A DNA stretch of 63,621 nucleotides, filler included, from Candidatus Woesearchaeota archaeon (GTDB lineage: Archaea; Nanobdellota; Nanobdellia; Woesearchaeales; B72-G16), in NCBI GenBank assembly GCA_003650545.1. It is 15 parts of 15 records of this genome, joined end to end, with 100 filler letters (N's around TTAATTAATTAA, not from the genome) between each part and the next. Parts side by side here need not be neighbours in the genome. Positions count along the whole stretch, not along the records: positions 47,742 to 51,700 come from QMQO01000084.1; 14 more parts are not named here. One strand, given 5' to 3'. The notes beneath the pieces were generated by a model. The model did not search any database. It worked only from the letters and a program-made list of their open reading frames with translations, and was not told the origin of the DNA. Of the stretch, positions 1 through 63,621 are shown in pieces. A program made the translations under genes and the position numbers. Each line of letters starts with the position of its first letter. Position 1 is the stretch's first letter.

Positions 1-774
1 TGGTAATAATATGTTTCTGAATACATATCGTTGGAAAATTCTTCTGGGTTTAAGTCCTTTAGCCTCGGCGAATATTAAAAAGTCCTCTGCCAAAATACTT
101 ATGGTTAAATATCTTGAAGATAGGAGCCATCCGAAGCTTTGAGTAAGCACTAAAGATAAGGCAGGTAAGAAACCATGTTTTATAACAGAGATGATAAAAT
201 CTAGCGTTAATCCAGGAGTTAAACCGGGATCATATGCACCTCTAGAGGGGAACCAACCTAAGATATAACTAAAGACCAGTACTAGCACTACGGCCATTAT
301 ATAATATGGTATTTGAGAGAGAATTATTGCAAGATTACTTATAACTCTGTCAAATTTTGATTCTCTTCTCCATGCAGCAAGCGTTCCTATGACAACACCT
401 AACACCCAAGATATTATGGTCGAAAGGCCAAGTAACCCTATAGTCCATGGTAAGCGTTTGAGAATAACTACCTGAGCAGGGTTAGGAAATGCAATTAGCG
501 AAGGTCCTAAATTTCCGCGAACTAGTTGCTTTAAGAAGCATAGGTATTGTGTTAAAAGACTGCCCTCAAGACCAAATGTAGCTTTATATTCTTCTATTAC
601 TTGTCTTGCAAACTCTGCTTGAACATATTGAGTTGCCATAAGCGAGCCAATAAAAGCATCTAAGGGATTTCCGGGCATCAACCTGAAGAGAAAGAACGTT
701 ATTGTGATTGCCCCAAATAATGTGCCGAAATATGAAATCAGTCGTTTAATAATGTACTTATGTAGCGGTTTCAT
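1..774 (-). CDS. ABC peptide/oligosaccharide transporter permease (DppB/OppB family), 3' truncated
   Basis: Manual translation from ATG 774: MKPLHKYIIKRLISYFGTLFGAITITFFLFRLMPGNPLDA..., a typical DppB N-terminus. GGAGG SD upstream; divergent from the solute-binding protein gene. Confidence 0.85.
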   Translation of the reverse strand, partial: MKPLHKYIIKRLISYFGTLFGAITITFFLFRLMPGNPLDAFIGSLMATQYVQAEFARQVIEEYKATFGLEGSLLTQYLCFLKQLVRGNLGPSLIAFPNPAQVVILKRLPWTIGLLGLSTIISWVLGVVIGTLAAWRRESKFDRVISNLAIILSQIPYYIMAVVLVLVFSYILGWFPSRGAYDPGLTPGLTLDFIISVIKHGFLPALSLVLTQSFGWLLSSRYLTISILAEDFLIFAEAKGLKPRRIFQRYVFRNILLP

Positions 775-922
775 TATTCGTTCCTCCACTATTACTTATT
801 ATTACATGTAAGTCTTAAAAACATTATCCGCAATCTACTTGTTCCTTCTTGAGTAATGAGTAAGAAATAGAAGGTTTAAATACTATAGTAACTTTTTACT
901 CAATTAGAGGGGTGAGGAAAAT

Positions 923-2989
923 ATGAAAGTTAGGATGAGTATAATCCTCTTTCTAATACTTCTTACAGCGATGTTATTCATAATGCCCATAAAGCCTACA
1001 GCATCAGAAGAAGAGCTACCGGTGCCCCGAGAGGAAACTTTAATAATAGCAAGACCAGGGTTTTCTCGATTTGATATCTTTAACCCCTTTATCCCTAATG
1101 GTTTGGCTTGTCCAGAAGCTTATGATACGATAATCGGCGAGTACTTATGGTATATTAATTATGCTACAGGCGAGATAATATATTGGTTAATAACAGGCTG
1201 GGAGTACGAAAATAACTACACTACTTTAATTTTCCACGTAAGGAAGGGAGTAACATGGAGCGACGGTAAGCCCTTCACAGCTCATGATATTGCATTCACT
1301 GTAAATATGATAAAAGAGAACCCAAAATTGTACTTACACCCATGGATTGATATGTGGGTTGATAGTGTAGATGTTCCAGACAACTATACATGCGTTATAC
1401 GCCTCAAGATGCCGAATCCGAGATTTCATACTACCTTTAAATCGTGGGGGCTTCATATAGTTCCAGAACACATATGGAAAGATAAAGATCCTTTAACATT
1501 TAAGAACTTTCCACCTATAGGCACTGGTCCATACAAACTATATAAAGTCATACCTGAGAATAACATGTTCATATTCATTAGGAATGATGATTACTGGGCA
1601 GCAAAGGTTTTTGGACCAGAATATCTACCTAAGCCTAAGTATATAATTTATCGCGGTCTCTCTTCACCAGATGCAGAATATCTTAACTGGATCAGAGGAG
1701 ATATAGATGCGTTTGTACCATCAGACGTACTGTCTGTAGATGCAATTAAGAAGGCGTTAACATATCCTCATACTGCTCTTTGTCCATTCTTAGATCCATG
1801 TCCAAGAGGGATGTGGATCAATACGCAAAGATACCCACTAAATTACACCCAGGTACGGTGGGCGCTGTCGTATCTATTTAATAGAGAGAAACTTGCTAAG
1901 TTCTGGCCTTCCGTCACGCTAACCATGCCAGCTAAGTATCCATGGGCCGACTGGCCAGGTCTTAGAAAGTATGCTTTTCCGGAGGTCTTCGACAAATACA
2001 AGTTAGAGTATAATCCGGAGAAAGCAGCTAAATTATTAGATGAACTTGGGATAATAGATCGCGATGGCGATGGAATAAGAGAAACACCGAACGGAACAAA
2101 AATGTCATTTGTAGTCTGGGGAGGTGATTACTTAGCTCTAGAATTCGCAGAGGAAGCAAAGAAAATAGGTATTGAGATTATAATAAAGCCATTGACAGGT
2201 ACTACATGGGAGCTCATGGAATTAGGCAAAATAGATATGGCTATTTACGAGTTATGTACATATACGCCTTTTACAAACGATCCATACTTCCTCTTAGAAA
2301 TATTTCATAGTAAGTACGCTAAGATGTTTCCAATAGGCACTAGAATGCAAGTTGGAGCGTGGGTAAGACTTGTAGATCCAGAGCTAGACGAAATAATAGA
2401 TAAGTTAAGTGTAATACCAACAGATACACCAGAAGGTTTAGAGCTTCTAAAGAAAGGATTAGAATTATGGATGCGGGACCTACCAGTAGTACCAATAATA
2501 GAGACTATTTATGAAGTAGGATGGTCGACCAAGTATTGGACCGGATGGCCTACTTCAGATAATCTCTATGCTTGGCCTGCAATTTGGTGGCCCGAATTCC
2601 TCTTCGTGATATTTCACTTAAAACCAGCCCACATAGAATATATCCAAGTATGGTTTACTCAGCCTGTAGAAAGATTCATCGGAGCTGACGGTAAAGAATA
2701 TGGACCCTTTGAACCTGGCGACTCTGCACGAATCCCAGTACCTGATGCAGATTTCCTAATTAAGCAAGGTATTGCATCAACCAAACCAGTAATAGTCGGC
2801 ATCGAAGAGTTAAGGGAAACAGTCTTCTCCCTTGAAGAGGATATTAACAGACTACGCACAGAGTATGAGAATGTGATAAATAGTATAAGTAAGAGTATAG
2901 ATACTGCGATTAAACTCTCAAGCGTTGCCATATGTATTGCATTAATCGCAATAGTACTTTCAATAATTTCTCTTAAGAAACGGAGATGA
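923..2989 (+). CDS. ABC transporter substrate-binding protein family 5 (archaeal, C-terminal membrane anchor)
   Basis: Signal peptide; motifs VPREETL, RKGVTWSDGKPFTAHD, PIGTGPY and YNPEKAAKLLDELG; C-terminal coiled coil plus TM helix and KKRR; GGGGTGA SD. Confidence 0.92.
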   Translation: MKVRMSIILFLILLTAMLFIMPIKPTASEEELPVPREETLIIARPGFSRFDIFNPFIPNGLACPEAYDTIIGEYLWYINYATGEIIYWLITGWEYENNYTTLIFHVRKGVTWSDGKPFTAHDIAFTVNMIKENPKLYLHPWIDMWVDSVDVPDNYTCVIRLKMPNPRFHTTFKSWGLHIVPEHIWKDKDPLTFKNFPPIGTGPYKLYKVIPENNMFIFIRNDDYWAAKVFGPEYLPKPKYIIYRGLSSPDAEYLNWIRGDIDAFVPSDVLSVDAIKKALTYPHTALCPFLDPCPRGMWINTQRYPLNYTQVRWALSYLFNREKLAKFWPSVTLTMPAKYPWADWPGLRKYAFPEVFDKYKLEYNPEKAAKLLDELGIIDRDGDGIRETPNGTKMSFVVWGGDYLALEFAEEAKKIGIEIIIKPLTGTTWELMELGKIDMAIYELCTYTPFTNDPYFLLEIFHSKYAKMFPIGTRMQVGAWVRLVDPELDEIIDKLSVIPTDTPEGLELLKKGLELWMRDLPVVPIIETIYEVGWSTKYWTGWPTSDNLYAWPAIWWPEFLFVIFHLKPAHIEYIQVWFTQPVERFIGADGKEYGPFEPGDSARIPVPDADFLIKQGIASTKPVIVGIEELRETVFSLEEDINRLRTEYENVINSISKSIDTAIKLSSVAICIALIAIVLSIISLKKRR

Positions 2990-3202
2990 GGCACTTAAAA
3001 GCCTATCAAATCATTTTTCATTAACTTATGATAACCTAAATACTATCATCATCTAAAGCCAGTACTAAGTCCCCCAAAAGAGAGAATAAATAATTTTGAT
3101 TTCTATTACGCTAAAATTCTCTTTAAATTTCTGTAAAAATTCACTATAACTTAAATAGTTGTTTCATCTCTAAGCAAAGTCACTAACTACCACTAATTGA
3201 AA

Positions 3203-3619
3203 CTAGTTTATGCGCAACTTAGACGGAACACTCCTTTCAAACTCCTCCACAGTAATCCTCCTCCTAGGCCCCCTAGTGAGAATGAAATACCTCTTACCCT
3301 CTATTTTAACGAAATCTACATCCCTAAAGAAAAGCCACATAAGAGCAGCAATCTCCGCAAGACCCCAATGGCAGACATCTGCAATAAGACGCTTACCCCT
3401 AAGCAGATCGATATACAACCTCTTCGTAACACCCTTTACGAAATCGTATCCAGCATCCAAACTCAACATAACACAATCCTCCTCCGCGCACTCTACGACC
3501 AAATTCTTATAACCTAACCTCATCAAGATCCTACGCCTCACATCAACTTGATCAACTATGACAACACCCCTATCTTGAAGAACTTCACTTAAAGAAGCAA
3601 AATGAAAGTGAAATCCCAA
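3203..3619 (-). CDS. hypothetical protein
   Basis: 138-aa ORF on the purine-rich strand with protein-like composition; no motif recognised. Confidence 0.4.
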   Translation of the reverse strand: MGFHFHFASLSEVLQDRGVVIVDQVDVRRRILMRLGYKNLVVECAEEDCVMLSLDAGYDFVKGVTKRLYIDLLRGKRLIADVCHWGLAEIAALMWLFFRDVDFVKIEGKRYFILTRGPRRRITVEEFERSVPSKLRIN

Positions 3620-4055
3620 GGGCTAAAATGACTTATGGAGATACCGTATATCAAAGCAATATCAAACACCTCCCCAACCTCATATGCCCTCCTAGCATCA
3701 AGCACCCTAGTCCTCACCTCCTCGTCACTTCAATCCCCATCTCATAGAGCTCCTCCAAAATCCTCTTCATACTCTCGAGAGAAGTGTAGGATTGTTTTTA
3801 TAACTTTTTATAACTTCTCTCAAGAGCTATTACAAGAAGCTAAAAGCAATACCATAGCTTATGATCCGAATGTGTAAGTCTAAAGGAGCTTGAGAATTAA
3901 AAACAAAGCAGTCTAAATATCAAAAGCATCATTACATTTTTAAATGAAAAATTTAAATACTTTTTGGGTAAGTCACTAAAATAGGTCATAGTTTGGCTGA
4001 TGTTTCTTTTTTGAAAAATAAAAACCATAAAGGCACACTCTTGGGGGTTGGTAGA

Positions 4056-4553
4056 ATGCAGTTATCTGAGAGGCTTTTGAAGGCTGTTGCCTACCTAGTC
4101 TATAGACATTTCAAGCTTTTCGGGAAAGGAGTTGATAGGCTCAAGCTGATGAAACTGCTCTTCCTCGTAGATTATGACCTCACCAAGCACCCACCGCAGA
4201 AGCGAGGACTTACTGGGCTGGAGTGGAAGATCTACCTCTGGGGACCGTACGCGTATGATGTATATTGTGCAAAAGATCAGTTAGTCGAGAAGGGGATCCT
4301 TGTGGAAGCCTTCCCATACAGGACTTTACTGCCTGATGATGAAGATGCCCTTAAGAAATTGATCGACAGCCTTGATGGTAAATTAAAGCAGGTTATCGAT
4401 GAGGTTCTAGCCAGATACGGAGATCGTGATGGTATTGACCTCACCTACCTAATCTACAGAATCTTACAGTTAACTCCTGCTAGAAAGCATAAATACTTCG
4501 AGATGACAATCGACAACTATCTACGTGAGCTCAAGAGGGAGCAAACTGCATGA
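4056..4553 (+). CDS. Panacea/SocA-like (DUF4065) antitoxin-family protein
   Basis: KLMKLLFLVDY and WKIYLWGPY match the family KLxKLLY...xGP signature. ATG 4056 follows GGGGG SD (the track ORF starts at 3993). Confidence 0.7.
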   Translation: MQLSERLLKAVAYLVYRHFKLFGKGVDRLKLMKLLFLVDYDLTKHPPQKRGLTGLEWKIYLWGPYAYDVYCAKDQLVEKGILVEAFPYRTLLPDDEDALKKLIDSLDGKLKQVIDEVLARYGDRDGIDLTYLIYRILQLTPARKHKYFEMTIDNYLRELKREQTA

Positions 4554-4638
4554 TAAATGAAGATGAGGCCTCGCCAAGAGAGATTTTTGATGGCATCTAT
4601 ATAGCCGTACGCGGAGAGACAAAGGAAACAAAGTTAAA
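4550..4638 (+). CDS. hypothetical protein, N-terminal fragment (candidate toxin partner)
   Basis: ATGA overlap with the upstream stop; MINEDEASPREIFDGIYIAVRGETKETKL runs off the contig end. Confidence 0.4.
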
Positions 4639-4739
4639 NNNNNNNNNNNNNNNNNNNNNNNNNNNNNNNNNNNNNNNNNNNNTTAATTAATTAANNNNNN
4701 NNNNNNNNNNNNNNNNNNNNNNNNNNNNNNNNNNNNNNA

Positions 4740-5423
4740 CTTGTAAAGAGAGTCACACAGAGAACAAAGACATGGCTCTGGAATCCTGATCCCATCCAGA
4801 CTATAGAGAGATGTATGGAAGTGGTAGAGCATGCAAAGAATGCAACTTATAGCTCATGCACGGGATATGGTGTTGCAAAGTGGTTTGCAGAGCAGGGAGT
4901 AAAGAATTGTTATCACATCTTTGACGGACTTGACTATGACATATTCAAGCCAGTTGAACCAGATGAAAGTTATAGAGCAGAGATCTCATTTATAGGGACA
5001 AGGACAGCAGAAAGAGATAGATTTATCGATTTTCTCAAAGCTATTGGGTATGATATAAAGACTTATGGACAAGGGTATGGCAAAGTAGTAATAGATGATG
5101 AATTTGCAAAGGTATGCTGTAGCTCAAAGTTTATGCTATCTATAAACACTTACAATGACATTGAATGCTATTTCAGTAACAGACTCCTTAGATACATGGG
5201 ATGTGGAGCTTGTGTGTTACACTATGATCCTACTGAGACTCTAAAGAAAGTATTTGATGATGGATCAGAGATACTGTTTTTCAAAGATGAATCTGAGTTG
5301 CAGGATAAGTTGAAAATAAAAGATCCTTGGAAAATAGGATTGAATGGAATGAACAAGGTGTTATCAAGTCTTACTTGGGATCATACAATAGCAAACATTT
5401 TAAATATTACAGGGTTACTATGA
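4740..5423 (+). CDS. glycosyltransferase, CgeB/Glyco_trans_1_2-like (GT-B), 5' truncated
   Basis: ISFIGT, SSKFMLSIN, YFSNRLLRYMGCGA and FDDGSEILFF; frame open from the contig start. Confidence 0.75.
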   Translation, partial: LVKRVTQRTKTWLWNPDPIQTIERCMEVVEHAKNATYSSCTGYGVAKWFAEQGVKNCYHIFDGLDYDIFKPVEPDESYRAEISFIGTRTAERDRFIDFLKAIGYDIKTYGQGYGKVVIDDEFAKVCCSSKFMLSINTYNDIECYFSNRLLRYMGCGACVLHYDPTETLKKVFDDGSEILFFKDESELQDKLKIKDPWKIGLNGMNKVLSSLTWDHTIANILNITGLL

Positions 5424-6301
5424 GAGATAGACCGAAAATTATAGGACTTATATGTGCTTGGGGTTGCAGAGATTGGATAGGTCTTGCTTTAAGACAGGCT
5501 GTGGAATACTGTGATGAAGTGATAGTAAACATTTCATCTCATTCCCCAGCTCTGGACAAATATGATGATGGAACTTATAACATTGCAAAGAATTTTTCTG
5601 GTATAAAGCTGTTTCACACTCCTGTTTATGATTCCCGTTGGAAAAGCCATCATTCTATTGTAAAGGCGAGATTGCTCAATGAAATGGTTGAATATGCATA
5701 TAACAGAGCAGATGGTAATTGGATATGGACTCTGGATGCAGATGAATTTTATCATAGAGGATTTGCTAACTTTATCAGGGAATTCATAGAGAATGTAGAT
5801 GATGAGATAGACACAATTGAACTTGAGTGTAAGATGTTCTATATCAATGCTCACTACTATCTTGTTGGATCTCACAAAAGACTTTTCAGAATCAGACAGA
5901 ACAATATCAATTCTGGAATCTACTTTGTCCCGACCCAGAGATGGGCTTTTGAAAGAAAGAGTGTGTTAATAAAGGGTAAACCTTTGCATCACTACAGCAT
6001 GCTGTTGAATCCTTGGATGAAAAGAGATTTCTGGAAAACAGAGTATCCAGACAAGGATCAGAGTAAAAAGATAAGATGGCTTGATGAGATATACAAGAAT
6101 TTTGACTTGTCTAATCAGGATAAATGGATAAGAAAGAATGAACAGCTTTTTGGAATCAAGTCTCCTTGGTTCTCTGATTCTTTCAAGCCAGATGAAAATG
6201 GTAGATTGTATGAGATGGGAAACGATAGACATCCAGAGATGATAGAGAACAGTTGGGTGGTTGGTGTGAAAGATTTTAGAAATCTTTATCATTTCAGATA
6301 A
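5420..6301 (+). CDS. glycosyltransferase family 2-like (GT-A)
   Basis: YCDEVIV, DDGT and WIWTLDADEFY (DxD motif); ATG 5420 overlaps the upstream TGA. Confidence 0.7.
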   Translation: MRDRPKIIGLICAWGCRDWIGLALRQAVEYCDEVIVNISSHSPALDKYDDGTYNIAKNFSGIKLFHTPVYDSRWKSHHSIVKARLLNEMVEYAYNRADGNWIWTLDADEFYHRGFANFIREFIENVDDEIDTIELECKMFYINAHYYLVGSHKRLFRIRQNNINSGIYFVPTQRWAFERKSVLIKGKPLHHYSMLLNPWMKRDFWKTEYPDKDQSKKIRWLDEIYKNFDLSNQDKWIRKNEQLFGIKSPWFSDSFKPDENGRLYEMGNDRHPEMIENSWVVGVKDFRNLYHFR

Positions 6302-6314
6302 ATAGGAGTCTTGT

Positions 6315-6995
6315 ATGAAACATCTCATAGTTACAAGGTGCGATAACAGTCAATCTGAAATGGCAAGAATATCACATCCACTTATAAAAGAATATGCAAG
6401 AAAATGCAATGCTGATTTTGGGATATTGGATAAAGGTGATGATGTGGGAGTTAGCACTCACTATAGAATCCTAAAATTCTATGATCTGTTTGAGAAATAT
6501 GATAGGATTCTTTCAGTTGATACTGATGTTATAATCAGAAAAGACACACCAAACATATTTGATATTGTTCCACCAAACATGGTAGGGACAATTTATGAAG
6601 ATAAAGGTAGTAGAGAGCAGGAGAGATTAAGGAGAATAAAACAGGTGCAGACTCAGTTTGGTGATGTGGGTTGGAAACATGGATACATAAATACTGGATT
6701 TGCTCTTTTTTCAAGGGAACACAGAATCATATTTGAGCCATCTGATGTCTTATATGATGGATATGGTTACGATGATGTATGGCTTGGGTATAAGATAGTC
6801 AAGTATAAAAAGCAGGTATTTGAACTTGATCCCAGACTCAATTTCATGTCCATGTTTACAGAACCTTGGTGTGGAATGAGAAAGTCAGATGCCTTTGTCC
6901 TGCACTATGCAGGTAAGGGATTCATTCCTTATCTGGATAGGGTAGAGCAGATGAAAAGAGATTTATACATTCTCAGGAGATACGGGATTGTCTGA
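6315..6995 (+). CDS. GT-A fold glycosyltransferase (GT8-like)
   Basis: YDRILSVDTDVII (DxD), YINTGF and LHYAG. Confidence 0.65.
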   Translation: MKHLIVTRCDNSQSEMARISHPLIKEYARKCNADFGILDKGDDVGVSTHYRILKFYDLFEKYDRILSVDTDVIIRKDTPNIFDIVPPNMVGTIYEDKGSREQERLRRIKQVQTQFGDVGWKHGYINTGFALFSREHRIIFEPSDVLYDGYGYDDVWLGYKIVKYKKQVFELDPRLNFMSMFTEPWCGMRKSDAFVLHYAGKGFIPYLDRVEQMKRDLYILRRYGIV

Positions 6996-7684
6996 TGGAT
7001 GTATTTACTTGGGGAACTCTTGGTGATTCTTATATTCAGATGCTGAAGATAAGGTGTATTAAGGATAATGTGAGAGTATTTCATTATTGTGGGAACCATG
7101 ACTATTGGAGATCTGATATAGAAAAGATACTCAGACTTGCTCCCAATGTAAAGGATGTAGTATTTGAAAGGAGATACGATCTACCTGAAATTACTACAGA
7201 TACTCATGAACAAGAAATGGAATTTTTCCCTAATTTACACACAGAGCTATGGGAAGCGGTAGATGAGAGTCTGAGATGGCTTCTTAGCGCAAAATACACA
7301 GTATTTCAGTGCCATTCTGGAAAACCTAAAGGTGGGAATACAAAGAACATTAATCCAGATTACATAAGGAGTTATATAAAGAACAATAAGGATAAGAATA
7401 TTGTATTGCTTGGAACAAATAGGGAACTTTATGGGGATATAACATCTACTCTTAATCTTGTAGGTAGGACAGATATAATTACAGCTATGGCTCTTGTAGG
7501 TGGTGCAGATGAGTTTATTGGAGCTGAGGGGCTATTATCCTTTGTAGCTTTATCACATAGAGTAAAGAGTGATGTATTTTACATATCTCAGGATGCAGTT
7601 GAAAGGAGAATTGTGGGAACTCCTTGGGAACAGTATGCAAATCTTATAGGAGTTTATCATGGTAATAGTTTTTGGGTGTGGTAG
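6995..7684 (+). CDS. GT9/heptosyltransferase-like glycosyltransferase
   Basis: GTLGDS N-terminal motif; LNLVGRTDI...ADEFIGAEG...FVA C-terminal motif. Confidence 0.6.
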   Translation: MDVFTWGTLGDSYIQMLKIRCIKDNVRVFHYCGNHDYWRSDIEKILRLAPNVKDVVFERRYDLPEITTDTHEQEMEFFPNLHTELWEAVDESLRWLLSAKYTVFQCHSGKPKGGNTKNINPDYIRSYIKNNKDKNIVLLGTNRELYGDITSTLNLVGRTDIITAMALVGGADEFIGAEGLLSFVALSHRVKSDVFYISQDAVERRIVGTPWEQYANLIGVYHGNSFWVW

Positions 7685-8312
7685 GTCAGGGACAAACCTT
7701 GTCCTTGAAATGCTCAGGGGAAATCCTTACTTTGTTGCATCAGAACCACCTGAAGACAAACTTGTGTTTTACAGAAAAGGATACCCTGAAAATTATCTTA
7801 CTAAATGCGATACAATTTACTGTAATTGGTCTCTTTTTTCTCAATATATGAATACCATCTCCCATTGCAGAATTGTGTGGACTGTAAGAGATCCGAGAGA
7901 CATGGCTCTATCTAAAATCTACAGGGGATATGGTAGAGCTGACGATGCAACTCTGAATGGATGCTTGGGTGATCTTTTCTATATGTATGGATTCTACAGA
8001 ATGGCAAATGATAGATTTGGAGATAGAATATACACAGTTAAGATGGAAAATGTTATTACTGATATTGAATCAATAAGTAAAGATGTATGCGGATGGTATG
8101 GTATAGAACATCATCCTGACATGCTAACTCCACATCTCAGAATGAGACACAAAGGAAAGAGAGAAAGGTATAAGTCTCTTGATAGGTTTCAGATAGGACT
8201 CTGGAAAAGATATGATGAGATCTATGATGGATTTTTCAGGAATAAAAGGGAGATGGTTGAGACTCTTTTTAACTCGCTTAAACCTTTAGTGGAGTATTTT
8301 GGCTATGGTTAA
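7659..8312 (+). CDS. sulfotransferase family protein
   Basis: GCGRSGTNL (5'-PSB loop) and VRDPRD (3'-PB motif). Confidence 0.7.
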   Translation: MVIVFGCGRSGTNLVLEMLRGNPYFVASEPPEDKLVFYRKGYPENYLTKCDTIYCNWSLFSQYMNTISHCRIVWTVRDPRDMALSKIYRGYGRADDATLNGCLGDLFYMYGFYRMANDRFGDRIYTVKMENVITDIESISKDVCGWYGIEHHPDMLTPHLRMRHKGKRERYKSLDRFQIGLWKRYDEIYDGFFRNKREMVETLFNSLKPLVEYFGYG

Positions 8313-9242
8313 GTATTTAATTACTGGTGGAGCAGGTTTTATTGGTAGTAATTTTATAAGGTATATTCTTTCAAAGGAAAGAGATTGTCATGTCTTAAAT
8401 GTTGACAAACTCACTTATGCTGGAAATCTTGGTAATCTCAGGGATGTTGAGCAGGATGACAGATATGAGTTTGTGAAATGTGATATAGTAGATGATGAAT
8501 TTGGTAAGATCGTGAAAGAATATAGACCTGATATACTCTTAAATTTTGCTGCTGCGACTCACATCGATAGGTCAATAAGATACCCAAAAGAGTTTGTGCT
8601 TACAGATGTAGTTGGAGCGTTTAATGTTGCCTATACTGTTTTAAAGAACAATGTAAAAGTAGCAATTCATATTTCGACCGATGAGATATATGGTTCCATT
8701 ATTGGGAAAAGTGTCAAGGAAGATGCAAAGTTAGATCCTACAAGTCCTTACTCAGCGTCTAAAGCATCTGCTGACTTATTGCTCTTATCGTATTTAAAGA
8801 CATACAAATTACCACTTATAATTGTAAGACCCTGTAATAACTATGGTAGAAATCAGTATCCAGAAAAGCTGGTATCTCTCTCTATTGTAAGATTGCTTTC
8901 AGATAAACCTGTGATACTGCATGGTGAAGGTAAGGAAATCAGGGAGTGGATTCATGTATCTGACTGCTGTAGGGCTTTGTATGGAATAGTTAAGAAAGGC
9001 AGGATAGGCGAGATATACAATCTTGGTAGTGGCATTAGATTTACAAATATGAATATGATAACGATGATAATGGAAGAGATGTTTGGTAGAGTATATGTCA
9101 ATATGATAAAGAAAATACCAAATAGACCAGGCAACGACAAAGGATATGCAATTGACAGTTCCAAACTTGTATCTCTTATTGGAGACTATGTTACAATTCC
9201 TATAAGACAAGGTCTCAGGATGACCATAGATTGGTATAGAGA
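8305..9242 (+). CDS. rfbB: dTDP-glucose 4,6-dehydratase, 3' truncated
   Basis: GGAGFIGSNF, DKLTYAGN, HIDRSI, STDEIYG, YSASK and NNYGRNQYPEKL. Confidence 0.9.
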
Positions 9243-9342
9243 NNNNNNNNNNNNNNNNNNNNNNNNNNNNNNNNNNNNNNNNNNNNTTAATTAATTAANN
9301 NNNNNNNNNNNNNNNNNNNNNNNNNNNNNNNNNNNNNNNNNN

Positions 9343-9622
9343 CCCACTTACTCGTATCCAATTCCGTTCCTTCAAAATCATCAAAAAACTCAAACACACT
9401 GTCTCCATCACTCTCATCCGTAGCAGTAGTACTTCCATAATAAACCCAAATTTCATTATCTCCTTCTTGAAGATCCAATTTGGTCCAAGTATAGTCAGTT
9501 CCTTCGTGCCAATAAGGGAGAGGAGTGAAGTGGTAGCCTTTGCCCAAGGTTTTTGCTACTTCAACCTCTGGAGTAGCAATCACTTTGATGAGTTCTATGT
9601 CGTCAAACGCGACTTTACGCAT
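9343..9622 (-). CDS. DUF2341-like protein, 3' truncated
   Basis: LPYWHE...IWVYYGSTTATDESDGDSVFEFFDDFEGTELDTSKW. Confidence 0.65.
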
Positions 9623-10590
9623 CAGTAGATATAGTAAACAGCAACCCAGACAGAATTAACGACCATGGGAGGACAGTTGGCAGGGACCACCTCCTTCATC
9701 CACAAAGGTTTGGACGACGGGTGCGTCTTAAAAGTGATTGTGTCCCCTGTGTTCCACGTTCCACCCCACCCAGATGCCCTTATTGTGAAGTAGGTTCCCC
9801 CGGCTGGGTTCGCAGGGGAAAAATCCGCTCCAATCGAGCCTGTGCCCACACTCCCTACACGAGCACCTGAGCAAGAAAATCCTGTTGCTGACGTGAACTC
9901 AATTGTCCACTCCTCCTCGATTGTACCCCACGCGTAGACTTCAGGTGGGTAATTTGACTCGTCATAAGTTCCTGAAGTTGAGTTCTCCGCCCAATCCGAC
10001 CAAGACGGCTCGATTGCCCCAAGTTCAAGTACGTGGCACACAGACGCTCCGTCGTCGTACGAGTTTGTCAATCCATTTGTGAGAGTAATCGTGGCGGTCA
10101 CTCCTGACATACTGACCGACTCGATCGTGACGAACTCCTCATCGCCAGAGTCCGCCGGATGACTCTTTTCGGTCAAAAGGAGTTTATCACCCGCTTCCAG
10201 GTCCGGGCATTCGCCGTCGAATACGACTGTGATTTGGGTAGCACCCGCAGACACAGAACCAGAAAGAACGCCTGTGCCGTACCATTTCGGTGAAGAGGCG
10301 AGAAGTTCACTTTGAGTCTGGCTGTGAGTACCCTCGCATACGCGGAAGTAGTCATTACCTGTTGATCGGTGGTAGATCACAAAATCAGTAACCGAAGTGG
10401 TCTGCCCGATCACATGGACGAAAAACTTACGGTAACGTGTGATCCCGGACTGCGCTTCATCGGGCATCACACGCGGGAAGAGGTTGAATAGGATTCCCGA
10501 GATTATTTCCCGAGTGCAGTCTTCATGCCCTCCGTTGGTGTCGCCGTCAGAAACGGTCGCCGACCTGTAAAGTTTGATTTCTATTGGCAT
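9622..10590 (-). CDS. putative virion structural/tail-associated protein
   Basis: MPIEIKLYRS...DTNGG...NLFPRV...GITRYRKFF N-terminus as recalled from phage tail-region proteins; beta-rich Ser/Thr/Gly composition. Confidence 0.5.
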   Translation of the reverse strand: MPIEIKLYRSATVSDGDTNGGHEDCTREIISGILFNLFPRVMPDEAQSGITRYRKFFVHVIGQTTSVTDFVIYHRSTGNDYFRVCEGTHSQTQSELLASSPKWYGTGVLSGSVSAGATQITVVFDGECPDLEAGDKLLLTEKSHPADSGDEEFVTIESVSMSGVTATITLTNGLTNSYDDGASVCHVLELGAIEPSWSDWAENSTSGTYDESNYPPEVYAWGTIEEEWTIEFTSATGFSCSGARVGSVGTGSIGADFSPANPAGGTYFTIRASGWGGTWNTGDTITFKTHPSSKPLWMKEVVPANCPPMVVNSVWVAVYYIY

Positions 10591-10607
10591 GCTCGCTCAC
10601 CTCACTC

Positions 10608-11549
10608 TCAATCATACCAACGTATAGCGAACCAAGTGAACTCCACCCATTCGTCATCGCCAGGAAAAATTATGTAGGTTTGGCTTCCGATGGTCACAGT
10701 GTCTTCTGGGTTTGAGTCGAAGCAGCTGGACACCTTGTAGACCCACTTCAGTTCGCCTCTGATTCCTGTGTGGTCTCGAATCAAAATAGGACAGAGGATT
10801 TTCGCGTTCGGGTCAAGTGGAGTTTCCTTCTGGATGTGAGGGTGGGGCCACATAACCCTGCACGAATTACATATGTACTCAAGGCACCCCCATGTACCTG
10901 TAGAAAGACAGTCCCCATAATCAAGACTGAAACACCTTCTCCAGCTGTCATAGCAGTCCCACAGGTAAACATATTGCCCGCCGTAAGGCCCCGTGATACC
11001 AACTCCGTGAGTGTAGATTGCCGCGCCCGGAGGCCCCGAGTGATAAGAACCGAACAAAAACACAGGCATCGGATCTACTTGGTGCGACCAGTAACGACGT
11101 AGCAATCCAACGTAGCAACATCGGTAAAACTGCGTGTAACGGACAACCGCAATAAAGCAATCTTTGTCTCCAATGAACCAAGCTTTTTCGTAGAGAACGT
11201 TGTCGGGTAAAACTCCCAAAGTTGGTAAACAGCAGTAGGAAGAGCACGCGGTGGTTGTGGACAAATGTCCCAGGTTATCGTCAAACCCTAATGCTTCGTC
11301 GAAACCTGTGTAGGCGTTAAATTGGATTCCCGCGCTTTGGTCCGAATACTGATAGTAAGTGACACCTATGTAGCAGGTCTCCTGTTCTGACTCACCAGTT
11401 GTCAAAAAGATTTTGTAGGGCTTCCCGAGCTTGGTGGTCCCTTCCTTGCGAACAGTCCACCCCAAGGAGTTTTGAATGAAGTCCACAATTTTATCGTAAA
11501 GGTCCACGATCCCGTTCACACTCGTGTAATGCACTTTACTGAACGCCAT
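10608..11549 (-). CDS. putative virion structural protein, Cys-rich (paralog of 11568-12551)
   Basis: Shares LGW.V, GES, QFNxYTG, WFxGDKDC and RGxLK blocks with its neighbour. Confidence 0.55.
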   Translation of the reverse strand: MAFSKVHYTSVNGIVDLYDKIVDFIQNSLGWTVRKEGTTKLGKPYKIFLTTGESEQETCYIGVTYYQYSDQSAGIQFNAYTGFDEALGFDDNLGHLSTTTACSSYCCLPTLGVLPDNVLYEKAWFIGDKDCFIAVVRYTQFYRCCYVGLLRRYWSHQVDPMPVFLFGSYHSGPPGAAIYTHGVGITGPYGGQYVYLWDCYDSWRRCFSLDYGDCLSTGTWGCLEYICNSCRVMWPHPHIQKETPLDPNAKILCPILIRDHTGIRGELKWVYKVSSCFDSNPEDTVTIGSQTYIIFPGDDEWVEFTWFAIRWYD

Positions 11550-11567
11550 CCCCCAACCCTCGTACGC

Positions 11568-12551
11568 TTATTCGTAGTATCTAATGGCGACAGTCGCGTC
11601 GGCTCCCGCTTGGTCTTTGTTAAAGATTATGTACGGGTCACCAGCCACATAGGTGACCGTTTCCGATGGTAAACTCCCTGGTTTTGTGTAATATATGTGT
11701 TTAAGAATGCCTCGCGTCTGTTTGTTGACAACAACATAAATGGGCATCAAGACTAGACCCGATGAGCGTGTCGAACATGTCCCATACGTCTCGGTTACTA
11801 AACGCATATCTGATCCAATGATCCAAAGATGACATTCCCCTTTACTGTATATACATCGACAGCACCAGTTCGCGTGTATGTAACTTCCGCACCAACCACT
11901 TCCATCGGGACACATAATATACCCCTTAGCACCAGCCGAGAGGTTGCCGCAACGGTAGGGGATAGGTCGAAAGTGATAACGCTTGTAACAATCACAGCAG
12001 TACGAGCACGAGTAAGAACTGTATCCTGCCATGTCCGCGGATCCGGCGAGCACAATGGGGTTCTGATCTACTGTGGAATCCCAAAAACGGATAGGTAGAC
12101 CCAAGTACGAAATCCCATAATAACCGTAATGAAACTTTGTTACGACGATTATGCAATCTTTGTCACCGAAGAACCAATAGTGAATAGTTGAGCCGTCATC
12201 GATGCTCCTGTGGCTAGGAAGAGCTCCGTAAATGCAGCAAGAGGAGCTGGGTGAGCAACAAACAGACCCGGGCTGGTCTACAAAACTGCTCGAAGACGTA
12301 TTCACCCCCGTGTACCCGTTAAACTGTAACCATGCTATCAACGAATTGCGCCAAGTACACAAAACCCCTACATAAATATCTTCGCCCCCCGACTCTCCAG
12401 AGGAATGGTAGATTCTCCACGGTCTGTCAGTGAATTCGTACCCCGAGTGGACAACGCTCCACCCCAGAGTTCCACTGATGAACTCATCCAACCTGTTGAA
12501 CAGATCCAAGTGTGAAGTTACCGAACCTGTCGTGAACTTGTACGGCATCAC
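11568..12551 (-). CDS. putative virion structural protein, Cys-rich (paralog of 10608-11549)
   Basis: Same shared blocks; several CC doublets. Confidence 0.55.
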   Translation of the reverse strand: MMPYKFTTGSVTSHLDLFNRLDEFISGTLGWSVVHSGYEFTDRPWRIYHSSGESGGEDIYVGVLCTWRNSLIAWLQFNGYTGVNTSSSSFVDQPGSVCCSPSSSCCIYGALPSHRSIDDGSTIHYWFFGDKDCIIVVTKFHYGYYGISYLGLPIRFWDSTVDQNPIVLAGSADMAGYSSYSCSYCCDCYKRYHFRPIPYRCGNLSAGAKGYIMCPDGSGWCGSYIHANWCCRCIYSKGECHLWIIGSDMRLVTETYGTCSTRSSGLVLMPIYVVVNKQTRGILKHIYYTKPGSLPSETVTYVAGDPYIIFNKDQAGADATVAIRYYE

Positions 12552-13012
12552 ACCCCCGCTACATACAAAGAAACGTTCCCCGAAGAAGGTGCTTGTGTGA
12601 CGTCGATCTTGATTCCACTGGCGCCGATCAGTTGATTGTCAACAATTGTGGTCATTCCCAAGTATCGTGTACCGTCGGACCTTCCGGTTGTTGCAACAGT
12701 TACTTCATTTGACTCCCCAATCAGAGCGCCGTTTGAGTCGTAAAACACGATTTTGAACGTCACCGATTGTCCGTCTTCTGAAAAACTGCTTTTTATTACT
12801 ATCATGCCCGCGGAGACAACATCAATGGGGTCACCGCTTGGGTACAACCCGGTCGCACTTACTTGGTAAACCTGGGGTGACGAAGGAAGTGTGCAAATCC
12901 CAGAATTGGGAGCGAACCTCTCTATGTGCTTGGAGACCCCGTCTTCTGAGAACTCGTAGGTAGCGATGTTTTTGTCTTGACCTTCAAATACGCTAACGTG
13001 TGACTTACTCAT
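12548..13012 (-). CDS. hypothetical beta-rich protein
   Basis: 154-aa ORF with 4-nt overlaps to both neighbours. Confidence 0.6.
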   Translation of the reverse strand: MSKSHVSVFEGQDKNIATYEFSEDGVSKHIERFAPNSGICTLPSSPQVYQVSATGLYPSGDPIDVVSAGMIVIKSSFSEDGQSVTFKIVFYDSNGALIGESNEVTVATTGRSDGTRYLGMTTIVDNQLIGASGIKIDVTQAPSSGNVSLYVAGV

Positions 13013-13674
13013 CCGAGCTCTCCTACCACCTGTACTTTACGCGTGATTTTGATTCCCGGCTCACCCCACTGGGAATAATCTAACTGAATTTGATACCCAG
13101 ATAAAGCCTGAGAAGAAGTAATCGTCACTTTCTTCCTCTTTGTAAATGTATGTCCGTCTATGGTCCAGGAACCAGATTCTTCTGAGGAGTAGGAGATGGA
13201 TGGAGGAGAGGAGGAGTATTTGCGAATGAGAAACCAATCTACATATACATTCACATTGTTGTTGCGCCAAATAACTGGCGTGAATGCTACGGTCCAAGCC
13301 GACTGGGTGTCCGCCACGGAGGCGAGAATGCTCCTCTCGGAATTGAGAATCCTAGAAACAAAACTTGTTGTTCCCGTTCGACAGATTTGAACACAATACC
13401 AAGTGTCGACGGCAAAAGTAGCTTGATCCTTCACATAAGACGTGCTACCGTTTACTATGCGTTGGTAATCCCAATCTCCGTCATTATCTCGGTCCTGCCA
13501 ACAAACTCGTTGGTCGTTATTGGAGTTAGTGAGGGCGAAGTGAGGGTTGCAGTTCGTTGCACTCCGCTTAACTCTCCACTCAACACAGACCCTAGCCCCG
13601 ACATCTATATCAACTTTGGCGCGCAGGATTCTCCAGTTACTGTCATCGCCCCATGTCTTTAGCAGCCCACTCTC
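13009..13674 (-). CDS. DUF2341-associated lectin-like protein, 5' truncated
   Basis: Frame is open from the contig end (ESGLLKTWGDDSNWRIL...), passes VDWFLIRKY and ends with FTKRKKVTIT...LSGYQIQLDY. Confidence 0.6.
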   Translation of the reverse strand, partial: ESGLLKTWGDDSNWRILRAKVDIDVGARVCVEWRVKRSATNCNPHFALTNSNNDQRVCWQDRDNDGDWDYQRIVNGSTSYVKDQATFAVDTWYCVQICRTGTTSFVSRILNSERSILASVADTQSAWTVAFTPVIWRNNNVNVYVDWFLIRKYSSSPPSISYSSEESGSWTIDGHTFTKRKKVTITSSQALSGYQIQLDYSQWGEPGIKITRKVQVVGELG

Positions 13675-13776
13675 NNNNNNNNNNNNNNNNNNNNNNNNNN
13701 NNNNNNNNNNNNNNNNNNTTAATTAATTAANNNNNNNNNNNNNNNNNNNNNNNNNNNNNNNNNNNNNNNNNNNNGG

Positions 13777-14334
13777 ACTCTAGTAGTTGATAAGGTATAT
13801 CCCGAAGGGGACCTTATAATACATGAAGGATTATTGGAAGGAGATGGGAAGCCTTCAATTAATGAGCTTGTTCACGGAGTTCTTGACTGGGATAGAAGGT
13901 ATAGGCTTATGCGTATGCATACAGCAGCTCACATAATAGGATGTGTTATTAAGAAGCTATTTAATGCAGATTTTCATGGAGGGGCTATAGGGGTAGAAGA
14001 AAGTTATGATGACTATACTGCAAGGATAACTAGGAATGATTTGCCAAAAATAGAGGCTGAAGCCAATAAAATTGTTGAAGCCGGAATACCACATATAGTC
14101 ATCTGGCTGCCTAGAGATGAAGCTGAAAAGTATTTAGAAAAATATGGGGTAAGGCTGACAGAATTACATGCAGGCCTCAAGACAATAAGGATTCTTGAGA
14201 TAAAAGGCTTATGTGCCTTCCCTTGTGGCGGAACTCACGTGACTAATACAAGAGAAGTCGGGAGGATAAAGCTATTGAAGAGAGAAAGCAAAGGGAGAGG
14301 GATAACTAGGATTAGATTTACTATCGAACCTTAG
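13777..14334 (+). CDS. alaX: alanyl-tRNA editing protein AlaX, 5' truncated
   Basis: DWDRRYRLMRMHTAAH (HxxxH) and CGGTHV (CxxxH) zinc-site motifs. Confidence 0.9.
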   Translation, partial: TLVVDKVYPEGDLIIHEGLLEGDGKPSINELVHGVLDWDRRYRLMRMHTAAHIIGCVIKKLFNADFHGGAIGVEESYDDYTARITRNDLPKIEAEANKIVEAGIPHIVIWLPRDEAEKYLEKYGVRLTELHAGLKTIRILEIKGLCAFPCGGTHVTNTREVGRIKLLKRESKGRGITRIRFTIEP

Positions 14335-14337
14335 CCA

Positions 14338-15333
14338 TCAACCAGAATAGGCCAAGGAAATCTCTATTTTAGTACCAATACATGTTTCAAGAAACCTCCT
14401 TACCTCTTTTGCTTTCATAATATTTTTACTGCAATCAAACTCACAGTATACTCTTATAACACTACTTCCCTCCAAAGTATCATACTCTATATAATCTACG
14501 CTTTGATCTCGAGTATAATCTAGGTAATCGGAGATGGCTAAGATACTTGCATTGAGCCCTATATCCTCTCTATAATCTAGGCTACAATATTGGGCCAAGG
14601 TATCAATTATTAAAGAGGATAAGAAATCATCAATATTACCACTCCTTAAGATCTTAAGGCTTTCTTCACTCTTTACACAATCACATTTAATTATTTCGTG
14701 AACTATAGCCGAGGCTGTTGTAGCCATTTTGGATTCTCTAGACAATTCTCTCACAATATCAAGGTCTGAAAGTAATTCCACGCTCAACTGTGTTACTTTA
14801 GAAGCATGTTTTATACCTGCTCCATAGTCATACTTTGATGCTAAGCCAACTATTTTATCTAAATAAGGCTTGGGCAAGAATTTGAGAAGACTATATAAGT
14901 CATAGACCATTTTCTCTTGGCGAGCTACTTCAAGAGCTCCCGGGATCTTTTTACGTACCCTGATTACAGCATCCCATGGCGTATAGTTATGAGCATAGAC
15001 AAGATACGCGGCAGCGACTGTACCACTACGCCCAATTCCCCCCATACAGTGAACTAATACTTTATGCCCATAGTCAAGCCTGGATTTTATCCATTTAACT
15101 ATATTGTATAATTCAAGAAGATGAGGAGGCCACCAATCTCTCGTTGGATTATAATATATTTCGACTCCATAAGACCTCCATTGTCTTATATAGTTCTGTA
15201 TACTCATCCCAGGATACTCGTGCGGCTCGATCAATATGACAACAGAGTCAAAAATACTAGCTAATTCAGGGATCTCGTGAGGATAGGGCATTCTTGATAC
15301 AGCGAGTTTTCCATTAATAATCCATCTATACAT
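14338..15333 (-). CDS. dual-specificity/protein-tyrosine phosphatase with C-terminal HD-like domain
   Basis: VHCMGGIGRSGT (HCx5R). The C-terminal half has HASKV...AIVHEI...ILAISDYLD. Confidence 0.8.
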   Translation of the reverse strand: MYRWIINGKLAVSRMPYPHEIPELASIFDSVVILIEPHEYPGMSIQNYIRQWRSYGVEIYYNPTRDWWPPHLLELYNIVKWIKSRLDYGHKVLVHCMGGIGRSGTVAAAYLVYAHNYTPWDAVIRVRKKIPGALEVARQEKMVYDLYSLLKFLPKPYLDKIVGLASKYDYGAGIKHASKVTQLSVELLSDLDIVRELSRESKMATTASAIVHEIIKCDCVKSEESLKILRSGNIDDFLSSLIIDTLAQYCSLDYREDIGLNASILAISDYLDYTRDQSVDYIEYDTLEGSSVIRVYCEFDCSKNIMKAKEVRRFLETCIGTKIEISLAYSG

Positions 15334-15370
15334 CAGCTTTTAGCCCCATAGTATTTTGGGATAAAAGAGC

Positions 15371-15784
15371 CTATGCCATTTCCATGGATTCCTTGATTTT
15401 CTCAACTTTCGTCATGAACTTATTTAGGTCAACAATATACCTCTCATGCATTCCTTCACCGATAGTTATTGAGCCGGAATACGCTCTAACCTTAAATACT
15501 AAACGTCTCCCATCAACTTGTATCAACTCTGATTCAACAGTTACTTTCGAGCTCAGTGGAGCAGGTGCTTTATGGTACACATCTACATGAGTGCCCACAG
15601 TAGCCTCGTTATCATCTAGGTATTTCTCCACTAAAAGCCTAGAACACTCCTCCATCCACGTGATCATTGCTGGTGTCGCTAAGACATTTACTCCCCCGCT
15701 CCCGAGAAATTTTGCTGTATGTTCTTCTCTAACAGTCTTGACAATGACATTCTTTAAACCAGGCTTTAAACCCTCTTTAACCAT
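15371..15784 (-). CDS. hotdog-fold thioesterase (fluoroacetyl-CoA thioesterase FlK-like)
   Basis: GSGGVNVLATPAMITWME, TVGTHVDVYHKAP and GEGMHER. Confidence 0.85.
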   Translation of the reverse strand: MVKEGLKPGLKNVIVKTVREEHTAKFLGSGGVNVLATPAMITWMEECSRLLVEKYLDDNEATVGTHVDVYHKAPAPLSSKVTVESELIQVDGRRLVFKVRAYSGSITIGEGMHERYIVDLNKFMTKVEKIKESMEMA

Positions 15785-15848
15785 AGTTTTTTCTCACCAG
15801 TCTAAAGTAAGTTGGGGAAAGGTTAATTAATTGTAGCTACCTTTGATT

Positions 15849-17042
15849 CTAATACGCATTAGATAATAGCCATATGTTGCCTATACTTACATGCTTAAGC
15901 CCTGCTCTCTTGGCAGCCTCTAGTGCCCTATATGCATGATTACGGCTTGTTGTAGGTAATTCAAGCATTTTATACTCTGGATGAAAAGCCAGTAGAGTAT
16001 ACGGAATCTCCGGATCTAGTTCAGCTAAAAATCTAGCAATATTCTCAACTTCATACTCATCAACATAGCCGGGTACTAGGAGAGTACTAACTGTTAGCAA
16101 GGGGACTTCAGGCCTCTCATGAATCCTCTTTGCTATTCTCTTAATGTTTTCAAAAACAAGCCTACCGTCATTACCTGTCAAAGCATAGTAGACGCTTGGT
16201 GTCCAAGCCTTAACATCTATCTTAATGATCCCTCCTGTTTCAAGACTAAGTTCTACAACCTGGTCAACAATATTAGGGTTCATGAGGCCATTTGTTTCCC
16301 AACATATTCTGAATACTCTCATCTTTTTCCTTGTTGCTTCTTTAATCATTTCTCGCGAAGCTTTAAGGGCATGGATAATATTTGGCCCGGGGTCTCCTCC
16401 AAAGAAGCATACGCATGTAGTTCTTCTACTAACCTTTGAAACAAGTTCATCTATAGACAATAATGGCTTGCCTTTAACAGCCATATTGCGGTATTCCCAG
16501 TTTTGACAGAATAAGCAATCAAAATTACATGAGCCGTAAAATACAGCTATGTTGTAGTAACCTCTTTCAGGCCCATTATCTACTAAAGAGTATTTTGGAT
16601 ACCCTCTACCTGTAGCTCCAGGGCAAAACCATTCAGCCACACAATTCGTGGGATGCGGGTCAAGGTATACGAGGCCTGGTACACGGTCAAAAGAACCCGT
16701 TATTGGTGTTATTTTTCCATCTCTATTCTCTATTACGCCACAATAGCCTCTGCCTCCTTTAGGAATCATGCATCTATTGCCGCATATAGTACACTGGATC
16801 CCTTTAGGATCCCTAGGTACTGTAGGGGGTAGACCTATCTCTTTTCTGATACGCTTATGCACTTCCTCAGCAATCTTCATAGATTGTTCGGGATATTTAC
16901 GAAGACAGTCAACACAAATTTTTATCTCTTTAGAAATAAGCCTTGATTCTTTGCCACAGATAATACACTTCCTTTTGCCTAAACTAAAATAGCTTTTTCT
17001 CGTAAATAAAAACCTGTAGTCAAAAACCATTAATTTATACAC
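15849..17042 (-). CDS. radical SAM protein (PFL-activating-enzyme-like, archaeal)
   Basis: CNFDCLFCQN (CxxxCxxC), N-terminal Cys clusters, FFGGDP and WETNG. Confidence 0.85.
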   Translation of the reverse strand: MYKLMVFDYRFLFTRKSYFSLGKRKCIICGKESRLISKEIKICVDCLRKYPEQSMKIAEEVHKRIRKEIGLPPTVPRDPKGIQCTICGNRCMIPKGGRGYCGVIENRDGKITPITGSFDRVPGLVYLDPHPTNCVAEWFCPGATGRGYPKYSLVDNGPERGYYNIAVFYGSCNFDCLFCQNWEYRNMAVKGKPLLSIDELVSKVSRRTTCVCFFGGDPGPNIIHALKASREMIKEATRKKMRVFRICWETNGLMNPNIVDQVVELSLETGGIIKIDVKAWTPSVYYALTGNDGRLVFENIKRIAKRIHERPEVPLLTVSTLLVPGYVDEYEVENIARFLAELDPEIPYTLLAFHPEYKMLELPTTSRNHAYRALEAAKRAGLKHVSIGNIWLLSNAY

Positions 17043-17122
17043 CTTTAATCCTAGAGAGCTTTCTCCTCATATTTTCTCTTTTACAGGCTAATATTTTCAC
17101 ACATATCTATACTCCAGTTAAT

Positions 17123-18064
17123 TTATTGTCTTGACAATAGTTTTGCATACTTTTTATCAAAGCTACCATAAGCTATCATCATGTGCTCTGTGTTAAAGCC
17201 TATATACTCTTCACCATTTCTATCAACAGCTATGAATCCTATAGTGTTGAGCCCACACATTCTTGTCACATAGTCTAGTATTAATTCACCTGACTTACTT
17301 ATACTGTATCCTTGATGGACTAGTATCGATAATCTTATCGAAGGCATTGATCTAATTATGACTTCGCCTAAACCAGTAGCAGCAACAGCTACAAGGTCGT
17401 CGGCCCAAAAACCTGCTCCAGGTATTGGTGAATCACCAACTCTACCAGGCAGCTTAAGCCACACGCCTCCCGTACTTACTGCTGAAGCCAATCTACCATC
17501 CTGATCTAGTGCTACGGCTCCAACAGTGTCTAATAAACCTAGTTCCTTAGCTAATTCAATATTTCCTTTGAAATACGTAATCTCGCCTTTTTTGTATTTT
17601 TCTATAAGCTCATTATATCGTCTAATAATATCATTTGATGGGGGAGGCATTTTTTCTAAACCCATTCTCTCAGCGAGAAAGTCAGCCCCGCTTCCAGCCA
17701 AAATGACGTGATCTGTTTTCTCGAGAATTACTTTTGCTAATCTAACTGGATTCTTAGGATACCTAGTTGCGGCAACAGCTCCTATCCTCATGGAATAGCC
17801 ATCCATTACTCCAGCATCCATTTCCCTTATACCATTAATGCTTAGTATACTGCCTAAACCTGCATTAAAAGAACCCGAGTCCTCCATATAAGCCACAGCT
17901 TCAACAACAGCTTCTAAGGCAGAACCTGACTTAAGGAATCTTAATCCATGTTCGAGGGCATTATATATATCTCTTAATGCCTTATCGATCCTATCTTTAG
18001 GGGCCCTCCACCTACCTGCACCGCCATGAAGTATTAATAAAGGCTTAGGCATCTCCAACACCAT
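17123..18064 (-). CDS. isoaspartyl peptidase/L-asparaginase (Ntn hydrolase)
   Basis: HGGAG, FNAG, EMDA, DTVGAVA (Thr nucleophile), STGG and GRVGDSP. Confidence 0.92.
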   Translation of the reverse strand: MVLEMPKPLLILHGGAGRWRAPKDRIDKALRDIYNALEHGLRFLKSGSALEAVVEAVAYMEDSGSFNAGLGSILSINGIREMDAGVMDGYSMRIGAVAATRYPKNPVRLAKVILEKTDHVILAGSGADFLAERMGLEKMPPPSNDIIRRYNELIEKYKKGEITYFKGNIELAKELGLLDTVGAVALDQDGRLASAVSTGGVWLKLPGRVGDSPIPGAGFWADDLVAVAATGLGEVIIRSMPSIRLSILVHQGYSISKSGELILDYVTRMCGLNTIGFIAVDRNGEEYIGFNTEHMMIAYGSFDKKYAKLLSRQ

Positions 18065-18214
18065 AGTTTTTATTGCAATACCTAATTACTTGTAGATCAG
18101 GTANNNNNNNNNNNNNNNNNNNNNNNNNNNNNNNNNNNNNNNNNNNNTTAATTAATTAANNNNNNNNNNNNNNNNNNNNNNNNNNNNNNNNNNNNNNNNN
18201 NNNAATAATAAGCT

Positions 18215-18577
18215 TTGTTGGAGGTGAAAATTTTGGTTTATCCATTCGTAAAGACCGTAAATAGTAAAGAAGCAACAAAACTACTAAAAGAGGCAAATCA
18301 GATTATAGTTGCTGTTGAAAAGCACGGTTTTTCCAGGGCATATCAGAGCAAGTTTCCATATTTTGCTCTATACATTGAAAACATTAAGAATGGTGAATCT
18401 GCTTTAACCAAGCTATTAGTTGAAGATTGCCCATACTACTCAAAGAGAATGAAAGCCTATGAAATGTCTGTTTGGGGTGCTGATAGAATTTTTGCGTTAT
18501 TTGAGTCAATAGTTGGTGATTATAAGTTAGCAAATGAGTTGATGCAAAAGACATACTTCCTTGCACCAGAGGTGTGA
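18215..18577 (+). CDS. hypothetical protein, tandem paralog 1
   Basis: Shares ATKLLxEAxQII, LLVEDCPxYS and ELxxKTY with the next ORF. The true start may be the TTG after GGAGGTGA. Confidence 0.7.
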   Translation: MLEVKILVYPFVKTVNSKEATKLLKEANQIIVAVEKHGFSRAYQSKFPYFALYIENIKNGESALTKLLVEDCPYYSKRMKAYEMSVWGADRIFALFESIVGDYKLANELMQKTYFLAPEV

Positions 18578-18882
18578 GATTGGTTCAAGCAATAAAGGAG
18601 TTCGTAAATAAAAAACAAGCAACAAAGCTATTGGAAGAAGCTGATCAGATTATAATTGTGCTTGAAAAGGAAGGTAAATCAGTTAAATACTTTAAGTTAT
18701 ATAGAGAAGTGGTCAAGAACGGTAAGCCAATTTTATATGAATTGCTTGTTGAAGATTGTCCAATTTATTCAGATGGTGTTTATAAGCTATCTGTTTTTGG
18801 AGGATCTTTAGAATTGCTTCAGTCAATAGTTGATAATTATAGAATAGCAAGTGAATTGTTGGAGAAAACTTATGTCTTGTAG
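18574..18882 (+). CDS. hypothetical protein, tandem paralog 2
   Basis: Clear paralog of 18215-18577. Confidence 0.7.
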   Translation: MRLVQAIKEFVNKKQATKLLEEADQIIIVLEKEGKSVKYFKLYREVVKNGKPILYELLVEDCPIYSDGVYKLSVFGGSLELLQSIVDNYRIASELLEKTYVL

Positions 18883-18891
18883 GTGTGAGAA

Positions 18892-18987
18892 TTGATTAGT
18901 GCAATCAGAAAAACAGTAAGTAAAAAGGAGTTATTACAGAAAACATATATTTTTGAACCAGATTTTGTTTACTTAAAGGAGGTGTAA
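18892..18987 (+). pseudogene. internally deleted third paralog (31 aa)
   Basis: LISAIRKTVSKKELLQKTYIFEPDFVYLKEV joins the N- and C-terminal ends of the two upstream paralogs; same AGGTGTGAGA leader. Confidence 0.5.
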
Positions 18988-18990
18988 AAA

Positions 18991-19287
18991 GTGAAGTATA
19001 AATATTCACTTGGTTACCAGTTCAGAAGAGCTTTGGAATCTCTTGGAATAAATCCAAGAGGTAGAGTTCTCAAGAGGTCTTCTCCAGAGTATAGGGAGAT
19101 ATTTAGGAGAGTTAAAAGAAAAGACCCTTCAATAAAGCTCAAGTTCATCAAAGACTTTATGGATGGTAAAATTTATTTATTGACAGACGAAAAAAGTGGT
19201 AGGAAATATATCTGGGGTGTGTTCAAAAAGCCAGGAAGCTATATAGCAAGACATTTTCTTGCTTATGGGGGTGAATTGATTGAATAA
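18991..19287 (+). CDS. small basic hypothetical protein
   Basis: 98 aa, Lys/Arg-rich; GGAGGTG SD. Confidence 0.6.
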   Translation: MKYKYSLGYQFRRALESLGINPRGRVLKRSSPEYREIFRRVKRKDPSIKLKFIKDFMDGKIYLLTDEKSGRKYIWGVFKKPGSYIARHFLAYGGELIE

Positions 19288-20374
19288 GTTGAATAAAGGT
19301 GCTTTGTTCTTTTTGATTTTACTACCATTAGCTACAGCTTGGTGGAATCCAGACTGGCAGTATAGAGTTCCAGCTACAATTCAAACAAACGAAACATGGA
19401 CTGATGCTTTAGTTCTTATTACTTTAGATACTCAACAACTAATTGGTGCATCAAAAGTAAAGCCTGATTGTGGTGATATTAGAGTAATAGATGGAGACGA
19501 CGAAACAGAGCTTCAAATTTATGCACTTTCTGGGTGTGGAAAAGATACAACGAATATTTATGCCATCGTTCCCTATGTTTCCCCAAACAAGGTAATCTAT
19601 GTTTACTATGGTAACCCAAGTGCAACACTAAATACAACTGAAACTTTAGTAAGTCCAGAGGTTATAAGTGCTGTATTGTATGATGACTTTGATGGTGATG
19701 TGTTAGACATTAACAAATGGGAAACCGACACGAGTGCAGGTTCTGTTAGTGTTAGTGGTGGTCTTTTGCATTTATCAAGTTCTTCTGGAAGTGCTTATAA
19801 TCATGCATGGGTTATATCAAAACAAAGGTTTCTTTGTAGATTTATGAGAGTGGAAATTAAAAAGTTTGGGTGTGGTTCACATTATGAATATGTTTTAGCT
19901 GGGTTAGTAAATGATTCTTATAGAGGTATTTATGGAGATAATTATGGAATACCATATCCTTCATTATCTGTTGCAGATTGGAGAAATCAAAACAAACGAG
20001 GTGTTTATCTAATAGATGATAACGGGCAAGGAAGTTGGCTAACATCACTTTATGTTTGTGGTTATAATCATACTATTGAGCCATCAGATTCCATTGTTAG
20101 GGTTGATGGAAATGATATAAGCACAGATTTTCTTTTAAATCATAAATATTGTAGGGTTGCTTTTAGTGTTGATGGTGATTCTTCTATGACAATTGATGCT
20201 GTAAAAGTATATAGTGTAGCTTTCTCAACTATCTTGGGAGCAGAAGAGACCTATACCCAACCAATTACAGAAAAACCCCCAGAGGAAGTCAAGAAAGAAC
20301 TAAAGTGGATAATTCCTCTGGTTATTGTTGTTGCTGGTGGAATAATAGCATTTATTCTTTTAGAGGAGGTGTAA
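19280..20374 (+). CDS. DUF2341 domain membrane-anchored surface protein
   Basis: Signal peptide; WWNPDWQYR, DCGDIRV, IYVYYGNP and DDFDG; C-terminal TM helix. Confidence 0.8.
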   Translation: MNKLNKGALFFLILLPLATAWWNPDWQYRVPATIQTNETWTDALVLITLDTQQLIGASKVKPDCGDIRVIDGDDETELQIYALSGCGKDTTNIYAIVPYVSPNKVIYVYYGNPSATLNTTETLVSPEVISAVLYDDFDGDVLDINKWETDTSAGSVSVSGGLLHLSSSSGSAYNHAWVISKQRFLCRFMRVEIKKFGCGSHYEYVLAGLVNDSYRGIYGDNYGIPYPSLSVADWRNQNKRGVYLIDDNGQGSWLTSLYVCGYNHTIEPSDSIVRVDGNDISTDFLLNHKYCRVAFSVDGDSSMTIDAVKVYSVAFSTILGAEETYTQPITEKPPEEVKKELKWIIPLVIVVAGGIIAFILLEEV

Positions 20375-20377
20375 GCA

Positions 20378-21424
20378 ATGAAGAAGCTAAGTTTGGTTTT
20401 TGTTTTGTTTCTAATGACAACAGCATTTGCATGGTGGAATCCAGATTGGAAAAGCAGATTCGTTGTTGAGATAACTTCAAACTATCCAGTAAAAGACTAT
20501 CAGGTGCTGTTGACCTTAGACACACAAACACCAATTTCTGAAGGAAAAATGGCATACAACTGTGAGGATATAAGAGTTGTTGATGAGAATGACAAGAAAT
20601 TACTACCATTTTTCATTCAAGATTGCAATTCTCCAGAAACAAAAATTTGGATAAAGACAGATGTTCCAGAGAAAAAGAAGATTTATGTTTACTTCAACAA
20701 TCCAAAGTGCAAGGAATCTGTAACAAATCCACAAGATGTTTTCATAGTTGCAGACACATTTGACTTATCACAGCTTAACACATCAATATGGCAAATCCAG
20801 AAAACAACATCAGATACTTACACAATACAAGATGGAGTTCTCACAGTAACAGACGATTCAACAGATGGTGTTGATTTTTCAATTAGATCTCTTAAAGTGT
20901 TTCCAGAAGCAACAAGAATAATAGCAACATTCAGAAGAGATTCAGATTTTAGTGGTCAGTCATCAACTGAAAGGATTGCTTTAGGTATGCTTGGTGATTC
21001 TGGATACGCATTGATTCAGTTCCTTTACAACAATCCTTACTTTACAGCAGAAGTTTACAGGGCTTCTGATAGAACAAAAGAAACAGTTACTTGGGATTTC
21101 GGTATGGCAAAGGGAACATCTTATGATGTTGAGATAATAAGGTTAACTGATGATTATTATAGATTTATAATAAACGGAATAAGGCAAGAGATAAAGCCAT
21201 TGAAAATCTCTGGCAACTGGAGTGCTTACTTTACGGTTTCTGGTGCAACAGCATCTCTCTTTGACATCTATGTAACAAAATACATTGAACCAGAGCCAGA
21301 GGCAGTAGTTAAGAAAGAAGAGAGAGCAAGCTTCTTTACAGAGTATGGAACATACATCATAGTCGTTGGTGTGGTAATAGCAAGTGGTCTTTTGCTTGTA
21401 AATCTTTTAGGAGGTAGAGAATGA
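20378..21424 (+). CDS. DUF2341 domain membrane-anchored surface protein
   Basis: Signal peptide; WWNPDWKSR, YQVLLTLDT, CEDIRV and IYVYFNNP; C-terminal TM helix. Confidence 0.8.
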   Translation: MKKLSLVFVLFLMTTAFAWWNPDWKSRFVVEITSNYPVKDYQVLLTLDTQTPISEGKMAYNCEDIRVVDENDKKLLPFFIQDCNSPETKIWIKTDVPEKKKIYVYFNNPKCKESVTNPQDVFIVADTFDLSQLNTSIWQIQKTTSDTYTIQDGVLTVTDDSTDGVDFSIRSLKVFPEATRIIATFRRDSDFSGQSSTERIALGMLGDSGYALIQFLYNNPYFTAEVYRASDRTKETVTWDFGMAKGTSYDVEIIRLTDDYYRFIINGIRQEIKPLKISGNWSAYFTVSGATASLFDIYVTKYIEPEPEAVVKKEERASFFTEYGTYIIVVGVVIASGLLLVNLLGGRE

Positions 21425-22434
21425 GAAGGCTTGCTTTACTTTTTTCTTTTATTTTGTTTTTAGGTTTTAGTTTTGGGTGGTGGAACACTAACTATAGTTA
21501 TAGGTATCCTGTTGAAATTCATTTAGATAAAACACTACCAGCATATACACCAATTAAACTAACGATTAACACACAACATTTACAAGAATATGGTATGATG
21601 AGATCTGATTGTAAGGATTTGGTCATTACTGATATGGATGACAACATTTTGCCCTATTATGTTCTTGAAAAAACATATTGTCAACATGATGAGTTTGATT
21701 TTACTTGCCCTTTATCTAATTATCAATGTGGTGGAAAAGAAACATGGGTATGGGTTGGGTTTCCAAAAGATTTAGATCCTGGAAACTATATAATTTATAT
21801 TTATTTTGGGAATTCAAATGAAACTACTTATAGAATGCAACCAAGAAAGATTTCTCTTGCTTATCATTATTTTACAAGCTGGGATAGTAATCAAGAAGGT
21901 TGGGAAGCAAATACAAGCACATATACAGCTTATTATACTAAAAATTTTATGGCTTCAGAAATAAATAACAGTTTTTTTGTTTTTGATTTTTATATTCCAC
22001 AAGCCTGGTGTCAAACAGGTCAGTATGTAAAACCAATATCTTTGATCTTCTCCAGTCCAGAAGGCTATACAAGTGTTTATCCTTTAGAGTTTACACGAAG
22101 AGAAGAGGGTAATTATTATGTTAAAGTTACAGAGGGTTTAGAAACTTATAATGCTTTAAGTGAAACTTTACAAAATGTTACTGGCTCATTTTCATCAGAA
22201 AAGCATGTGTGTAGTGAGTGGGGATATCAGACTTGGCATGGTCGTTTTTGTTATGCAACATCAGATATATGTTATAGACCTGTTCCTTCTCAATTTTATG
22301 GGGTATTTACCCTGACCCAAACAACTGTAACATATAGAGATACTATTACTATAAATAATGTGTTTGTTTCAAATGTTTATTCTATTAGAATAACAAATCA
22401 TAGAAATAGTGGCTTTAGTTTTTCTTTCTTTTTA
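21421..22434 (+). CDS. DUF2341 domain surface protein, 3' truncated
   Basis: Signal peptide; WWNTNYSYR, DCKDL and IYIYFGN. Confidence 0.75.
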
Positions 22435-22534
22435 NNNNNNNNNNNNNNNNNNNNNNNNNNNNNNNNNNNNNNNNNNNNTTAATTAATTAANNNNNNNNNN
22501 NNNNNNNNNNNNNNNNNNNNNNNNNNNNNNNNNN

Positions 22535-22924
22535 AAGGCCGATGGCGGCATAAAAATATATCCATACAAAAACCTGTTTTCCGGTGATTTTGATTCCATT
22601 TATAACTCCGGGGACAGGAACCCCCGCGATTTCGAGGAAGGTTCACTTCCAACCACCCTTTCTCACTCGCTGCCTATCCTGGAAGAATACAGTATACAAT
22701 GCACGATACCCTGGTACCGATGCCATGTTGGAGTCCACGGTGAACTCCAGGGGTGTACGACAGTTGGTTTTTGCGATCATCCTCAAATGCAAATGGGCAA
22801 CATTCATGAAATAACTTTTGAGGAAGCATGGAAGTCGGAGAGGTGGAAATCGCTGCGGGAACTTACTCTTGCAGGCCGATATGACAATCATCCCGTATGT
22901 CGCCTTTGCCAGGAGTCGATTTAG
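22535..22924 (+). CDS. radical SAM/SPASM protein, C-terminal fragment
   Basis: Manual translation: CTIPW...GELQGC...MGNIHEITFEEAWKS...CRLCQESI*. Confidence 0.75.
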   Translation, partial: KADGGIKIYPYKNLFSGDFDSIYNSGDRNPRDFEEGSLPTTLSHSLPILEEYSIQCTIPWYRCHVGVHGELQGCTTVGFCDHPQMQMGNIHEITFEEAWKSERWKSLRELTLAGRYDNHPVCRLCQESI

Positions 22925-22976
22925 CAGGATACGAACTATACCCTTAAGGACCTGTTGCCCAAAAAGGAAACTATAA

Positions 22977-24128
22977 ATGAATAATTGCCGCATCTGTGGT
23001 TCGCTGTTAGGCGAGCCTGTATATTCTTCCGGCGGGCCGTCAATCTCTTCTGTTCGGACAGTTATCGATGTCCCATTATCGGCATTTCTGTGCCCGGAGT
23101 GCTCCCATACTCAAAAGCCCGCCTTGCAGAACAGCGCAGACTATTACGACAAGAGATATCGTATCTCGCTTACGTCCAAAGATTTTGATCAGGTTTACGA
23201 TGTTGTTGATGGCAAGTGTATTTACAGAACCGACTATCAAAGCGAAGTGATATTGAAAACAACAAGTATTGCGGCCGGTTCTAAAGTGCTTGATTATGGC
23301 GCAGGAAAAGCGTCCACATTAAAAAAAATCACTGCAGCTCGGCCTGATATTGTACCTTATGTTTTTGATGTAAGTGAAGATTATATGGAGTCATGGGGGG
23401 AGTTTTTACCTAAAGACCGCCAGGCTGCTTATCAAATCCCGGAATCGTGGAACAGCACCTTTTCACTCGTAACTGCTCACTTTGTGCTTGAACATGCCGA
23501 GGATCCATGCGAAGTCTTGTCGAATATTTCGCAACTGCTAAGCCCCGACGGAACCCTGTTCTTTTCGGTTCCGAATCTCTTAAGCAATCCCGGTGATTTG
23601 CTGGCGGTGGATCATGTCAACCATTATTCATTTGATTCCATTAATGTTGCATTGGCAAGAGCCAATCTGACTCTTGTGAGTGTGGATGAGAACATCTTTA
23701 GAGGCGCGATTATATGTGTTGCCAAACGCAAGGCATCGCCAACAGCGGACACCCGCAGGGATGGCGGTAAATGTAAGGATGAAATTGAGCGTATTGCAGT
23801 ATTCTGGTCGAGATTTGATCGGCTGTTGGAAGAAGCTGCAAGTCTATATACAAACGTTCCTTCGGCAATCTATGGAGCGGGTCTATATGGCACATATATC
23901 GCCTCAAAGATCGCCGGGCGAGTTTCATGTGAGTGTTTTTTGGACAAGAGCCCTCATCTTATAGGCGGCGAGCACATGGGATTGCCGATTAAGGCTCCCT
24001 GCGATCTCCCCTCAAACATACGGGTAATGTATGCAGGCCTCAACCCTAATATTGCCCGCAGCGCGCTTGATCTTTACAAAACACGTGGAATAGAGAACAT
24101 TATCTATTTTGACGACGGGGAATCTTAG
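22977..24128 (+). CDS. class I SAM-dependent methyltransferase (NDP-sugar C-methyltransferase-like)
   Basis: N-terminal CRIC...CPEC zinc site; VLDYGAG, HFVLEH and AIYGAG. Confidence 0.8.
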   Translation: MNNCRICGSLLGEPVYSSGGPSISSVRTVIDVPLSAFLCPECSHTQKPALQNSADYYDKRYRISLTSKDFDQVYDVVDGKCIYRTDYQSEVILKTTSIAAGSKVLDYGAGKASTLKKITAARPDIVPYVFDVSEDYMESWGEFLPKDRQAAYQIPESWNSTFSLVTAHFVLEHAEDPCEVLSNISQLLSPDGTLFFSVPNLLSNPGDLLAVDHVNHYSFDSINVALARANLTLVSVDENIFRGAIICVAKRKASPTADTRRDGGKCKDEIERIAVFWSRFDRLLEEAASLYTNVPSAIYGAGLYGTYIASKIAGRVSCECFLDKSPHLIGGEHMGLPIKAPCDLPSNIRVMYAGLNPNIARSALDLYKTRGIENIIYFDDGES

Positions 24129-24202
24129 TATGCTCGATATGCACACTCTTCGATCGGAAAGACGAAGGGTGAGCATACTGCCACATTGAGAGGAAAGCGT
24201 CA

Positions 24203-24892
24203 ATGCGAATAGGTGTCGTATTATCCAGTGGGGGCAGCGCCTTTGCTCAAGTAAGCAAAATGCTCGCAAACATTCCCGCCAAAGAGCATGACTTCGTAGT
24301 CGTTACGGACAGAGAGTGCGGTGCGGAGGACTTTTGCATCGCCAACCATGTCAAGCATCAACGAATTCAATGGACAAACAACAAGGATTTTTCCGTCGCC
24401 GCCGCGAAATATTTCAAAGAATCCGAGGTGGATTACGTTATATTGTTCTTCTCACGTTTGGTGACGGCCGAACTTTATCGAACTCTTCCCGCATTTAACG
24501 TTCATCCGGCCCTTTTGCCCGCGTTCAAAGGAATCAATGCAGTTGAGAGAGCCTGGAAATCGGATGTTCGCTTTTTCGGTACGACTCTGCATCTTGTTGA
24601 CGAGACTGTTGACGGCGGGGCTATCGTCGCCCAGGTTATCATTCCAGTGCTGCCGGAGTACACTTTGGAAATGATGCATAAGCTCTCCTATATCCAGAAG
24701 GTGTACGTCTTCCTGCTCTTTATAGAACTCATCGAGACCGGCGCCTTGATAGTCTCCGAGGACTACCTCAGGATAGAAATCCGCCGCGATTTATCCTGTA
24801 CGGATCGTTCCAATCCCTGCCTGCTCGACCCACAATTTCTGGAAGCCTTTATGGAATTCCAGCGCCAGGAGGGATTAGAGGTGGTTATATGA
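24203..24892 (+). CDS. formyltransferase (PurN-like, probable sugar N-formyltransferase)
   Basis: NVHPALLPAFKG and GTTLHLVDETVDGG; lies in a polysaccharide cluster. Confidence 0.8.
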   Translation: MRIGVVLSSGGSAFAQVSKMLANIPAKEHDFVVVTDRECGAEDFCIANHVKHQRIQWTNNKDFSVAAAKYFKESEVDYVILFFSRLVTAELYRTLPAFNVHPALLPAFKGINAVERAWKSDVRFFGTTLHLVDETVDGGAIVAQVIIPVLPEYTLEMMHKLSYIQKVYVFLLFIELIETGALIVSEDYLRIEIRRDLSCTDRSNPCLLDPQFLEAFMEFQRQEGLEVVI

Positions 24893-25614
24893 CGGCAATC
24901 GTCATTTCTCAGTCCATGTTATTTCCGTGGGTGGGCATGTTGGAGCAGGTTATGTTATCCGACATCTTCGTACATTATGATGATGTTCAGTATTCTAAGG
25001 GCAGTTTCGTCAATCGCGTTCAAATCAAAACAGTACATGGCATACGGTGGATGACTGTTCCGGTCCGCGGCCTGCACCTGGGCCAGAATATAGACGAAGT
25101 CAAAACGGCGCCCATGTCAGAGTGGCGAGATCGCCATATTGCATTTTTGGAGCAGAGCTTTGATGGCGCTCCTTACGCACACGATGCTTTAAGACTGGTA
25201 AGGGATGTATATTCGGTTGAATACCCGAATCTCAGCGCGATAGCCCGTGCTTCATTGCTATCGCTGGTTGACTACTTCGACATAGGGCGAACCACGCGAT
25301 TTATAGACGTCAAGTCTCTTGAACTTGACGGCGGCAGTTACGAACGTGTTCTTTCTGTGATAAAACACTTTGACGCCGACACCTACATCACCGGACAGGG
25401 CGCATCGCGCTATCTTGACCACAATGTGTTTGAATGCGCCGGCGTTAACATTTTGTATATGAAATATCTTTGCCGGCCTTACCCTCAATTGCATGGCGAT
25501 TTCACACCTTATGTCAGCGGGTTGGATCTTGTCGCAAATTGCGGAAAAGACGGTGTTCGCTATATTTGTCCAAACACCGTCGGCTGGAGGGAATTTATTA
25601 ATGAACGAACATGA
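24889..25614 (+). CDS. WbqC-like protein
   Basis: ISQSMLFPWVG, DDVQYSKGSFVNR, WMTVP and YPQLHGDFTPYVSGLD. Confidence 0.85.
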   Translation: MTAIVISQSMLFPWVGMLEQVMLSDIFVHYDDVQYSKGSFVNRVQIKTVHGIRWMTVPVRGLHLGQNIDEVKTAPMSEWRDRHIAFLEQSFDGAPYAHDALRLVRDVYSVEYPNLSAIARASLLSLVDYFDIGRTTRFIDVKSLELDGGSYERVLSVIKHFDADTYITGQGASRYLDHNVFECAGVNILYMKYLCRPYPQLHGDFTPYVSGLDLVANCGKDGVRYICPNTVGWREFINERT

Positions 25615-26338
25615 GAAATTCAAACACGAGGTCCGAGATAACATTAAATCGTTATCCGGCGACAGTAACCTTCAATCGCTTTCTCGAACCTGGGTTAGAG
25701 ATATATCCCGTCACAAATATGCTTACAATTTCACCTGGCTCGGTCGTCCAATCATACAACTTCCGCAAGATATTATAGCCACACAGGAACTGATTTGGAA
25801 GGTGCGACCCAATCTCATTATCGAAACCGGAATCGCTCACGGAGGTTCATTGATCTTTAGTGCTTCGATGCTTCAACTTATCGGCGGAGAAGGGAAAGTC
25901 GTCGGGATTGACATTGACATCAGGGAGCACAACCGTGTCGAGATAGAAAAGCATCCCATGTCCAGGCGCATCACGATGATTGAAGGCTCATCGATTGACG
26001 AGACTGTAGTAAGGCAGGTTTATGAATTCGCCAGGGGCAAAGAGCGGATTCTTGTCTTTCTCGATTCCAACCATACTCACGAACACGTCTTCAAAGAGAT
26101 GGAGTTGTATTCGCCCCTGGTCAGGAAGGGGGGCTATCTTGTCGTGTTCGACACTGCGGTGGAGGATATGCCGGACGACTTCTTTGCGGACCGCCCCTGG
26201 GGCAAGGGCGACAATCCGAAAACTGCTGTGTGGGAATTCATGAAGACAAACGACCGCTTTGAAATCGACAAGGAGATTGAGAACAAACTTCTAATAACCG
26301 TTGCGCCGGATGGCTACCTAAAGTGCATAAAGGACTGA
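25601..26338 (+). CDS. cephalosporin hydroxylase (CmcI)/rhamnosyl O-methyltransferase family
   Basis: WLGRPIIQLPQD, IIETGIAHGGS, LDSNHTHEHV and WGKGDNPKTAV; ATG at 25601. Confidence 0.88.
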   Translation: MNEHEKFKHEVRDNIKSLSGDSNLQSLSRTWVRDISRHKYAYNFTWLGRPIIQLPQDIIATQELIWKVRPNLIIETGIAHGGSLIFSASMLQLIGGEGKVVGIDIDIREHNRVEIEKHPMSRRITMIEGSSIDETVVRQVYEFARGKERILVFLDSNHTHEHVFKEMELYSPLVRKGGYLVVFDTAVEDMPDDFFADRPWGKGDNPKTAVWEFMKTNDRFEIDKEIENKLLITVAPDGYLKCIKD

Positions 26339-26340
26339 TC

Positions 26341-26758
26341 ATGGATCGCATACCTGTCTCCGGACCCTGGATAACGCAGAAAGAGATTGACTACGTCGCC
26401 GACGCCGTGACGAACGCCTGGTACGGCAACGCCAACATGTATCATGCGCAGTTCGAGAAGGCATTCGCTGATTACGTCGGCGTTCGGCACGCCATATCCC
26501 TTCCTTCCTGCACCTCGGCCATTCATTTGTCGCTGGCGGCCATAGGCGTCGGTCCGGGAGACGAGGTTATCGTGCCCGATATTACCTGGATCGCCTCGGC
26601 CGCTCCCGTCAGTTATGTGGGCGCGACGACCGTTTTTGCCGACGTCGATTCCGCCAGTTGGTGTCTTAGCGCCGAAGCGTTTGAGGAGTGTATTACGCCA
26701 AAGACGAAAGCCGTGATTCCCGTGGATATTTATGGAAACATGCCGGACATGGATGCTA
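26341..26758 (+). CDS. DegT/DnrJ/EryC1/StrS aminotransferase (perosamine synthetase-like), 3' truncated
   Basis: SCTSAIHL, GPGDEVIVP and TPKTKAVIPVD. Confidence 0.88.
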
Positions 26759-26858
26759 NNNNNNNNNNNNNNNNNNNNNNNNNNNNNNNNNNNNNNNNNN
26801 NNTTAATTAATTAANNNNNNNNNNNNNNNNNNNNNNNNNNNNNNNNNNNNNNNNNNNN

Positions 26859-28299
26859 CCTTTCCCCTCTCCCTATCTGGAGTATCCACTACCGCCGATT
26901 CGAGCACAGCAGGGTGCTCATTTAGTGCCGCCTCAACTTCACCTCCAGGTATCTTGTAGCCCGCAGTAACAATAATATCATCTGAGCGACCCTTGTACCA
27001 AAAATAGCCGTCCTCATCCTGCAAAAACACAATGCCAGGCCTGTTCCATCCTTTGAACTTACTGGTCAATGGGCAAACGCCCTCTTTTTGTTTATCAGGT
27101 CTGCGCCAATAAGTTTGACCCACAGGACCTCTAACGATTAATTCTCCCACAGTGCCCCGAGAGACCTCTTCAAAATTCTCATTGACAATTTTATTTTCAA
27201 AGCCGGGCACCGATATTCCTGTAGAACCCAATTTTTCCTCATCCATGCCTTCGAAAGTAGATAGCCAGTACATGAGGTCCCCTGACCCAAGAGAGTCAAT
27301 GATCGTCACTCCAAACCGCCTTTTCCATTCTCTCGCCGTCTCACCAGGCAACCATTCTCCCGCACTTTGACAAAGTCTTAGTGAGCTAAGGTTGTATTTT
27401 TTCTCTGCATCCTCTACAGCGAGCATCATATTGAAGGCGGTAGGCACAGCGAAAAGCATACTAATTTTATGTTCTTGGACCAATCTGAATTGCTCTTCTG
27501 GTCTAAATCGAGAAATAATGGAAAGAGATGCGCCAAATCGCCAGGGATACATAGTGAAGTTTACGGAACCAAATGCAAAAGTGAAATAAGGATGTCCTCC
27601 CAAAATATCGTCTTCCCTTATTTTGAGGACATGTCTGCCATGGGTATCAGTAGCGGCCATAACTCCCTCTAGTGTTGTGAGAATGCCTTTAGGCCATCCT
27701 GTAGTACCCGAACTGTAAATTATCCGTGCATAATCATCCCTTGAGCAAATTTCACTCTCGGCTTCAGAAGACTGCGCTTGCAGCAAATCGGCATAATTCA
27801 GAGTGCCAGGAATCTTATTCCCTAGAACAATCACATACTTGAGAGCTGGGCATTGAGGCAACGCCCTTCTTACGTCCTCATAGAAATCCGCATGCACACA
27901 AATAGCTACAGCTTCAGTATCATTGGCCTTAAAAGCAACTTCTTCATATCGATTTAGATGATTTACCAAAACAGGGATAGCTCCGATGCGCCAGCAAGCA
28001 AAATTCCATATAATATACTCTGGGACGTTGGGAGATCTGAGCATTACCCGATCATTCTTCTCGATCCCTAGTTCTCTCAGGGCATTAGCGAACTGATTTA
28101 CCATTGCTTGAAGATTTCGATATGTAATTCTTTTATCTTCGAAATAAATAGCGATCTTGTCTGGATTTTTTCGAACATTCGCATCCAGCAATACTTCGGC
28201 CAAGTTGAATGTTTCGGGATAATTAAGTTCAGGGAGCAGCCTGACAATTTCAGGTAAATATTCTGCTGGTGGTAAATACTCGACTGGAATACGTGCCAT
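26859..28299 (-). CDS. acyl-CoA ligase, benzoate/2-aminobenzoate-CoA ligase-like, 3' truncated
   Basis: YSSGTTGWPKG, FTFAFG, SAGE and GRSDDIIVTAGYKI; start MARIP after an AAGGAG SD. Confidence 0.8.
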
Positions 28300-28373
28300 A
28301 ATCCCAACTCCTTTCGTTCTACAATACTTTCTGAAATCCAACTAATCGATATGTTTCCTTTTGAAAATCTATA

Positions 28374-29207
28374 TCAAAAAAGCAGCTCAAAGCTGGTGCT
28401 TATAGAATCTAATGAGAATACCGGGCCGTCCAAACACACCCTTTTTTGACCAATCATGCAATGTCCACACATCCCCATTCCACACTGCATCCGTCTTTCT
28501 AGAGACATCAGCACCTGCTTCTCATTGAATCCCATATGGGCAAGTTTTTCGCTAGCAACCTTCATCATAATGCTAGGTCCGCACAGCACCGCTACCGTCT
28601 CAGCTGGTTCAATTTGTATATCATCTATAAAATCAGTTACTACCCCAACATGCCCCTTCCAACTCGCATCGGGATTCTCCACAGCCAAAAAAATTTCTAT
28701 GCCAATCTTTTGTGCCACTTCTCTGTCAAAAAGATCTGTCCCTTTGTATATCAAGTCGTCTTGACTACTCGCTCCGTGTAGTAAAATCATTTTCCCATAC
28801 CGGCTTCTTTCCTCTATTAGTTTGTCAATGAGGTACTTGACTGCAGCTAGACCTACGCCCCCCGTGACCATAAAAATGTTTTTTCCCTTCATCTGATTCA
28901 AAGGGAATCCATTTCCAAATGGTCCCCTAACACCAATAATTGAACCGATACTCAAGGTTGCAACTTGGCTAGTAACCCTTCCACTCTGTTTAATGGTAAT
29001 TCTGATGCGCTTCTTTGTAGCCCCGTCAACCCCCGCAATACTCACTGGGAACTCACCATAACCGAATATTGTAACTTCTATGAACTGCCCCGGTACGCCA
29101 TGTATCGATTCCTTGCTTTTTAAGGAAACAATTAGTGTTCTTATATTCCTTGTTTCTTCCTCAATAGCTTCCACCACTGCCAGTTTTGGTAAAAACGGAT
29201 TTTTCAT
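28374..29207 (-). CDS. FAD/NAD-binding 2Fe-2S subunit (sulfhydrogenase gamma/AsrB-like)
   Basis: PGQF, RGPFGNGF, GGVGLA, CGP and ERRMQCGMGMCGHC...VCLDGPVF. Confidence 0.88.
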   Translation of the reverse strand: MKNPFLPKLAVVEAIEEETRNIRTLIVSLKSKESIHGVPGQFIEVTIFGYGEFPVSIAGVDGATKKRIRITIKQSGRVTSQVATLSIGSIIGVRGPFGNGFPLNQMKGKNIFMVTGGVGLAAVKYLIDKLIEERSRYGKMILLHGASSQDDLIYKGTDLFDREVAQKIGIEIFLAVENPDASWKGHVGVVTDFIDDIQIEPAETVAVLCGPSIMMKVASEKLAHMGFNEKQVLMSLERRMQCGMGMCGHCMIGQKRVCLDGPVFSLDSISTSFELLF

Positions 29208-30259
29208 TTAACTCCCCCCAATTTATTTAGAGCGTCACGAATATCTATGTGAGAAGGGCAAAACTCCAAGCATCGCCCACAGCCTACACAAAATATTCTT
29301 CCATACCTCATTGGGTCGTAATAATATTTATCATAGAGCCTATGTTTAAACCTTGATTCCTTTTCCCCCCTCACATTGATATTTCCAGCCATTAGCGCAA
29401 ACCTCTCAAAATGGCACGAATCCCATACTAGAATTCTTTTACCCCTCGTTTGGTCAAAATTTGTTTTATCAACAATGCTGAAACAATGACATGTTGGACA
29501 TACCATATTACAAGAGCCACATGTGACGCACTTAGAGGAGAACTCATCCCATAGGCTATCATCATATTTCTCCTCCATAACACGTTGGGCAGTATCTACG
29601 TGAAGCCCGGGTCCAAGCTCCTTAGCAACTCTTTTTACTTCCTCTGATCTACGATCTCTATCTCCTTCGGTAGGTTCCATGAAGTAATTCGCGGATATTA
29701 GCCTATCACCCAATTCTGTACCCGATCTGAAATAAAATCTGTCGCCGATGTCCGTCAGAAGCAAATCATACCCCTCCTCAATGTCTGGTCCAGAGCCTAC
29801 TAAGTTACAAAAGCATGACCCTTTTGGCTCCGTACACGTCATCCCTATGATCGCCGTTCTTTGTCTTTTCGAGTTATAATATTCTTCTTCGAAAGGCTCC
29901 TCTCTAAAGACCCTGTCAAGGCATAAAAGCGCAGCAATATCACAGGGGTGAAGGCCAACGATAGCAATGTCTTTGCCCCATTTATCTCGCAAATCTACCA
30001 GCTTAATGTCAGCTCCAACCTTTTCATATCCGTAAAGTTCTTGGTTATCAGGGAAAAAGACCATCTTTGGCGAAAGCATAGAAAATTTGTAATCCATCTC
30101 TAAGTCGTCCAAATCTTCAATCTCATCAAAACAGGCATATGAATAAGTTGCTGTTCCACCTCCCTTTCTTGTTGGCCCAATCACCTTAAAATTTGCTTTA
30201 AGGTCCTCTAGAAACTTTTGAAAATTGACTTTTAGGAGAATTTTTTCCATCTCACTCAC
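29204..30259 (-). CDS. 4Fe-4S subunit (sulfhydrogenase beta/AsrA-like)
   Basis: HPCD, CFC, CVTCGSCNMVCPTCHCF, WDSC and CVGCGRCLEFCP. Confidence 0.88.
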   Translation of the reverse strand: MSEMEKILLKVNFQKFLEDLKANFKVIGPTRKGGGTATYSYACFDEIEDLDDLEMDYKFSMLSPKMVFFPDNQELYGYEKVGADIKLVDLRDKWGKDIAIVGLHPCDIAALLCLDRVFREEPFEEEYYNSKRQRTAIIGMTCTEPKGSCFCNLVGSGPDIEEGYDLLLTDIGDRFYFRSGTELGDRLISANYFMEPTEGDRDRRSEEVKRVAKELGPGLHVDTAQRVMEEKYDDSLWDEFSSKCVTCGSCNMVCPTCHCFSIVDKTNFDQTRGKRILVWDSCHFERFALMAGNINVRGEKESRFKHRLYDKYYYDPMRYGRIFCVGCGRCLEFCPSHIDIRDALNKLGGVK

Positions 30260-31008
30260 TCCTTTTCTGACGCCTTATATATTTTACATGGATATCCTCT
30301 AAGCGTTACAGAGCCAGTAGCATAGTCCCAAGGTGGGCGGTAATCAGTCAAAAGATTCATGTTCGCGTCCTCGTACCCCCAATCTCCCCACCCAAATTCG
30401 ACGTTCACAGTCTTTGGGTCCATACCTTCCTGTACGCCAACCCTTTGCTTTATCTTGCCCATATAAGTCTCAACAAACATCCAATCTCCCTCTCTGAGGT
30501 TATATTCTCTAGCCGTCTCAGGACTTATATACGCCGTAGGTGGTAACGATTTCCTTCCTAAAAGATTTATATTTCTATATCCCGACAACATAAATATTTC
30601 GCTCTTATAATCGGTCATAATCAAAGGATATTCCTTACTAAGGTCGAACTGGTCCATCAGGGGCTTTTTTAGCTGTTCAAAACTGGGAAGGGGCTCAACC
30701 TTAGATTTCTCTAAGGTTTCGCAATATAACTCTACCTTGCCAGATGGCGTATCGTAACCTATCACCTTCTCTGGATCATACTTACTTCTGCCATGGAGAT
30801 ATGTGATCTCATCTCGGAATTTTTTCCAGCTAACACCTAGAGGCTTAACCATGTAATCCATGGCCTGCTCTTCGCTGTCCCAAAAAAACTCCCCCAACCC
30901 GACCCTCTTGGCAAGTTCGTTAATAATCTTGATATCTGGCCAAGCTTCTCCAGGAGGATCTACAAGTTTTCTGTTAGCCCTTACCCCTGCGAACCAAGCT
31001 GGCCAATA
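30256..31008 (-). CDS. molybdopterin (Mo/W-bisPGD) oxidoreductase, C-terminal part, acetylene hydratase-like
   Basis: PPGEAWPD, TPSGKVEL, YPLIMT, ISPETA...EGDWMFVET and ANMNLLT; frame open to the contig end. Confidence 0.8.
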   Translation of the reverse strand, partial: YWPAWFAGVRANRKLVDPPGEAWPDIKIINELAKRVGLGEFFWDSEEQAMDYMVKPLGVSWKKFRDEITYLHGRSKYDPEKVIGYDTPSGKVELYCETLEKSKVEPLPSFEQLKKPLMDQFDLSKEYPLIMTDYKSEIFMLSGYRNINLLGRKSLPPTAYISPETAREYNLREGDWMFVETYMGKIKQRVGVQEGMDPKTVNVEFGWGDWGYEDANMNLLTDYRPPWDYATGSVTLRGYPCKIYKASEKE

Positions 31009-31109
31009 ANNNNNNNNNNNNNNNNNNNNNNNNNNNNNNNNNNNNNNNNNNNNTTAATTAATTAANNNNNNNNNNNNNNNNNNNNNNNNNNNNNNNNNNN
31101 NNNNNNNNN

Positions 31110-34100
31110 TCATTGTAGTAAGTCTTGTTAGAGTGAATGCTTAAATTATACATTCCTGCTGGAAGAGTCGATGTATTTATAGTGCAATTATACTCTCCAT
31201 AACCCATCGGATAGACGGGCGAGCAAATAAATTCTTGGGAATTATGGATTAAGGTTATGTTTACGGAAGCGTCGCTTACTGGTATTGGTTGATCATCGGT
31301 TACCTTAGCTCTTATAGTAATATTTTCCACAGGCTTAAGGTACTCCGTATAAGTAGGTGGAATCAGCAAGGAATTATACAAATCTCCAAGAATGGTTAAC
31401 ACAAATTCACTCGAGTTTGCATCTAAATAGCAAGAATCTTGATAAGTTCCACCTTTCCACTTTTGTAAACCGACCGAATAGTCAGCTTGTGGATCAAAAT
31501 AAACTTTTAAGTAACCATCCTCATCAGTTAGGTTTTGTGTACCCGAATCATAATTAATTCCATCCTTGGTTACATAAATTATTCCTTGAACACCAGAACC
31601 TACAGGAGTTTGCTTTATCGTATCATAAATCCTCAATATCAGCAAGTCAGTTTGTGTCCCACTCCTGTTTGCAGTACTCTCATTTCCATAGATATATTCT
31701 ATGCTTACAGGATCTCTTTCTATAGATGGTGCCTGAATAACACTTGTGTTGAAAATATTTGTACCATCGCTAATTTCCCATTTAAATTCTACTGGATAGG
31801 TCGTGTTTATATCTAAACATGTGAAGTCGCTCACATTTACCTCACACCTTCCCTTACCATTATATACTGTGTCATTTCCTCTGTTCTGCCAGTTATTGTT
31901 GGAATAAACGAACAACCTGCAAGTTACATTATCGAACTGAGCATCATCTATATCTATCCTAAAAGTAAATGTTTCGCCCCATCCTCCTATGCTTGGAGTA
32001 ACTGTTTCATTCTCTGTTATTGGTGGAGTATTGTTCAAGTAAACCCAATTTTCAAAGTAGGTTGAGTTATCAAAATAGTATTGTTTGCTTGAGTTTATTC
32101 TAAAACTGTAAAGACCACCTTTATGAAAACTCGTATTCCAACTACAATTATAATAACCATTTCCTAAATCTTCAACAGGTTCACATCTCTCATACACTTC
32201 TGGTCCAAATATTTCAATGCTAACGTTTGCACCATTCTGCAAACCATCGTTCGAACAATCGGTTGGAATGCTTAAGTTGAAATTGACTATATCACCAACT
32301 AGTATAGATTGGTTGAAATACGGATAATTCAACTTATTCTTTAATTGACCAATTACAGTTATTTTTGCTCCAGGTATTTCGGCTATATTATCTTTATAAC
32401 ATCCATTGTTTTCGGTTCCTGCTTTCCAGCTTTGGATACCAACTCTGTAATTACAATCTGGATCAAAAATTAGATAAGAATAACCGTTTTCGTTACTAAC
32501 GTTCGAACCAGCGAAGAAATAATTATTTCCATCATGGGTTACATAGTAACTAGTGTTTGCAGTTATGTAAACAGCCCTATCTGCATCACTTACTCTTATA
32601 GTCAAGGTTGCATTATCGTCTCCCTCTCTTGTAAGAGTAAATGAATAGGGTGATACAAAAGTGACTGTAACATCATCCTTCTCTATGTTCATTTGAGCTA
32701 TTGAACTTGATGAACTATAGTTAAGTTCATCAACTGCTACAAACTTTACGTCCCTTGTTCCAATGTGTTCACAATTGAATGAATGCCCACTAAATTCTAC
32801 TAATTGTGGAGTGGGTGTTGCTGAGATTAAAGTTGAATCTATGAGTTCCCAGCCTGAACTTAAATTGATGTAGAGTGAAACGTTAACTTGATTATAATCT
32901 TCGTCTTTTACATAAATCTGGAAGGTCCAGGTTTCGCCCCATCCACCAGTACTACCTCCTTGTTGAGATAAGATAATGGGGGCTGTTGTAAATTGTGGCT
33001 TTGTAGCAAGGAAGAATGCATTAGTTTTTAGAATCTCTGTACCATTGTAATACTGTTTTGAAACTTTCATCTTAACGTCATACCAACCTGTTGACCAATC
33101 TGAATGAACCGAAGCTGGTATAGTACAAACATAGGTTCCATTTCCCAAATCAGTAGCTATACATTCGTAATTGGTTTGAGGAACGACGAATCTTACGTTT
33201 GCACCACTTACATATCCACAATCATCTTTTACTGTTCCTATTATTTCAATATTATCGATTCCTTTCAAGAACGATTGTCCTTCTGGTTCTGACAAATTAG
33301 CTGAAAGGTTTACAGTAATTACTGTAAACACAAACTCACTTGAATTAACATCTTTATACCAATTATCGTCTTTGGTTCCAGCTTTCCACTTTTGTGGACC
33401 TACTTCAAAGCTACAATCAACAGTTATATCGTTCAAAGTTAAATTCCCACTCGTATCGGTGTAATAATAGTTTGTTGAAATGTAGTGGGTTCTATCCTTA
33501 GTTATGTAGAATATTCCTTGTCTGTTTGCTCCCAAACTTTGATTTTTATCTGTATCGAAAACCCTAACTTTAAACTTCAATTTTGGTAAAGCACTTCTAT
33601 TATAAACAGTTCCATTTCCATACAAATGTTCAATCCTTACATCATCCTTATCGAGGTAGAAACTTCTTATGGAAGTATTGGTCTCATAACCTCTTGTATC
33701 TTCTGCTTTAAAGTAGAACTGTCTTGTTCCAATCTCAGAGCCGCTGAATGAACTATAGGTAAAAACAATCGTTTTGTTTATTCCAGAATCATAAGTTAGC
33801 AAATTAATCCATCCAAAACTTCTATTCAAGTACAAATAGATCGTATTTGTATCTAAATCTTCATCTGTGAAGTTAACCCTGAAGTACCAAGTTTCACCCC
33901 AACCACCATCATCGCTAGGATAAGCGATTGCATCCCAAAGCACTGGTTTGGTTTCTATGAAGAAAGCGTTTTTCTTCAAGGTTGAATTTTGAAGATATAA
34001 ATCTTTGGTTGATTCTACAGTAACATTGTACCATCGAGCTGGTAAAACTATTGGATAGCTCGTGTTCAATGTACAACTATAGTTCCCTGAACCTTCTGCT

Positions 34101-35248
34101 TTAACTTCTTCGCATTCAAAAACCCGACCGTTTTCATTCTTAATCCTAAACGTCACGTTAGATTCATTCAAATAGTTCAAACATTCATCTTTTAGGTTAG
34201 CCCTTAGGGTAACGTTTGTACCTCTTAAATAATTTTCACCATTTGGTTCAAGTATAGTTGGGACTTGAGAACCGATGATCGTTATATAATAATCACTCGT
34301 GTTTGTATCGATATAGCAAGTATCTGTTACTCCTGCTTTCCATTTTTGTAAGCCTACACTATAACTACAATCTGGATCAAAGTAATAGGTTGCATTTCCT
34401 AAACTATCGGTTTGATTTACTATATCTAGCTGATAATTGGTACCGTCATGCGTAATCCAGAAACTTACATTTGCACCTTCAACTATAGAGTTCTTTTCAG
34501 TATCAAAGATGTTGACTGAAAGCGGTTGAATTCCACTACTTCTATTAACGAAGGAATTGTTGCCCTGAATTAGGACTAAGAGTGTATCACTTTCCCTTAA
34601 CTTTGGAAGATTGATTGGAGTTGTATTATAATAATTAGCCGGTTCGCCATTCTTAATCTCCCACTTAAAGCTATTTATTCCTATATCCTCACAACTAAAT
34701 CCTTGATAAGCAACCCAACAAGTTCCTTCAGTAGGTATACCAGGAGTTCCTGTTATAGTATAACTTCCTACTTTCTCCCATGTATTAGTTGAATTTCTTT
34801 TAAGGTAGAGATTGCAAGTTATCATATCTCCTTCTTGGTCATAGATATCTATCGTAAAATTAAAGTAGCTTGACCATCCTCTATACTCATCAAGACTTAA
34901 TTCTTCCCAATCACCCAGGGCATAATTATAAACGTAAACGCTAATGTTTTCGCTCGTAGCATTCACATTTTCCAACCAGAACCAGTTGTTATAAACTGAA
35001 GAATTGGAGTTGTAATAGCCCTTACTAGAATTCAACCTTATATCCCACCATCCTTCTTTCTTACCAGTAGAATCCCAAGTACAATTATACCATCCATCGT
35101 ATTCATTATAAATAGGACTACAGCCCTCCCAATTACCCAGAGGACTTCTTAACTCTATGCTAAACTCGCTTGCATTGGTTATCAATCCTTCATTGCTGCA
35201 ATCGCTAGTAGTGTTAAACCTAATTAAAACCTGATCAGTAACGTTAAA
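31110..35248 (-). CDS. giant repetitive extracellular/S-layer-like protein, internal fragment
   Basis: Open across the whole contig; about four imperfect units of 320-330 aa (GGWGET, FDPDCxYxVGxQKWKAG, GxYxCxxNTS); many NxS/T sequons. Confidence 0.8.
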
Positions 35249-35349
35249 NNNNNNNNNNNNNNNNNNNNNNNNNNNNNNNNNNNNNNNNNNNNTTAATTAA
35301 TTAANNNNNNNNNNNNNNNNNNNNNNNNNNNNNNNNNNNNNNNNNNNNT

Positions 35350-35946
35350 ATAGTTATGTCGAGCCTCTTCATAATCGATACAGTAGCTACTACAGCTCTA
35401 TATCATAGATGGCTTGGAACACTACCATATCTAATGCTAACTCCTACGAGAATGTATAAGGTATTAGTAATCGAGCCTCTTCCTGGGGCATTAATATCTA
35501 GTACAATGGGTATACTAGCCGTCATACCAGGTGCAGTATACTTTGAAGGCCTCCTTGGCGCATGTAAGCTCCTTATAGTACTGTTACTTGTTTACATGGG
35601 CATGCTACCACTCATAGGGTTATCAGTGATAGTAGCATCAATAACACTTGTGCTAAGAGAGGAATCAAACGTTGCTGCTTTCTTAACACCATTAATATTG
35701 CTTGTATCAGGTATATTCTATCCATTAGAAATTCTACCACAAATACTACAGTATATGTCTAGAATATTTCCTACATCATATATAGTTGAAGCATCCCGCA
35801 TGGTAGCTACTTATACTATACCAGAATTTCGAGCGTTGCTCATAGCGGTTTACGCCCTTGTAGCTCTTACCTTAATCTATAATGGTGTTGCAAGTATAGC
35901 TCTTACAAGTTCCGAGAGAATGGTTAAGAGGAGTGGGGTGATATAG
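35350..35946 (+). CDS. ABC-2 type transporter permease, 5' truncated
   Basis: GTLPYLMLTP and SGIFYPLEILP; multiple TM helices. Confidence 0.85.
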   Translation: MVMSSLFIIDTVATTALYHRWLGTLPYLMLTPTRMYKVLVIEPLPGALISSTMGILAVIPGAVYFEGLLGACKLLIVLLLVYMGMLPLIGLSVIVASITLVLREESNVAAFLTPLILLVSGIFYPLEILPQILQYMSRIFPTSYIVEASRMVATYTIPEFRALLIAVYALVALTLIYNGVASIALTSSERMVKRSGVI

Positions 35947-35948
35947 CA

Positions 35949-36752
35949 TTGACTATGGCTACACGTATACGTGCTGTGATATGGCTTCATGCTCTTAGGC
36001 TTTGGAGGTATAGATTCTCGTTTCTAAACAATATATTTACCACAATTCTATGGCTAACAATATTCGTGTTAGGAGCACTCATGTTCATACCCAGGGAACA
36101 ATGGAGTATTATGGCTCCCATAGCGTTATGGGGTATTATTATGTGGCAATTTCTATCAGCTAGTGTATGGCATATCGGTGGGTGGACATGGTTCTTCGTA
36201 TCCCAGGGGTTTGTAGAAGAACACCTACTTACTAACACTAGTCCAGCAGCCGTGCTTGTAGGTAGAGCTATTGTAGGGTTAACTGTAACACTTGCTTCAA
36301 GTCTACTGGTAGCATTAGTATTTACTGGCCTAGCGGGACCCCAAGTACTATTAGTTAATAACGTTCTCTATGTAATAATAGGACTAGTATTGTTAGGGAC
36401 AATGACTATTTCTTACGGGTTATATCTTGCTGCAATATCCTTCCGTATAGGTATACCTGGAACCTTATTAGATATCGCGAACTTCGTATCATTCATACTA
36501 GGTGGATTAGCAGTACCATTATCAAAACTACCACTACAGCTAAGAATAATAGCGTTATTCATACCTTATGCACATCCAGCAGAAATAGTGAGATATGGTG
36601 TAAGAGGCTTAGAGCCACTATTAGGTCTTGAAGTAGAATTAATGCTATCAACACTAGTAGCGATAATTATGGCTTCTATCGCTTACATATTATTCAGATA
36701 CGTATTAAAGCATGTTAGGAAATATGGAGTAAAGGCCATAGGAAGAATGTAA
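35949..36752 (+). CDS. ABC-2 type transporter permease
   Basis: About six TM helices; GGLAVPLSKLP and PYAH. Confidence 0.8.
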   Translation: MTMATRIRAVIWLHALRLWRYRFSFLNNIFTTILWLTIFVLGALMFIPREQWSIMAPIALWGIIMWQFLSASVWHIGGWTWFFVSQGFVEEHLLTNTSPAAVLVGRAIVGLTVTLASSLLVALVFTGLAGPQVLLVNNVLYVIIGLVLLGTMTISYGLYLAAISFRIGIPGTLLDIANFVSFILGGLAVPLSKLPLQLRIIALFIPYAHPAEIVRYGVRGLEPLLGLEVELMLSTLVAIIMASIAYILFRYVLKHVRKYGVKAIGRM

Positions 36753-36778
36753 TTCAATAGAAACAAAGTTATACTTAT

Positions 36779-37924
36779 CTAATACCCGTATTTATTAAAG
36801 TATTCCTCGAAATGCTCGAAATACTTGAATCCATGATCGGGGAATACTAGTGCGTAGTCCCCTTCTTCTATTATGCCTTCGTTAACTAGTTTCCTAAAAC
36901 CTGCTATCACAGCACCACTGCTAAGTCCTACTAGTATTCCTTCGTGATGTGCTATGTTTATTGCTTCTTTTATAGCTTCATCTCTTTCAACATCGATAGT
37001 GTTATCAACCTCAACTAAACGGATCCACTTCATTCCAGTCTCTATTCTACGTATGCCTAGAATAACATGTCCTTGAACTGGTTGTATACAATGTATTCTT
37101 GTGCATCCCTTAAACCTATTCTTAAAGTAGAATGCTATAACAGTCATATGTCCGAATGTACCTATTCCTCCTACTATAGCTTTAGGATAGAAACCAGCTT
37201 CTCTACACTGGATCTCTATCTCCTTCACAGTATATTTTAAGTGTACTTCAAAGTTATAGTCGTTTTCAAACTGATTGAGATGCAAGGCATTATCTCTTTT
37301 AGCGTCATTTTCAACTTCGTCTACAAATTCTACTGTTAAAGTCTTAGGCTTCCTTATTACTTCAACACCTAGTACTCTTAACAAAGTATCTGAAACTTTT
37401 TGAATAGATGCCGATAGATATAGTTTAGCTTTATACCTATGTATAGCTGCCATGGCAGCTAAGGCCATACCAGTATTAGTTGATGTAGCCTCATACAATA
37501 CTTTCTTATCCCTAGTAACCTCTCCCTCCTCTATGCTTTTAGTAAACATGTACCAACCTATTCTATTCTTAATACTACCACTATAAGGATTAAATCCTTC
37601 AAGCTTAGCCCATACCCTAATACCATCACTCGATAAACCATTTAGTTTAACTAATGGTGTAAGCCAGTTACGATATAGTAGTTCTAAGGTATTATTAAAG
37701 ACCCTATATGGATTCAATTCAATATTGTCAAATAAACCCAAATCCTCTAATGGGATTCTTATTTCTACATCCGTAGTTGAAATAGGTACATAACTTGTAC
37801 CTAAGATTCTTAAAGCCCAGTATAGCTTGACATTTTCATCAATTTGTTTAACAACATTATTTTTATCATCTATTACTGGTTTCGTGACGTTATTCTGTCT
37901 AAGTAGCTTTGCTAACAAGTCCAA
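36779..37924 (-). CDS. cysteine synthase/O-phosphoserine sulfhydrylase family (PLP fold II)
   Basis: TPLVKL, KLEGFNPYSGSIKNR, EATSTNTG, NQFEND, GLSSGA and FPDHGFKY. Confidence 0.85.
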   Translation of the reverse strand: MDLLAKLLRQNNVTKPVIDDKNNVVKQIDENVKLYWALRILGTSYVPISTTDVEIRIPLEDLGLFDNIELNPYRVFNNTLELLYRNWLTPLVKLNGLSSDGIRVWAKLEGFNPYSGSIKNRIGWYMFTKSIEEGEVTRDKKVLYEATSTNTGMALAAMAAIHRYKAKLYLSASIQKVSDTLLRVLGVEVIRKPKTLTVEFVDEVENDAKRDNALHLNQFENDYNFEVHLKYTVKEIEIQCREAGFYPKAIVGGIGTFGHMTVIAFYFKNRFKGCTRIHCIQPVQGHVILGIRRIETGMKWIRLVEVDNTIDVERDEAIKEAINIAHHEGILVGLSSGAVIAGFRKLVNEGIIEEGDYALVFPDHGFKYFEHFEEYFNKYGY

Positions 37925-38010
37925 TATAGTTTTAAGTTCAGGTTTTACCTCTAAATACTACTTTATTTAAGCGTTCTATCCTAACCATGAGCATCACCAA
38001 TGGGTTTTAA

Positions 38011-38448
38011 TTAAAGTTTGTCTAATGGTATATTTACATCTGGTATCTTAAATTTCAGCATATGTCTACTAGTTTTAGGTGGTAATAGTTTACCTGTTAA
38101 CCCAGCTTCCCTGACAAGATCCTTAGATACATTCCAATCTCCACGCCAAGATCCTACTTTTACGTGATCACTATCGTAGTAGACTAATAATACTGAAGCA
38201 TATTTTTTGCCAAGTCCCTTAAGAACCTCATATCTATGATGACCATCTAATATAATCATGGTCTTAGCATCAACGAGTAAAGGTTTTATTATTATACCAT
38301 CCCTAATTATTATACCTGCTAGGTATTCAAGATGACGTTCATCTACTCTTTCATGTGGTTTAAGTTTATCAAGAGGAATTACAGCTATTCGTGGTTTAGC
38401 TGTTTCTTTGGTTTTTTCTTGTAAGCTTAGCATATTTACAACCTTCAC
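38011..38448 (-). CDS. ParB/Srx-fold protein (SerK/SbnI-like free serine kinase candidate)
   Basis: LKPHE, ILDGHHR and LPPKTSRH motifs; directly upstream of the cysteine synthase. Confidence 0.65.
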   Translation of the reverse strand: MKVVNMLSLQEKTKETAKPRIAVIPLDKLKPHERVDERHLEYLAGIIIRDGIIIKPLLVDAKTMIILDGHHRYEVLKGLGKKYASVLLVYYDSDHVKVGSWRGDWNVSKDLVREAGLTGKLLPPKTSRHMLKFKIPDVNIPLDKL

Positions 38449-38727
38449 AAATAACAGTGTTATAGGACATGAACTAACGCATATTAAAAATCTAATGTAG
38501 CAGATTAATAATGGAGTGAATAAACAATAACCCTTTATAGTATTGAAGGTAATACTTAACTACTCAGATACTAAATAGCGCTAAATAAGGTGATGAAAGG
38601 GTAGGTTGCCGAAGTAGTAAATGGCTCCTCATGTGGAGACGTTCCGATGCTGATATAAACCCAGTACTGATACGAGATTAATTCATGGAGTACCCAGAGT
38701 ACCCAGAATATTAAAGGCGTATTAGGG

Positions 38728-39438
38728 TTGAATTCACTAGCTACAACACCATATACCATGACTAGTAGTAAGATGAATACTGATGAACTAATCTCCTATA
38801 TATTCGATGACCGTTTATCACCTATTCTACGTGAATACTTTTCATCAACCCTTTCAATTAATAGCATATCAATGCTACAGAAGCTTTTTGAAAAAGCTGT
38901 TAAGGAGTATAGGAATATAGTTGATAAACATAAACCTATATTCATACCACCCAAGCTTATGAAGGGTCTCGGCGTAGATTCTTACTATGTTGATGAACCA
39001 TTAATTCCCGAAGAAATTGGATGCTGGGTTAATCACGATAAAGACTATGTATATCTAACATACTGGTATAGGTTTCCATACGATTTATGGCCTGGCGATG
39101 GAGTAGAATACGAGCCTTGGACTATTGTACTTAAACATGAGGATAACACTATAGTAGAGTACCAAACTAGAAGCCATTGGAGAATAGTCCATATTCACCC
39201 TAAGATAGTATTGCATTTAGATCATAGGCCTATTATAGCATTTACCGATCATGCACATACACCAGTACCCATACTTAATTTCAAGGCCATTTCAGAATTA
39301 CTAGGTATCAGCTTAGATGAAGTATTGGATAGAGTTGAAGTATTCATAGATGAGATAATAGGTTTTGTAGGAGATAGAAAGCCTATTCTAGTTGAAAAAT
39401 TATCTAAGCAAAAACCCCAGGAATATAGTGAGCTAGAA
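38728..39438 (+). CDS. hypothetical protein, 3' truncated
   Basis: Long ORF with a conserved-looking YWYRFPYD...EYEPW...HW...HAH stretch; start uncertain. Confidence 0.55.
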
Positions 39439-39538
39439 NNNNNNNNNNNNNNNNNNNNNNNNNNNNNNNNNNNNNNNNNNNNTTAATTAATTAANNNNNN
39501 NNNNNNNNNNNNNNNNNNNNNNNNNNNNNNNNNNNNNN

Positions 39539-42500
39539 ATAATATACACCGGTTGATACTTCTTTTTTAAATCTGTTTTTTCCATCCCAGTATGCTATTA
39601 TATTATTTGTATCCATTGCTGTTACTATCTCTCCGGATACTGTATATATCTGTATCTTTGAACCAGGCACTATATTTGCAAATTTTAATTTCCCTCCCAC
39701 TGCTTCTCTTGGATAAAACGGGTTCGGATACACAACCGGCTTATCAGCAGGGTAAAATACAATGTTTGAACTAATCGGAGGATGTCTGTCTGGCACCACA
39801 TAATATTTATCATTATAATCACAACTTACTTTATTTGCAATCGGTAATTCGTTGTTTATTCTTGTTATTTCCACTGTAAATTCTATGTATATTGTTTTTC
39901 CTGGATTTAGAGTATTTCCTGTTAAATCCCATACAATATAATTTCCATTTACCTTAAGGTTTGTTCTTATGTTACTATTTATAAATATCAGATTATCTGG
40001 CAAGGTGTCCCATATAGATAAATTGTATGCTGGAGTAGTATCATTGTTTATTATCTTTATTGTATATGTGATTTTTGCTCCTGGTTTAGGATTTTCTCCT
40101 GTTACTTTTAATGAAATATCAAGTGTTACAGGCGATGGCCGTGGCAAAGGTGTTTCTGTATAAGTTGGCACATTTGTAAATGTTTTTGTTGGTGTGTGTG
40201 TTTGAGTATTTGTATATGTATTGGTAGATGTTGGAGTTAATGTGAAGGTTAAACTATATGTAAAAGTCTCAGTATTTGTCAGGGTATTTGTAAATGTATA
40301 AGTTGCTGTATAAGTTTCAGTATTTATGGGTGTATCTGTGAATGTCCATGTTGGTGGCTGTGTTCCTGTTACTGTTTCTGTAGGTGTATATGTTGATGTT
40401 TCCGTATAAGTAAATGTGCCGGTATTTGTAGGCGTAAATGTATTTGTTAATGTATTTGTTGGTGTATGAGTTGATGAATTTGTTGAAGTATTTGTCTCAG
40501 TAAATGTTAAAATATCTGTAGGTGTATACGTTGATGTTTCCGTATAAGTAAATGTGCCGGTATTTGTAGGCGTAAATGTATCTGTTAATGTATTTGTTGG
40601 TGTATGAGTTGATGAATTTGTTGAAGTATTTGTCTCAGTAAATGTTAAAATATCTGTAGATGTATACGTTGATGTTTCCGTATAAGTAAATGTGCCGGTA
40701 TTTGTAGGCGTAAATGTATCTGTTAATGTATTTGTCAGACTGTTAGTTGGAGTAACCGTAGATGTATTTGTTGGCGTGGGTGTCGCCGTCACAGACGGCG
40801 ACGCTGTTTCTGTATCTGTGGGTGTTGATGTTTCTGTATTTGTTTCTGTATCTGTAAATGTCGGTGTTTCTGTATCTGTAGGTACAGTTTCAGGTGGACA
40901 GCATCGCGGGTCTTCTTCAGTATCTCCGCTTATTGTTTTTAATGTAAATGCATCAAAATAAATATCCCCTTCATTAAGAGGCCCTGACTGAACCTCAAAT
41001 TCAACAGTAGAAGCAGTATCCTGATTCTGCAAATCCCAGCAGTACTGTATCCAGTCAGATAAGTTTGATATTGTCTGGTCTACTGTCGAAATCTGGTTAA
41101 ATCCTGACATCAATCTTATTACAAAAGAAGATGCTGTCATATTCCGTATCCAGACACACAACCTATTATACCCCGTAAGATTTCCTTCGCTAACAGGAAT
41201 ATTAAGAATCTGTCCAAACCACAACTGCCCTCCGGATGTTCTTGAATGTTTTAAAACACCTACAGTATCATAAGTATTGGATATATCTGATTCCCATGAC
41301 ACTGTGCCATAATTAGTTGTAATTCCTGCTATGGAAGCTGCATCTGGAAAGCAATTTATTGGGTCATGCCCTTTAGGTAAGGAAAGATTCGGAGTGCATG
41401 GAGTTGGTGTTGGAGTAAATGAAGAGCAATCAACAAAATCAACATCAACCCAGGATATTGTTTTGTATCCGCAATTATCATTTGCTTCTATATATATTCT
41501 TCGTGTCCCTAAAATTCCAGCAGGGTCAAAAACAGCAGAAAATCTTCTGCCTCCAGAAGGTGCAGACGACGGTCCTGTATCACTCATTCCTGTCCAGTCA
41601 GAAGTAATTGGATAAGCGTATGTGCCACCTGTCATTTCATTATCCAACCAGTAAGAATATCCGCCAGTAGAAGGGTCTCCCGGGCTTATTGCATATCTTA
41701 CTGTTAGTCCTCCTCCACCTGCATTATCATCAAGCACATCAGAAGTTATTGCAAGTAGAGTATTATTGCATACATCAGGTATTACAGGAAATGCCTGCTC
41801 TGATGTTGGAAACGGATGCCTTGGATTTATCCAGTAAATTTCAGGAGCTAAATTATTGGTATCACATAAAGCTGGCGATGTTTCTTCCAACCCCATAAAA
41901 TTTGTATAAGCATCAAGAAAATCTGCCTGATTAAACATATCCCCTTTTGGTAAATATAACCTCGGATTCGGCAAATATTTCTTCATTATCCTTAACATTG
42001 TTAACCAGTTATATCTGAATGATATTGTATTTGCATTATATCCTTGAGGTTCCTGCCCTGCTGGCACCTTCCCTGCCATCCTCTGAAATGCTAACTGTAA
42101 TTCATTTACCATCCCATTCCATTGCGCATCTGTCGGTATCCCATTCGCATAATGCATACTTCTTAAATCCTGTAAAAAATCCTGCACATCTCCCCATGTT
42201 ATTGCCCAGTCATATACATCAGGATCTCTGCCTATTCTTTTCATTAAATCAACTACCTGAGGCGCATACCATCCGTTGCCCACTATATTATGTGTAACAC
42301 TGATATTGTTGGATGTCAAAGCTGATATTCTGGTTCCAGTGCCGCAACGCAGATTCTGGACTTCAGAATGCGGACCTTTATTATAACCAACCACAAGAAT
42401 TCTTGTAAGTGCATATGGGTCAGTGGCCGCTGCTACAAACTCATCCAGTCGGAAAGAACGTGAGGCTGAAAAATATCCATAATACCGTGATGAAATATCT

Positions 42501-43570
42501 AAAAGCATTGTTATTGTTGCATTAACTATGTTATTTCTTGTTTCAGGAGGAATAGAAATAGAAAGAGCATTCAAATAAGAATTATTATGTGGAAAATAAT
42601 CGGGGAATGATGAAATCGCCATTTGTATATCACCGTCTATCATCTGATATGGTCCATCTCCTGAGCCATTGGAACATACATTCCCTGCCCATGTCCAGTC
42701 AGGTCCTGCAGAGCCATCATTAAAAAGTCCTATCCCACATTCTTTAGTGCCAATAGCAAATGTTAATCTCATATCATACCCAAAAAATTCCTGTCCCCAT
42801 GCAGCTGCCATTGCCCACATAAGACCCCCAGGTCCTGAACCTGAAGTATGTGTGTAACTGACTCCTGCACCTGTCGGAGAATTCGGCGCCCACCTGTATC
42901 CTGTAGCTGATGTTCCCCATACAGCATAAGCCCCTGAATAATAATCTGAAGGGTTAAGTGCATCCTCTACTGTTGTTCCTGGCGGCATATGTGGTTTGCC
43001 CACCCATAACTGTGTTGGGTGATGTGAGGTAGATACAAATGCAGGAGCATCATCTCTTGCCACCCATGCATTTGGATCATAATAATCACTCTGGCCAATT
43101 ACAGCACCTGTTACCGAATCAATATCAGTATATGTTAAAGGAGGCGCATAACTTTCTGTATCAGTATTTTTAAATGAATAACAAGGTTTTAACCTTAAAA
43201 CAACATGTGGGTACCTTGGATATGGCATTCCTCCTGCCAGTGAAAGTTGTATATTTCCGGCTCCCCATCTTGATCCATTAGTACATATTGAATCATCACC
43301 AACCCCAACCGGTGGCTTTAAATTTATGCTCTGAACAGGAATCTGCCACCTGTACATCACCGCACCATCAAGATCTGTACCTAAAGTAAAAAATCCTCCA
43401 GGCTGTGAAGGTAAAGACGTTGTATTAAATCCCATTGCCACCACTTCAAAAAAATCATTATTCCATGAATAAACATTCTGTCTATTGTAAACACACATAG
43501 GTCCGATTGCAGGGTTTCCTGACATTGGTATTGTCATTTCAAAATCTGCAAAAACAGCAGGGATTGACAA
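39539..43570 (-). CDS. large secreted modular protein (possible lysozyme-like domain, CBM-like domain, Thr-rich linker, DUF11, FlgD-Ig/sorting-type CTD), truncated at both ends
   Basis: PGAKITYTIKIIN...IWDTLP (DUF11); VYPNPF...IYTVSGEIV...WDGKN...STGVYY (CTD); long (T-x)n tract. Confidence 0.8.
40377..40735. repeat. 138-bp tandem repeat, about 2.6 copies, in-frame (46-aa Thr-rich unit)
   Basis: GTTGATGTTTCCGTATAAGTAAATGTGCCGG recurs at 40392, 40530 and 40668. Confidence 0.92.
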
Positions 43571-43726
43571 ANNNNNNNNNNNNNNNNNNNNNNNNNNNNN
43601 NNNNNNNNNNNNNNNTTAATTAATTAANNNNNNNNNNNNNNNNNNNNNNNNNNNNNNNNNNNNNNNNNNNNATGTTATAAAAGACTTGCTTTTTTTAGAA
43701 TAAAGGGAAATAAAAAAATAAAAAAT

Positions 43727-44167
43727 TTACTCAACCCTTGTTGAGATAGTTCCTGTTATAGTATGAGAAATTCCTTCTCCTGAAGTGTAGCTTATTGTAA
43801 TATCTTCGTTAAATTTAGAGCCAGTTATATCACCACAGTTTGTAACAGTAAAGGTCTCTTTTTCAGTGTCAGTTAATGACCCGTCTCCTGCTGTCCAGCC
43901 ACCACATGCTCCTCCAACAGATACATTAATTGAATTTAGATCCTGCCCCATACCATTTTGTATAACTAATGTAACTGTATTTGCAGTGCCATCAACCTTA
44001 AAATCAATACAACTTAAACCGGGCTGGTTAAAGGTACAGCTTGAAGGAAGGTATTTCCCAGGATTCAATACTCCAAAGTATGCCAGAGCTGCTATTGCTA
44101 ACAAGACAACAAGAATTGCCCAGCCATAGGTCATTAAGAATTCCATTGCAGCTTGTGCTTTTTTCAT
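43727..44167 (-). CDS. archaeal type IV pilin (class III signal peptide)
   Basis: MKKAQ-AAMEFLMTYGWAILVV, typical of DPANN pilins; GAGGTGA SD. Confidence 0.88.
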   Translation of the reverse strand: MKKAQAAMEFLMTYGWAILVVLLAIAALAYFGVLNPGKYLPSSCTFNQPGLSCIDFKVDGTANTVTLVIQNGMGQDLNSINVSVGGACGGWTAGDGSLTDTEKETFTVTNCGDITGSKFNEDITISYTSGEGISHTITGTISTRVE

Positions 44168-44257
44168 TTTATCACCTCTATTCCTAGATTTTATAGTATA
44201 TTACTATACTTTTCTATATATTAATACTAACTTATATATAAAACTAACTATTTTCAG

Positions 44258-45244
44258 CTAAATAATACTTCCAAACAGCTTGCCAATAACTAATGAAAAG
44301 ATTAAGAACAACACAATAGTGGATATAATGAACATTGGAATATATTTTATTCCTGCCTTTATCTCTCCTTTTTTTATGGTTGCAATTATTATAGAGGAGA
44401 AATATGATGTTATGATAAGGCATGTAATGGCAAATACCCTAAAATCCTTAATAGACGTACCAGCTCCAGAGAAATTAATAGAAAAAGTTGTTATTCCTGA
44501 AGGCACGTCAAGCTTTAACATAAGGTTGCTTACTATAAAAAGCAGATGACTCGACAATGCAAACAATAATGGGGCTGCAACTATTGTTGCAAATGAAATA
44601 AATATCACATAAGTTGTGACATTGGCTGACAGCTCTTTCTTCATAATCTTTGATTCTTTTATATCAATTGCTATTTTATTAAGCAAATCACCTATTTCAC
44701 CCCCAGCAGCTATACCCTCAATAAGAAGGTTTATTGAACGTTTTAGCATGAGTGAGTCATATTTTTCTGCAAACCTTTTAAGAGCTCCCTCAAGGTCTTC
44801 ACCTCCCATGGTCTCTTTTGCAACCATCTCTATCTCATTGGCTAAAACCCCGAATTGCGGCCTTACAGCATACCATAAAGCACGGTCAATAGGCATGCCT
44901 GCCCTTATGTTTGCAGATGTTAATTGTAAAAAGTCTGCAAGAACCTCTTCTACTCCAACTCTCCTCTTAAATATCCTTAGGTCTATGATAAAATAAAATA
45001 ACAACCACAGCATTAGCAGGAGTGTAATAAATAAAACTACCCATACAAGAAACATAACAAAACCAACATATAAAACACCATATTTCAAATCAGTTGAGAA
45101 ACGATAAATAAGGTAAAATGAAATTATCAAATTCAAGAAAACACATAAGTTAAAAATTATTTTTGATATCTTGTGGGATTCTACAACAAAACCTGCTCTT
45201 TGTAAGTAATATCTTAATCTGTTCTTTCTGTGCTCCATCATCAA
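44258..45244 (-). CDS. type IV pilus/T2SS F-family membrane platform protein (TadC-like); probable true start at 45362 across a frameshift
   Basis: LADFLQLTSANIRAGMPIDRAL, FGVLANEI and GGEIGDLL; C-terminal TM helices. Confidence 0.85.
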   Translation of the reverse strand: MMMEHRKNRLRYYLQRAGFVVESHKISKIIFNLCVFLNLIISFYLIYRFSTDLKYGVLYVGFVMFLVWVVLFITLLLMLWLLFYFIIDLRIFKRRVGVEEVLADFLQLTSANIRAGMPIDRALWYAVRPQFGVLANEIEMVAKETMGGEDLEGALKRFAEKYDSLMLKRSINLLIEGIAAGGEIGDLLNKIAIDIKESKIMKKELSANVTTYVIFISFATIVAAPLLFALSSHLLFIVSNLMLKLDVPSGITTFSINFSGAGTSIKDFRVFAITCLIITSYFSSIIIATIKKGEIKAGIKYIPMFIISTIVLFLIFSLVIGKLFGSII

Positions 45245-45358
45245 CTTCTTTTTTTTCTGTTTTTGAAGCTTACGGTATAATTTAATCTTATCCTGAATAG
45301 TTTTTTCTCCTTTTTTTTCTTTTGTTTTTTTTTGATGATTTAAACAGCTCTTTTATCT

Positions 45359-46177
45359 TCATATTTCCACCGCAGGTCTTGAGGATTTTATAATTGAGAA
45401 AAACATATATTGTATAAATCCAAGAGATAATGCTATTGCTAGCAAAGCAGCCAGATCAAGCTTTACTGAGATAAATGTTGTAAGTACAATGAGCATTGTT
45501 ATGCCCAATGAAGGAACTATAATTGCAACCATCATATAGAACATTGCCAAGGGGTTTAGTTTTCTTCCATATTCCTTTACATCAATAATTTGCTCACGAA
45601 CAATTTGGTCAAGTATGTTTGAAAGCGAGCTTGAGATATCTGCCCCTGTCCTAAGAGAGTTAAGTATCTGCCATAGCACCTTAGTTAAATCTGAGGAGGG
45701 TGTTGTTTTTATTGTTTCATTTATTGCATCCTCCATTGTTGTTCCCATAGATACCTTATCTATTATTTCCTTAAAGTATTCTCCAATTACTTCATAATTT
45801 TTTGAGACATTAACCATTGCATCATACAGAGAAACTCCTGATTCAAGCTCTATTATCATAAAGCGACCAGCAAAAACAATCTCTCTGCTTATCTCTCTTC
45901 CCTTTCTTAATATCTTAACATCAGGCACCTTAAGCATGTAGAAAAACATAATAAAGAACATAAACAGAGGGAAAGCAAAATAGATTATGCTTGATAATAT
46001 CTCCAGTTGGGTAAATACTGTTACAACCAAGGCAGTTATTCCCGTTGTAAGGTAGAACGCAGACAAGATTGTCTTCTTGACAAATTCTTCAGGTGTATCA
46101 AAAATGCCTGCTTGTTTTAACTTTGTGCTTAGTCCAGGAAGAGTCCTTGCAATCCTTTTGATTAATACATTACTAAT
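45359..46177 (-). CDS. type IV pilus/T2SS F-family membrane platform protein (TadB-like)
   Basis: IELESGVSLYDAM, SLRTGAD and EYGRKLNPLAMFYM. The frame extends upstream of the track start (46066) through KLKQAGI...PEEFVKK. Confidence 0.8.
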   Translation of the reverse strand: MSNVLIKRIARTLPGLSTKLKQAGIFDTPEEFVKKTILSAFYLTTGITALVVTVFTQLEILSSIIYFAFPLFMFFIMFFYMLKVPDVKILRKGREISREIVFAGRFMIIELESGVSLYDAMVNVSKNYEVIGEYFKEIIDKVSMGTTMEDAINETIKTTPSSDLTKVLWQILNSLRTGADISSSLSNILDQIVREQIIDVKEYGRKLNPLAMFYMMVAIIVPSLGITMLIVLTTFISVKLDLAALLAIALSLGFIQYMFFSIIKSSRPAVEI

Positions 46178-46183
46178 ATAAAA

Positions 46184-47641
46184 TCACCTTGATTTCTTTT
46201 TTGACCTGACAGTTTTCATGAATTCGTCCTTATTTGTATAGTATTCAGCCATAACCCCACCAACATCATCAACTGTATTTATGTTATGTTTAACCATATA
46301 TTTCAGAACAAGCTCCTTTTCCTTGAGATCTTTGTTTATCTCATTCCTTGTCATACCAGTGAACATCTGTAGGGTCTTCATAATAGATGAAGATTCATGC
46401 GCCTTTTCTAATTTATCCTTTTTTATATTAAGCTGGATAAGTACATTTGTGCTTGTGTCAGGAAGTATTTCTGATATCTGAAAGGTCTTTCTTGTTCCTG
46501 TTCTTCTGTTTCTGTATTGTACAAGAATCATTGAAATAGCTGGGAGCATTGTTCTTGGAATATCAATAGGAGGATTTGTTAATCTTGTAATTGTTTCATC
46601 TGTGTCATTTGCATGCACTGTTGCATAGACTGAGTGGCCTGTGTGAATTGCCTCAAACAAAACTTCTGCCTCTTTCTTTCTTCTTATTTCTCCAACAACA
46701 ATCCTGTCAGGCCTCATTCTTAAAGAATTAACCAATAAGTCAAGCATTGTTATAGCACCCCTGCCTTCTGGATTAGGTAATTTTGTTATCATGGGAATCC
46801 AATGTAAAAATTTAGGCAGTTTTATCTCATGAGTGTCCTCAATTGAGATTATTCTCTGGTTTGGAGGGAAGAAATTTGAGACAACATTGAGCATAGAGGT
46901 TTTTCCTGTTGCAGTTCCACCAGAGATTATTATAGATAGCTCATATTGAACACCAAGCCAGATAAAGGCTGCTGCCTCAGCAGAGATTGTCTTGTTTTTT
47001 ATAAAATCTGTAATTGTCCATGGCTTTGCTGCAAACTTTCTTATGGTTATTGTGTTTCCTTTTAGTGAAGTTGGCAAGAGTGTTGCATTTACCCTATCGC
47101 CAGTACTGAGGTTAGCATCCATTAATGGCTCAAGAACAGTTATCTGCCTTCCTACCTTCTTGCCTATTAAAGATGCATAGTGCTTTATCTGCTCCTCACT
47201 ATCAACCCCAATGTTTGTCTTAAGCCAGCCATGCTTTCTGTGATAAACCCAGACAGGCTCCTCTGCGTTATTAATAGCTATCTCCTCAAGATTAATATCA
47301 TTCATCAGGATTTCTATGTTACCCATGCCGAGGCTTTTTTGGATTAAATATGACTTAAGAAAATTCATTGTTTTCTTATTAACATCAGGGAAATGCTTTT
47401 TTACTAACAGGTCAATTGTTTCTTTAAACCTTTGTTCAATCAAATCACTCTTCTTTACATCTATTATATCAATTATGCCAAGGTTTACCTCTGTGATAAG
47501 CTCCTGCCTTATCTTCTCAAGTATTATCTCTGTATTTTTGCTTATGCTTGATATAGAGACATCATATATTGGAACAAACTCTTTTTTTTCTGTGTAAATC
47601 CTTATCTTTATAGGAATTTCATTAGAAATAAAGTTATATTC
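46184..47641 (-). CDS. type IV pilus assembly ATPase (CpaF/VirB11 family), 5' truncated
   Basis: GGTATGKT, SIEDTHE, LRMRPDRIVVGEIR and TGHSVYATVHA. Confidence 0.92.
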   Translation of the reverse strand, partial: EYNFISNEIPIKIRIYTEKKEFVPIYDVSISSISKNTEIILEKIRQELITEVNLGIIDIIDVKKSDLIEQRFKETIDLLVKKHFPDVNKKTMNFLKSYLIQKSLGMGNIEILMNDINLEEIAINNAEEPVWVYHRKHGWLKTNIGVDSEEQIKHYASLIGKKVGRQITVLEPLMDANLSTGDRVNATLLPTSLKGNTITIRKFAAKPWTITDFIKNKTISAEAAAFIWLGVQYELSIIISGGTATGKTSMLNVVSNFFPPNQRIISIEDTHEIKLPKFLHWIPMITKLPNPEGRGAITMLDLLVNSLRMRPDRIVVGEIRRKKEAEVLFEAIHTGHSVYATVHANDTDETITRLTNPPIDIPRTMLPAISMILVQYRNRRTGTRKTFQISEILPDTSTNVLIQLNIKKDKLEKAHESSSIMKTLQMFTGMTRNEINKDLKEKELVLKYMVKHNINTVDDVGGVMAEYYTNKDEFMKTVRSKKKSR

Positions 47642-47746
47642 NNNNNNNNNNNNNNNNNNNNNNNNNNNNNNNNNNNNNNNNNNNNTTAATTAATTAANNN
47701 NNNNNNNNNNNNNNNNNNNNNNNNNNNNNNNNNNNNNNNNNCGCTC

Positions 47747-47828
47747 ATTTGTCTTATTTGTCTTAAAATACCACATTCGCATATATAAGCGTTTCGCTTA
47801 TGATAAAACTTATAAACGAAATAAGACA
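47747..47828. promoter_or_regulatory. putative operator/promoter region upstream of the RHH gene
   Basis: Tandem ATTTGTCTT at 47747 and 47756; TGTCTTATTT (47750) inverted as AAATAAGACA (47819); ATAAGCG-ttt-CGCTTAT palindrome at 47785-47801. Confidence 0.4.
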
Positions 47829-47852
47829 TATGCTTTGGCAGGGCGAGAGTCT

Positions 47853-48014
47853 GTGGATAGAAAAACGTGGTCCACGCGGCTAGACAGAGAAACTGAGAAA
47901 AAAGTCAGAGATCTAATAGAGAAGACTGGCTTGAAGGAAGCTGAAGTCCTTCGGAGACTAATAATCATAGGACTGAAAAACGTGAAGGAACCTGCCGATC
48001 TTCTTGTAATTTAA
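47853..48014 (+). CDS. ribbon-helix-helix (CopG-like) DNA-binding protein, 53 aa
   Basis: Manual translation: (M)DRKTWSTRLDRETEKKVRDLIEKTGLKEAEVLRRLIIIGLKNVKEPADLLVI*. Not in the ORF track. Confidence 0.65.
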   Translation: MDRKTWSTRLDRETEKKVRDLIEKTGLKEAEVLRRLIIIGLKNVKEPADLLVI

Positions 48015-48207
48015 GTCTTCGCACTCTACTGTTTATTTAACCTTAAGTTTTATCAATCTAGTTCTTAAAGGCTTGGAGGATATGAGAATCTTTTGGGTTT
48101 CATCTAAACTCGACACCTCACCTCTAAAAACCTTGCCAAGAATCAAAGATAACGCAAAACATCAGTAAAAACACATATATTTAACAAATCAATATCTTTG
48201 AAGAGAG

Positions 48208-49380
48208 ATGAAGAAGGCTTTTGTAAGTCCTTGGCATAAATTTCTGGATGATGCACACCTGTTTTCACCTCAGAGAATATATGATGCCTCATGGCTTCTT
48301 CTAGCTTATACTTTTTTGGGACGCAAAGCTGAAAGATTATGCAGAGAAATCTACAATATCCTACTCCATTTAGACTCTATGAAGCGTGACGATCTAGTAG
48401 ATTTTCTCTTTGATTATAGACGAGCCGTTGGAGTTGCTTTAGGAGCTTTTATCCTTAGAAAGAAAATAAAGTCCTTTAAGGAATTACTACCTAAAATATC
48501 CCAAATCCTTTTTGAGTCGAGTAGGGATAGTGAGATAGGCGAACTAGTAGGTGCATCTTTTCTTTTCGTGAAATATCTTTCAAAAGACGAGGAATTGAAG
48601 AAGAAGCTGGAAAGTCTCATGAAGGAGATCATAGAGAAGTCTTTTGAGCGGAAGCGTTTTGAACAATATTACCGAGACATACTCTATATCGCGTTTTTCT
48701 CTGCACTTGCCGATCAAAATTTGTATATCGAGATATTGGATAGGTTGCGAAGGAACGAGCAGCTAATTGAGTATATTGAGAACGACTTGGAAGCTATGGC
48801 CCTACTACTTTTCACAGTATCTAGACTGTCGATGAAAAGGAATGGTGTTGATACAGCATTGAAAGAGTGGGCCAGAGAAAAAAGGGATGAATGGGCTCCT
48901 GAGCTTCATAACTTAGCTAACGAAATCGGGATTTATCATTGGATACAGCGAAACATCATTTTTCAGGGTCTATTTGCTTCCTACACTGAGGAAAGCAGTC
49001 AGGATATAGAATCTCCATACTTGAACATATGCTCGAAAGTTACGTTGGCGTTGGTTGAAGCAGGATATGAGAGACCATTCACTCTTTCAAAATATGAGTA
49101 TGATGTTTATCTTCAGATTAAAGGTGAAATAAAGAGATATAGGCGGGTGCGAAAAATTGAACTTGTCTTTCTCTTTCTCTGCACGGAATTAAGCGTATTT
49201 TTACTTTATCGCTTTTTCTTACCAACGATTATACCAATAATGTTTAATCTTAAAGCTTGCATACTCGCACTGACAATTGTAGGCATTCTATTATATTCTG
49301 TATGGAAATATGGTCAAGTACCTATCCATGTACTGAAGGACATACTTAACCATATAAAAAATCGTCTCTTAGGGTCTTGA
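48208..49380 (+). CDS. Argonaute-associated membrane protein (candidate effector)
   Basis: Helical soluble region plus a C-terminal hydrophobic segment of about two TM helices; ends 28 nt before the pAgo ORF. Confidence 0.65.
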   Translation: MKKAFVSPWHKFLDDAHLFSPQRIYDASWLLLAYTFLGRKAERLCREIYNILLHLDSMKRDDLVDFLFDYRRAVGVALGAFILRKKIKSFKELLPKISQILFESSRDSEIGELVGASFLFVKYLSKDEELKKKLESLMKEIIEKSFERKRFEQYYRDILYIAFFSALADQNLYIEILDRLRRNEQLIEYIENDLEAMALLLFTVSRLSMKRNGVDTALKEWAREKRDEWAPELHNLANEIGIYHWIQRNIIFQGLFASYTEESSQDIESPYLNICSKVTLALVEAGYERPFTLSKYEYDVYLQIKGEIKRYRRVRKIELVFLFLCTELSVFLLYRFFLPTIIPIMFNLKACILALTIVGILLYSVWKYGQVPIHVLKDILNHIKNRLLGS

Positions 49381-49408
49381 GGGGGCGATTAAAATCTCAC
49401 GTAATAGC

Positions 49409-51412
49409 TTGTTTATAAATGCATTTTCAAGTGAAGAGAACATCTCCGATCTTAAGGTAGCAAAGGTTGCCGTAGCGGTAAGAGACATGAAAAGACTATC
49501 TCAATATGAGAGAATGTTATCTCTCTCAGGAGTTGCTAACTGCGTGTTTTACGGTGACTATCTATATGTAAAGGGCGATGTCGATAAGGCAATCGATATC
49601 TTAACTCGGGGAGGAGCAATAATGAGTAAAACGCTTTTGAGGGACGAATCTTTACTTTCTCAAGTTGAACCGAAAGTAACTAGAATGCTGATTTACTCAG
49701 CTTTGGAGAACAACGTTTTTCAAGAGAGAAATTGGATAGCGCCTTTAAGAAAGACAAAACGCGCTATTCCCAAGGCGGATGTAGCATCGGATAATCTGAT
49801 GGTGGAATTAAAAGACGAGATCATCGTGCTTTTTGGATTGAAGTATATGATTGAATTTAGGTCAACAGGGCAACCGTTGCTTTGGCTGGACATGTATGCT
49901 CCAGTATGGTCTCGTAGTGAAGCCCGAAGATTAAGCCGGAAAGAGTTAACTGAAGAATTAAAAGCTCTTTATGTGAAAAAGGCAATGCTTCCTCCACATA
50001 AAAGACACGAAAAGATAAAATCCATATTGGATGAGCTTTTTGAAGGAGATGTAATTAAAGTAACCTTCTGCGATGGGGAGACTCTGAATTTCTCTAAAGA
50101 ACACGTTCACATTTTTGAGCTGGAAGAACCTGCAAGCCCAACAGAGAGTTTCTCCTTTATGAAATTAGGCGAACCCGCAGTAAGATTCAGATATGGCGGG
50201 TCATACGAACCAAGACGAATACTCCGTCTGAAGCCTTATAGTTACTATGTTATCAAGGAGATACCTGTTAAGGCGATTGTTGGTGCGTCTGAGAAAGAAG
50301 ATTTCATAACTTTCTTTAGATATTTAAATAATGGATATTCTGGGGACTATATGAGGTGGCCAGGTTTTTATCAGGTAATGGGAGCTCATCTTATTTTGGA
50401 CGAAGATGTAAAAGAAATTGGAGGCGACAATCTTTCAGAATACGAAGATGCACTGTTGGAAATGTTCAACGAAGCAGAAGAAAACTCGGTTATATTTGTA
50501 ATTGTTCCCGAAAACTTCCGGTTTTACAGAAAGATTAAAGCCTTATCACTTCAACGGAAAAGGCGTATACAAATTCTAAAGACTTCTACCTTGAGGAAAG
50601 AGCCCCTTGAGTTCACACTAATAAATGTTGCAAACGCCGTCTACGCAAAGGCGGAAGGAACCCCTTGGCTACTTGAGAACCCTCTCTCTGCGACAAAAGG
50701 GTTATTTGTTGGAATATCATTCCACCTAGACCATAAAAGTAAAGACATCTATTATGGAGCGGCAGAGGTTTTTGACAATCGCGGCTATTTCTTGAAGTGT
50801 TTGGTGCGAACTTATAGATTACCAAAGCCTGCAAAGAAAGTGAGGGGTCTGTACATTCCTGAAAAGGAAATGGAAGATCTAGTGATGCACCTCATCAAGG
50901 AGTATAGGCCCCGAATGCTTATAATACATAAAAGTGCGAAAATACATGAAGACGAGAAAAGAGCATTAGAAAATATTAGGGTAAAAAATGGAATTGATTA
51001 TTGTTTAGTTCATATTGAAAACTCGAACCCCTATAGAATTTACGTGCCGAGAGATCAGCCGAATTACATGCCGCTTAGAGGCACAATAATCTTTGATAAA
51101 GAAAAAAGAAACAGAACAATCATGCTAACCACAGGCCAAGCGATTGGCGACAGAGGAGATATTAAAACGATAACAAAAATTGGCTCTCCAAAACCACTCG
51201 AAATAAACATTGAGGAAAATAAGACGCCCCATAATGTTAGAGAAATTTCTGAACAGATACTTGCACTTACCAAGCTAGACTGGAACACCACTAACATCGC
51301 GGTTAGAACACCTATCACAATAAAATACTCAAATAAAGCTGCAAGACTAGCCCCATACCTTATGGGTGGAGAAAAATTGTTAAGTATAAACGACATCAGA
51401 GACCTGTTGTGA
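49409..51412 (+). CDS. ago: prokaryotic Argonaute, catalytically inactive
   Basis: N-terminal FINAF; MID YRKIK...IQ...VYAKAEGTPW; PIWI LFVGISFH, IIHKS, PLRGT, PKPLEI, QILALTKLDWN and PITIKYSNK. Confidence 0.9.
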   Translation: MFINAFSSEENISDLKVAKVAVAVRDMKRLSQYERMLSLSGVANCVFYGDYLYVKGDVDKAIDILTRGGAIMSKTLLRDESLLSQVEPKVTRMLIYSALENNVFQERNWIAPLRKTKRAIPKADVASDNLMVELKDEIIVLFGLKYMIEFRSTGQPLLWLDMYAPVWSRSEARRLSRKELTEELKALYVKKAMLPPHKRHEKIKSILDELFEGDVIKVTFCDGETLNFSKEHVHIFELEEPASPTESFSFMKLGEPAVRFRYGGSYEPRRILRLKPYSYYVIKEIPVKAIVGASEKEDFITFFRYLNNGYSGDYMRWPGFYQVMGAHLILDEDVKEIGGDNLSEYEDALLEMFNEAEENSVIFVIVPENFRFYRKIKALSLQRKRRIQILKTSTLRKEPLEFTLINVANAVYAKAEGTPWLLENPLSATKGLFVGISFHLDHKSKDIYYGAAEVFDNRGYFLKCLVRTYRLPKPAKKVRGLYIPEKEMEDLVMHLIKEYRPRMLIIHKSAKIHEDEKRALENIRVKNGIDYCLVHIENSNPYRIYVPRDQPNYMPLRGTIIFDKEKRNRTIMLTTGQAIGDRGDIKTITKIGSPKPLEINIEENKTPHNVREISEQILALTKLDWNTTNIAVRTPITIKYSNKAARLAPYLMGGEKLLSINDIRDLL

Positions 51413-52091
51413 CACCTCTATCTGTTCCTTAAAAGCATAATTCTCCCTTTAGAGGCGGCATAAAGTAAGCAGCCCCTTTTAAACTCAAGTCTATTATTCT
51501 CTTGTTGTTGCAATATTTCTCTAAGCTTATTTCTCCCAAATTTCCCTTTTTAGTTATCGACTTCGTGAAATGTAGAGTAATGTAGAGGAGTTTCGGCGGA
51601 TGAGGTGGCTAAAGTTTGCACATCAATCAGCCTTATTGGAAAGCGTAACAACTAATCCTTTTCCAACTGCTTCAGCAATTTATCTTTTTTATAATCATAA
51701 NNNNNNNNNNNNNNNNNNNNNNNNNNNNNNNNNNNNNNNNNNNNTTAATTAATTAANNNNNNNNNNNNNNNNNNNNNNNNNNNNNNNNNNNNNNNNNNNN
51801 CCAACGGACATCGAGAATCAAGAAAATCGAAAGAGAGAAGAGACTCCTTGATTGGAAATAGAACCTTCTAACAAATCTTACACTATTCCAAGCACATTAG
51901 AGATAATGCGGGGGGTGGGATTTCCACCAAAATTTACCGGTAACTCTCCACCAGAAGCACCACCCCTAAATAGGTCTTTCAAGCTGGCCTCTTAGCTGAT
52001 TAGATTATTTTTCGTTTTTCGCTTGTTGGTTTAACTTCTCTGTGCCAGTCAGCATGTAAAAATTAAATTCAATAAGGATTAATGTAGTACA

Positions 52092-52763
52092 GTGACCGTA
52101 GCTATGGTGACCCCCAGCGAATATAGTGATTCTGGTGATTTACTCAATACTCAAGAACAAATATTACCTTCTAGAACAAGTTTAAAACAATGGTTAGGAT
52201 ATAGAGAAATCGCAGTTTATGCCAGCCCTAGGCAGCTTCTTAGCATAATAGTCGGAACATTAGAAAGTCTTGGTTATGTATGTAAACCATCTGAAGGATA
52301 TCTCGAAGATAGAGCTGCCTTTGACGTCCATTGGGTAAAAGGAGGCGTTCTAGGCGAGAAGACGATACCTCATACGTCAGTAGAGGAGCCTGTTATCAAA
52401 TCGAAAAAGGGTAAACTTTACGCGGTAGCCATTTGGCTCTTTCTTTCATTAGTTTCTGCTATTATAAATGTCTGGATAGGATTTGTTTTATTTCTGATAC
52501 TTGGTTTGCTGATATACTATTTGACGCGTTCGAGGGAAGAAAGTTTAGAGGAGAAACTAACGATTTGTGTTTTGATAGAAGGTGAAGCTAGACGCGTTGA
52601 AGTAAAAAGGAAGGTAGCTGGGAGGGAAGTTACTGAGCATGGAGTGATGGGTGATATGGTTGTATCTGTAGCTGGAAATTCCTTATACGGAACTGCTGTC
52701 AATACGTTGAAGCTGGATTTAGCCGAGGTCTACCAAGTAGCAGAAAAAATTGGAGCTGTTTAA
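52092..52763 (+). CDS. hypothetical membrane protein
   Basis: 223 aa with a central two-TM hairpin. Confidence 0.6.
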   Translation: MTVAMVTPSEYSDSGDLLNTQEQILPSRTSLKQWLGYREIAVYASPRQLLSIIVGTLESLGYVCKPSEGYLEDRAAFDVHWVKGGVLGEKTIPHTSVEEPVIKSKKGKLYAVAIWLFLSLVSAIINVWIGFVLFLILGLLIYYLTRSREESLEEKLTICVLIEGEARRVEVKRKVAGREVTEHGVMGDMVVSVAGNSLYGTAVNTLKLDLAEVYQVAEKIGAV

Positions 52764-52873
52764 ATCAACAGATATAATGAAAAAGAGAGACAGAGATATG
52801 ATTCATAGATGAGGGCACTGAAGGTTTAGTGATCGGATTTTCCATAGAAATCCTTACTCCCCTACGTGAATTG

Positions 52874-53949
52874 TCACCTAAGAAAACCTTCCATCTCGAA
52901 TATTTTGCGATTTGTTAGATAATCTCTAACCTCCAAGATATTGAACTGTTTAAATTTCCCATTTCGAAAAATGACAATCATACATTGCTGTTGAGTAAAG
53001 TTTACCTCTGTGAAAATAATCATGGAGATTCGTAGACATAACACTCCTTCTGTTATTCGCTCTTTAAGGTTTAAAGTTATCTTTCCCGCTAAGGTGACGA
53101 TGTCTTGATGAGGAAAAATTGGTGTTTGAAATGGTGCTATACGACTTGTCTCTAATATTACTTCTTTTTCATCTTGTCTTAATAAAACAAACCTTGGTGG
53201 TGACCCTCTATCTAAGTTTTTTATTTTAATTTCTTTGTTAGCACCAACAAGTCTTTCTCCCTCTAGCTTTTGCCCGACCGGAATTGATTTGTTAATACCT
53301 AGGATACAATCAACCGTCATAGCTGGTTTTGCACCAATATTTTTGAATACCAGAGTTATTTCCATACTGTTTTCCTTAAAAATCAGGTCACGGGCCTCGA
53401 TATAGACAATAGGTTGTCTTTTTCTTTCGACTGCACTCAGAAACGTCATCATGTCTATTTCTTCAGTTTTTGTTCCTTTTCGCTGGTAAGCTTTACCATC
53501 GAGAGCGGAGTAGTATACGGCATCGTGCCTTTTCCTCACGTAGATTAAGACAACCCATCCCTCACTTTTTGTCTCGTCTTCACCAAAGATCCTAATGTTA
53601 ATAAAAGGTGGTTGAAGATAATATGGTACACTTTTTAATCCACTTATAATCCAGTCTCTGATTCTCATGTCAACTTGTTCCTTATGCTTTCCTAGAAGTT
53701 TTTCAGAAATAGGACATAGTTTTTCACAATCATCCTCTACACCTAAAATTAAAAGTCCTTCACCTTCACCATTTAAAAACCGATCACTTCTTTTAAGATG
53801 CTAACTTTTAGTTTTTTCTCATTTTCAAACTTGCCCGATTTCCTTTCGACAAGTGGTGATTCCGCAAGAATGCAAATTCTAGATAAGTCACTGGAAGTGA
53901 TATCTTCAATTCTTTTACCGAGTAATTCCTCTACTTGGTTTCGCTCCAT
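52874..53949 (-). pseudogene. Schlafen/AlbA_2 domain protein split by a frameshift at 53775-53779
   Basis: ATG 53949 gives MERNQVEELLGK...ESPLVERKS...KEVIGF*. The shifted frame continues FLNGEGEGLLILGVED...MRIRDW...AYQRKGTKTE. Confidence 0.7.
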
Positions 53950-54406
53950 CGATTTTAATAAAATAAATTGGACTCTTAAGCGTTACTCGAATCGTATAAC
54001 ATTTAGAGAGAAAATAGTTTAAAAACTCAGTACTAAGATGCGCATTCTTAACCTCAAAATATAAAGAAGCGATAGCGATTTTTGGATGTTGATTCACTTC
54101 AAAACCATTATGGAAAACATCTGTTCGGTAGGGTCCACTATACCGGTCCCCCCACGTAGGAATTAAGAGATCCATACCACTAAACAGGATTTGTGACCGT
54201 GGGCCTTTCTAGTTACATGCGTAGTTACAGTTACATAACTAGTTATAAGAGCACCTCCTCAAATATACTGACTTCAGGTCCTTGAGCAATTAAGAACAAA
54301 GAGAATATTAACAATATGAGAGAAATCATGGCAACGCCTATGAATACAATGTTATGTTATTTCATTTAGCGGATTAAAGAGAGGCGAGCTCGATGTTTTC
54401 CTGACC

Positions 54407-55414
54407 TTATGGGAAGATGAGGCTTCCCTCGATTGTTGCTATTTCATTTCCCTCATCATTTATCAGAACGACTTTGACTGTATGTGATCCCGCTTTCAGG
54501 CCGGATGCGTAGGCGTTGACCTTGATGCTTGAGCTGCCTGGAGGGATGGGCTCAGGGAATACATCGATCATCTTAGTTTCTTCGTCGAGTGTGAGCCTGG
54601 CCTTAACCACGTAAGTAGGTAGGTCTCCGCTGTTCTCGAGATGAACTATTACTCCAAGAAGGCTTCCTCCGAGATATTCGTACCACTTCTTCTCAAACTC
54701 CAATTTCACTGCCTTAACCTCGTAACCGGAGAACTCGAACTCCTTCTCCGCCAGCTTTCCAAACAGCGACTCCATGACCACCTTATATTTCCCAAGGAGC
54801 GGGGTTTCGCCATACGTGGACATCGGAAGGTAAACAGCGGTCTCATCGGGAGATACTATATCTGAGGACTTTTCTTCCCCGTCGGGACCTATCAGCTTCA
54901 GGGCTGCGGTCACGCTGGTAGTGAACTTCACGTATAGGTGGGCAACTTTGTTCCTCATTACGACGCTTGCTGAGACTATCTCGCATCCAGATGGCGGCTT
55001 GGGAGTCGCGGTGACTGTTTGAGTAACCGTAGCAGTCGTAACCTGCGTATGCGTCTTAATTACCGTCAGCGTCGTGATTACCGTTGACGGGGGAGACATC
55101 ATGGTCACAGTCACTGGCTTCGTGGAGAGCTGGGTTACCGTGACTTCTTTCACAACCCTAGGGCCGTACCCAATGCCATATCCAAGGATGAGACCACCAA
55201 GGATAAAAGCTACTAAAATTAGGGCTATCCACTTTCCTATTCCGTCACCAGTCTTACTCGGAACCGGCTCTTGGGGAGGTGTCGGCTTTTGTTCAGGTCC
55301 CTTTCTCGGAGACAGCGAGAACTTGTATCCACAGTCCATGCACTCCCACTCACCTTTATAACCGATTATGTTCCCGCCACCACACCGCGGACACCTTTCA
55401 GGAGCCGTGCCCAT
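54407..55414 (-). CDS. membrane-anchored protein: N-terminal zinc ribbon, TM helix, Thr-rich stalk, Ig-like domains
   Basis: CPRCGG...CMDCG, a hydrophobic helix, a VTVT/TTAT tract and LENSGDLP. Confidence 0.7.
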   Translation of the reverse strand: MGTAPERCPRCGGGNIIGYKGEWECMDCGYKFSLSPRKGPEQKPTPPQEPVPSKTGDGIGKWIALILVAFILGGLILGYGIGYGPRVVKEVTVTQLSTKPVTVTMMSPPSTVITTLTVIKTHTQVTTATVTQTVTATPKPPSGCEIVSASVVMRNKVAHLYVKFTTSVTAALKLIGPDGEEKSSDIVSPDETAVYLPMSTYGETPLLGKYKVVMESLFGKLAEKEFEFSGYEVKAVKLEFEKKWYEYLGGSLLGVIVHLENSGDLPTYVVKARLTLDEETKMIDVFPEPIPPGSSSIKVNAYASGLKAGSHTVKVVLINDEGNEIATIEGSLIFP

Positions 55415-55825
55415 ATCAATTCCTAAAAACCCGGCCTCGAAAATAAGCTTTTAGAGACTTCTTAACCAAAGAATCTGGCTTGAGTAATTCAGCCTCTTCT
55501 CATCGAGCCCGAGATCGAGGTGGAGACGGAAATTCCTCTGAGATTATAGAACTCCATCATTTTTCACATATCAGTCAGTCGTTAAGAATATGTTTCTGGG
55601 TTTGTCCGAATTCACCTGATTAAGACCTTTCAAAATCTCCTTGAAGAGGGATTATAATGAGTGATCATTCAGATTTCTCATAGTTTCTTGCATGTTGCGT
55701 TTTCATGGATTTTGAGAGGCAGGTCNNNNNNNNNNNNNNNNNNNNNNNNNNNNNNNNNNNNNNNNNNNNTTAATTAATTAANNNNNNNNNNNNNNNNNNN
55801 NNNNNNNNNNNNNNNNNNNNNNNNN

Positions 55826-55926
55826 AGCGCTTCAATCTCTCCATTAATGTTATCCAATTTAATACGGTAATCGTTGAGAATCTTATACGTCTTAACAATT
55901 AGTTTATAAATATCTGTTGTATCCAT
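55826..55926 (-). CDS. hypothetical protein N-terminal fragment (mirror copy)
   Basis: Mirror of 59595-59695. Confidence 0.45.
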
Positions 55927-56006
55927 TACCTTTACCCCCTATTTACTATCTAGTAAAATAATAGGTTAGAATTAGTAAAAAAGATTTATTGGTTATAATT
56001 ATGTTA

Positions 56007-56969
56007 TCATTTTTCTACCATTTCCTTGATCTCCTTCATTAACTTCTTTAGCTCTCTTTTCTTCTCCATTTTTTCACTTATTTGTTGTAGTTTAGCTATT
56101 TTCTTCTCAATCGCTAACTTTTGTTTCTGTAATAAATGAATCTCCTCTTCTAGCAATATTGTTTCTAATACTTCTTGGGCTAGTTTCATAGTATATGTTA
56201 ATCGTTTCTCCTCATACTTTTTACGGAAATAGCGAGGCAATTGCAAAGGAAAAACCATTACTGCTTTCCTATGAAGCCATACCTTATCAAAAACATCTAT
56301 AGAGCTTTCATATACTTTAGCAATACTCCATTCAATCTTACTGTTTTCAGCAAATAATTTAGCTAGTTTAGGATCGTAATCCTCTAATAATCTGTAATAG
56401 AATTGTCTTTCATGGAAACTCATTTTATGAACATGGATTCTTAAATCCGCTAATTGACGTATATATTTATGGATTGAAGCAACATCCGTGAATAAACTAG
56501 CCCCAAGTACTTGCCTAAACAAATTGGTAAACTCCAAGAACCTTGTTTTAGCTCTTTCTTGAGACCACTTACTGATCCATGTTCCAGCATCATCCATACC
56601 AATAGCTATTAATGGCTTAGCCTCTTTCAAATGCTCTATTATCACTAGCAAAGCCTCTTTAGGATCAAATAATATGTATCTTAAAGCCTCTTTATAATTA
56701 GGATTCCATTTAGTCCCATAAACCATTGCTAGGATATGGGCTAGTAATGTTGTTTTACCCTGTCCCCTCTTCCCCGATATAATGATTGAAATATGATAGT
56801 TGTTTTTGAAAGCTCTTTTAATAAGATCTACTAAGTCATTTATAGTGAATATCTTTTGCTCTCCTTGTTCTGTTATCTCCATAAGCATTTTATTAAGCTC
56901 ATTAGCCAATAAATTAACTCTCTCCTCAATAGGTCTATCAGTTATTTTATATAGAGTTTTTAAAGGCAT
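56007..56969 (-). CDS. P-loop ATPase, fusellovirus B251-like (mirror copy)
   Basis: Identical to 58552-59514. Confidence 0.75.
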   Translation of the reverse strand: MPLKTLYKITDRPIEERVNLLANELNKMLMEITEQGEQKIFTINDLVDLIKRAFKNNYHISIIISGKRGQGKTTLLAHILAMVYGTKWNPNYKEALRYILFDPKEALLVIIEHLKEAKPLIAIGMDDAGTWISKWSQERAKTRFLEFTNLFRQVLGASLFTDVASIHKYIRQLADLRIHVHKMSFHERQFYYRLLEDYDPKLAKLFAENSKIEWSIAKVYESSIDVFDKVWLHRKAVMVFPLQLPRYFRKKYEEKRLTYTMKLAQEVLETILLEEEIHLLQKQKLAIEKKIAKLQQISEKMEKKRELKKLMKEIKEMVEK

Positions 56970-56979
56970 TTCACTCCCC

Positions 56980-57402
56980 TCATAACTCGGGAGGCTTTAC
57001 AATAGAAACAGGTAATTGTTCCCCTAGTACAATTGATAATTTACTTATTATCCTAGCCTCCATAACCTTGATCTGAGATTTTACCCTACAATATTCTAAT
57101 ACTTCTTTAGGAACATCATATATATTACCAAGAAATATTTCACGATCATAATATCCCATTAATGACTTGAAAACCATTAACCTAGCCTCTAATTCACTAA
57201 GCATATCCATTATATTCATTAGATCAGTATAATCCTTTTTCCTAACCTCTATTTTCCGAGTCCTCTCCATAAAATCAATAAGGAAACTAACTAGGCTTTT
57301 CAAAATATCTATCTTATCCTCAATACGAGGAGAATAGGCTAGGCGGTTCAATAGCAATATCACATAGTAGGCTTTAGGGCTTAGGCTTATAGTTCTAGGC
57401 AA
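56980..57402 (-). CDS. hypothetical helical protein (mirror copy)
   Basis: Identical to 58119-58541. Confidence 0.65.
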   Translation of the reverse strand: MPRTISLSPKAYYVILLLNRLAYSPRIEDKIDILKSLVSFLIDFMERTRKIEVRKKDYTDLMNIMDMLSELEARLMVFKSLMGYYDREIFLGNIYDVPKEVLEYCRVKSQIKVMEARIISKLSIVLGEQLPVSIVKPPEL

Positions 57403-57574
57403 TACTATCCACTCTCCGTGTCTCCCCCTACATGACTCGAGGACTACACATAAATGTATATACTAAAAACCTTATAGATATATTTACTTCTATACATTCA
57501 TGTACCGCACCCTCCCGCACCCACGACCCCCGCCATTTCTTTTCTATAAGAAAGTGTATCATAAATTTAATGGT

Positions 57575-57674
57575 ATACCATCACGATGGAAAGCGGTATA
57601 CCATCAATTCATGTCGCAGGATACCATCACGATGGAAAGCGGTATACCATCAATTGATGGAGTTCACACCATCA
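57575..57674 (+). repeat. iteron-like array
   Basis: 35-bp ATACCATCACGATGGAAAGCGGTATACCATCAATT at 57575 and 57621; CCATCA at 57578, 57601, 57624, 57647 and 57669. Confidence 0.85.
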
Positions 57675-57846
57675 GTTCTGAAGGTCGGGGGGGTGCAACA
57701 TAACCTGCAACATAAAATTGATAGAGGGTATATAAACCCCTGATGGAGATTCAGGATTCTAGAATCCTGAATCTCCATCAGGGGTTTATATACCCTCTAT
57801 CAATTTTATGTTGCAGGTTATGTTGCACCCCCCCGACCTTCAGAAC

Positions 57847-57946
57847 TGATGGTGTGAACTCCATCAATTGATGGTATACCGCTTTCCATCGTGATGGTAT
57901 CCTGCGACATGAATTGATGGTATACCGCTTTCCATCGTGATGGTAT
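57847..57946 (-). repeat. iteron-like array (mirror copy)
   Basis: Reverse complement of 57575-57674. Confidence 0.85.
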
Positions 57947-58118
57947 ACCATTAAATTTATGATACACTTTCTTATAGAAAAGAAATGGCGGGGGTCGTGG
58001 GTGCGGGAGGGTGCGGTACATGAATGTATAGAAGTAAATATATCTATAAGGTTTTTAGTATATACATTTATGTGTAGTCCTCGAGTCATGTAGGGGGAGA
58101 CACGGAGAGTGGATAGTA

Positions 58119-58541
58119 TTGCCTAGAACTATAAGCCTAAGCCCTAAAGCCTACTATGTGATATTGCTATTGAACCGCCTAGCCTATTCTCCTCGTATTG
58201 AGGATAAGATAGATATTTTGAAAAGCCTAGTTAGTTTCCTTATTGATTTTATGGAGAGGACTCGGAAAATAGAGGTTAGGAAAAAGGATTATACTGATCT
58301 AATGAATATAATGGATATGCTTAGTGAATTAGAGGCTAGGTTAATGGTTTTCAAGTCATTAATGGGATATTATGATCGTGAAATATTTCTTGGTAATATA
58401 TATGATGTTCCTAAAGAAGTATTAGAATATTGTAGGGTAAAATCTCAGATCAAGGTTATGGAGGCTAGGATAATAAGTAAATTATCAATTGTACTAGGGG
58501 AACAATTACCTGTTTCTATTGTAAAGCCTCCCGAGTTATGA
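58119..58541 (+). CDS. hypothetical helical protein, first gene of the outward-reading operon
   Basis: TTG start after GGAGAGTGGA; 140 aa; 10 nt from the ATPase gene. Confidence 0.65.
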   Translation: MPRTISLSPKAYYVILLLNRLAYSPRIEDKIDILKSLVSFLIDFMERTRKIEVRKKDYTDLMNIMDMLSELEARLMVFKSLMGYYDREIFLGNIYDVPKEVLEYCRVKSQIKVMEARIISKLSIVLGEQLPVSIVKPPEL

Positions 58542-58551
58542 GGGGAGTGAA

Positions 58552-59514
58552 ATGCCTTTAAAAACTCTATATAAAATAACTGATAGACCTATTGAGGAGA
58601 GAGTTAATTTATTGGCTAATGAGCTTAATAAAATGCTTATGGAGATAACAGAACAAGGAGAGCAAAAGATATTCACTATAAATGACTTAGTAGATCTTAT
58701 TAAAAGAGCTTTCAAAAACAACTATCATATTTCAATCATTATATCGGGGAAGAGGGGACAGGGTAAAACAACATTACTAGCCCATATCCTAGCAATGGTT
58801 TATGGGACTAAATGGAATCCTAATTATAAAGAGGCTTTAAGATACATATTATTTGATCCTAAAGAGGCTTTGCTAGTGATAATAGAGCATTTGAAAGAGG
58901 CTAAGCCATTAATAGCTATTGGTATGGATGATGCTGGAACATGGATCAGTAAGTGGTCTCAAGAAAGAGCTAAAACAAGGTTCTTGGAGTTTACCAATTT
59001 GTTTAGGCAAGTACTTGGGGCTAGTTTATTCACGGATGTTGCTTCAATCCATAAATATATACGTCAATTAGCGGATTTAAGAATCCATGTTCATAAAATG
59101 AGTTTCCATGAAAGACAATTCTATTACAGATTATTAGAGGATTACGATCCTAAACTAGCTAAATTATTTGCTGAAAACAGTAAGATTGAATGGAGTATTG
59201 CTAAAGTATATGAAAGCTCTATAGATGTTTTTGATAAGGTATGGCTTCATAGGAAAGCAGTAATGGTTTTTCCTTTGCAATTGCCTCGCTATTTCCGTAA
59301 AAAGTATGAGGAGAAACGATTAACATATACTATGAAACTAGCCCAAGAAGTATTAGAAACAATATTGCTAGAAGAGGAGATTCATTTATTACAGAAACAA
59401 AAGTTAGCGATTGAGAAGAAAATAGCTAAACTACAACAAATAAGTGAAAAAATGGAGAAGAAAAGAGAGCTAAAGAAGTTAATGAAGGAGATCAAGGAAA
59501 TGGTAGAAAAATGA
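58552..59514 (+). CDS. P-loop ATPase, fusellovirus B251-like, with C-terminal coiled coil
   Basis: Walker A GKRGQGKT, Walker B IGMDDAGTW and LPRYFRKKYEEKR; GAGGGG SD. Confidence 0.75.
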   Translation: MPLKTLYKITDRPIEERVNLLANELNKMLMEITEQGEQKIFTINDLVDLIKRAFKNNYHISIIISGKRGQGKTTLLAHILAMVYGTKWNPNYKEALRYILFDPKEALLVIIEHLKEAKPLIAIGMDDAGTWISKWSQERAKTRFLEFTNLFRQVLGASLFTDVASIHKYIRQLADLRIHVHKMSFHERQFYYRLLEDYDPKLAKLFAENSKIEWSIAKVYESSIDVFDKVWLHRKAVMVFPLQLPRYFRKKYEEKRLTYTMKLAQEVLETILLEEEIHLLQKQKLAIEKKIAKLQQISEKMEKKRELKKLMKEIKEMVEK

Positions 59515-59594
59515 TAACATAATTATAACCAATAAATCTTTTTTACTAATTCTAACCTATTATTTTACTAGATAGTAAATAGGGGGTAAAGGTA

Positions 59595-59695
59595 ATGGAT
59601 ACAACAGATATTTATAAACTAATTGTTAAGACGTATAAGATTCTCAACGATTACCGTATTAAATTGGATAACATTAATGGAGAGATTGAAGCGCT
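59595..59695 (+). CDS. hypothetical protein N-terminal fragment
   Basis: MDTTDIYKLIVKTYKILNDYRIKLDNINGEIEA runs off the contig; GGGGGT/AAGGT SD-like sequence upstream. Confidence 0.45.
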
Positions 59696-59796
59696 NNNNN
59701 NNNNNNNNNNNNNNNNNNNNNNNNNNNNNNNNNNNNNNNTTAATTAATTAANNNNNNNNNNNNNNNNNNNNNNNNNNNNNNNNNNNNNNNNNNNNG

Positions 59797-61683
59797 AGAT
59801 CTGAAGACGATTTAACACACAAATTAGTTGATATAATGAGAATTAACCATAGACTGGAGGCAAATATTGATGCAGGAGCACCGCAGTTAATTATAGAGGA
59901 TCTTTGGGAGCTTCTTCAATATCATGTTTCAACATTCTTTAACAATGAAATGCCTAATATCCCTCCAGCAAGGCACAGAAGCGGAAGACCTTTGAAAACT
60001 TTATCACAGAGGTTAAAAGGAAAAGAAGGCCGTTTTAGATACAATCTTTCAGGAAAAAGAGTCAATTTTTCTGCAAGAACTGTTATCTCTCCAGACCCGA
60101 ATATTTCTATTAATGAAGTAGGAGTCCCCTTTATGGTTGCAGAAGAATTAACAATTCCATTAGTAGTTACAAACTGGAATATAGAAAGATGCAAAGAGTA
60201 TATTAAAGCTGTTGAGTATCCAAAAGCAAAATATGTTGTAAGATCAGATGGAAAAAGAATAAGAGTCAGAGGAAACATTTTTGAAGAGTTGTTGGAAAAC
60301 ATTGAGCCAGGTTGGATAATTGAAAGGCAGCTTGTTGACGGCGACATAGTTTTATTTAATAGACAGCCTTCTTTGCATAGGATAGGTATAATGGAGCATG
60401 AGGTAAAAGTTTTGCCAGGCAAAACATTTAGATTGAATCCAATTGTTTGCCCTCCTTATAATGCTGATTTTGATGGGGATGAAATGAATCTTCATGCGAT
60501 ACAAACTGTTGAGGCAAGGGTTGAAGCAAGAGAATTGATGAAAGTTCAGGAGCAGATTATTTCTCCAAGACACGGCCATGCAATTATAAAACCAGAAGAA
60601 GACCACATTTCAGGAGTATTTTATACAACAGCAGAAGAAACAGAGTATACAAAAGAAGAGGCCTGTGATCTGCTTGCAATGGCAGGCATCACAAAGATTC
60701 CTGAACCAGATAAAAAAGACAAATATTCAGGAAAATTAATTGTTTCATCTTTATTTCCACCTGATTTAAATATTAGGCAGAAAACAAAATTTTATCCAGA
60801 TCCAGAAGGATATGTTGTAATAAAAGATGGCATACTTCTTTCAGGAGCATTAGAAAGCAAAACATACCAAAACATAATCCTTGAAGAGATTTTCCACAAC
60901 CATGGAGCAGAAGCAGCGGGACAATTTTTAGACAGAAGCACAAGATTAATTTTGGCTGGTTTAACATGGCATGGTTTGAGTGTTTCATTGAATAATTATG
61001 CATTGCCTGATGAAGTAGAGAAAAAATTAGATAGTTTATTAGATACTACTAGGAGGGAAATAGACGCTGTTCTTATACAATATAAAAATAAAACATTGGA
61101 AAGAACACCAGGAATGACACTAAAAGAATCTTTAGAAGATAAAATTATGGCAATAACTTCAGATTCAAGAGCAAAGGTTGAAAAGTTGGTTGAAAAAGCT
61201 TTAGGGATCAAAAATCCGGCAGTTGTTATGGCAAAATCAGGATCAAGAGGAAGCATATTAGATACAATTCAGATGTCAGCAGTTGTTGGACAGCAGTCAG
61301 TGAGATCAAAGAGGTTAAGCAGAGGTTACAGGGGCAGAGTTCTTCCGCATTTCAAAAGAAAAGATTTGGGTGCAGAACCACATGGGTTTGTTTATAATTC
61401 GTTTAGGAAAGGTCTGACACCAACAGAATTCTTCTTTATGGATATGGGAGGAAGAGAATCGTTGGTTAATACAGCTATAAGAACTGGAAGAAGCGGTTAT
61501 ATGCAAAGAAGATTAATTAATGCACTGCAGGACATAATAGTTGAAAGAAATTCAATAGTAAAAGATGCAAAGGGCATTGTGGTGCAATTCTTATATGGGG
61601 GAGATGGGTTGGATCCTTCAAAAGCAAGCGCAGGAGCGTATATTGAAAGCGCACCTTCAAAAGACGATTATGAAACAGCATAA
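59797..61683 (+). CDS. rpoA1: DNA-directed RNA polymerase subunit A' (Rpo1N), 5' truncated
   Basis: RLKGKEGRFRYNLSGKRV, NRQPSLH, catalytic NADFDGD and TGRSGYMQRRL. Confidence 0.97.
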   Translation, partial: RSEDDLTHKLVDIMRINHRLEANIDAGAPQLIIEDLWELLQYHVSTFFNNEMPNIPPARHRSGRPLKTLSQRLKGKEGRFRYNLSGKRVNFSARTVISPDPNISINEVGVPFMVAEELTIPLVVTNWNIERCKEYIKAVEYPKAKYVVRSDGKRIRVRGNIFEELLENIEPGWIIERQLVDGDIVLFNRQPSLHRIGIMEHEVKVLPGKTFRLNPIVCPPYNADFDGDEMNLHAIQTVEARVEARELMKVQEQIISPRHGHAIIKPEEDHISGVFYTTAEETEYTKEEACDLLAMAGITKIPEPDKKDKYSGKLIVSSLFPPDLNIRQKTKFYPDPEGYVVIKDGILLSGALESKTYQNIILEEIFHNHGAEAAGQFLDRSTRLILAGLTWHGLSVSLNNYALPDEVEKKLDSLLDTTRREIDAVLIQYKNKTLERTPGMTLKESLEDKIMAITSDSRAKVEKLVEKALGIKNPAVVMAKSGSRGSILDTIQMSAVVGQQSVRSKRLSRGYRGRVLPHFKRKDLGAEPHGFVYNSFRKGLTPTEFFFMDMGGRESLVNTAIRTGRSGYMQRRLINALQDIIVERNSIVKDAKGIVVQFLYGGDGLDPSKASAGAYIESAPSKDDYETA

Positions 61684-61718
61684 TTAATTATGCAAAATTA
61701 TGATAAAGAGGGAATTAA

Positions 61719-63621
61719 ATGGCAAAAAAAAGAAAAGGAGAAATCGCGCCTGGTGAGGCGGTAGGTACTGTTGCTGCACAAAGTTTAGGCGAACCAGGTA
61801 CCCAGATGAGCACTTCCGCCGATGAGAAAGTTATAATTAAGATAGGTTCTGAGATTAGAATCGTGAAAATCGGTGAATTTGTTGACTCAATAATGGGAAA
61901 ATTTGGTTCAAAAAAATTAGGAAGAGCAGAAGTATATGATTTTCCAAGAAAAGAAAATATTTTTGCACTTAGCTTAAATCAAAATGAAAAGCTAAAATGG
62001 AAAAAAATAATTTCTTGCAGCCGCCACAAGAATTCAAAAAAACTTATGAAAATAAGAACTGCTTCAGGAAGGGAGATTACTGCGACTGATAATCACTCAT
62101 TTGTTATCAGAGCAGACAATAAAGTAACTCCTATTGTAGGCAAGAAACTTAATGTTGGGGACAGGATTCCAGTTATGAAGTATCTTCCAGAAAATTGTAA
62201 TACAATGATAAATATAGAACCATTATTGCCAAATAATTTTATTACAATCAAGGAAGAAAATACTTTAAGATCAAGAAAAGGTTTTACACCAATTCCAGAA
62301 ACATTTGAATTGAATGATTTGTTTGGATGGTTTATAGGAGCCTATCTTTCAGAAGGATGCGCAACCACTCATGGTGAAGTTAGTATATCAAATACAAATA
62401 CTAAATTTATATCAAATCTTAAACAATTTGCAGAAAGATTCAATCTTAGGTACGGTGAATTTAAACATAACAGAGGATTTTCACACAGCCATGATTTCAA
62501 GATAAGATCTACCATTTTTTCTCAGTTCATACTTAACATTTGTAGAACAGGCTCTGATAAAAAGATTGTTCCGGATTTTGCATACTCTGCGTGTGAGGAA
62601 TTTGTCTCTGGATTATTGAGAGGCTATTTTGATGGCGATGGAAATGTTACTGTTAAAAGAAAAATGATTAGGATCTCCTCAAATTCAGAGAACCTGATTG
62701 ATGGAATTAAATTATTACTAACAAGGTTTGGCATATTTGCACGCAAAACAAAAGGCAAAAAACAAATTTTGCTTCTAATTCCATATAAATATGCACCAAT
62801 ATTTCTTTCAAAGATAGGTTCTGATATAAAGGATAAAAAGAAGAAATTAAAACAATTGGCAAAACTGGCAGAAGGATTTTTGAACAATAAATCCCAAGAT
62901 TATACAGAAATGACTTGCAACTTTGGAAATATATTATATGATATTGCGAAAAAACTTGGATATCGCACACGTTATGTTAATAATTTCACTAAACGCCAAA
63001 GAATAGGTATTACCACTCTTTCCCATTATACTGCACTGTTTGAAAGATTGGCAAAAGAAAAGAATGCGAATATAAAAAATGAAATTAATATCTTAAAAAG
63101 AATGTTAAACGCAGATGTTGTTTGGGATAAGATAACAGAGATATCTTATGTAACACCAACATCAAAATATGTTTATGATTTTTCTGTTTCAGGACTTGAG
63201 ACTTTCACAACTTTTGATGGGATTGTAACACACAACACAATGCGGACTTTCCACTATGCTGGCGTAGCAGAGCAGGTGCCGACAGGCCTGCCAAGGGTTA
63301 TTGAGATAGTTGATGCAAGAAGGACGCCAAAAAAACCATTTATGGATATTTATATTAAGCCGCAGTATGTGAACAATAAAAAGAAAGTTGCGCAGATTTT
63401 AAGCGAAATAGAGCATACTACATTAGGAATGATTGGAAAAATAAGAGAGGATTTGGCAAGTCATACAATTCTTATTAAACTAAATGAAAAAGAACTCAAA
63501 GCGCGCGGACTGGTTATTAAAGACATTAAACAAAAGATAAAAGAAAAAATGTCTGAAGTTGAGATAAAAACAAAAAAAGATGTGTTATATGTCAAATTTA
63601 AAAAGTCAGATGCTTATAAAA
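61719..63621 (+). CDS. rpoA2: DNA-directed RNA polymerase subunit A'' (Rpo1C) with intein, 3' truncated
   Basis: Manual translation: MAKKRKGEIAPGEAVGTVAAQSLGEPGTQM-[intein]-TMRTFHYAGVAEQVPTGLPRVIEIVDARR. Absent from the track because it runs off the window. Confidence 0.95.
   Translation, partial: MAKKRKGEIAPGEAVGTVAAQSLGEPGTQMSTSADEKVIIKIGSEIRIVKIGEFVDSIMGKFGSKKLGRAEVYDFPRKENIFALSLNQNEKLKWKKIISCSRHKNSKKLMKIRTASGREITATDNHSFVIRADNKVTPIVGKKLNVGDRIPVMKYLPENCNTMINIEPLLPNNFITIKEENTLRSRKGFTPIPETFELNDLFGWFIGAYLSEGCATTHGEVSISNTNTKFISNLKQFAERFNLRYGEFKHNRGFSHSHDFKIRSTIFSQFILNICRTGSDKKIVPDFAYSACEEFVSGLLRGYFDGDGNVTVKRKMIRISSNSENLIDGIKLLLTRFGIFARKTKGKKQILLLIPYKYAPIFLSKIGSDIKDKKKKLKQLAKLAEGFLNNKSQDYTEMTCNFGNILYDIAKKLGYRTRYVNNFTKRQRIGITTLSHYTALFERLAKEKNANIKNEINILKRMLNADVVWDKITEISYVTPTSKYVYDFSVSGLETFTTFDGIVTHNTMRTFHYAGVAEQVPTGLPRVIEIVDARRTPKKPFMDIYIKPQYVNNKKKVAQILSEIEHTTLGMIGKIREDLASHTILIKLNEKELKARGLVIKDIKQKIKEKMSEVEIKTKKDVLYVKFKKSDAYK
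61809..63236 (+). mobile_element. intein with LAGLIDADG homing endonuclease (476 aa)
   Basis: Starts with Ser (STSADEKVII); block B ITATDNHSF; endonuclease motifs FIGAYLSEG and LLRGYFDGDG; ends VYDFSV...IVTHN followed by Thr. Confidence 0.93.

Follow-up and report, generated by a model that had tools for sequence, protein, structure and literature searches.

A single archaeal contig carries two co-directional genes on the plus strand, a putative membrane effector (gene 1) followed by a predicted catalytically inactive prokaryotic Argonaute (pAgo; gene 2). A first-pass annotation had described the pair as a two-gene operon with a 28-nt gap, and the ORFs at 48208..49380 and 49409..51412, with 28 intergenic nucleotides at 49381-49408, bear this out. 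The features of the locus are as follows.

47742..51700, no strand: locus-bearing contig, 3,959 nt, with an artificial spacer on either side (47642-47741 and 51701-51800)
47853..48014, plus strand: small ORF upstream of gene 1, 53 aa from a GTG start, ribbon-helix-helix-like by eye
48208..49380, plus strand: gene 1, ATG start, 390 aa, putative membrane effector that occupies the Aga2 position, unannotated family
48208..49152, plus strand: gene 1 residues 1-315, predicted soluble all-helical domain of about 14 helices (AF2 model)
49159..49245, plus strand: gene 1 residues about 318-346, first hydrophobic (predicted transmembrane) helix, with a basic YRRVRK motif just before it (Kyte-Doolittle)
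49255..49305, plus strand: gene 1 residues about 350-366, second hydrophobic (predicted transmembrane) helix (Kyte-Doolittle)
49409..51412, plus strand: gene 2, TTG start, 667-aa single-chain SiAgo-like pAgo, predicted to be catalytically inactive
49409..50143, plus strand: gene 2 residues 1-245, Aga1-like / N-L1-L2 (APAZ-equivalent) domain without PAZ (AF2 model and Foldseek)
50144..50674, plus strand: gene 2 MID domain, residues about 246-422, in which Y373, K377, Q388 and K414 make up the 5'-phosphate pocket (alignment to SiAgo)
50675..51412, plus strand: gene 2 PIWI domain, residues about 423-667, predicted inactive, as S437, L481, S509 and N642 occupy the tetrad positions (alignment to SiAgo)

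The window, by which we mean the whole 63,621-nt stretch of DNA analysed, is made up of 15 contigs of 3.8-4.6 kb each, joined by 100-nt spacers (N44 + TTAATTAATTAA + N44) whose cores we counted 14 times across it. Because the 3,959-nt contig is bounded by such spacers, neither the upstream pilus genes nor the downstream genes of the window are genomic neighbours of the locus, and window neighbours were dropped as locus context after the spacers had been recognized as artificial. The contig ends 288 nt past the 3' end of gene 2. Judged on their homologues, we regard both ORFs as real genes. The 53-aa ORF 5' of gene 1 could encode a candidate regulator; its assignment as a ribbon-helix-helix regulator was rejected, as searches of Pfam (no match) and PDB (no meaningful match) gave no support. 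Rfam and tRNA scans across the whole window returned nothing, and the promoter and terminator scan of the locus contig used bacterial-type models, which are uninformative for an archaeon. GC content among the contigs of the bin ranged from 34 to 49%, and one other contig in the window is a perfect palindrome, a likely assembly artefact.

Gene 2 is predicted to be a single-chain, inactive Argonaute

Gene 2 scored 29.0 bits against the Pfam Piwi model (cut-off 28.9) and 284.8 bits against the PADLOC pAgo model PDLC02436, and its relatives comprised 8 close clusters and 1277 at E<=1e-3. The closest solved MID-PIWI by sequence was SiAgo of Sulfolobus islandicus (PDB 8znj, 9lgw), with chain 8znj_A as top PDB sequence match (single-sequence E 2.4e-20, family-profile E 1.3e-31), whereas AfAgo was a weaker match (E 5.9e-8 and 3.3e-11, respectively). 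Alignment to SiAgo placed the pocket residues Y373, K377, Q388 and K414 opposite H138, K142, Q153 and K183, and the tetrad positions S437, L481, S509 and N642 opposite the non-catalytic A213, L257, T291 and N435 (SiAgo residues as numbered in PMC11788926). Position for position, therefore, gene 2 resembles SiAgo in a kept pocket and a non-catalytic tetrad. This mapping agrees with the first-pass reading of a 667-aa pAgo with an intact Y-K-Q-K pocket and a lost tetrad, and the coordinates given there for two serines (S437, nt 50717; S509, nt 50933) are exact. Both K377 and Q388 were invariant in the aligned clade sequences (27/27), and D or E occurred at the four tetrad columns in none of them (0/27). 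These residues indicate that gene 2 has an intact guide pocket and a dead nuclease.

Phylogenetic placement, long-B versus SiAgo-like, grouped gene 2 with SiAgo. A FastTree phylogeny of 128 rows placed gene 2 and SiAgo together in a set of 29 rows (support 97), and a quick IQ-TREE analysis of 51 rows held the same SiAgo-like set together against 22 outgroup rows (SH-aLRT 84). Within this set, the SiAgo subclade (9 rows, 97) was sister to a 19-row group (92), in which the gene 2 family (8 rows, support 100) was nested. In neither tree did gene 2 group with pAgo proteins of 700-1100 aa. We assign gene 2 to the SiAgo-like group on these alignments, with moderate support in the better-modelled tree (SH-aLRT 84-92).

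The N-terminal part of gene 2 was modelled by AF2 (pLDDT 86.3, pTM 0.82). For the first ~255 residues, the top PDB fold match in Foldseek was 8znj_B, which is SiAga1 (E 3.8e-10, TM 0.66/0.70; 262 alignment columns, 237-residue chain). The next matches were AfAgo-N chains, at ranks 2, 3, 5 and 6 (E 1e-7 to 7.6e-7), and then the APAZ chains of SPARSA and SPARTA, which were also significant (E 6e-7 to 1e-4). By sequence, no match between this domain and 8znj_B was found with the single sequence, a 13-row profile or the stand-alone homologue P0062. Nine stand-alone proteins of 217-258 aa matched positions 1-238 of the gene 2 profile. Because its N-terminal residues are predicted to fold like SiAga1, we read gene 2 as Aga1 and Ago in a single chain, with the N-terminal part as a fused Aga1/N-L1-L2 equivalent, a link made by predicted fold only.

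Gene 1 is a putative membrane effector of an unannotated family

The first-pass annotation had described gene 1 as a 390-aa helical protein with about two C-terminal transmembrane helices. Consistent with this, the AF2 model was all-helical (mean pLDDT 75.7; residues 21-240 mostly >80), and Kyte-Doolittle 19-residue windows above 1.6 started only at residues 316-351, which resolved into two hydrophobic helices. Hydrophobic C-terminal segments were present in 10/10 family members examined (the window protein and nine others). Homologues of gene 1 formed 13 clusters (E 3e-251 to 5e-45). Conserved motifs are DYRRAVG, GELxG and PFxLS...YRRVRK, the last directly before the transmembrane region, and the conserved W366 and G369 come after the second hydrophobic helix. 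A 10-row profile search recovered the known members and P0171 only, the latter being the effector-like protein of a Thaumarchaeota locus described below. The family is very small, well conserved and without annotation.

Gene 1 had no significant match in Pfam, PADLOC, NCBIfam or PDB sequences, and the searches of PDB sequences with the single sequence and the profile returned chance-level matches only. The earlier statement that it carries no recognizable nuclease, TIR or SIR2 motif also held, as Pfam, PADLOC and NCBIfam gave no such match. A Foldseek search of the PDB with the gene 1 model returned 0 matches at E<=1e-3; the top matches, below significance, were designed 6-helix barrels and alpha/alpha toroids (TM 0.32-0.48), and the helical domain is possibly a closed alpha/alpha repeat.

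The position and predicted topology of gene 1 can be compared with published descriptions of SiAga2. The SiAgo operon has the order Aga2-Aga1-Ago, with the Aga2 gene upstream of Aga1, and SiAga2 has two transmembrane regions, which are absent from the deltaC construct (PMC11788926; bioRxiv 10.1101/2021.12.09.471704); full-length Aga2 is described as resistant to purification (PMC11788926). Gene 1 matches this description in lying directly upstream of the Aga1-like part and in having a predicted soluble N-domain followed by two predicted C-terminal transmembrane helices. Its family may be new and independent of Aga2, or it may be an Aga2 branch that has diverged very far.

Gene 1 and SiAgo-like pAgos are linked in three genomes

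A genome scan was aimed at the clade nearer to gene 2. An HMM of the gene 1 family matched 2/25 fetched loci (L001 and L002), which were the only two with an intact SiAgo-like pAgo; L021 held a pAgo remnant of 45 aa only. In L001 (Ca. Methanodesulfokora), a fused pAgo directly follows the gene 1 homologue. The L002 locus (a Thaumarchaeota metagenome-assembled genome) has the order effector, Aga1-like protein and short pAgo, with overlapping genes, and the Aga1-like protein is stand-alone, encoded between the other two. The conserved pairing that the first-pass annotation had put forward as a check was therefore seen in both other genomes read. This linkage refers to three genomes (the window, L001 and L002), with 9/14 gene 1 family clusters, P0002-P0004, P0007-P0009 and P0011-P0013, lying on metagenome contigs outside the count. 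Two pairs of gene 1 family and pAgo clusters share equal longest-contig sizes, P0005/P0015 (18271) and P0006/P0019 (6311).

The gene 1 homologue in L001 is split across two frames within the transmembrane region (5556..6803 and 6728..6973), a break that may reflect either decay or faulty sequencing. The surroundings of the two loci are of a defence or mobile kind: L001 has an Eco57I-type methylase 1.8 kb downstream, and L002 has an rve integrase and a HEPN protein on the upstream side. A tblastn search of plasmids and phages with SiAgo (P0091) returned nothing.

Comparison with known Argonaute systems

In the first-pass annotation, the locus had been offered as a candidate new system. That claim does not stand: gene 2 is SiAgo-like with a fused Aga1 domain by predicted fold, and operon order and effector topology are as in the SiAgo system. 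We conclude that the locus is a compact two-gene version of a described archaeal Argonaute defence system, with which it is also likely to share the logic of a sensor that activates a membrane effector. The two systems nevertheless differ in several respects. A single chain of 667 aa here combines Aga1 and Ago, so that two genes take the place of three, and gene 2 sits in a sister subclade, at about 26% identity to SiAgo. Its N-terminal domain is without sequence-level similarity to SiAga1, and the gene 1 family, which has no detectable annotation, is likened to SiAga2 by position and predicted topology. An HTH regulator equivalent to M164_1615 was not seen on the 3,959-nt contig.

PAZ-less inactive pAgos in split and in single-chain form, with effectors composed of a helical domain and a transmembrane region, have been described previously (PMC10954474). 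Like AfAgo/AfAgo-N/Af1317 and the PAZ-less long-B pAgos of that report, gene 2 has an N-L1-L2 module without PAZ, its relatives come in single-chain and split forms, and its presumed effector has the same composition. In those systems as described there, however, the effector gene lies immediately downstream of the pAgo gene, whereas here and in SiAgo it lies upstream.

The locus also resembles BPAM, a long-B pAgo with bAgaM, in combining an inactive pAgo with a partner that has a C-terminal transmembrane region, which in BPAM is needed for killing (PMC10620215). Unlike gene 2, the BPAM pAgos are described as full-length bacterial long-B proteins; gene 2 has no PAZ remnant and groups with SiAgo, and its N-terminal 255 aa align over their full length with SiAga1 and AfAgo-N, both of which lack PAZ, a pattern other than that of BPAM. 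As in SPARTA, SPARSA and SPARDA, an inactive MID-PIWI would work with an APAZ/N-L1-L2-like module. There the APAZ shares a chain with an enzymatic effector (TIR, SIR2 or nuclease), whereas here it is Ago that carries the APAZ equivalent and the separate membrane protein has no recognizable enzymatic domain.

These comparisons suggest that SiAgo-type defence reaches beyond the Sulfolobales, into Korarchaeota-like (Ca. Methanodesulfokora) and Nitrososphaerota/Thaumarchaeota genomes, with fused and split forms interleaved among the SiAgo-type relatives. The SiAgo-type system would have its smallest version in a natural fusion of Aga1 and Ago into one chain, with a two-helix membrane effector as a second protein, and this two-gene form could ease biochemistry, structural work and heterologous reconstitution relative to the three-protein SiAgo system. 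The gene 1 family, as a second, independent sequence family or as a remote Aga2 branch, would help in studying how an Argonaute loaded with guide and target activates a membrane protein.

A proposed mechanism and its alternatives

The dead tetrad, the kept pocket and the linkage support the first-pass reading of an inactive pAgo that acts as a sensor for a membrane-anchored partner. By analogy with SiAgo, we think it probable that the locus is a two-gene SiAgo-like defence module that acts by membrane collapse and abortive infection. Gene 2 would unite an Aga1-like N-L1-L2 module, a guide-pocket MID and a nuclease-dead PIWI in one polypeptide, and gene 1, in the Aga2 position, would have its helical domain in the cytoplasm and be anchored in the membrane by two transmembrane helices at the C terminus. 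The pAgo would take up a short 5'-phosphorylated guide, presumably RNA as in SiAgo. Between the N-L1-L2 and PIWI lobes, in the cleft, this guide would pair with nucleic acid of the invader and bring about a conformational change. Only then would the target-bound pAgo bind the cytoplasmic domain of gene 1; the soluble domain of SiAga2 likewise binds SiAgo-Aga1 only with guide and target bound (PMC11788926; bioRxiv 10.1101/2021.12.09.471704). Collapse of the membrane potential by the gene 1 protein, which would probably act as an oligomer, would kill or arrest the infected cell before the invader spreads. In three runs, complex prediction for gene 2 with residues 1-315 of gene 1 gave 0.83, 0.04 and 0.02, without controls, values that speak neither for binding nor against it.

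Alternatively, the pair may not be suicidal, and gene 1 may be a membrane anchor or regulator that localizes or restrains a guide-bound pAgo, which would block invader or host nucleic acid without killing. This would fit the complete guide pocket and nucleic-acid cleft of gene 2 and the lack of a recognizable toxic domain in gene 1 (Pfam, PADLOC, NCBIfam); in EaBPAM, a long-B system with a transmembrane effector, a stable pAgo-effector complex was not detected (PMC10620215). However, in the only characterized relative, the SiAgo system, the membrane protein is the toxic effector and defence needs all three proteins (bioRxiv 10.1101/2021.12.09.471704), and the strict linkage and strongly conserved juxtamembrane motif of the gene 1 family suit an effector better than a passive anchor. 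We consider this alternative unlikely.

We also give little weight to the idea that gene 1 represents a new non-pore family unrelated to Aga2, with an alpha/alpha toroid of the prenyltransferase/terpene-cyclase type that, when triggered by the pAgo, binds or modifies isoprenoid membrane lipids or their precursors. An Atlas feature search of gene 1, in which scores below 0.9 are leads only, gave scores of 0.87-0.90 (171-187 of 256 features in common), and the nearest clusters were two unnamed Actinomycetota clusters and SQHop_cyclase_C and prenyltransferase clusters. The L002 effector, which is 29% identical to gene 1 over a 340-residue local alignment, led to the same Atlas clusters (0.82-0.85). 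The top Foldseek matches, barrels with 6 inner helices and toroids, point the same way, with a class II terpene cyclase domain at rank 40, and SiAga2 itself binds anionic lipid head groups, with isoprenoid lipid intermediates as proposed targets (bioRxiv 10.1101/2021.12.09.471704). Yet none of these matches was significant (best Foldseek TM 0.38/0.48), the structures of the Atlas clusters matched at TM 0.34-0.45, a prenyltransferase or cyclase Pfam match at E<=5 was found in 0/10 family members, and no catalytic motif was identified in gene 1. The fuller version, in which gene 1 founds an Aga2-unrelated toroid family, Ago-triggered death in these archaea proceeds by sequestration or modification of isoprenoid lipids and not by a pore, and the helical module may also be a pAgo-docking domain common to effectors of inactive pAgos, seems to us improbable.

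It is very improbable that decay or misassembly has left the locus as a remnant without present function: the contig is very short and belongs to a bin of 34 to 49% GC, another window contig is a palindromic likely artefact, the L001 homologue is frameshifted and L021 retains only its 45-aa pAgo fragment, but both ORFs are intact and full length against their families, the pocket residues and family-invariant motifs are all present, and the protein collection includes a 99%-identical gene 1 protein (P0001, 2059-nt contig) and a 100%-identical gene 2 protein (P0014, 3959-nt contig).

The gene pair and its contig

The gene pair described in the first-pass annotation is correct, and both genes are real. 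They are co-directional, with an intergenic gap of 28 nt:

48208..49380, + strand: gene 1, ORF with an ATG start, 390 aa
49409..51412, + strand: gene 2, ORF with a TTG start, 667 aa
47742-51700: contig carrying gene 1 and gene 2, 3,959 nt

For gene 1, a search of 5.8 billion proteins found 13 clusters of homologues (E 3e-251 to 5e-45), at 34-38% identity except for one 99% twin. For gene 2, there are 8 close clusters, and a search of 1.84 billion representatives found 1277 relatives at E ≤ 1e-3. Translated from TTG, gene 2 begins MFINAF..., which aligns with the N-termini of its family (..LLNVF..) and thereby supports this start.

The window comprises 15 contigs of 3,826-4,638 nt, arranged longest first. 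Their joints are 14 copies of TTAATTAATTAA, each with 44 N on either side, centred at 4683, 9287, 13719, 18148, 22479, 26803, 31054, 35293, 39483, 43616, 47686, 51745, 55770 and 59740; ORFs called across these spacers (for example, 39491..43570 and 31058..35185) begin within spacer sequence. GC content varies between 0.34 and 0.49 across the contigs, and the bin may therefore be mixed. The locus contig extends 466 nt 5′ of gene 1, including an AT-rich stretch and a 53-aa ORF, and 288 nt 3′ of gene 2. By eye, the 53-aa ORF (47853-48014) shows a short strand, then two helices, like a ribbon-helix-helix regulator; searches of Pfam and the PDB lent this no support.

Gene 2 is a single-chain SiAgo-like Argonaute

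The C-terminal part of gene 2 resembles SiAgo, the Argonaute of the three-protein Sulfolobus islandicus defence system. The Pfam Piwi match barely exceeded its threshold (29.0 against 28.9 bits), and the PADLOC pAgo model PDLC02436 covered residues 249-656 with 284.8 bits. The top PDB sequence match was 8znj_A, both with the single sequence (E 2.4e-20) and with the family profile (1.3e-31); this 459-aa chain is SiAgo, comprising MID (1-191) and PIWI (192-459) (PMC11788926). We mapped the gene 2 pocket and tetrad onto the SiAgo residues named in that paper.

Pocket and tetrad positions of SiAgo and gene 2
5′-phosphate pocket: SiAgo H138 / K142 / Q153 / K183; gene 2 Y373 / K377 / Q388 / K414
Non-catalytic tetrad positions: SiAgo A213 / L257 / T291 / N435; gene 2 S437 / L481 / S509 / N642

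This mapping agrees with the motifs and nucleotide coordinates from which the first-pass annotation had read an intact guide pocket and a lost catalytic tetrad. None of the 27 aligned clade sequences has an acidic residue at any of the four tetrad columns.

The N-terminal 255 residues had no Pfam match and no PDB sequence match, whether searched as a single sequence or as a 13-row profile. Nine stand-alone proteins, 217-258 aa long, cover profile positions 1-238 (E 1e-33 to 2e-21), and many relatives of 400-465 aa align solely to positions of about 245-669. These alignments show that the N-terminal part is a module found also as a separate protein. Residues 1-255 were modelled with AF2 (pLDDT 86.3, pTM 0.82), and the model gave 117 fold matches in the PDB at E ≤ 1e-3, the top one being 8znj_B, which is SiAga1 (E 3.8e-10, TM 0.66/0.70, 262 columns, 237-residue chain). 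Ranked after it were AfAgo-N (N-L1-L2), APAZ regions from SPARSA and SPARTA, and long-Argonaute N-terminal lobes. Together, the modelled fold and the residue mapping identify gene 2 as a single-chain protein consisting of an Aga1-like part (N-L1-L2, without PAZ), MID and a dead PIWI domain.

The first-pass annotation had proposed placing gene 2 in a pAgo phylogeny, and this analysis puts it among SiAgo-like proteins. A FastTree phylogeny of 128 proteins (gene 2 and every hit of 400 aa or longer) placed it within a 9-row family (support 100), nested in a 29-row set (97) that includes SiAgo (P0091). We then ran IQ-TREE in quick mode (LG+C20 PMSF) on 51 rows, comprising 26 clade proteins, gene 2, the pAgos of loci L001 and L002 from other genomes, and 22 outgroup rows hand-picked from the other FastTree clades, the remaining rows being omitted. 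The 29 SiAgo-like rows held together with a moderate SH-aLRT of 84, and four long branches were flagged. The SiAgo subclade (9 rows, 97) was sister to a 19-row group (92) containing the family of gene 2 (8 rows, 100). Within this 19-row group, fused proteins (the family of gene 2, and the homologues P0025 and P0037) are intermixed with short ones, so fusion or fission occurred more than once, on a tree of moderate support.

Gene 1 belongs to a tiny, unannotated family of putative effectors

The AF2 model of gene 1, built from a 13-row alignment, was all-helical (pLDDT 75.7), with about 14 helices in residues 21-312 followed by one long helix (316-368). Hydropathy was high only at the C-terminus, in helices at about 318-346 and 350-366, and such C-terminal hydrophobic segments were present in all nine further family members examined. 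The family shares the motifs DYRRAVG, SEIGELxG and EAGYxxPFxLSxxExxxYxxI...YRRVRKxE, the last of which directly precedes the first hydrophobic helix. By the positive-inside rule, its basic YRRVRK stretch would fit a cytoplasmic N-domain.

Gene 1 had no significant match in Pfam or NCBIfam and none in PADLOC; none of 10 family members had a Pfam match better than E 0.02. Searches against PDB sequences gave nothing above chance level, and Foldseek with the model found no PDB match at E ≤ 1e-3, the best sub-threshold matches being designed six-inner-helix barrels and alpha/alpha toroids (TM 0.27-0.48). An ESM Atlas feature search (0.87-0.90, leads only) returned two unnamed Actinomycetota clusters, along with SQHop_cyclase_C/prenyltransferase alpha/alpha-toroid clusters. 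The family is tiny and unannotated.

Gene 1 homologues lie beside SiAgo-like pAgos in other genomes

The cross-genome pairing check, also proposed at first pass, found a gene 1 homologue beside a SiAgo-like pAgo in two loci. A single genome scan, queried with a pAgo alignment of 15 rows, yielded 25 loci, and we ran HMMs for the gene 1 family, the pAgo family and the N-terminal module on every stop-to-stop ORF of at least 50 aa. The pAgo HMM matched in all 25, and each of the other two in 2. L001, from Ca. Methanodesulfokora washburnensis, has a homologue of gene 1 (618 bits) and, about 20 nt after its end, a fused pAgo of 672 aa; the homologue is split over two frames within the TM region (5556..6803 and 6728..6973), by either a frameshift or a sequencing error. 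L002 (a Thaumarchaeota MAG) has three overlapping genes in the order effector, Aga1-like protein (258 aa; N-terminal module HMM, E 3e-36) and short pAgo (417 aa). Its 449-aa effector matches the gene 1 HMM (E 4e-18), has two C-terminal hydrophobic segments, is 29% identical to gene 1 over a 340-residue local alignment and found the same ESM Atlas clusters (0.82-0.85). Among the neighbours of the pAgo, L001 has an Eco57I-type methylase, and L002 has an rve integrase and a HEPN protein, as would suit a region of defence genes or mobile elements.

In 22 of the remaining 23 loci, the pAgo falls in another clade by best BLAST hit. The last, L021 (a Thermoprotei MAG, 4146-4286), retains only some 45 residues from the C-terminus of a SiAgo-like PIWI domain, 47-56% identical to the homologues P0027/P0028 and gene 2, with no gene 1-like or Aga1-like match nearby, and looks like a pAgo remnant. 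Among the 25 loci scanned, the gene 1 family therefore tracks SiAgo-like pAgos specifically. Indirectly, pairing is also indicated by longest contigs reported in common for a gene 1 homologue and a pAgo: 18,271 nt, from the same source, for P0005 and P0015, and 6,311 nt for P0006 and P0019. Of the nine further gene 1 clusters, which lie on metagenome contigs outside this comparison, none is known to lack a pAgo.

The locus is a compact variant of the SiAgo-like system

The first-pass annotation had read the locus as a candidate new archaeal abortive-infection system. Instead, the SiAgo clade, the SiAga1 fold and the same gene arrangement make it a compact variant of the known SiAgo-like abortive-infection system, with Aga1 fused to Ago. 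In S. islandicus, the order is Aga2, Aga1, Ago. SiAga2 has two TM regions, absent from the deltaC construct, and a soluble domain whose basic pocket (R7, R8, K12 and K13) binds anionic lipids; it forms large oligomers, depolarises the membrane and binds SiAgo-Aga1 solely when the latter is loaded with both guide RNA and target DNA (bioRxiv 10.1101/2021.12.09.471704, PMC11788926). L002 keeps this order of three genes, its effector being a homologue of gene 1, and the window and L001 have the same arrangement with Aga1 fused to Ago. Gene 1 matches SiAga2 in position and topology, and may be either a diverged homologue of it or a separate family. By analogy with SiAgo, we infer that the products of genes 1 and 2 may bind each other, and that toxicity, guide type and defence may follow that system.

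PAZ-less inactive pAgos are known in split and single-chain forms, with effectors in which a conserved helical domain is joined to a TM, TIR, HEPN or PD-(D/E)XK module, and Af1317 is similar to SiAga2 (PMC10954474). BPAM pairs a long-B pAgo with an effector bearing a C-terminal TM (PMC10620215). A limited literature search (PMC11333966, bioRxiv 10.1101/2023.12.14.571608, PMC11788926) found no description of a fused form in this clade or of the gene 1 effector family. The locus is evidence for this system type outside Sulfolobales and is useful as a minimal model of it.

Other features of the window and scan

In the window, the type IV pilus-like genes before the pAgo locus, like the genes after it, lie on other contigs and are therefore uninformative about that locus. 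The cluster at 43727-47443 (separate contig, minus strand), type IV pilus- or archaellum-like and unlinked to that locus, encodes a T2SSE ATPase (E 1.6e-35), two membrane proteins of polytopic type and a 146-aa protein whose hydrophobic N-terminus is pilin-like. The whole contig at 55826-59695 is perfectly palindromic, with arms at 55724-57760 and 57761-59797 that are 100% complementary and 0 nt apart. It mirrors a 320-aa AAA-type ATPase ORF (weak AAA_23/DAP3 matches), a 140-aa ORF and a 103-aa ORF, with 39-nt repeats close to its centre; a fold-back artefact of assembly or amplification is the likeliest explanation. The interval 59836-63620 encodes the largest subunit of an archaeal-type RNA polymerase (Rpb1 domains 1-5); in the ORF after it, Rpb1 domain 5 is interrupted by an intein carrying a LAGLIDADG endonuclease, and this ORF continues past the window end. 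The searches also returned a distinct archaeal short pAgo group of about 484-500 aa (hits P0111, P0142 and P0166; loci L003, L005, L006 and L008-L012), common in Bathyarchaeia, ANME-1 and Promethearchaeota MAGs.
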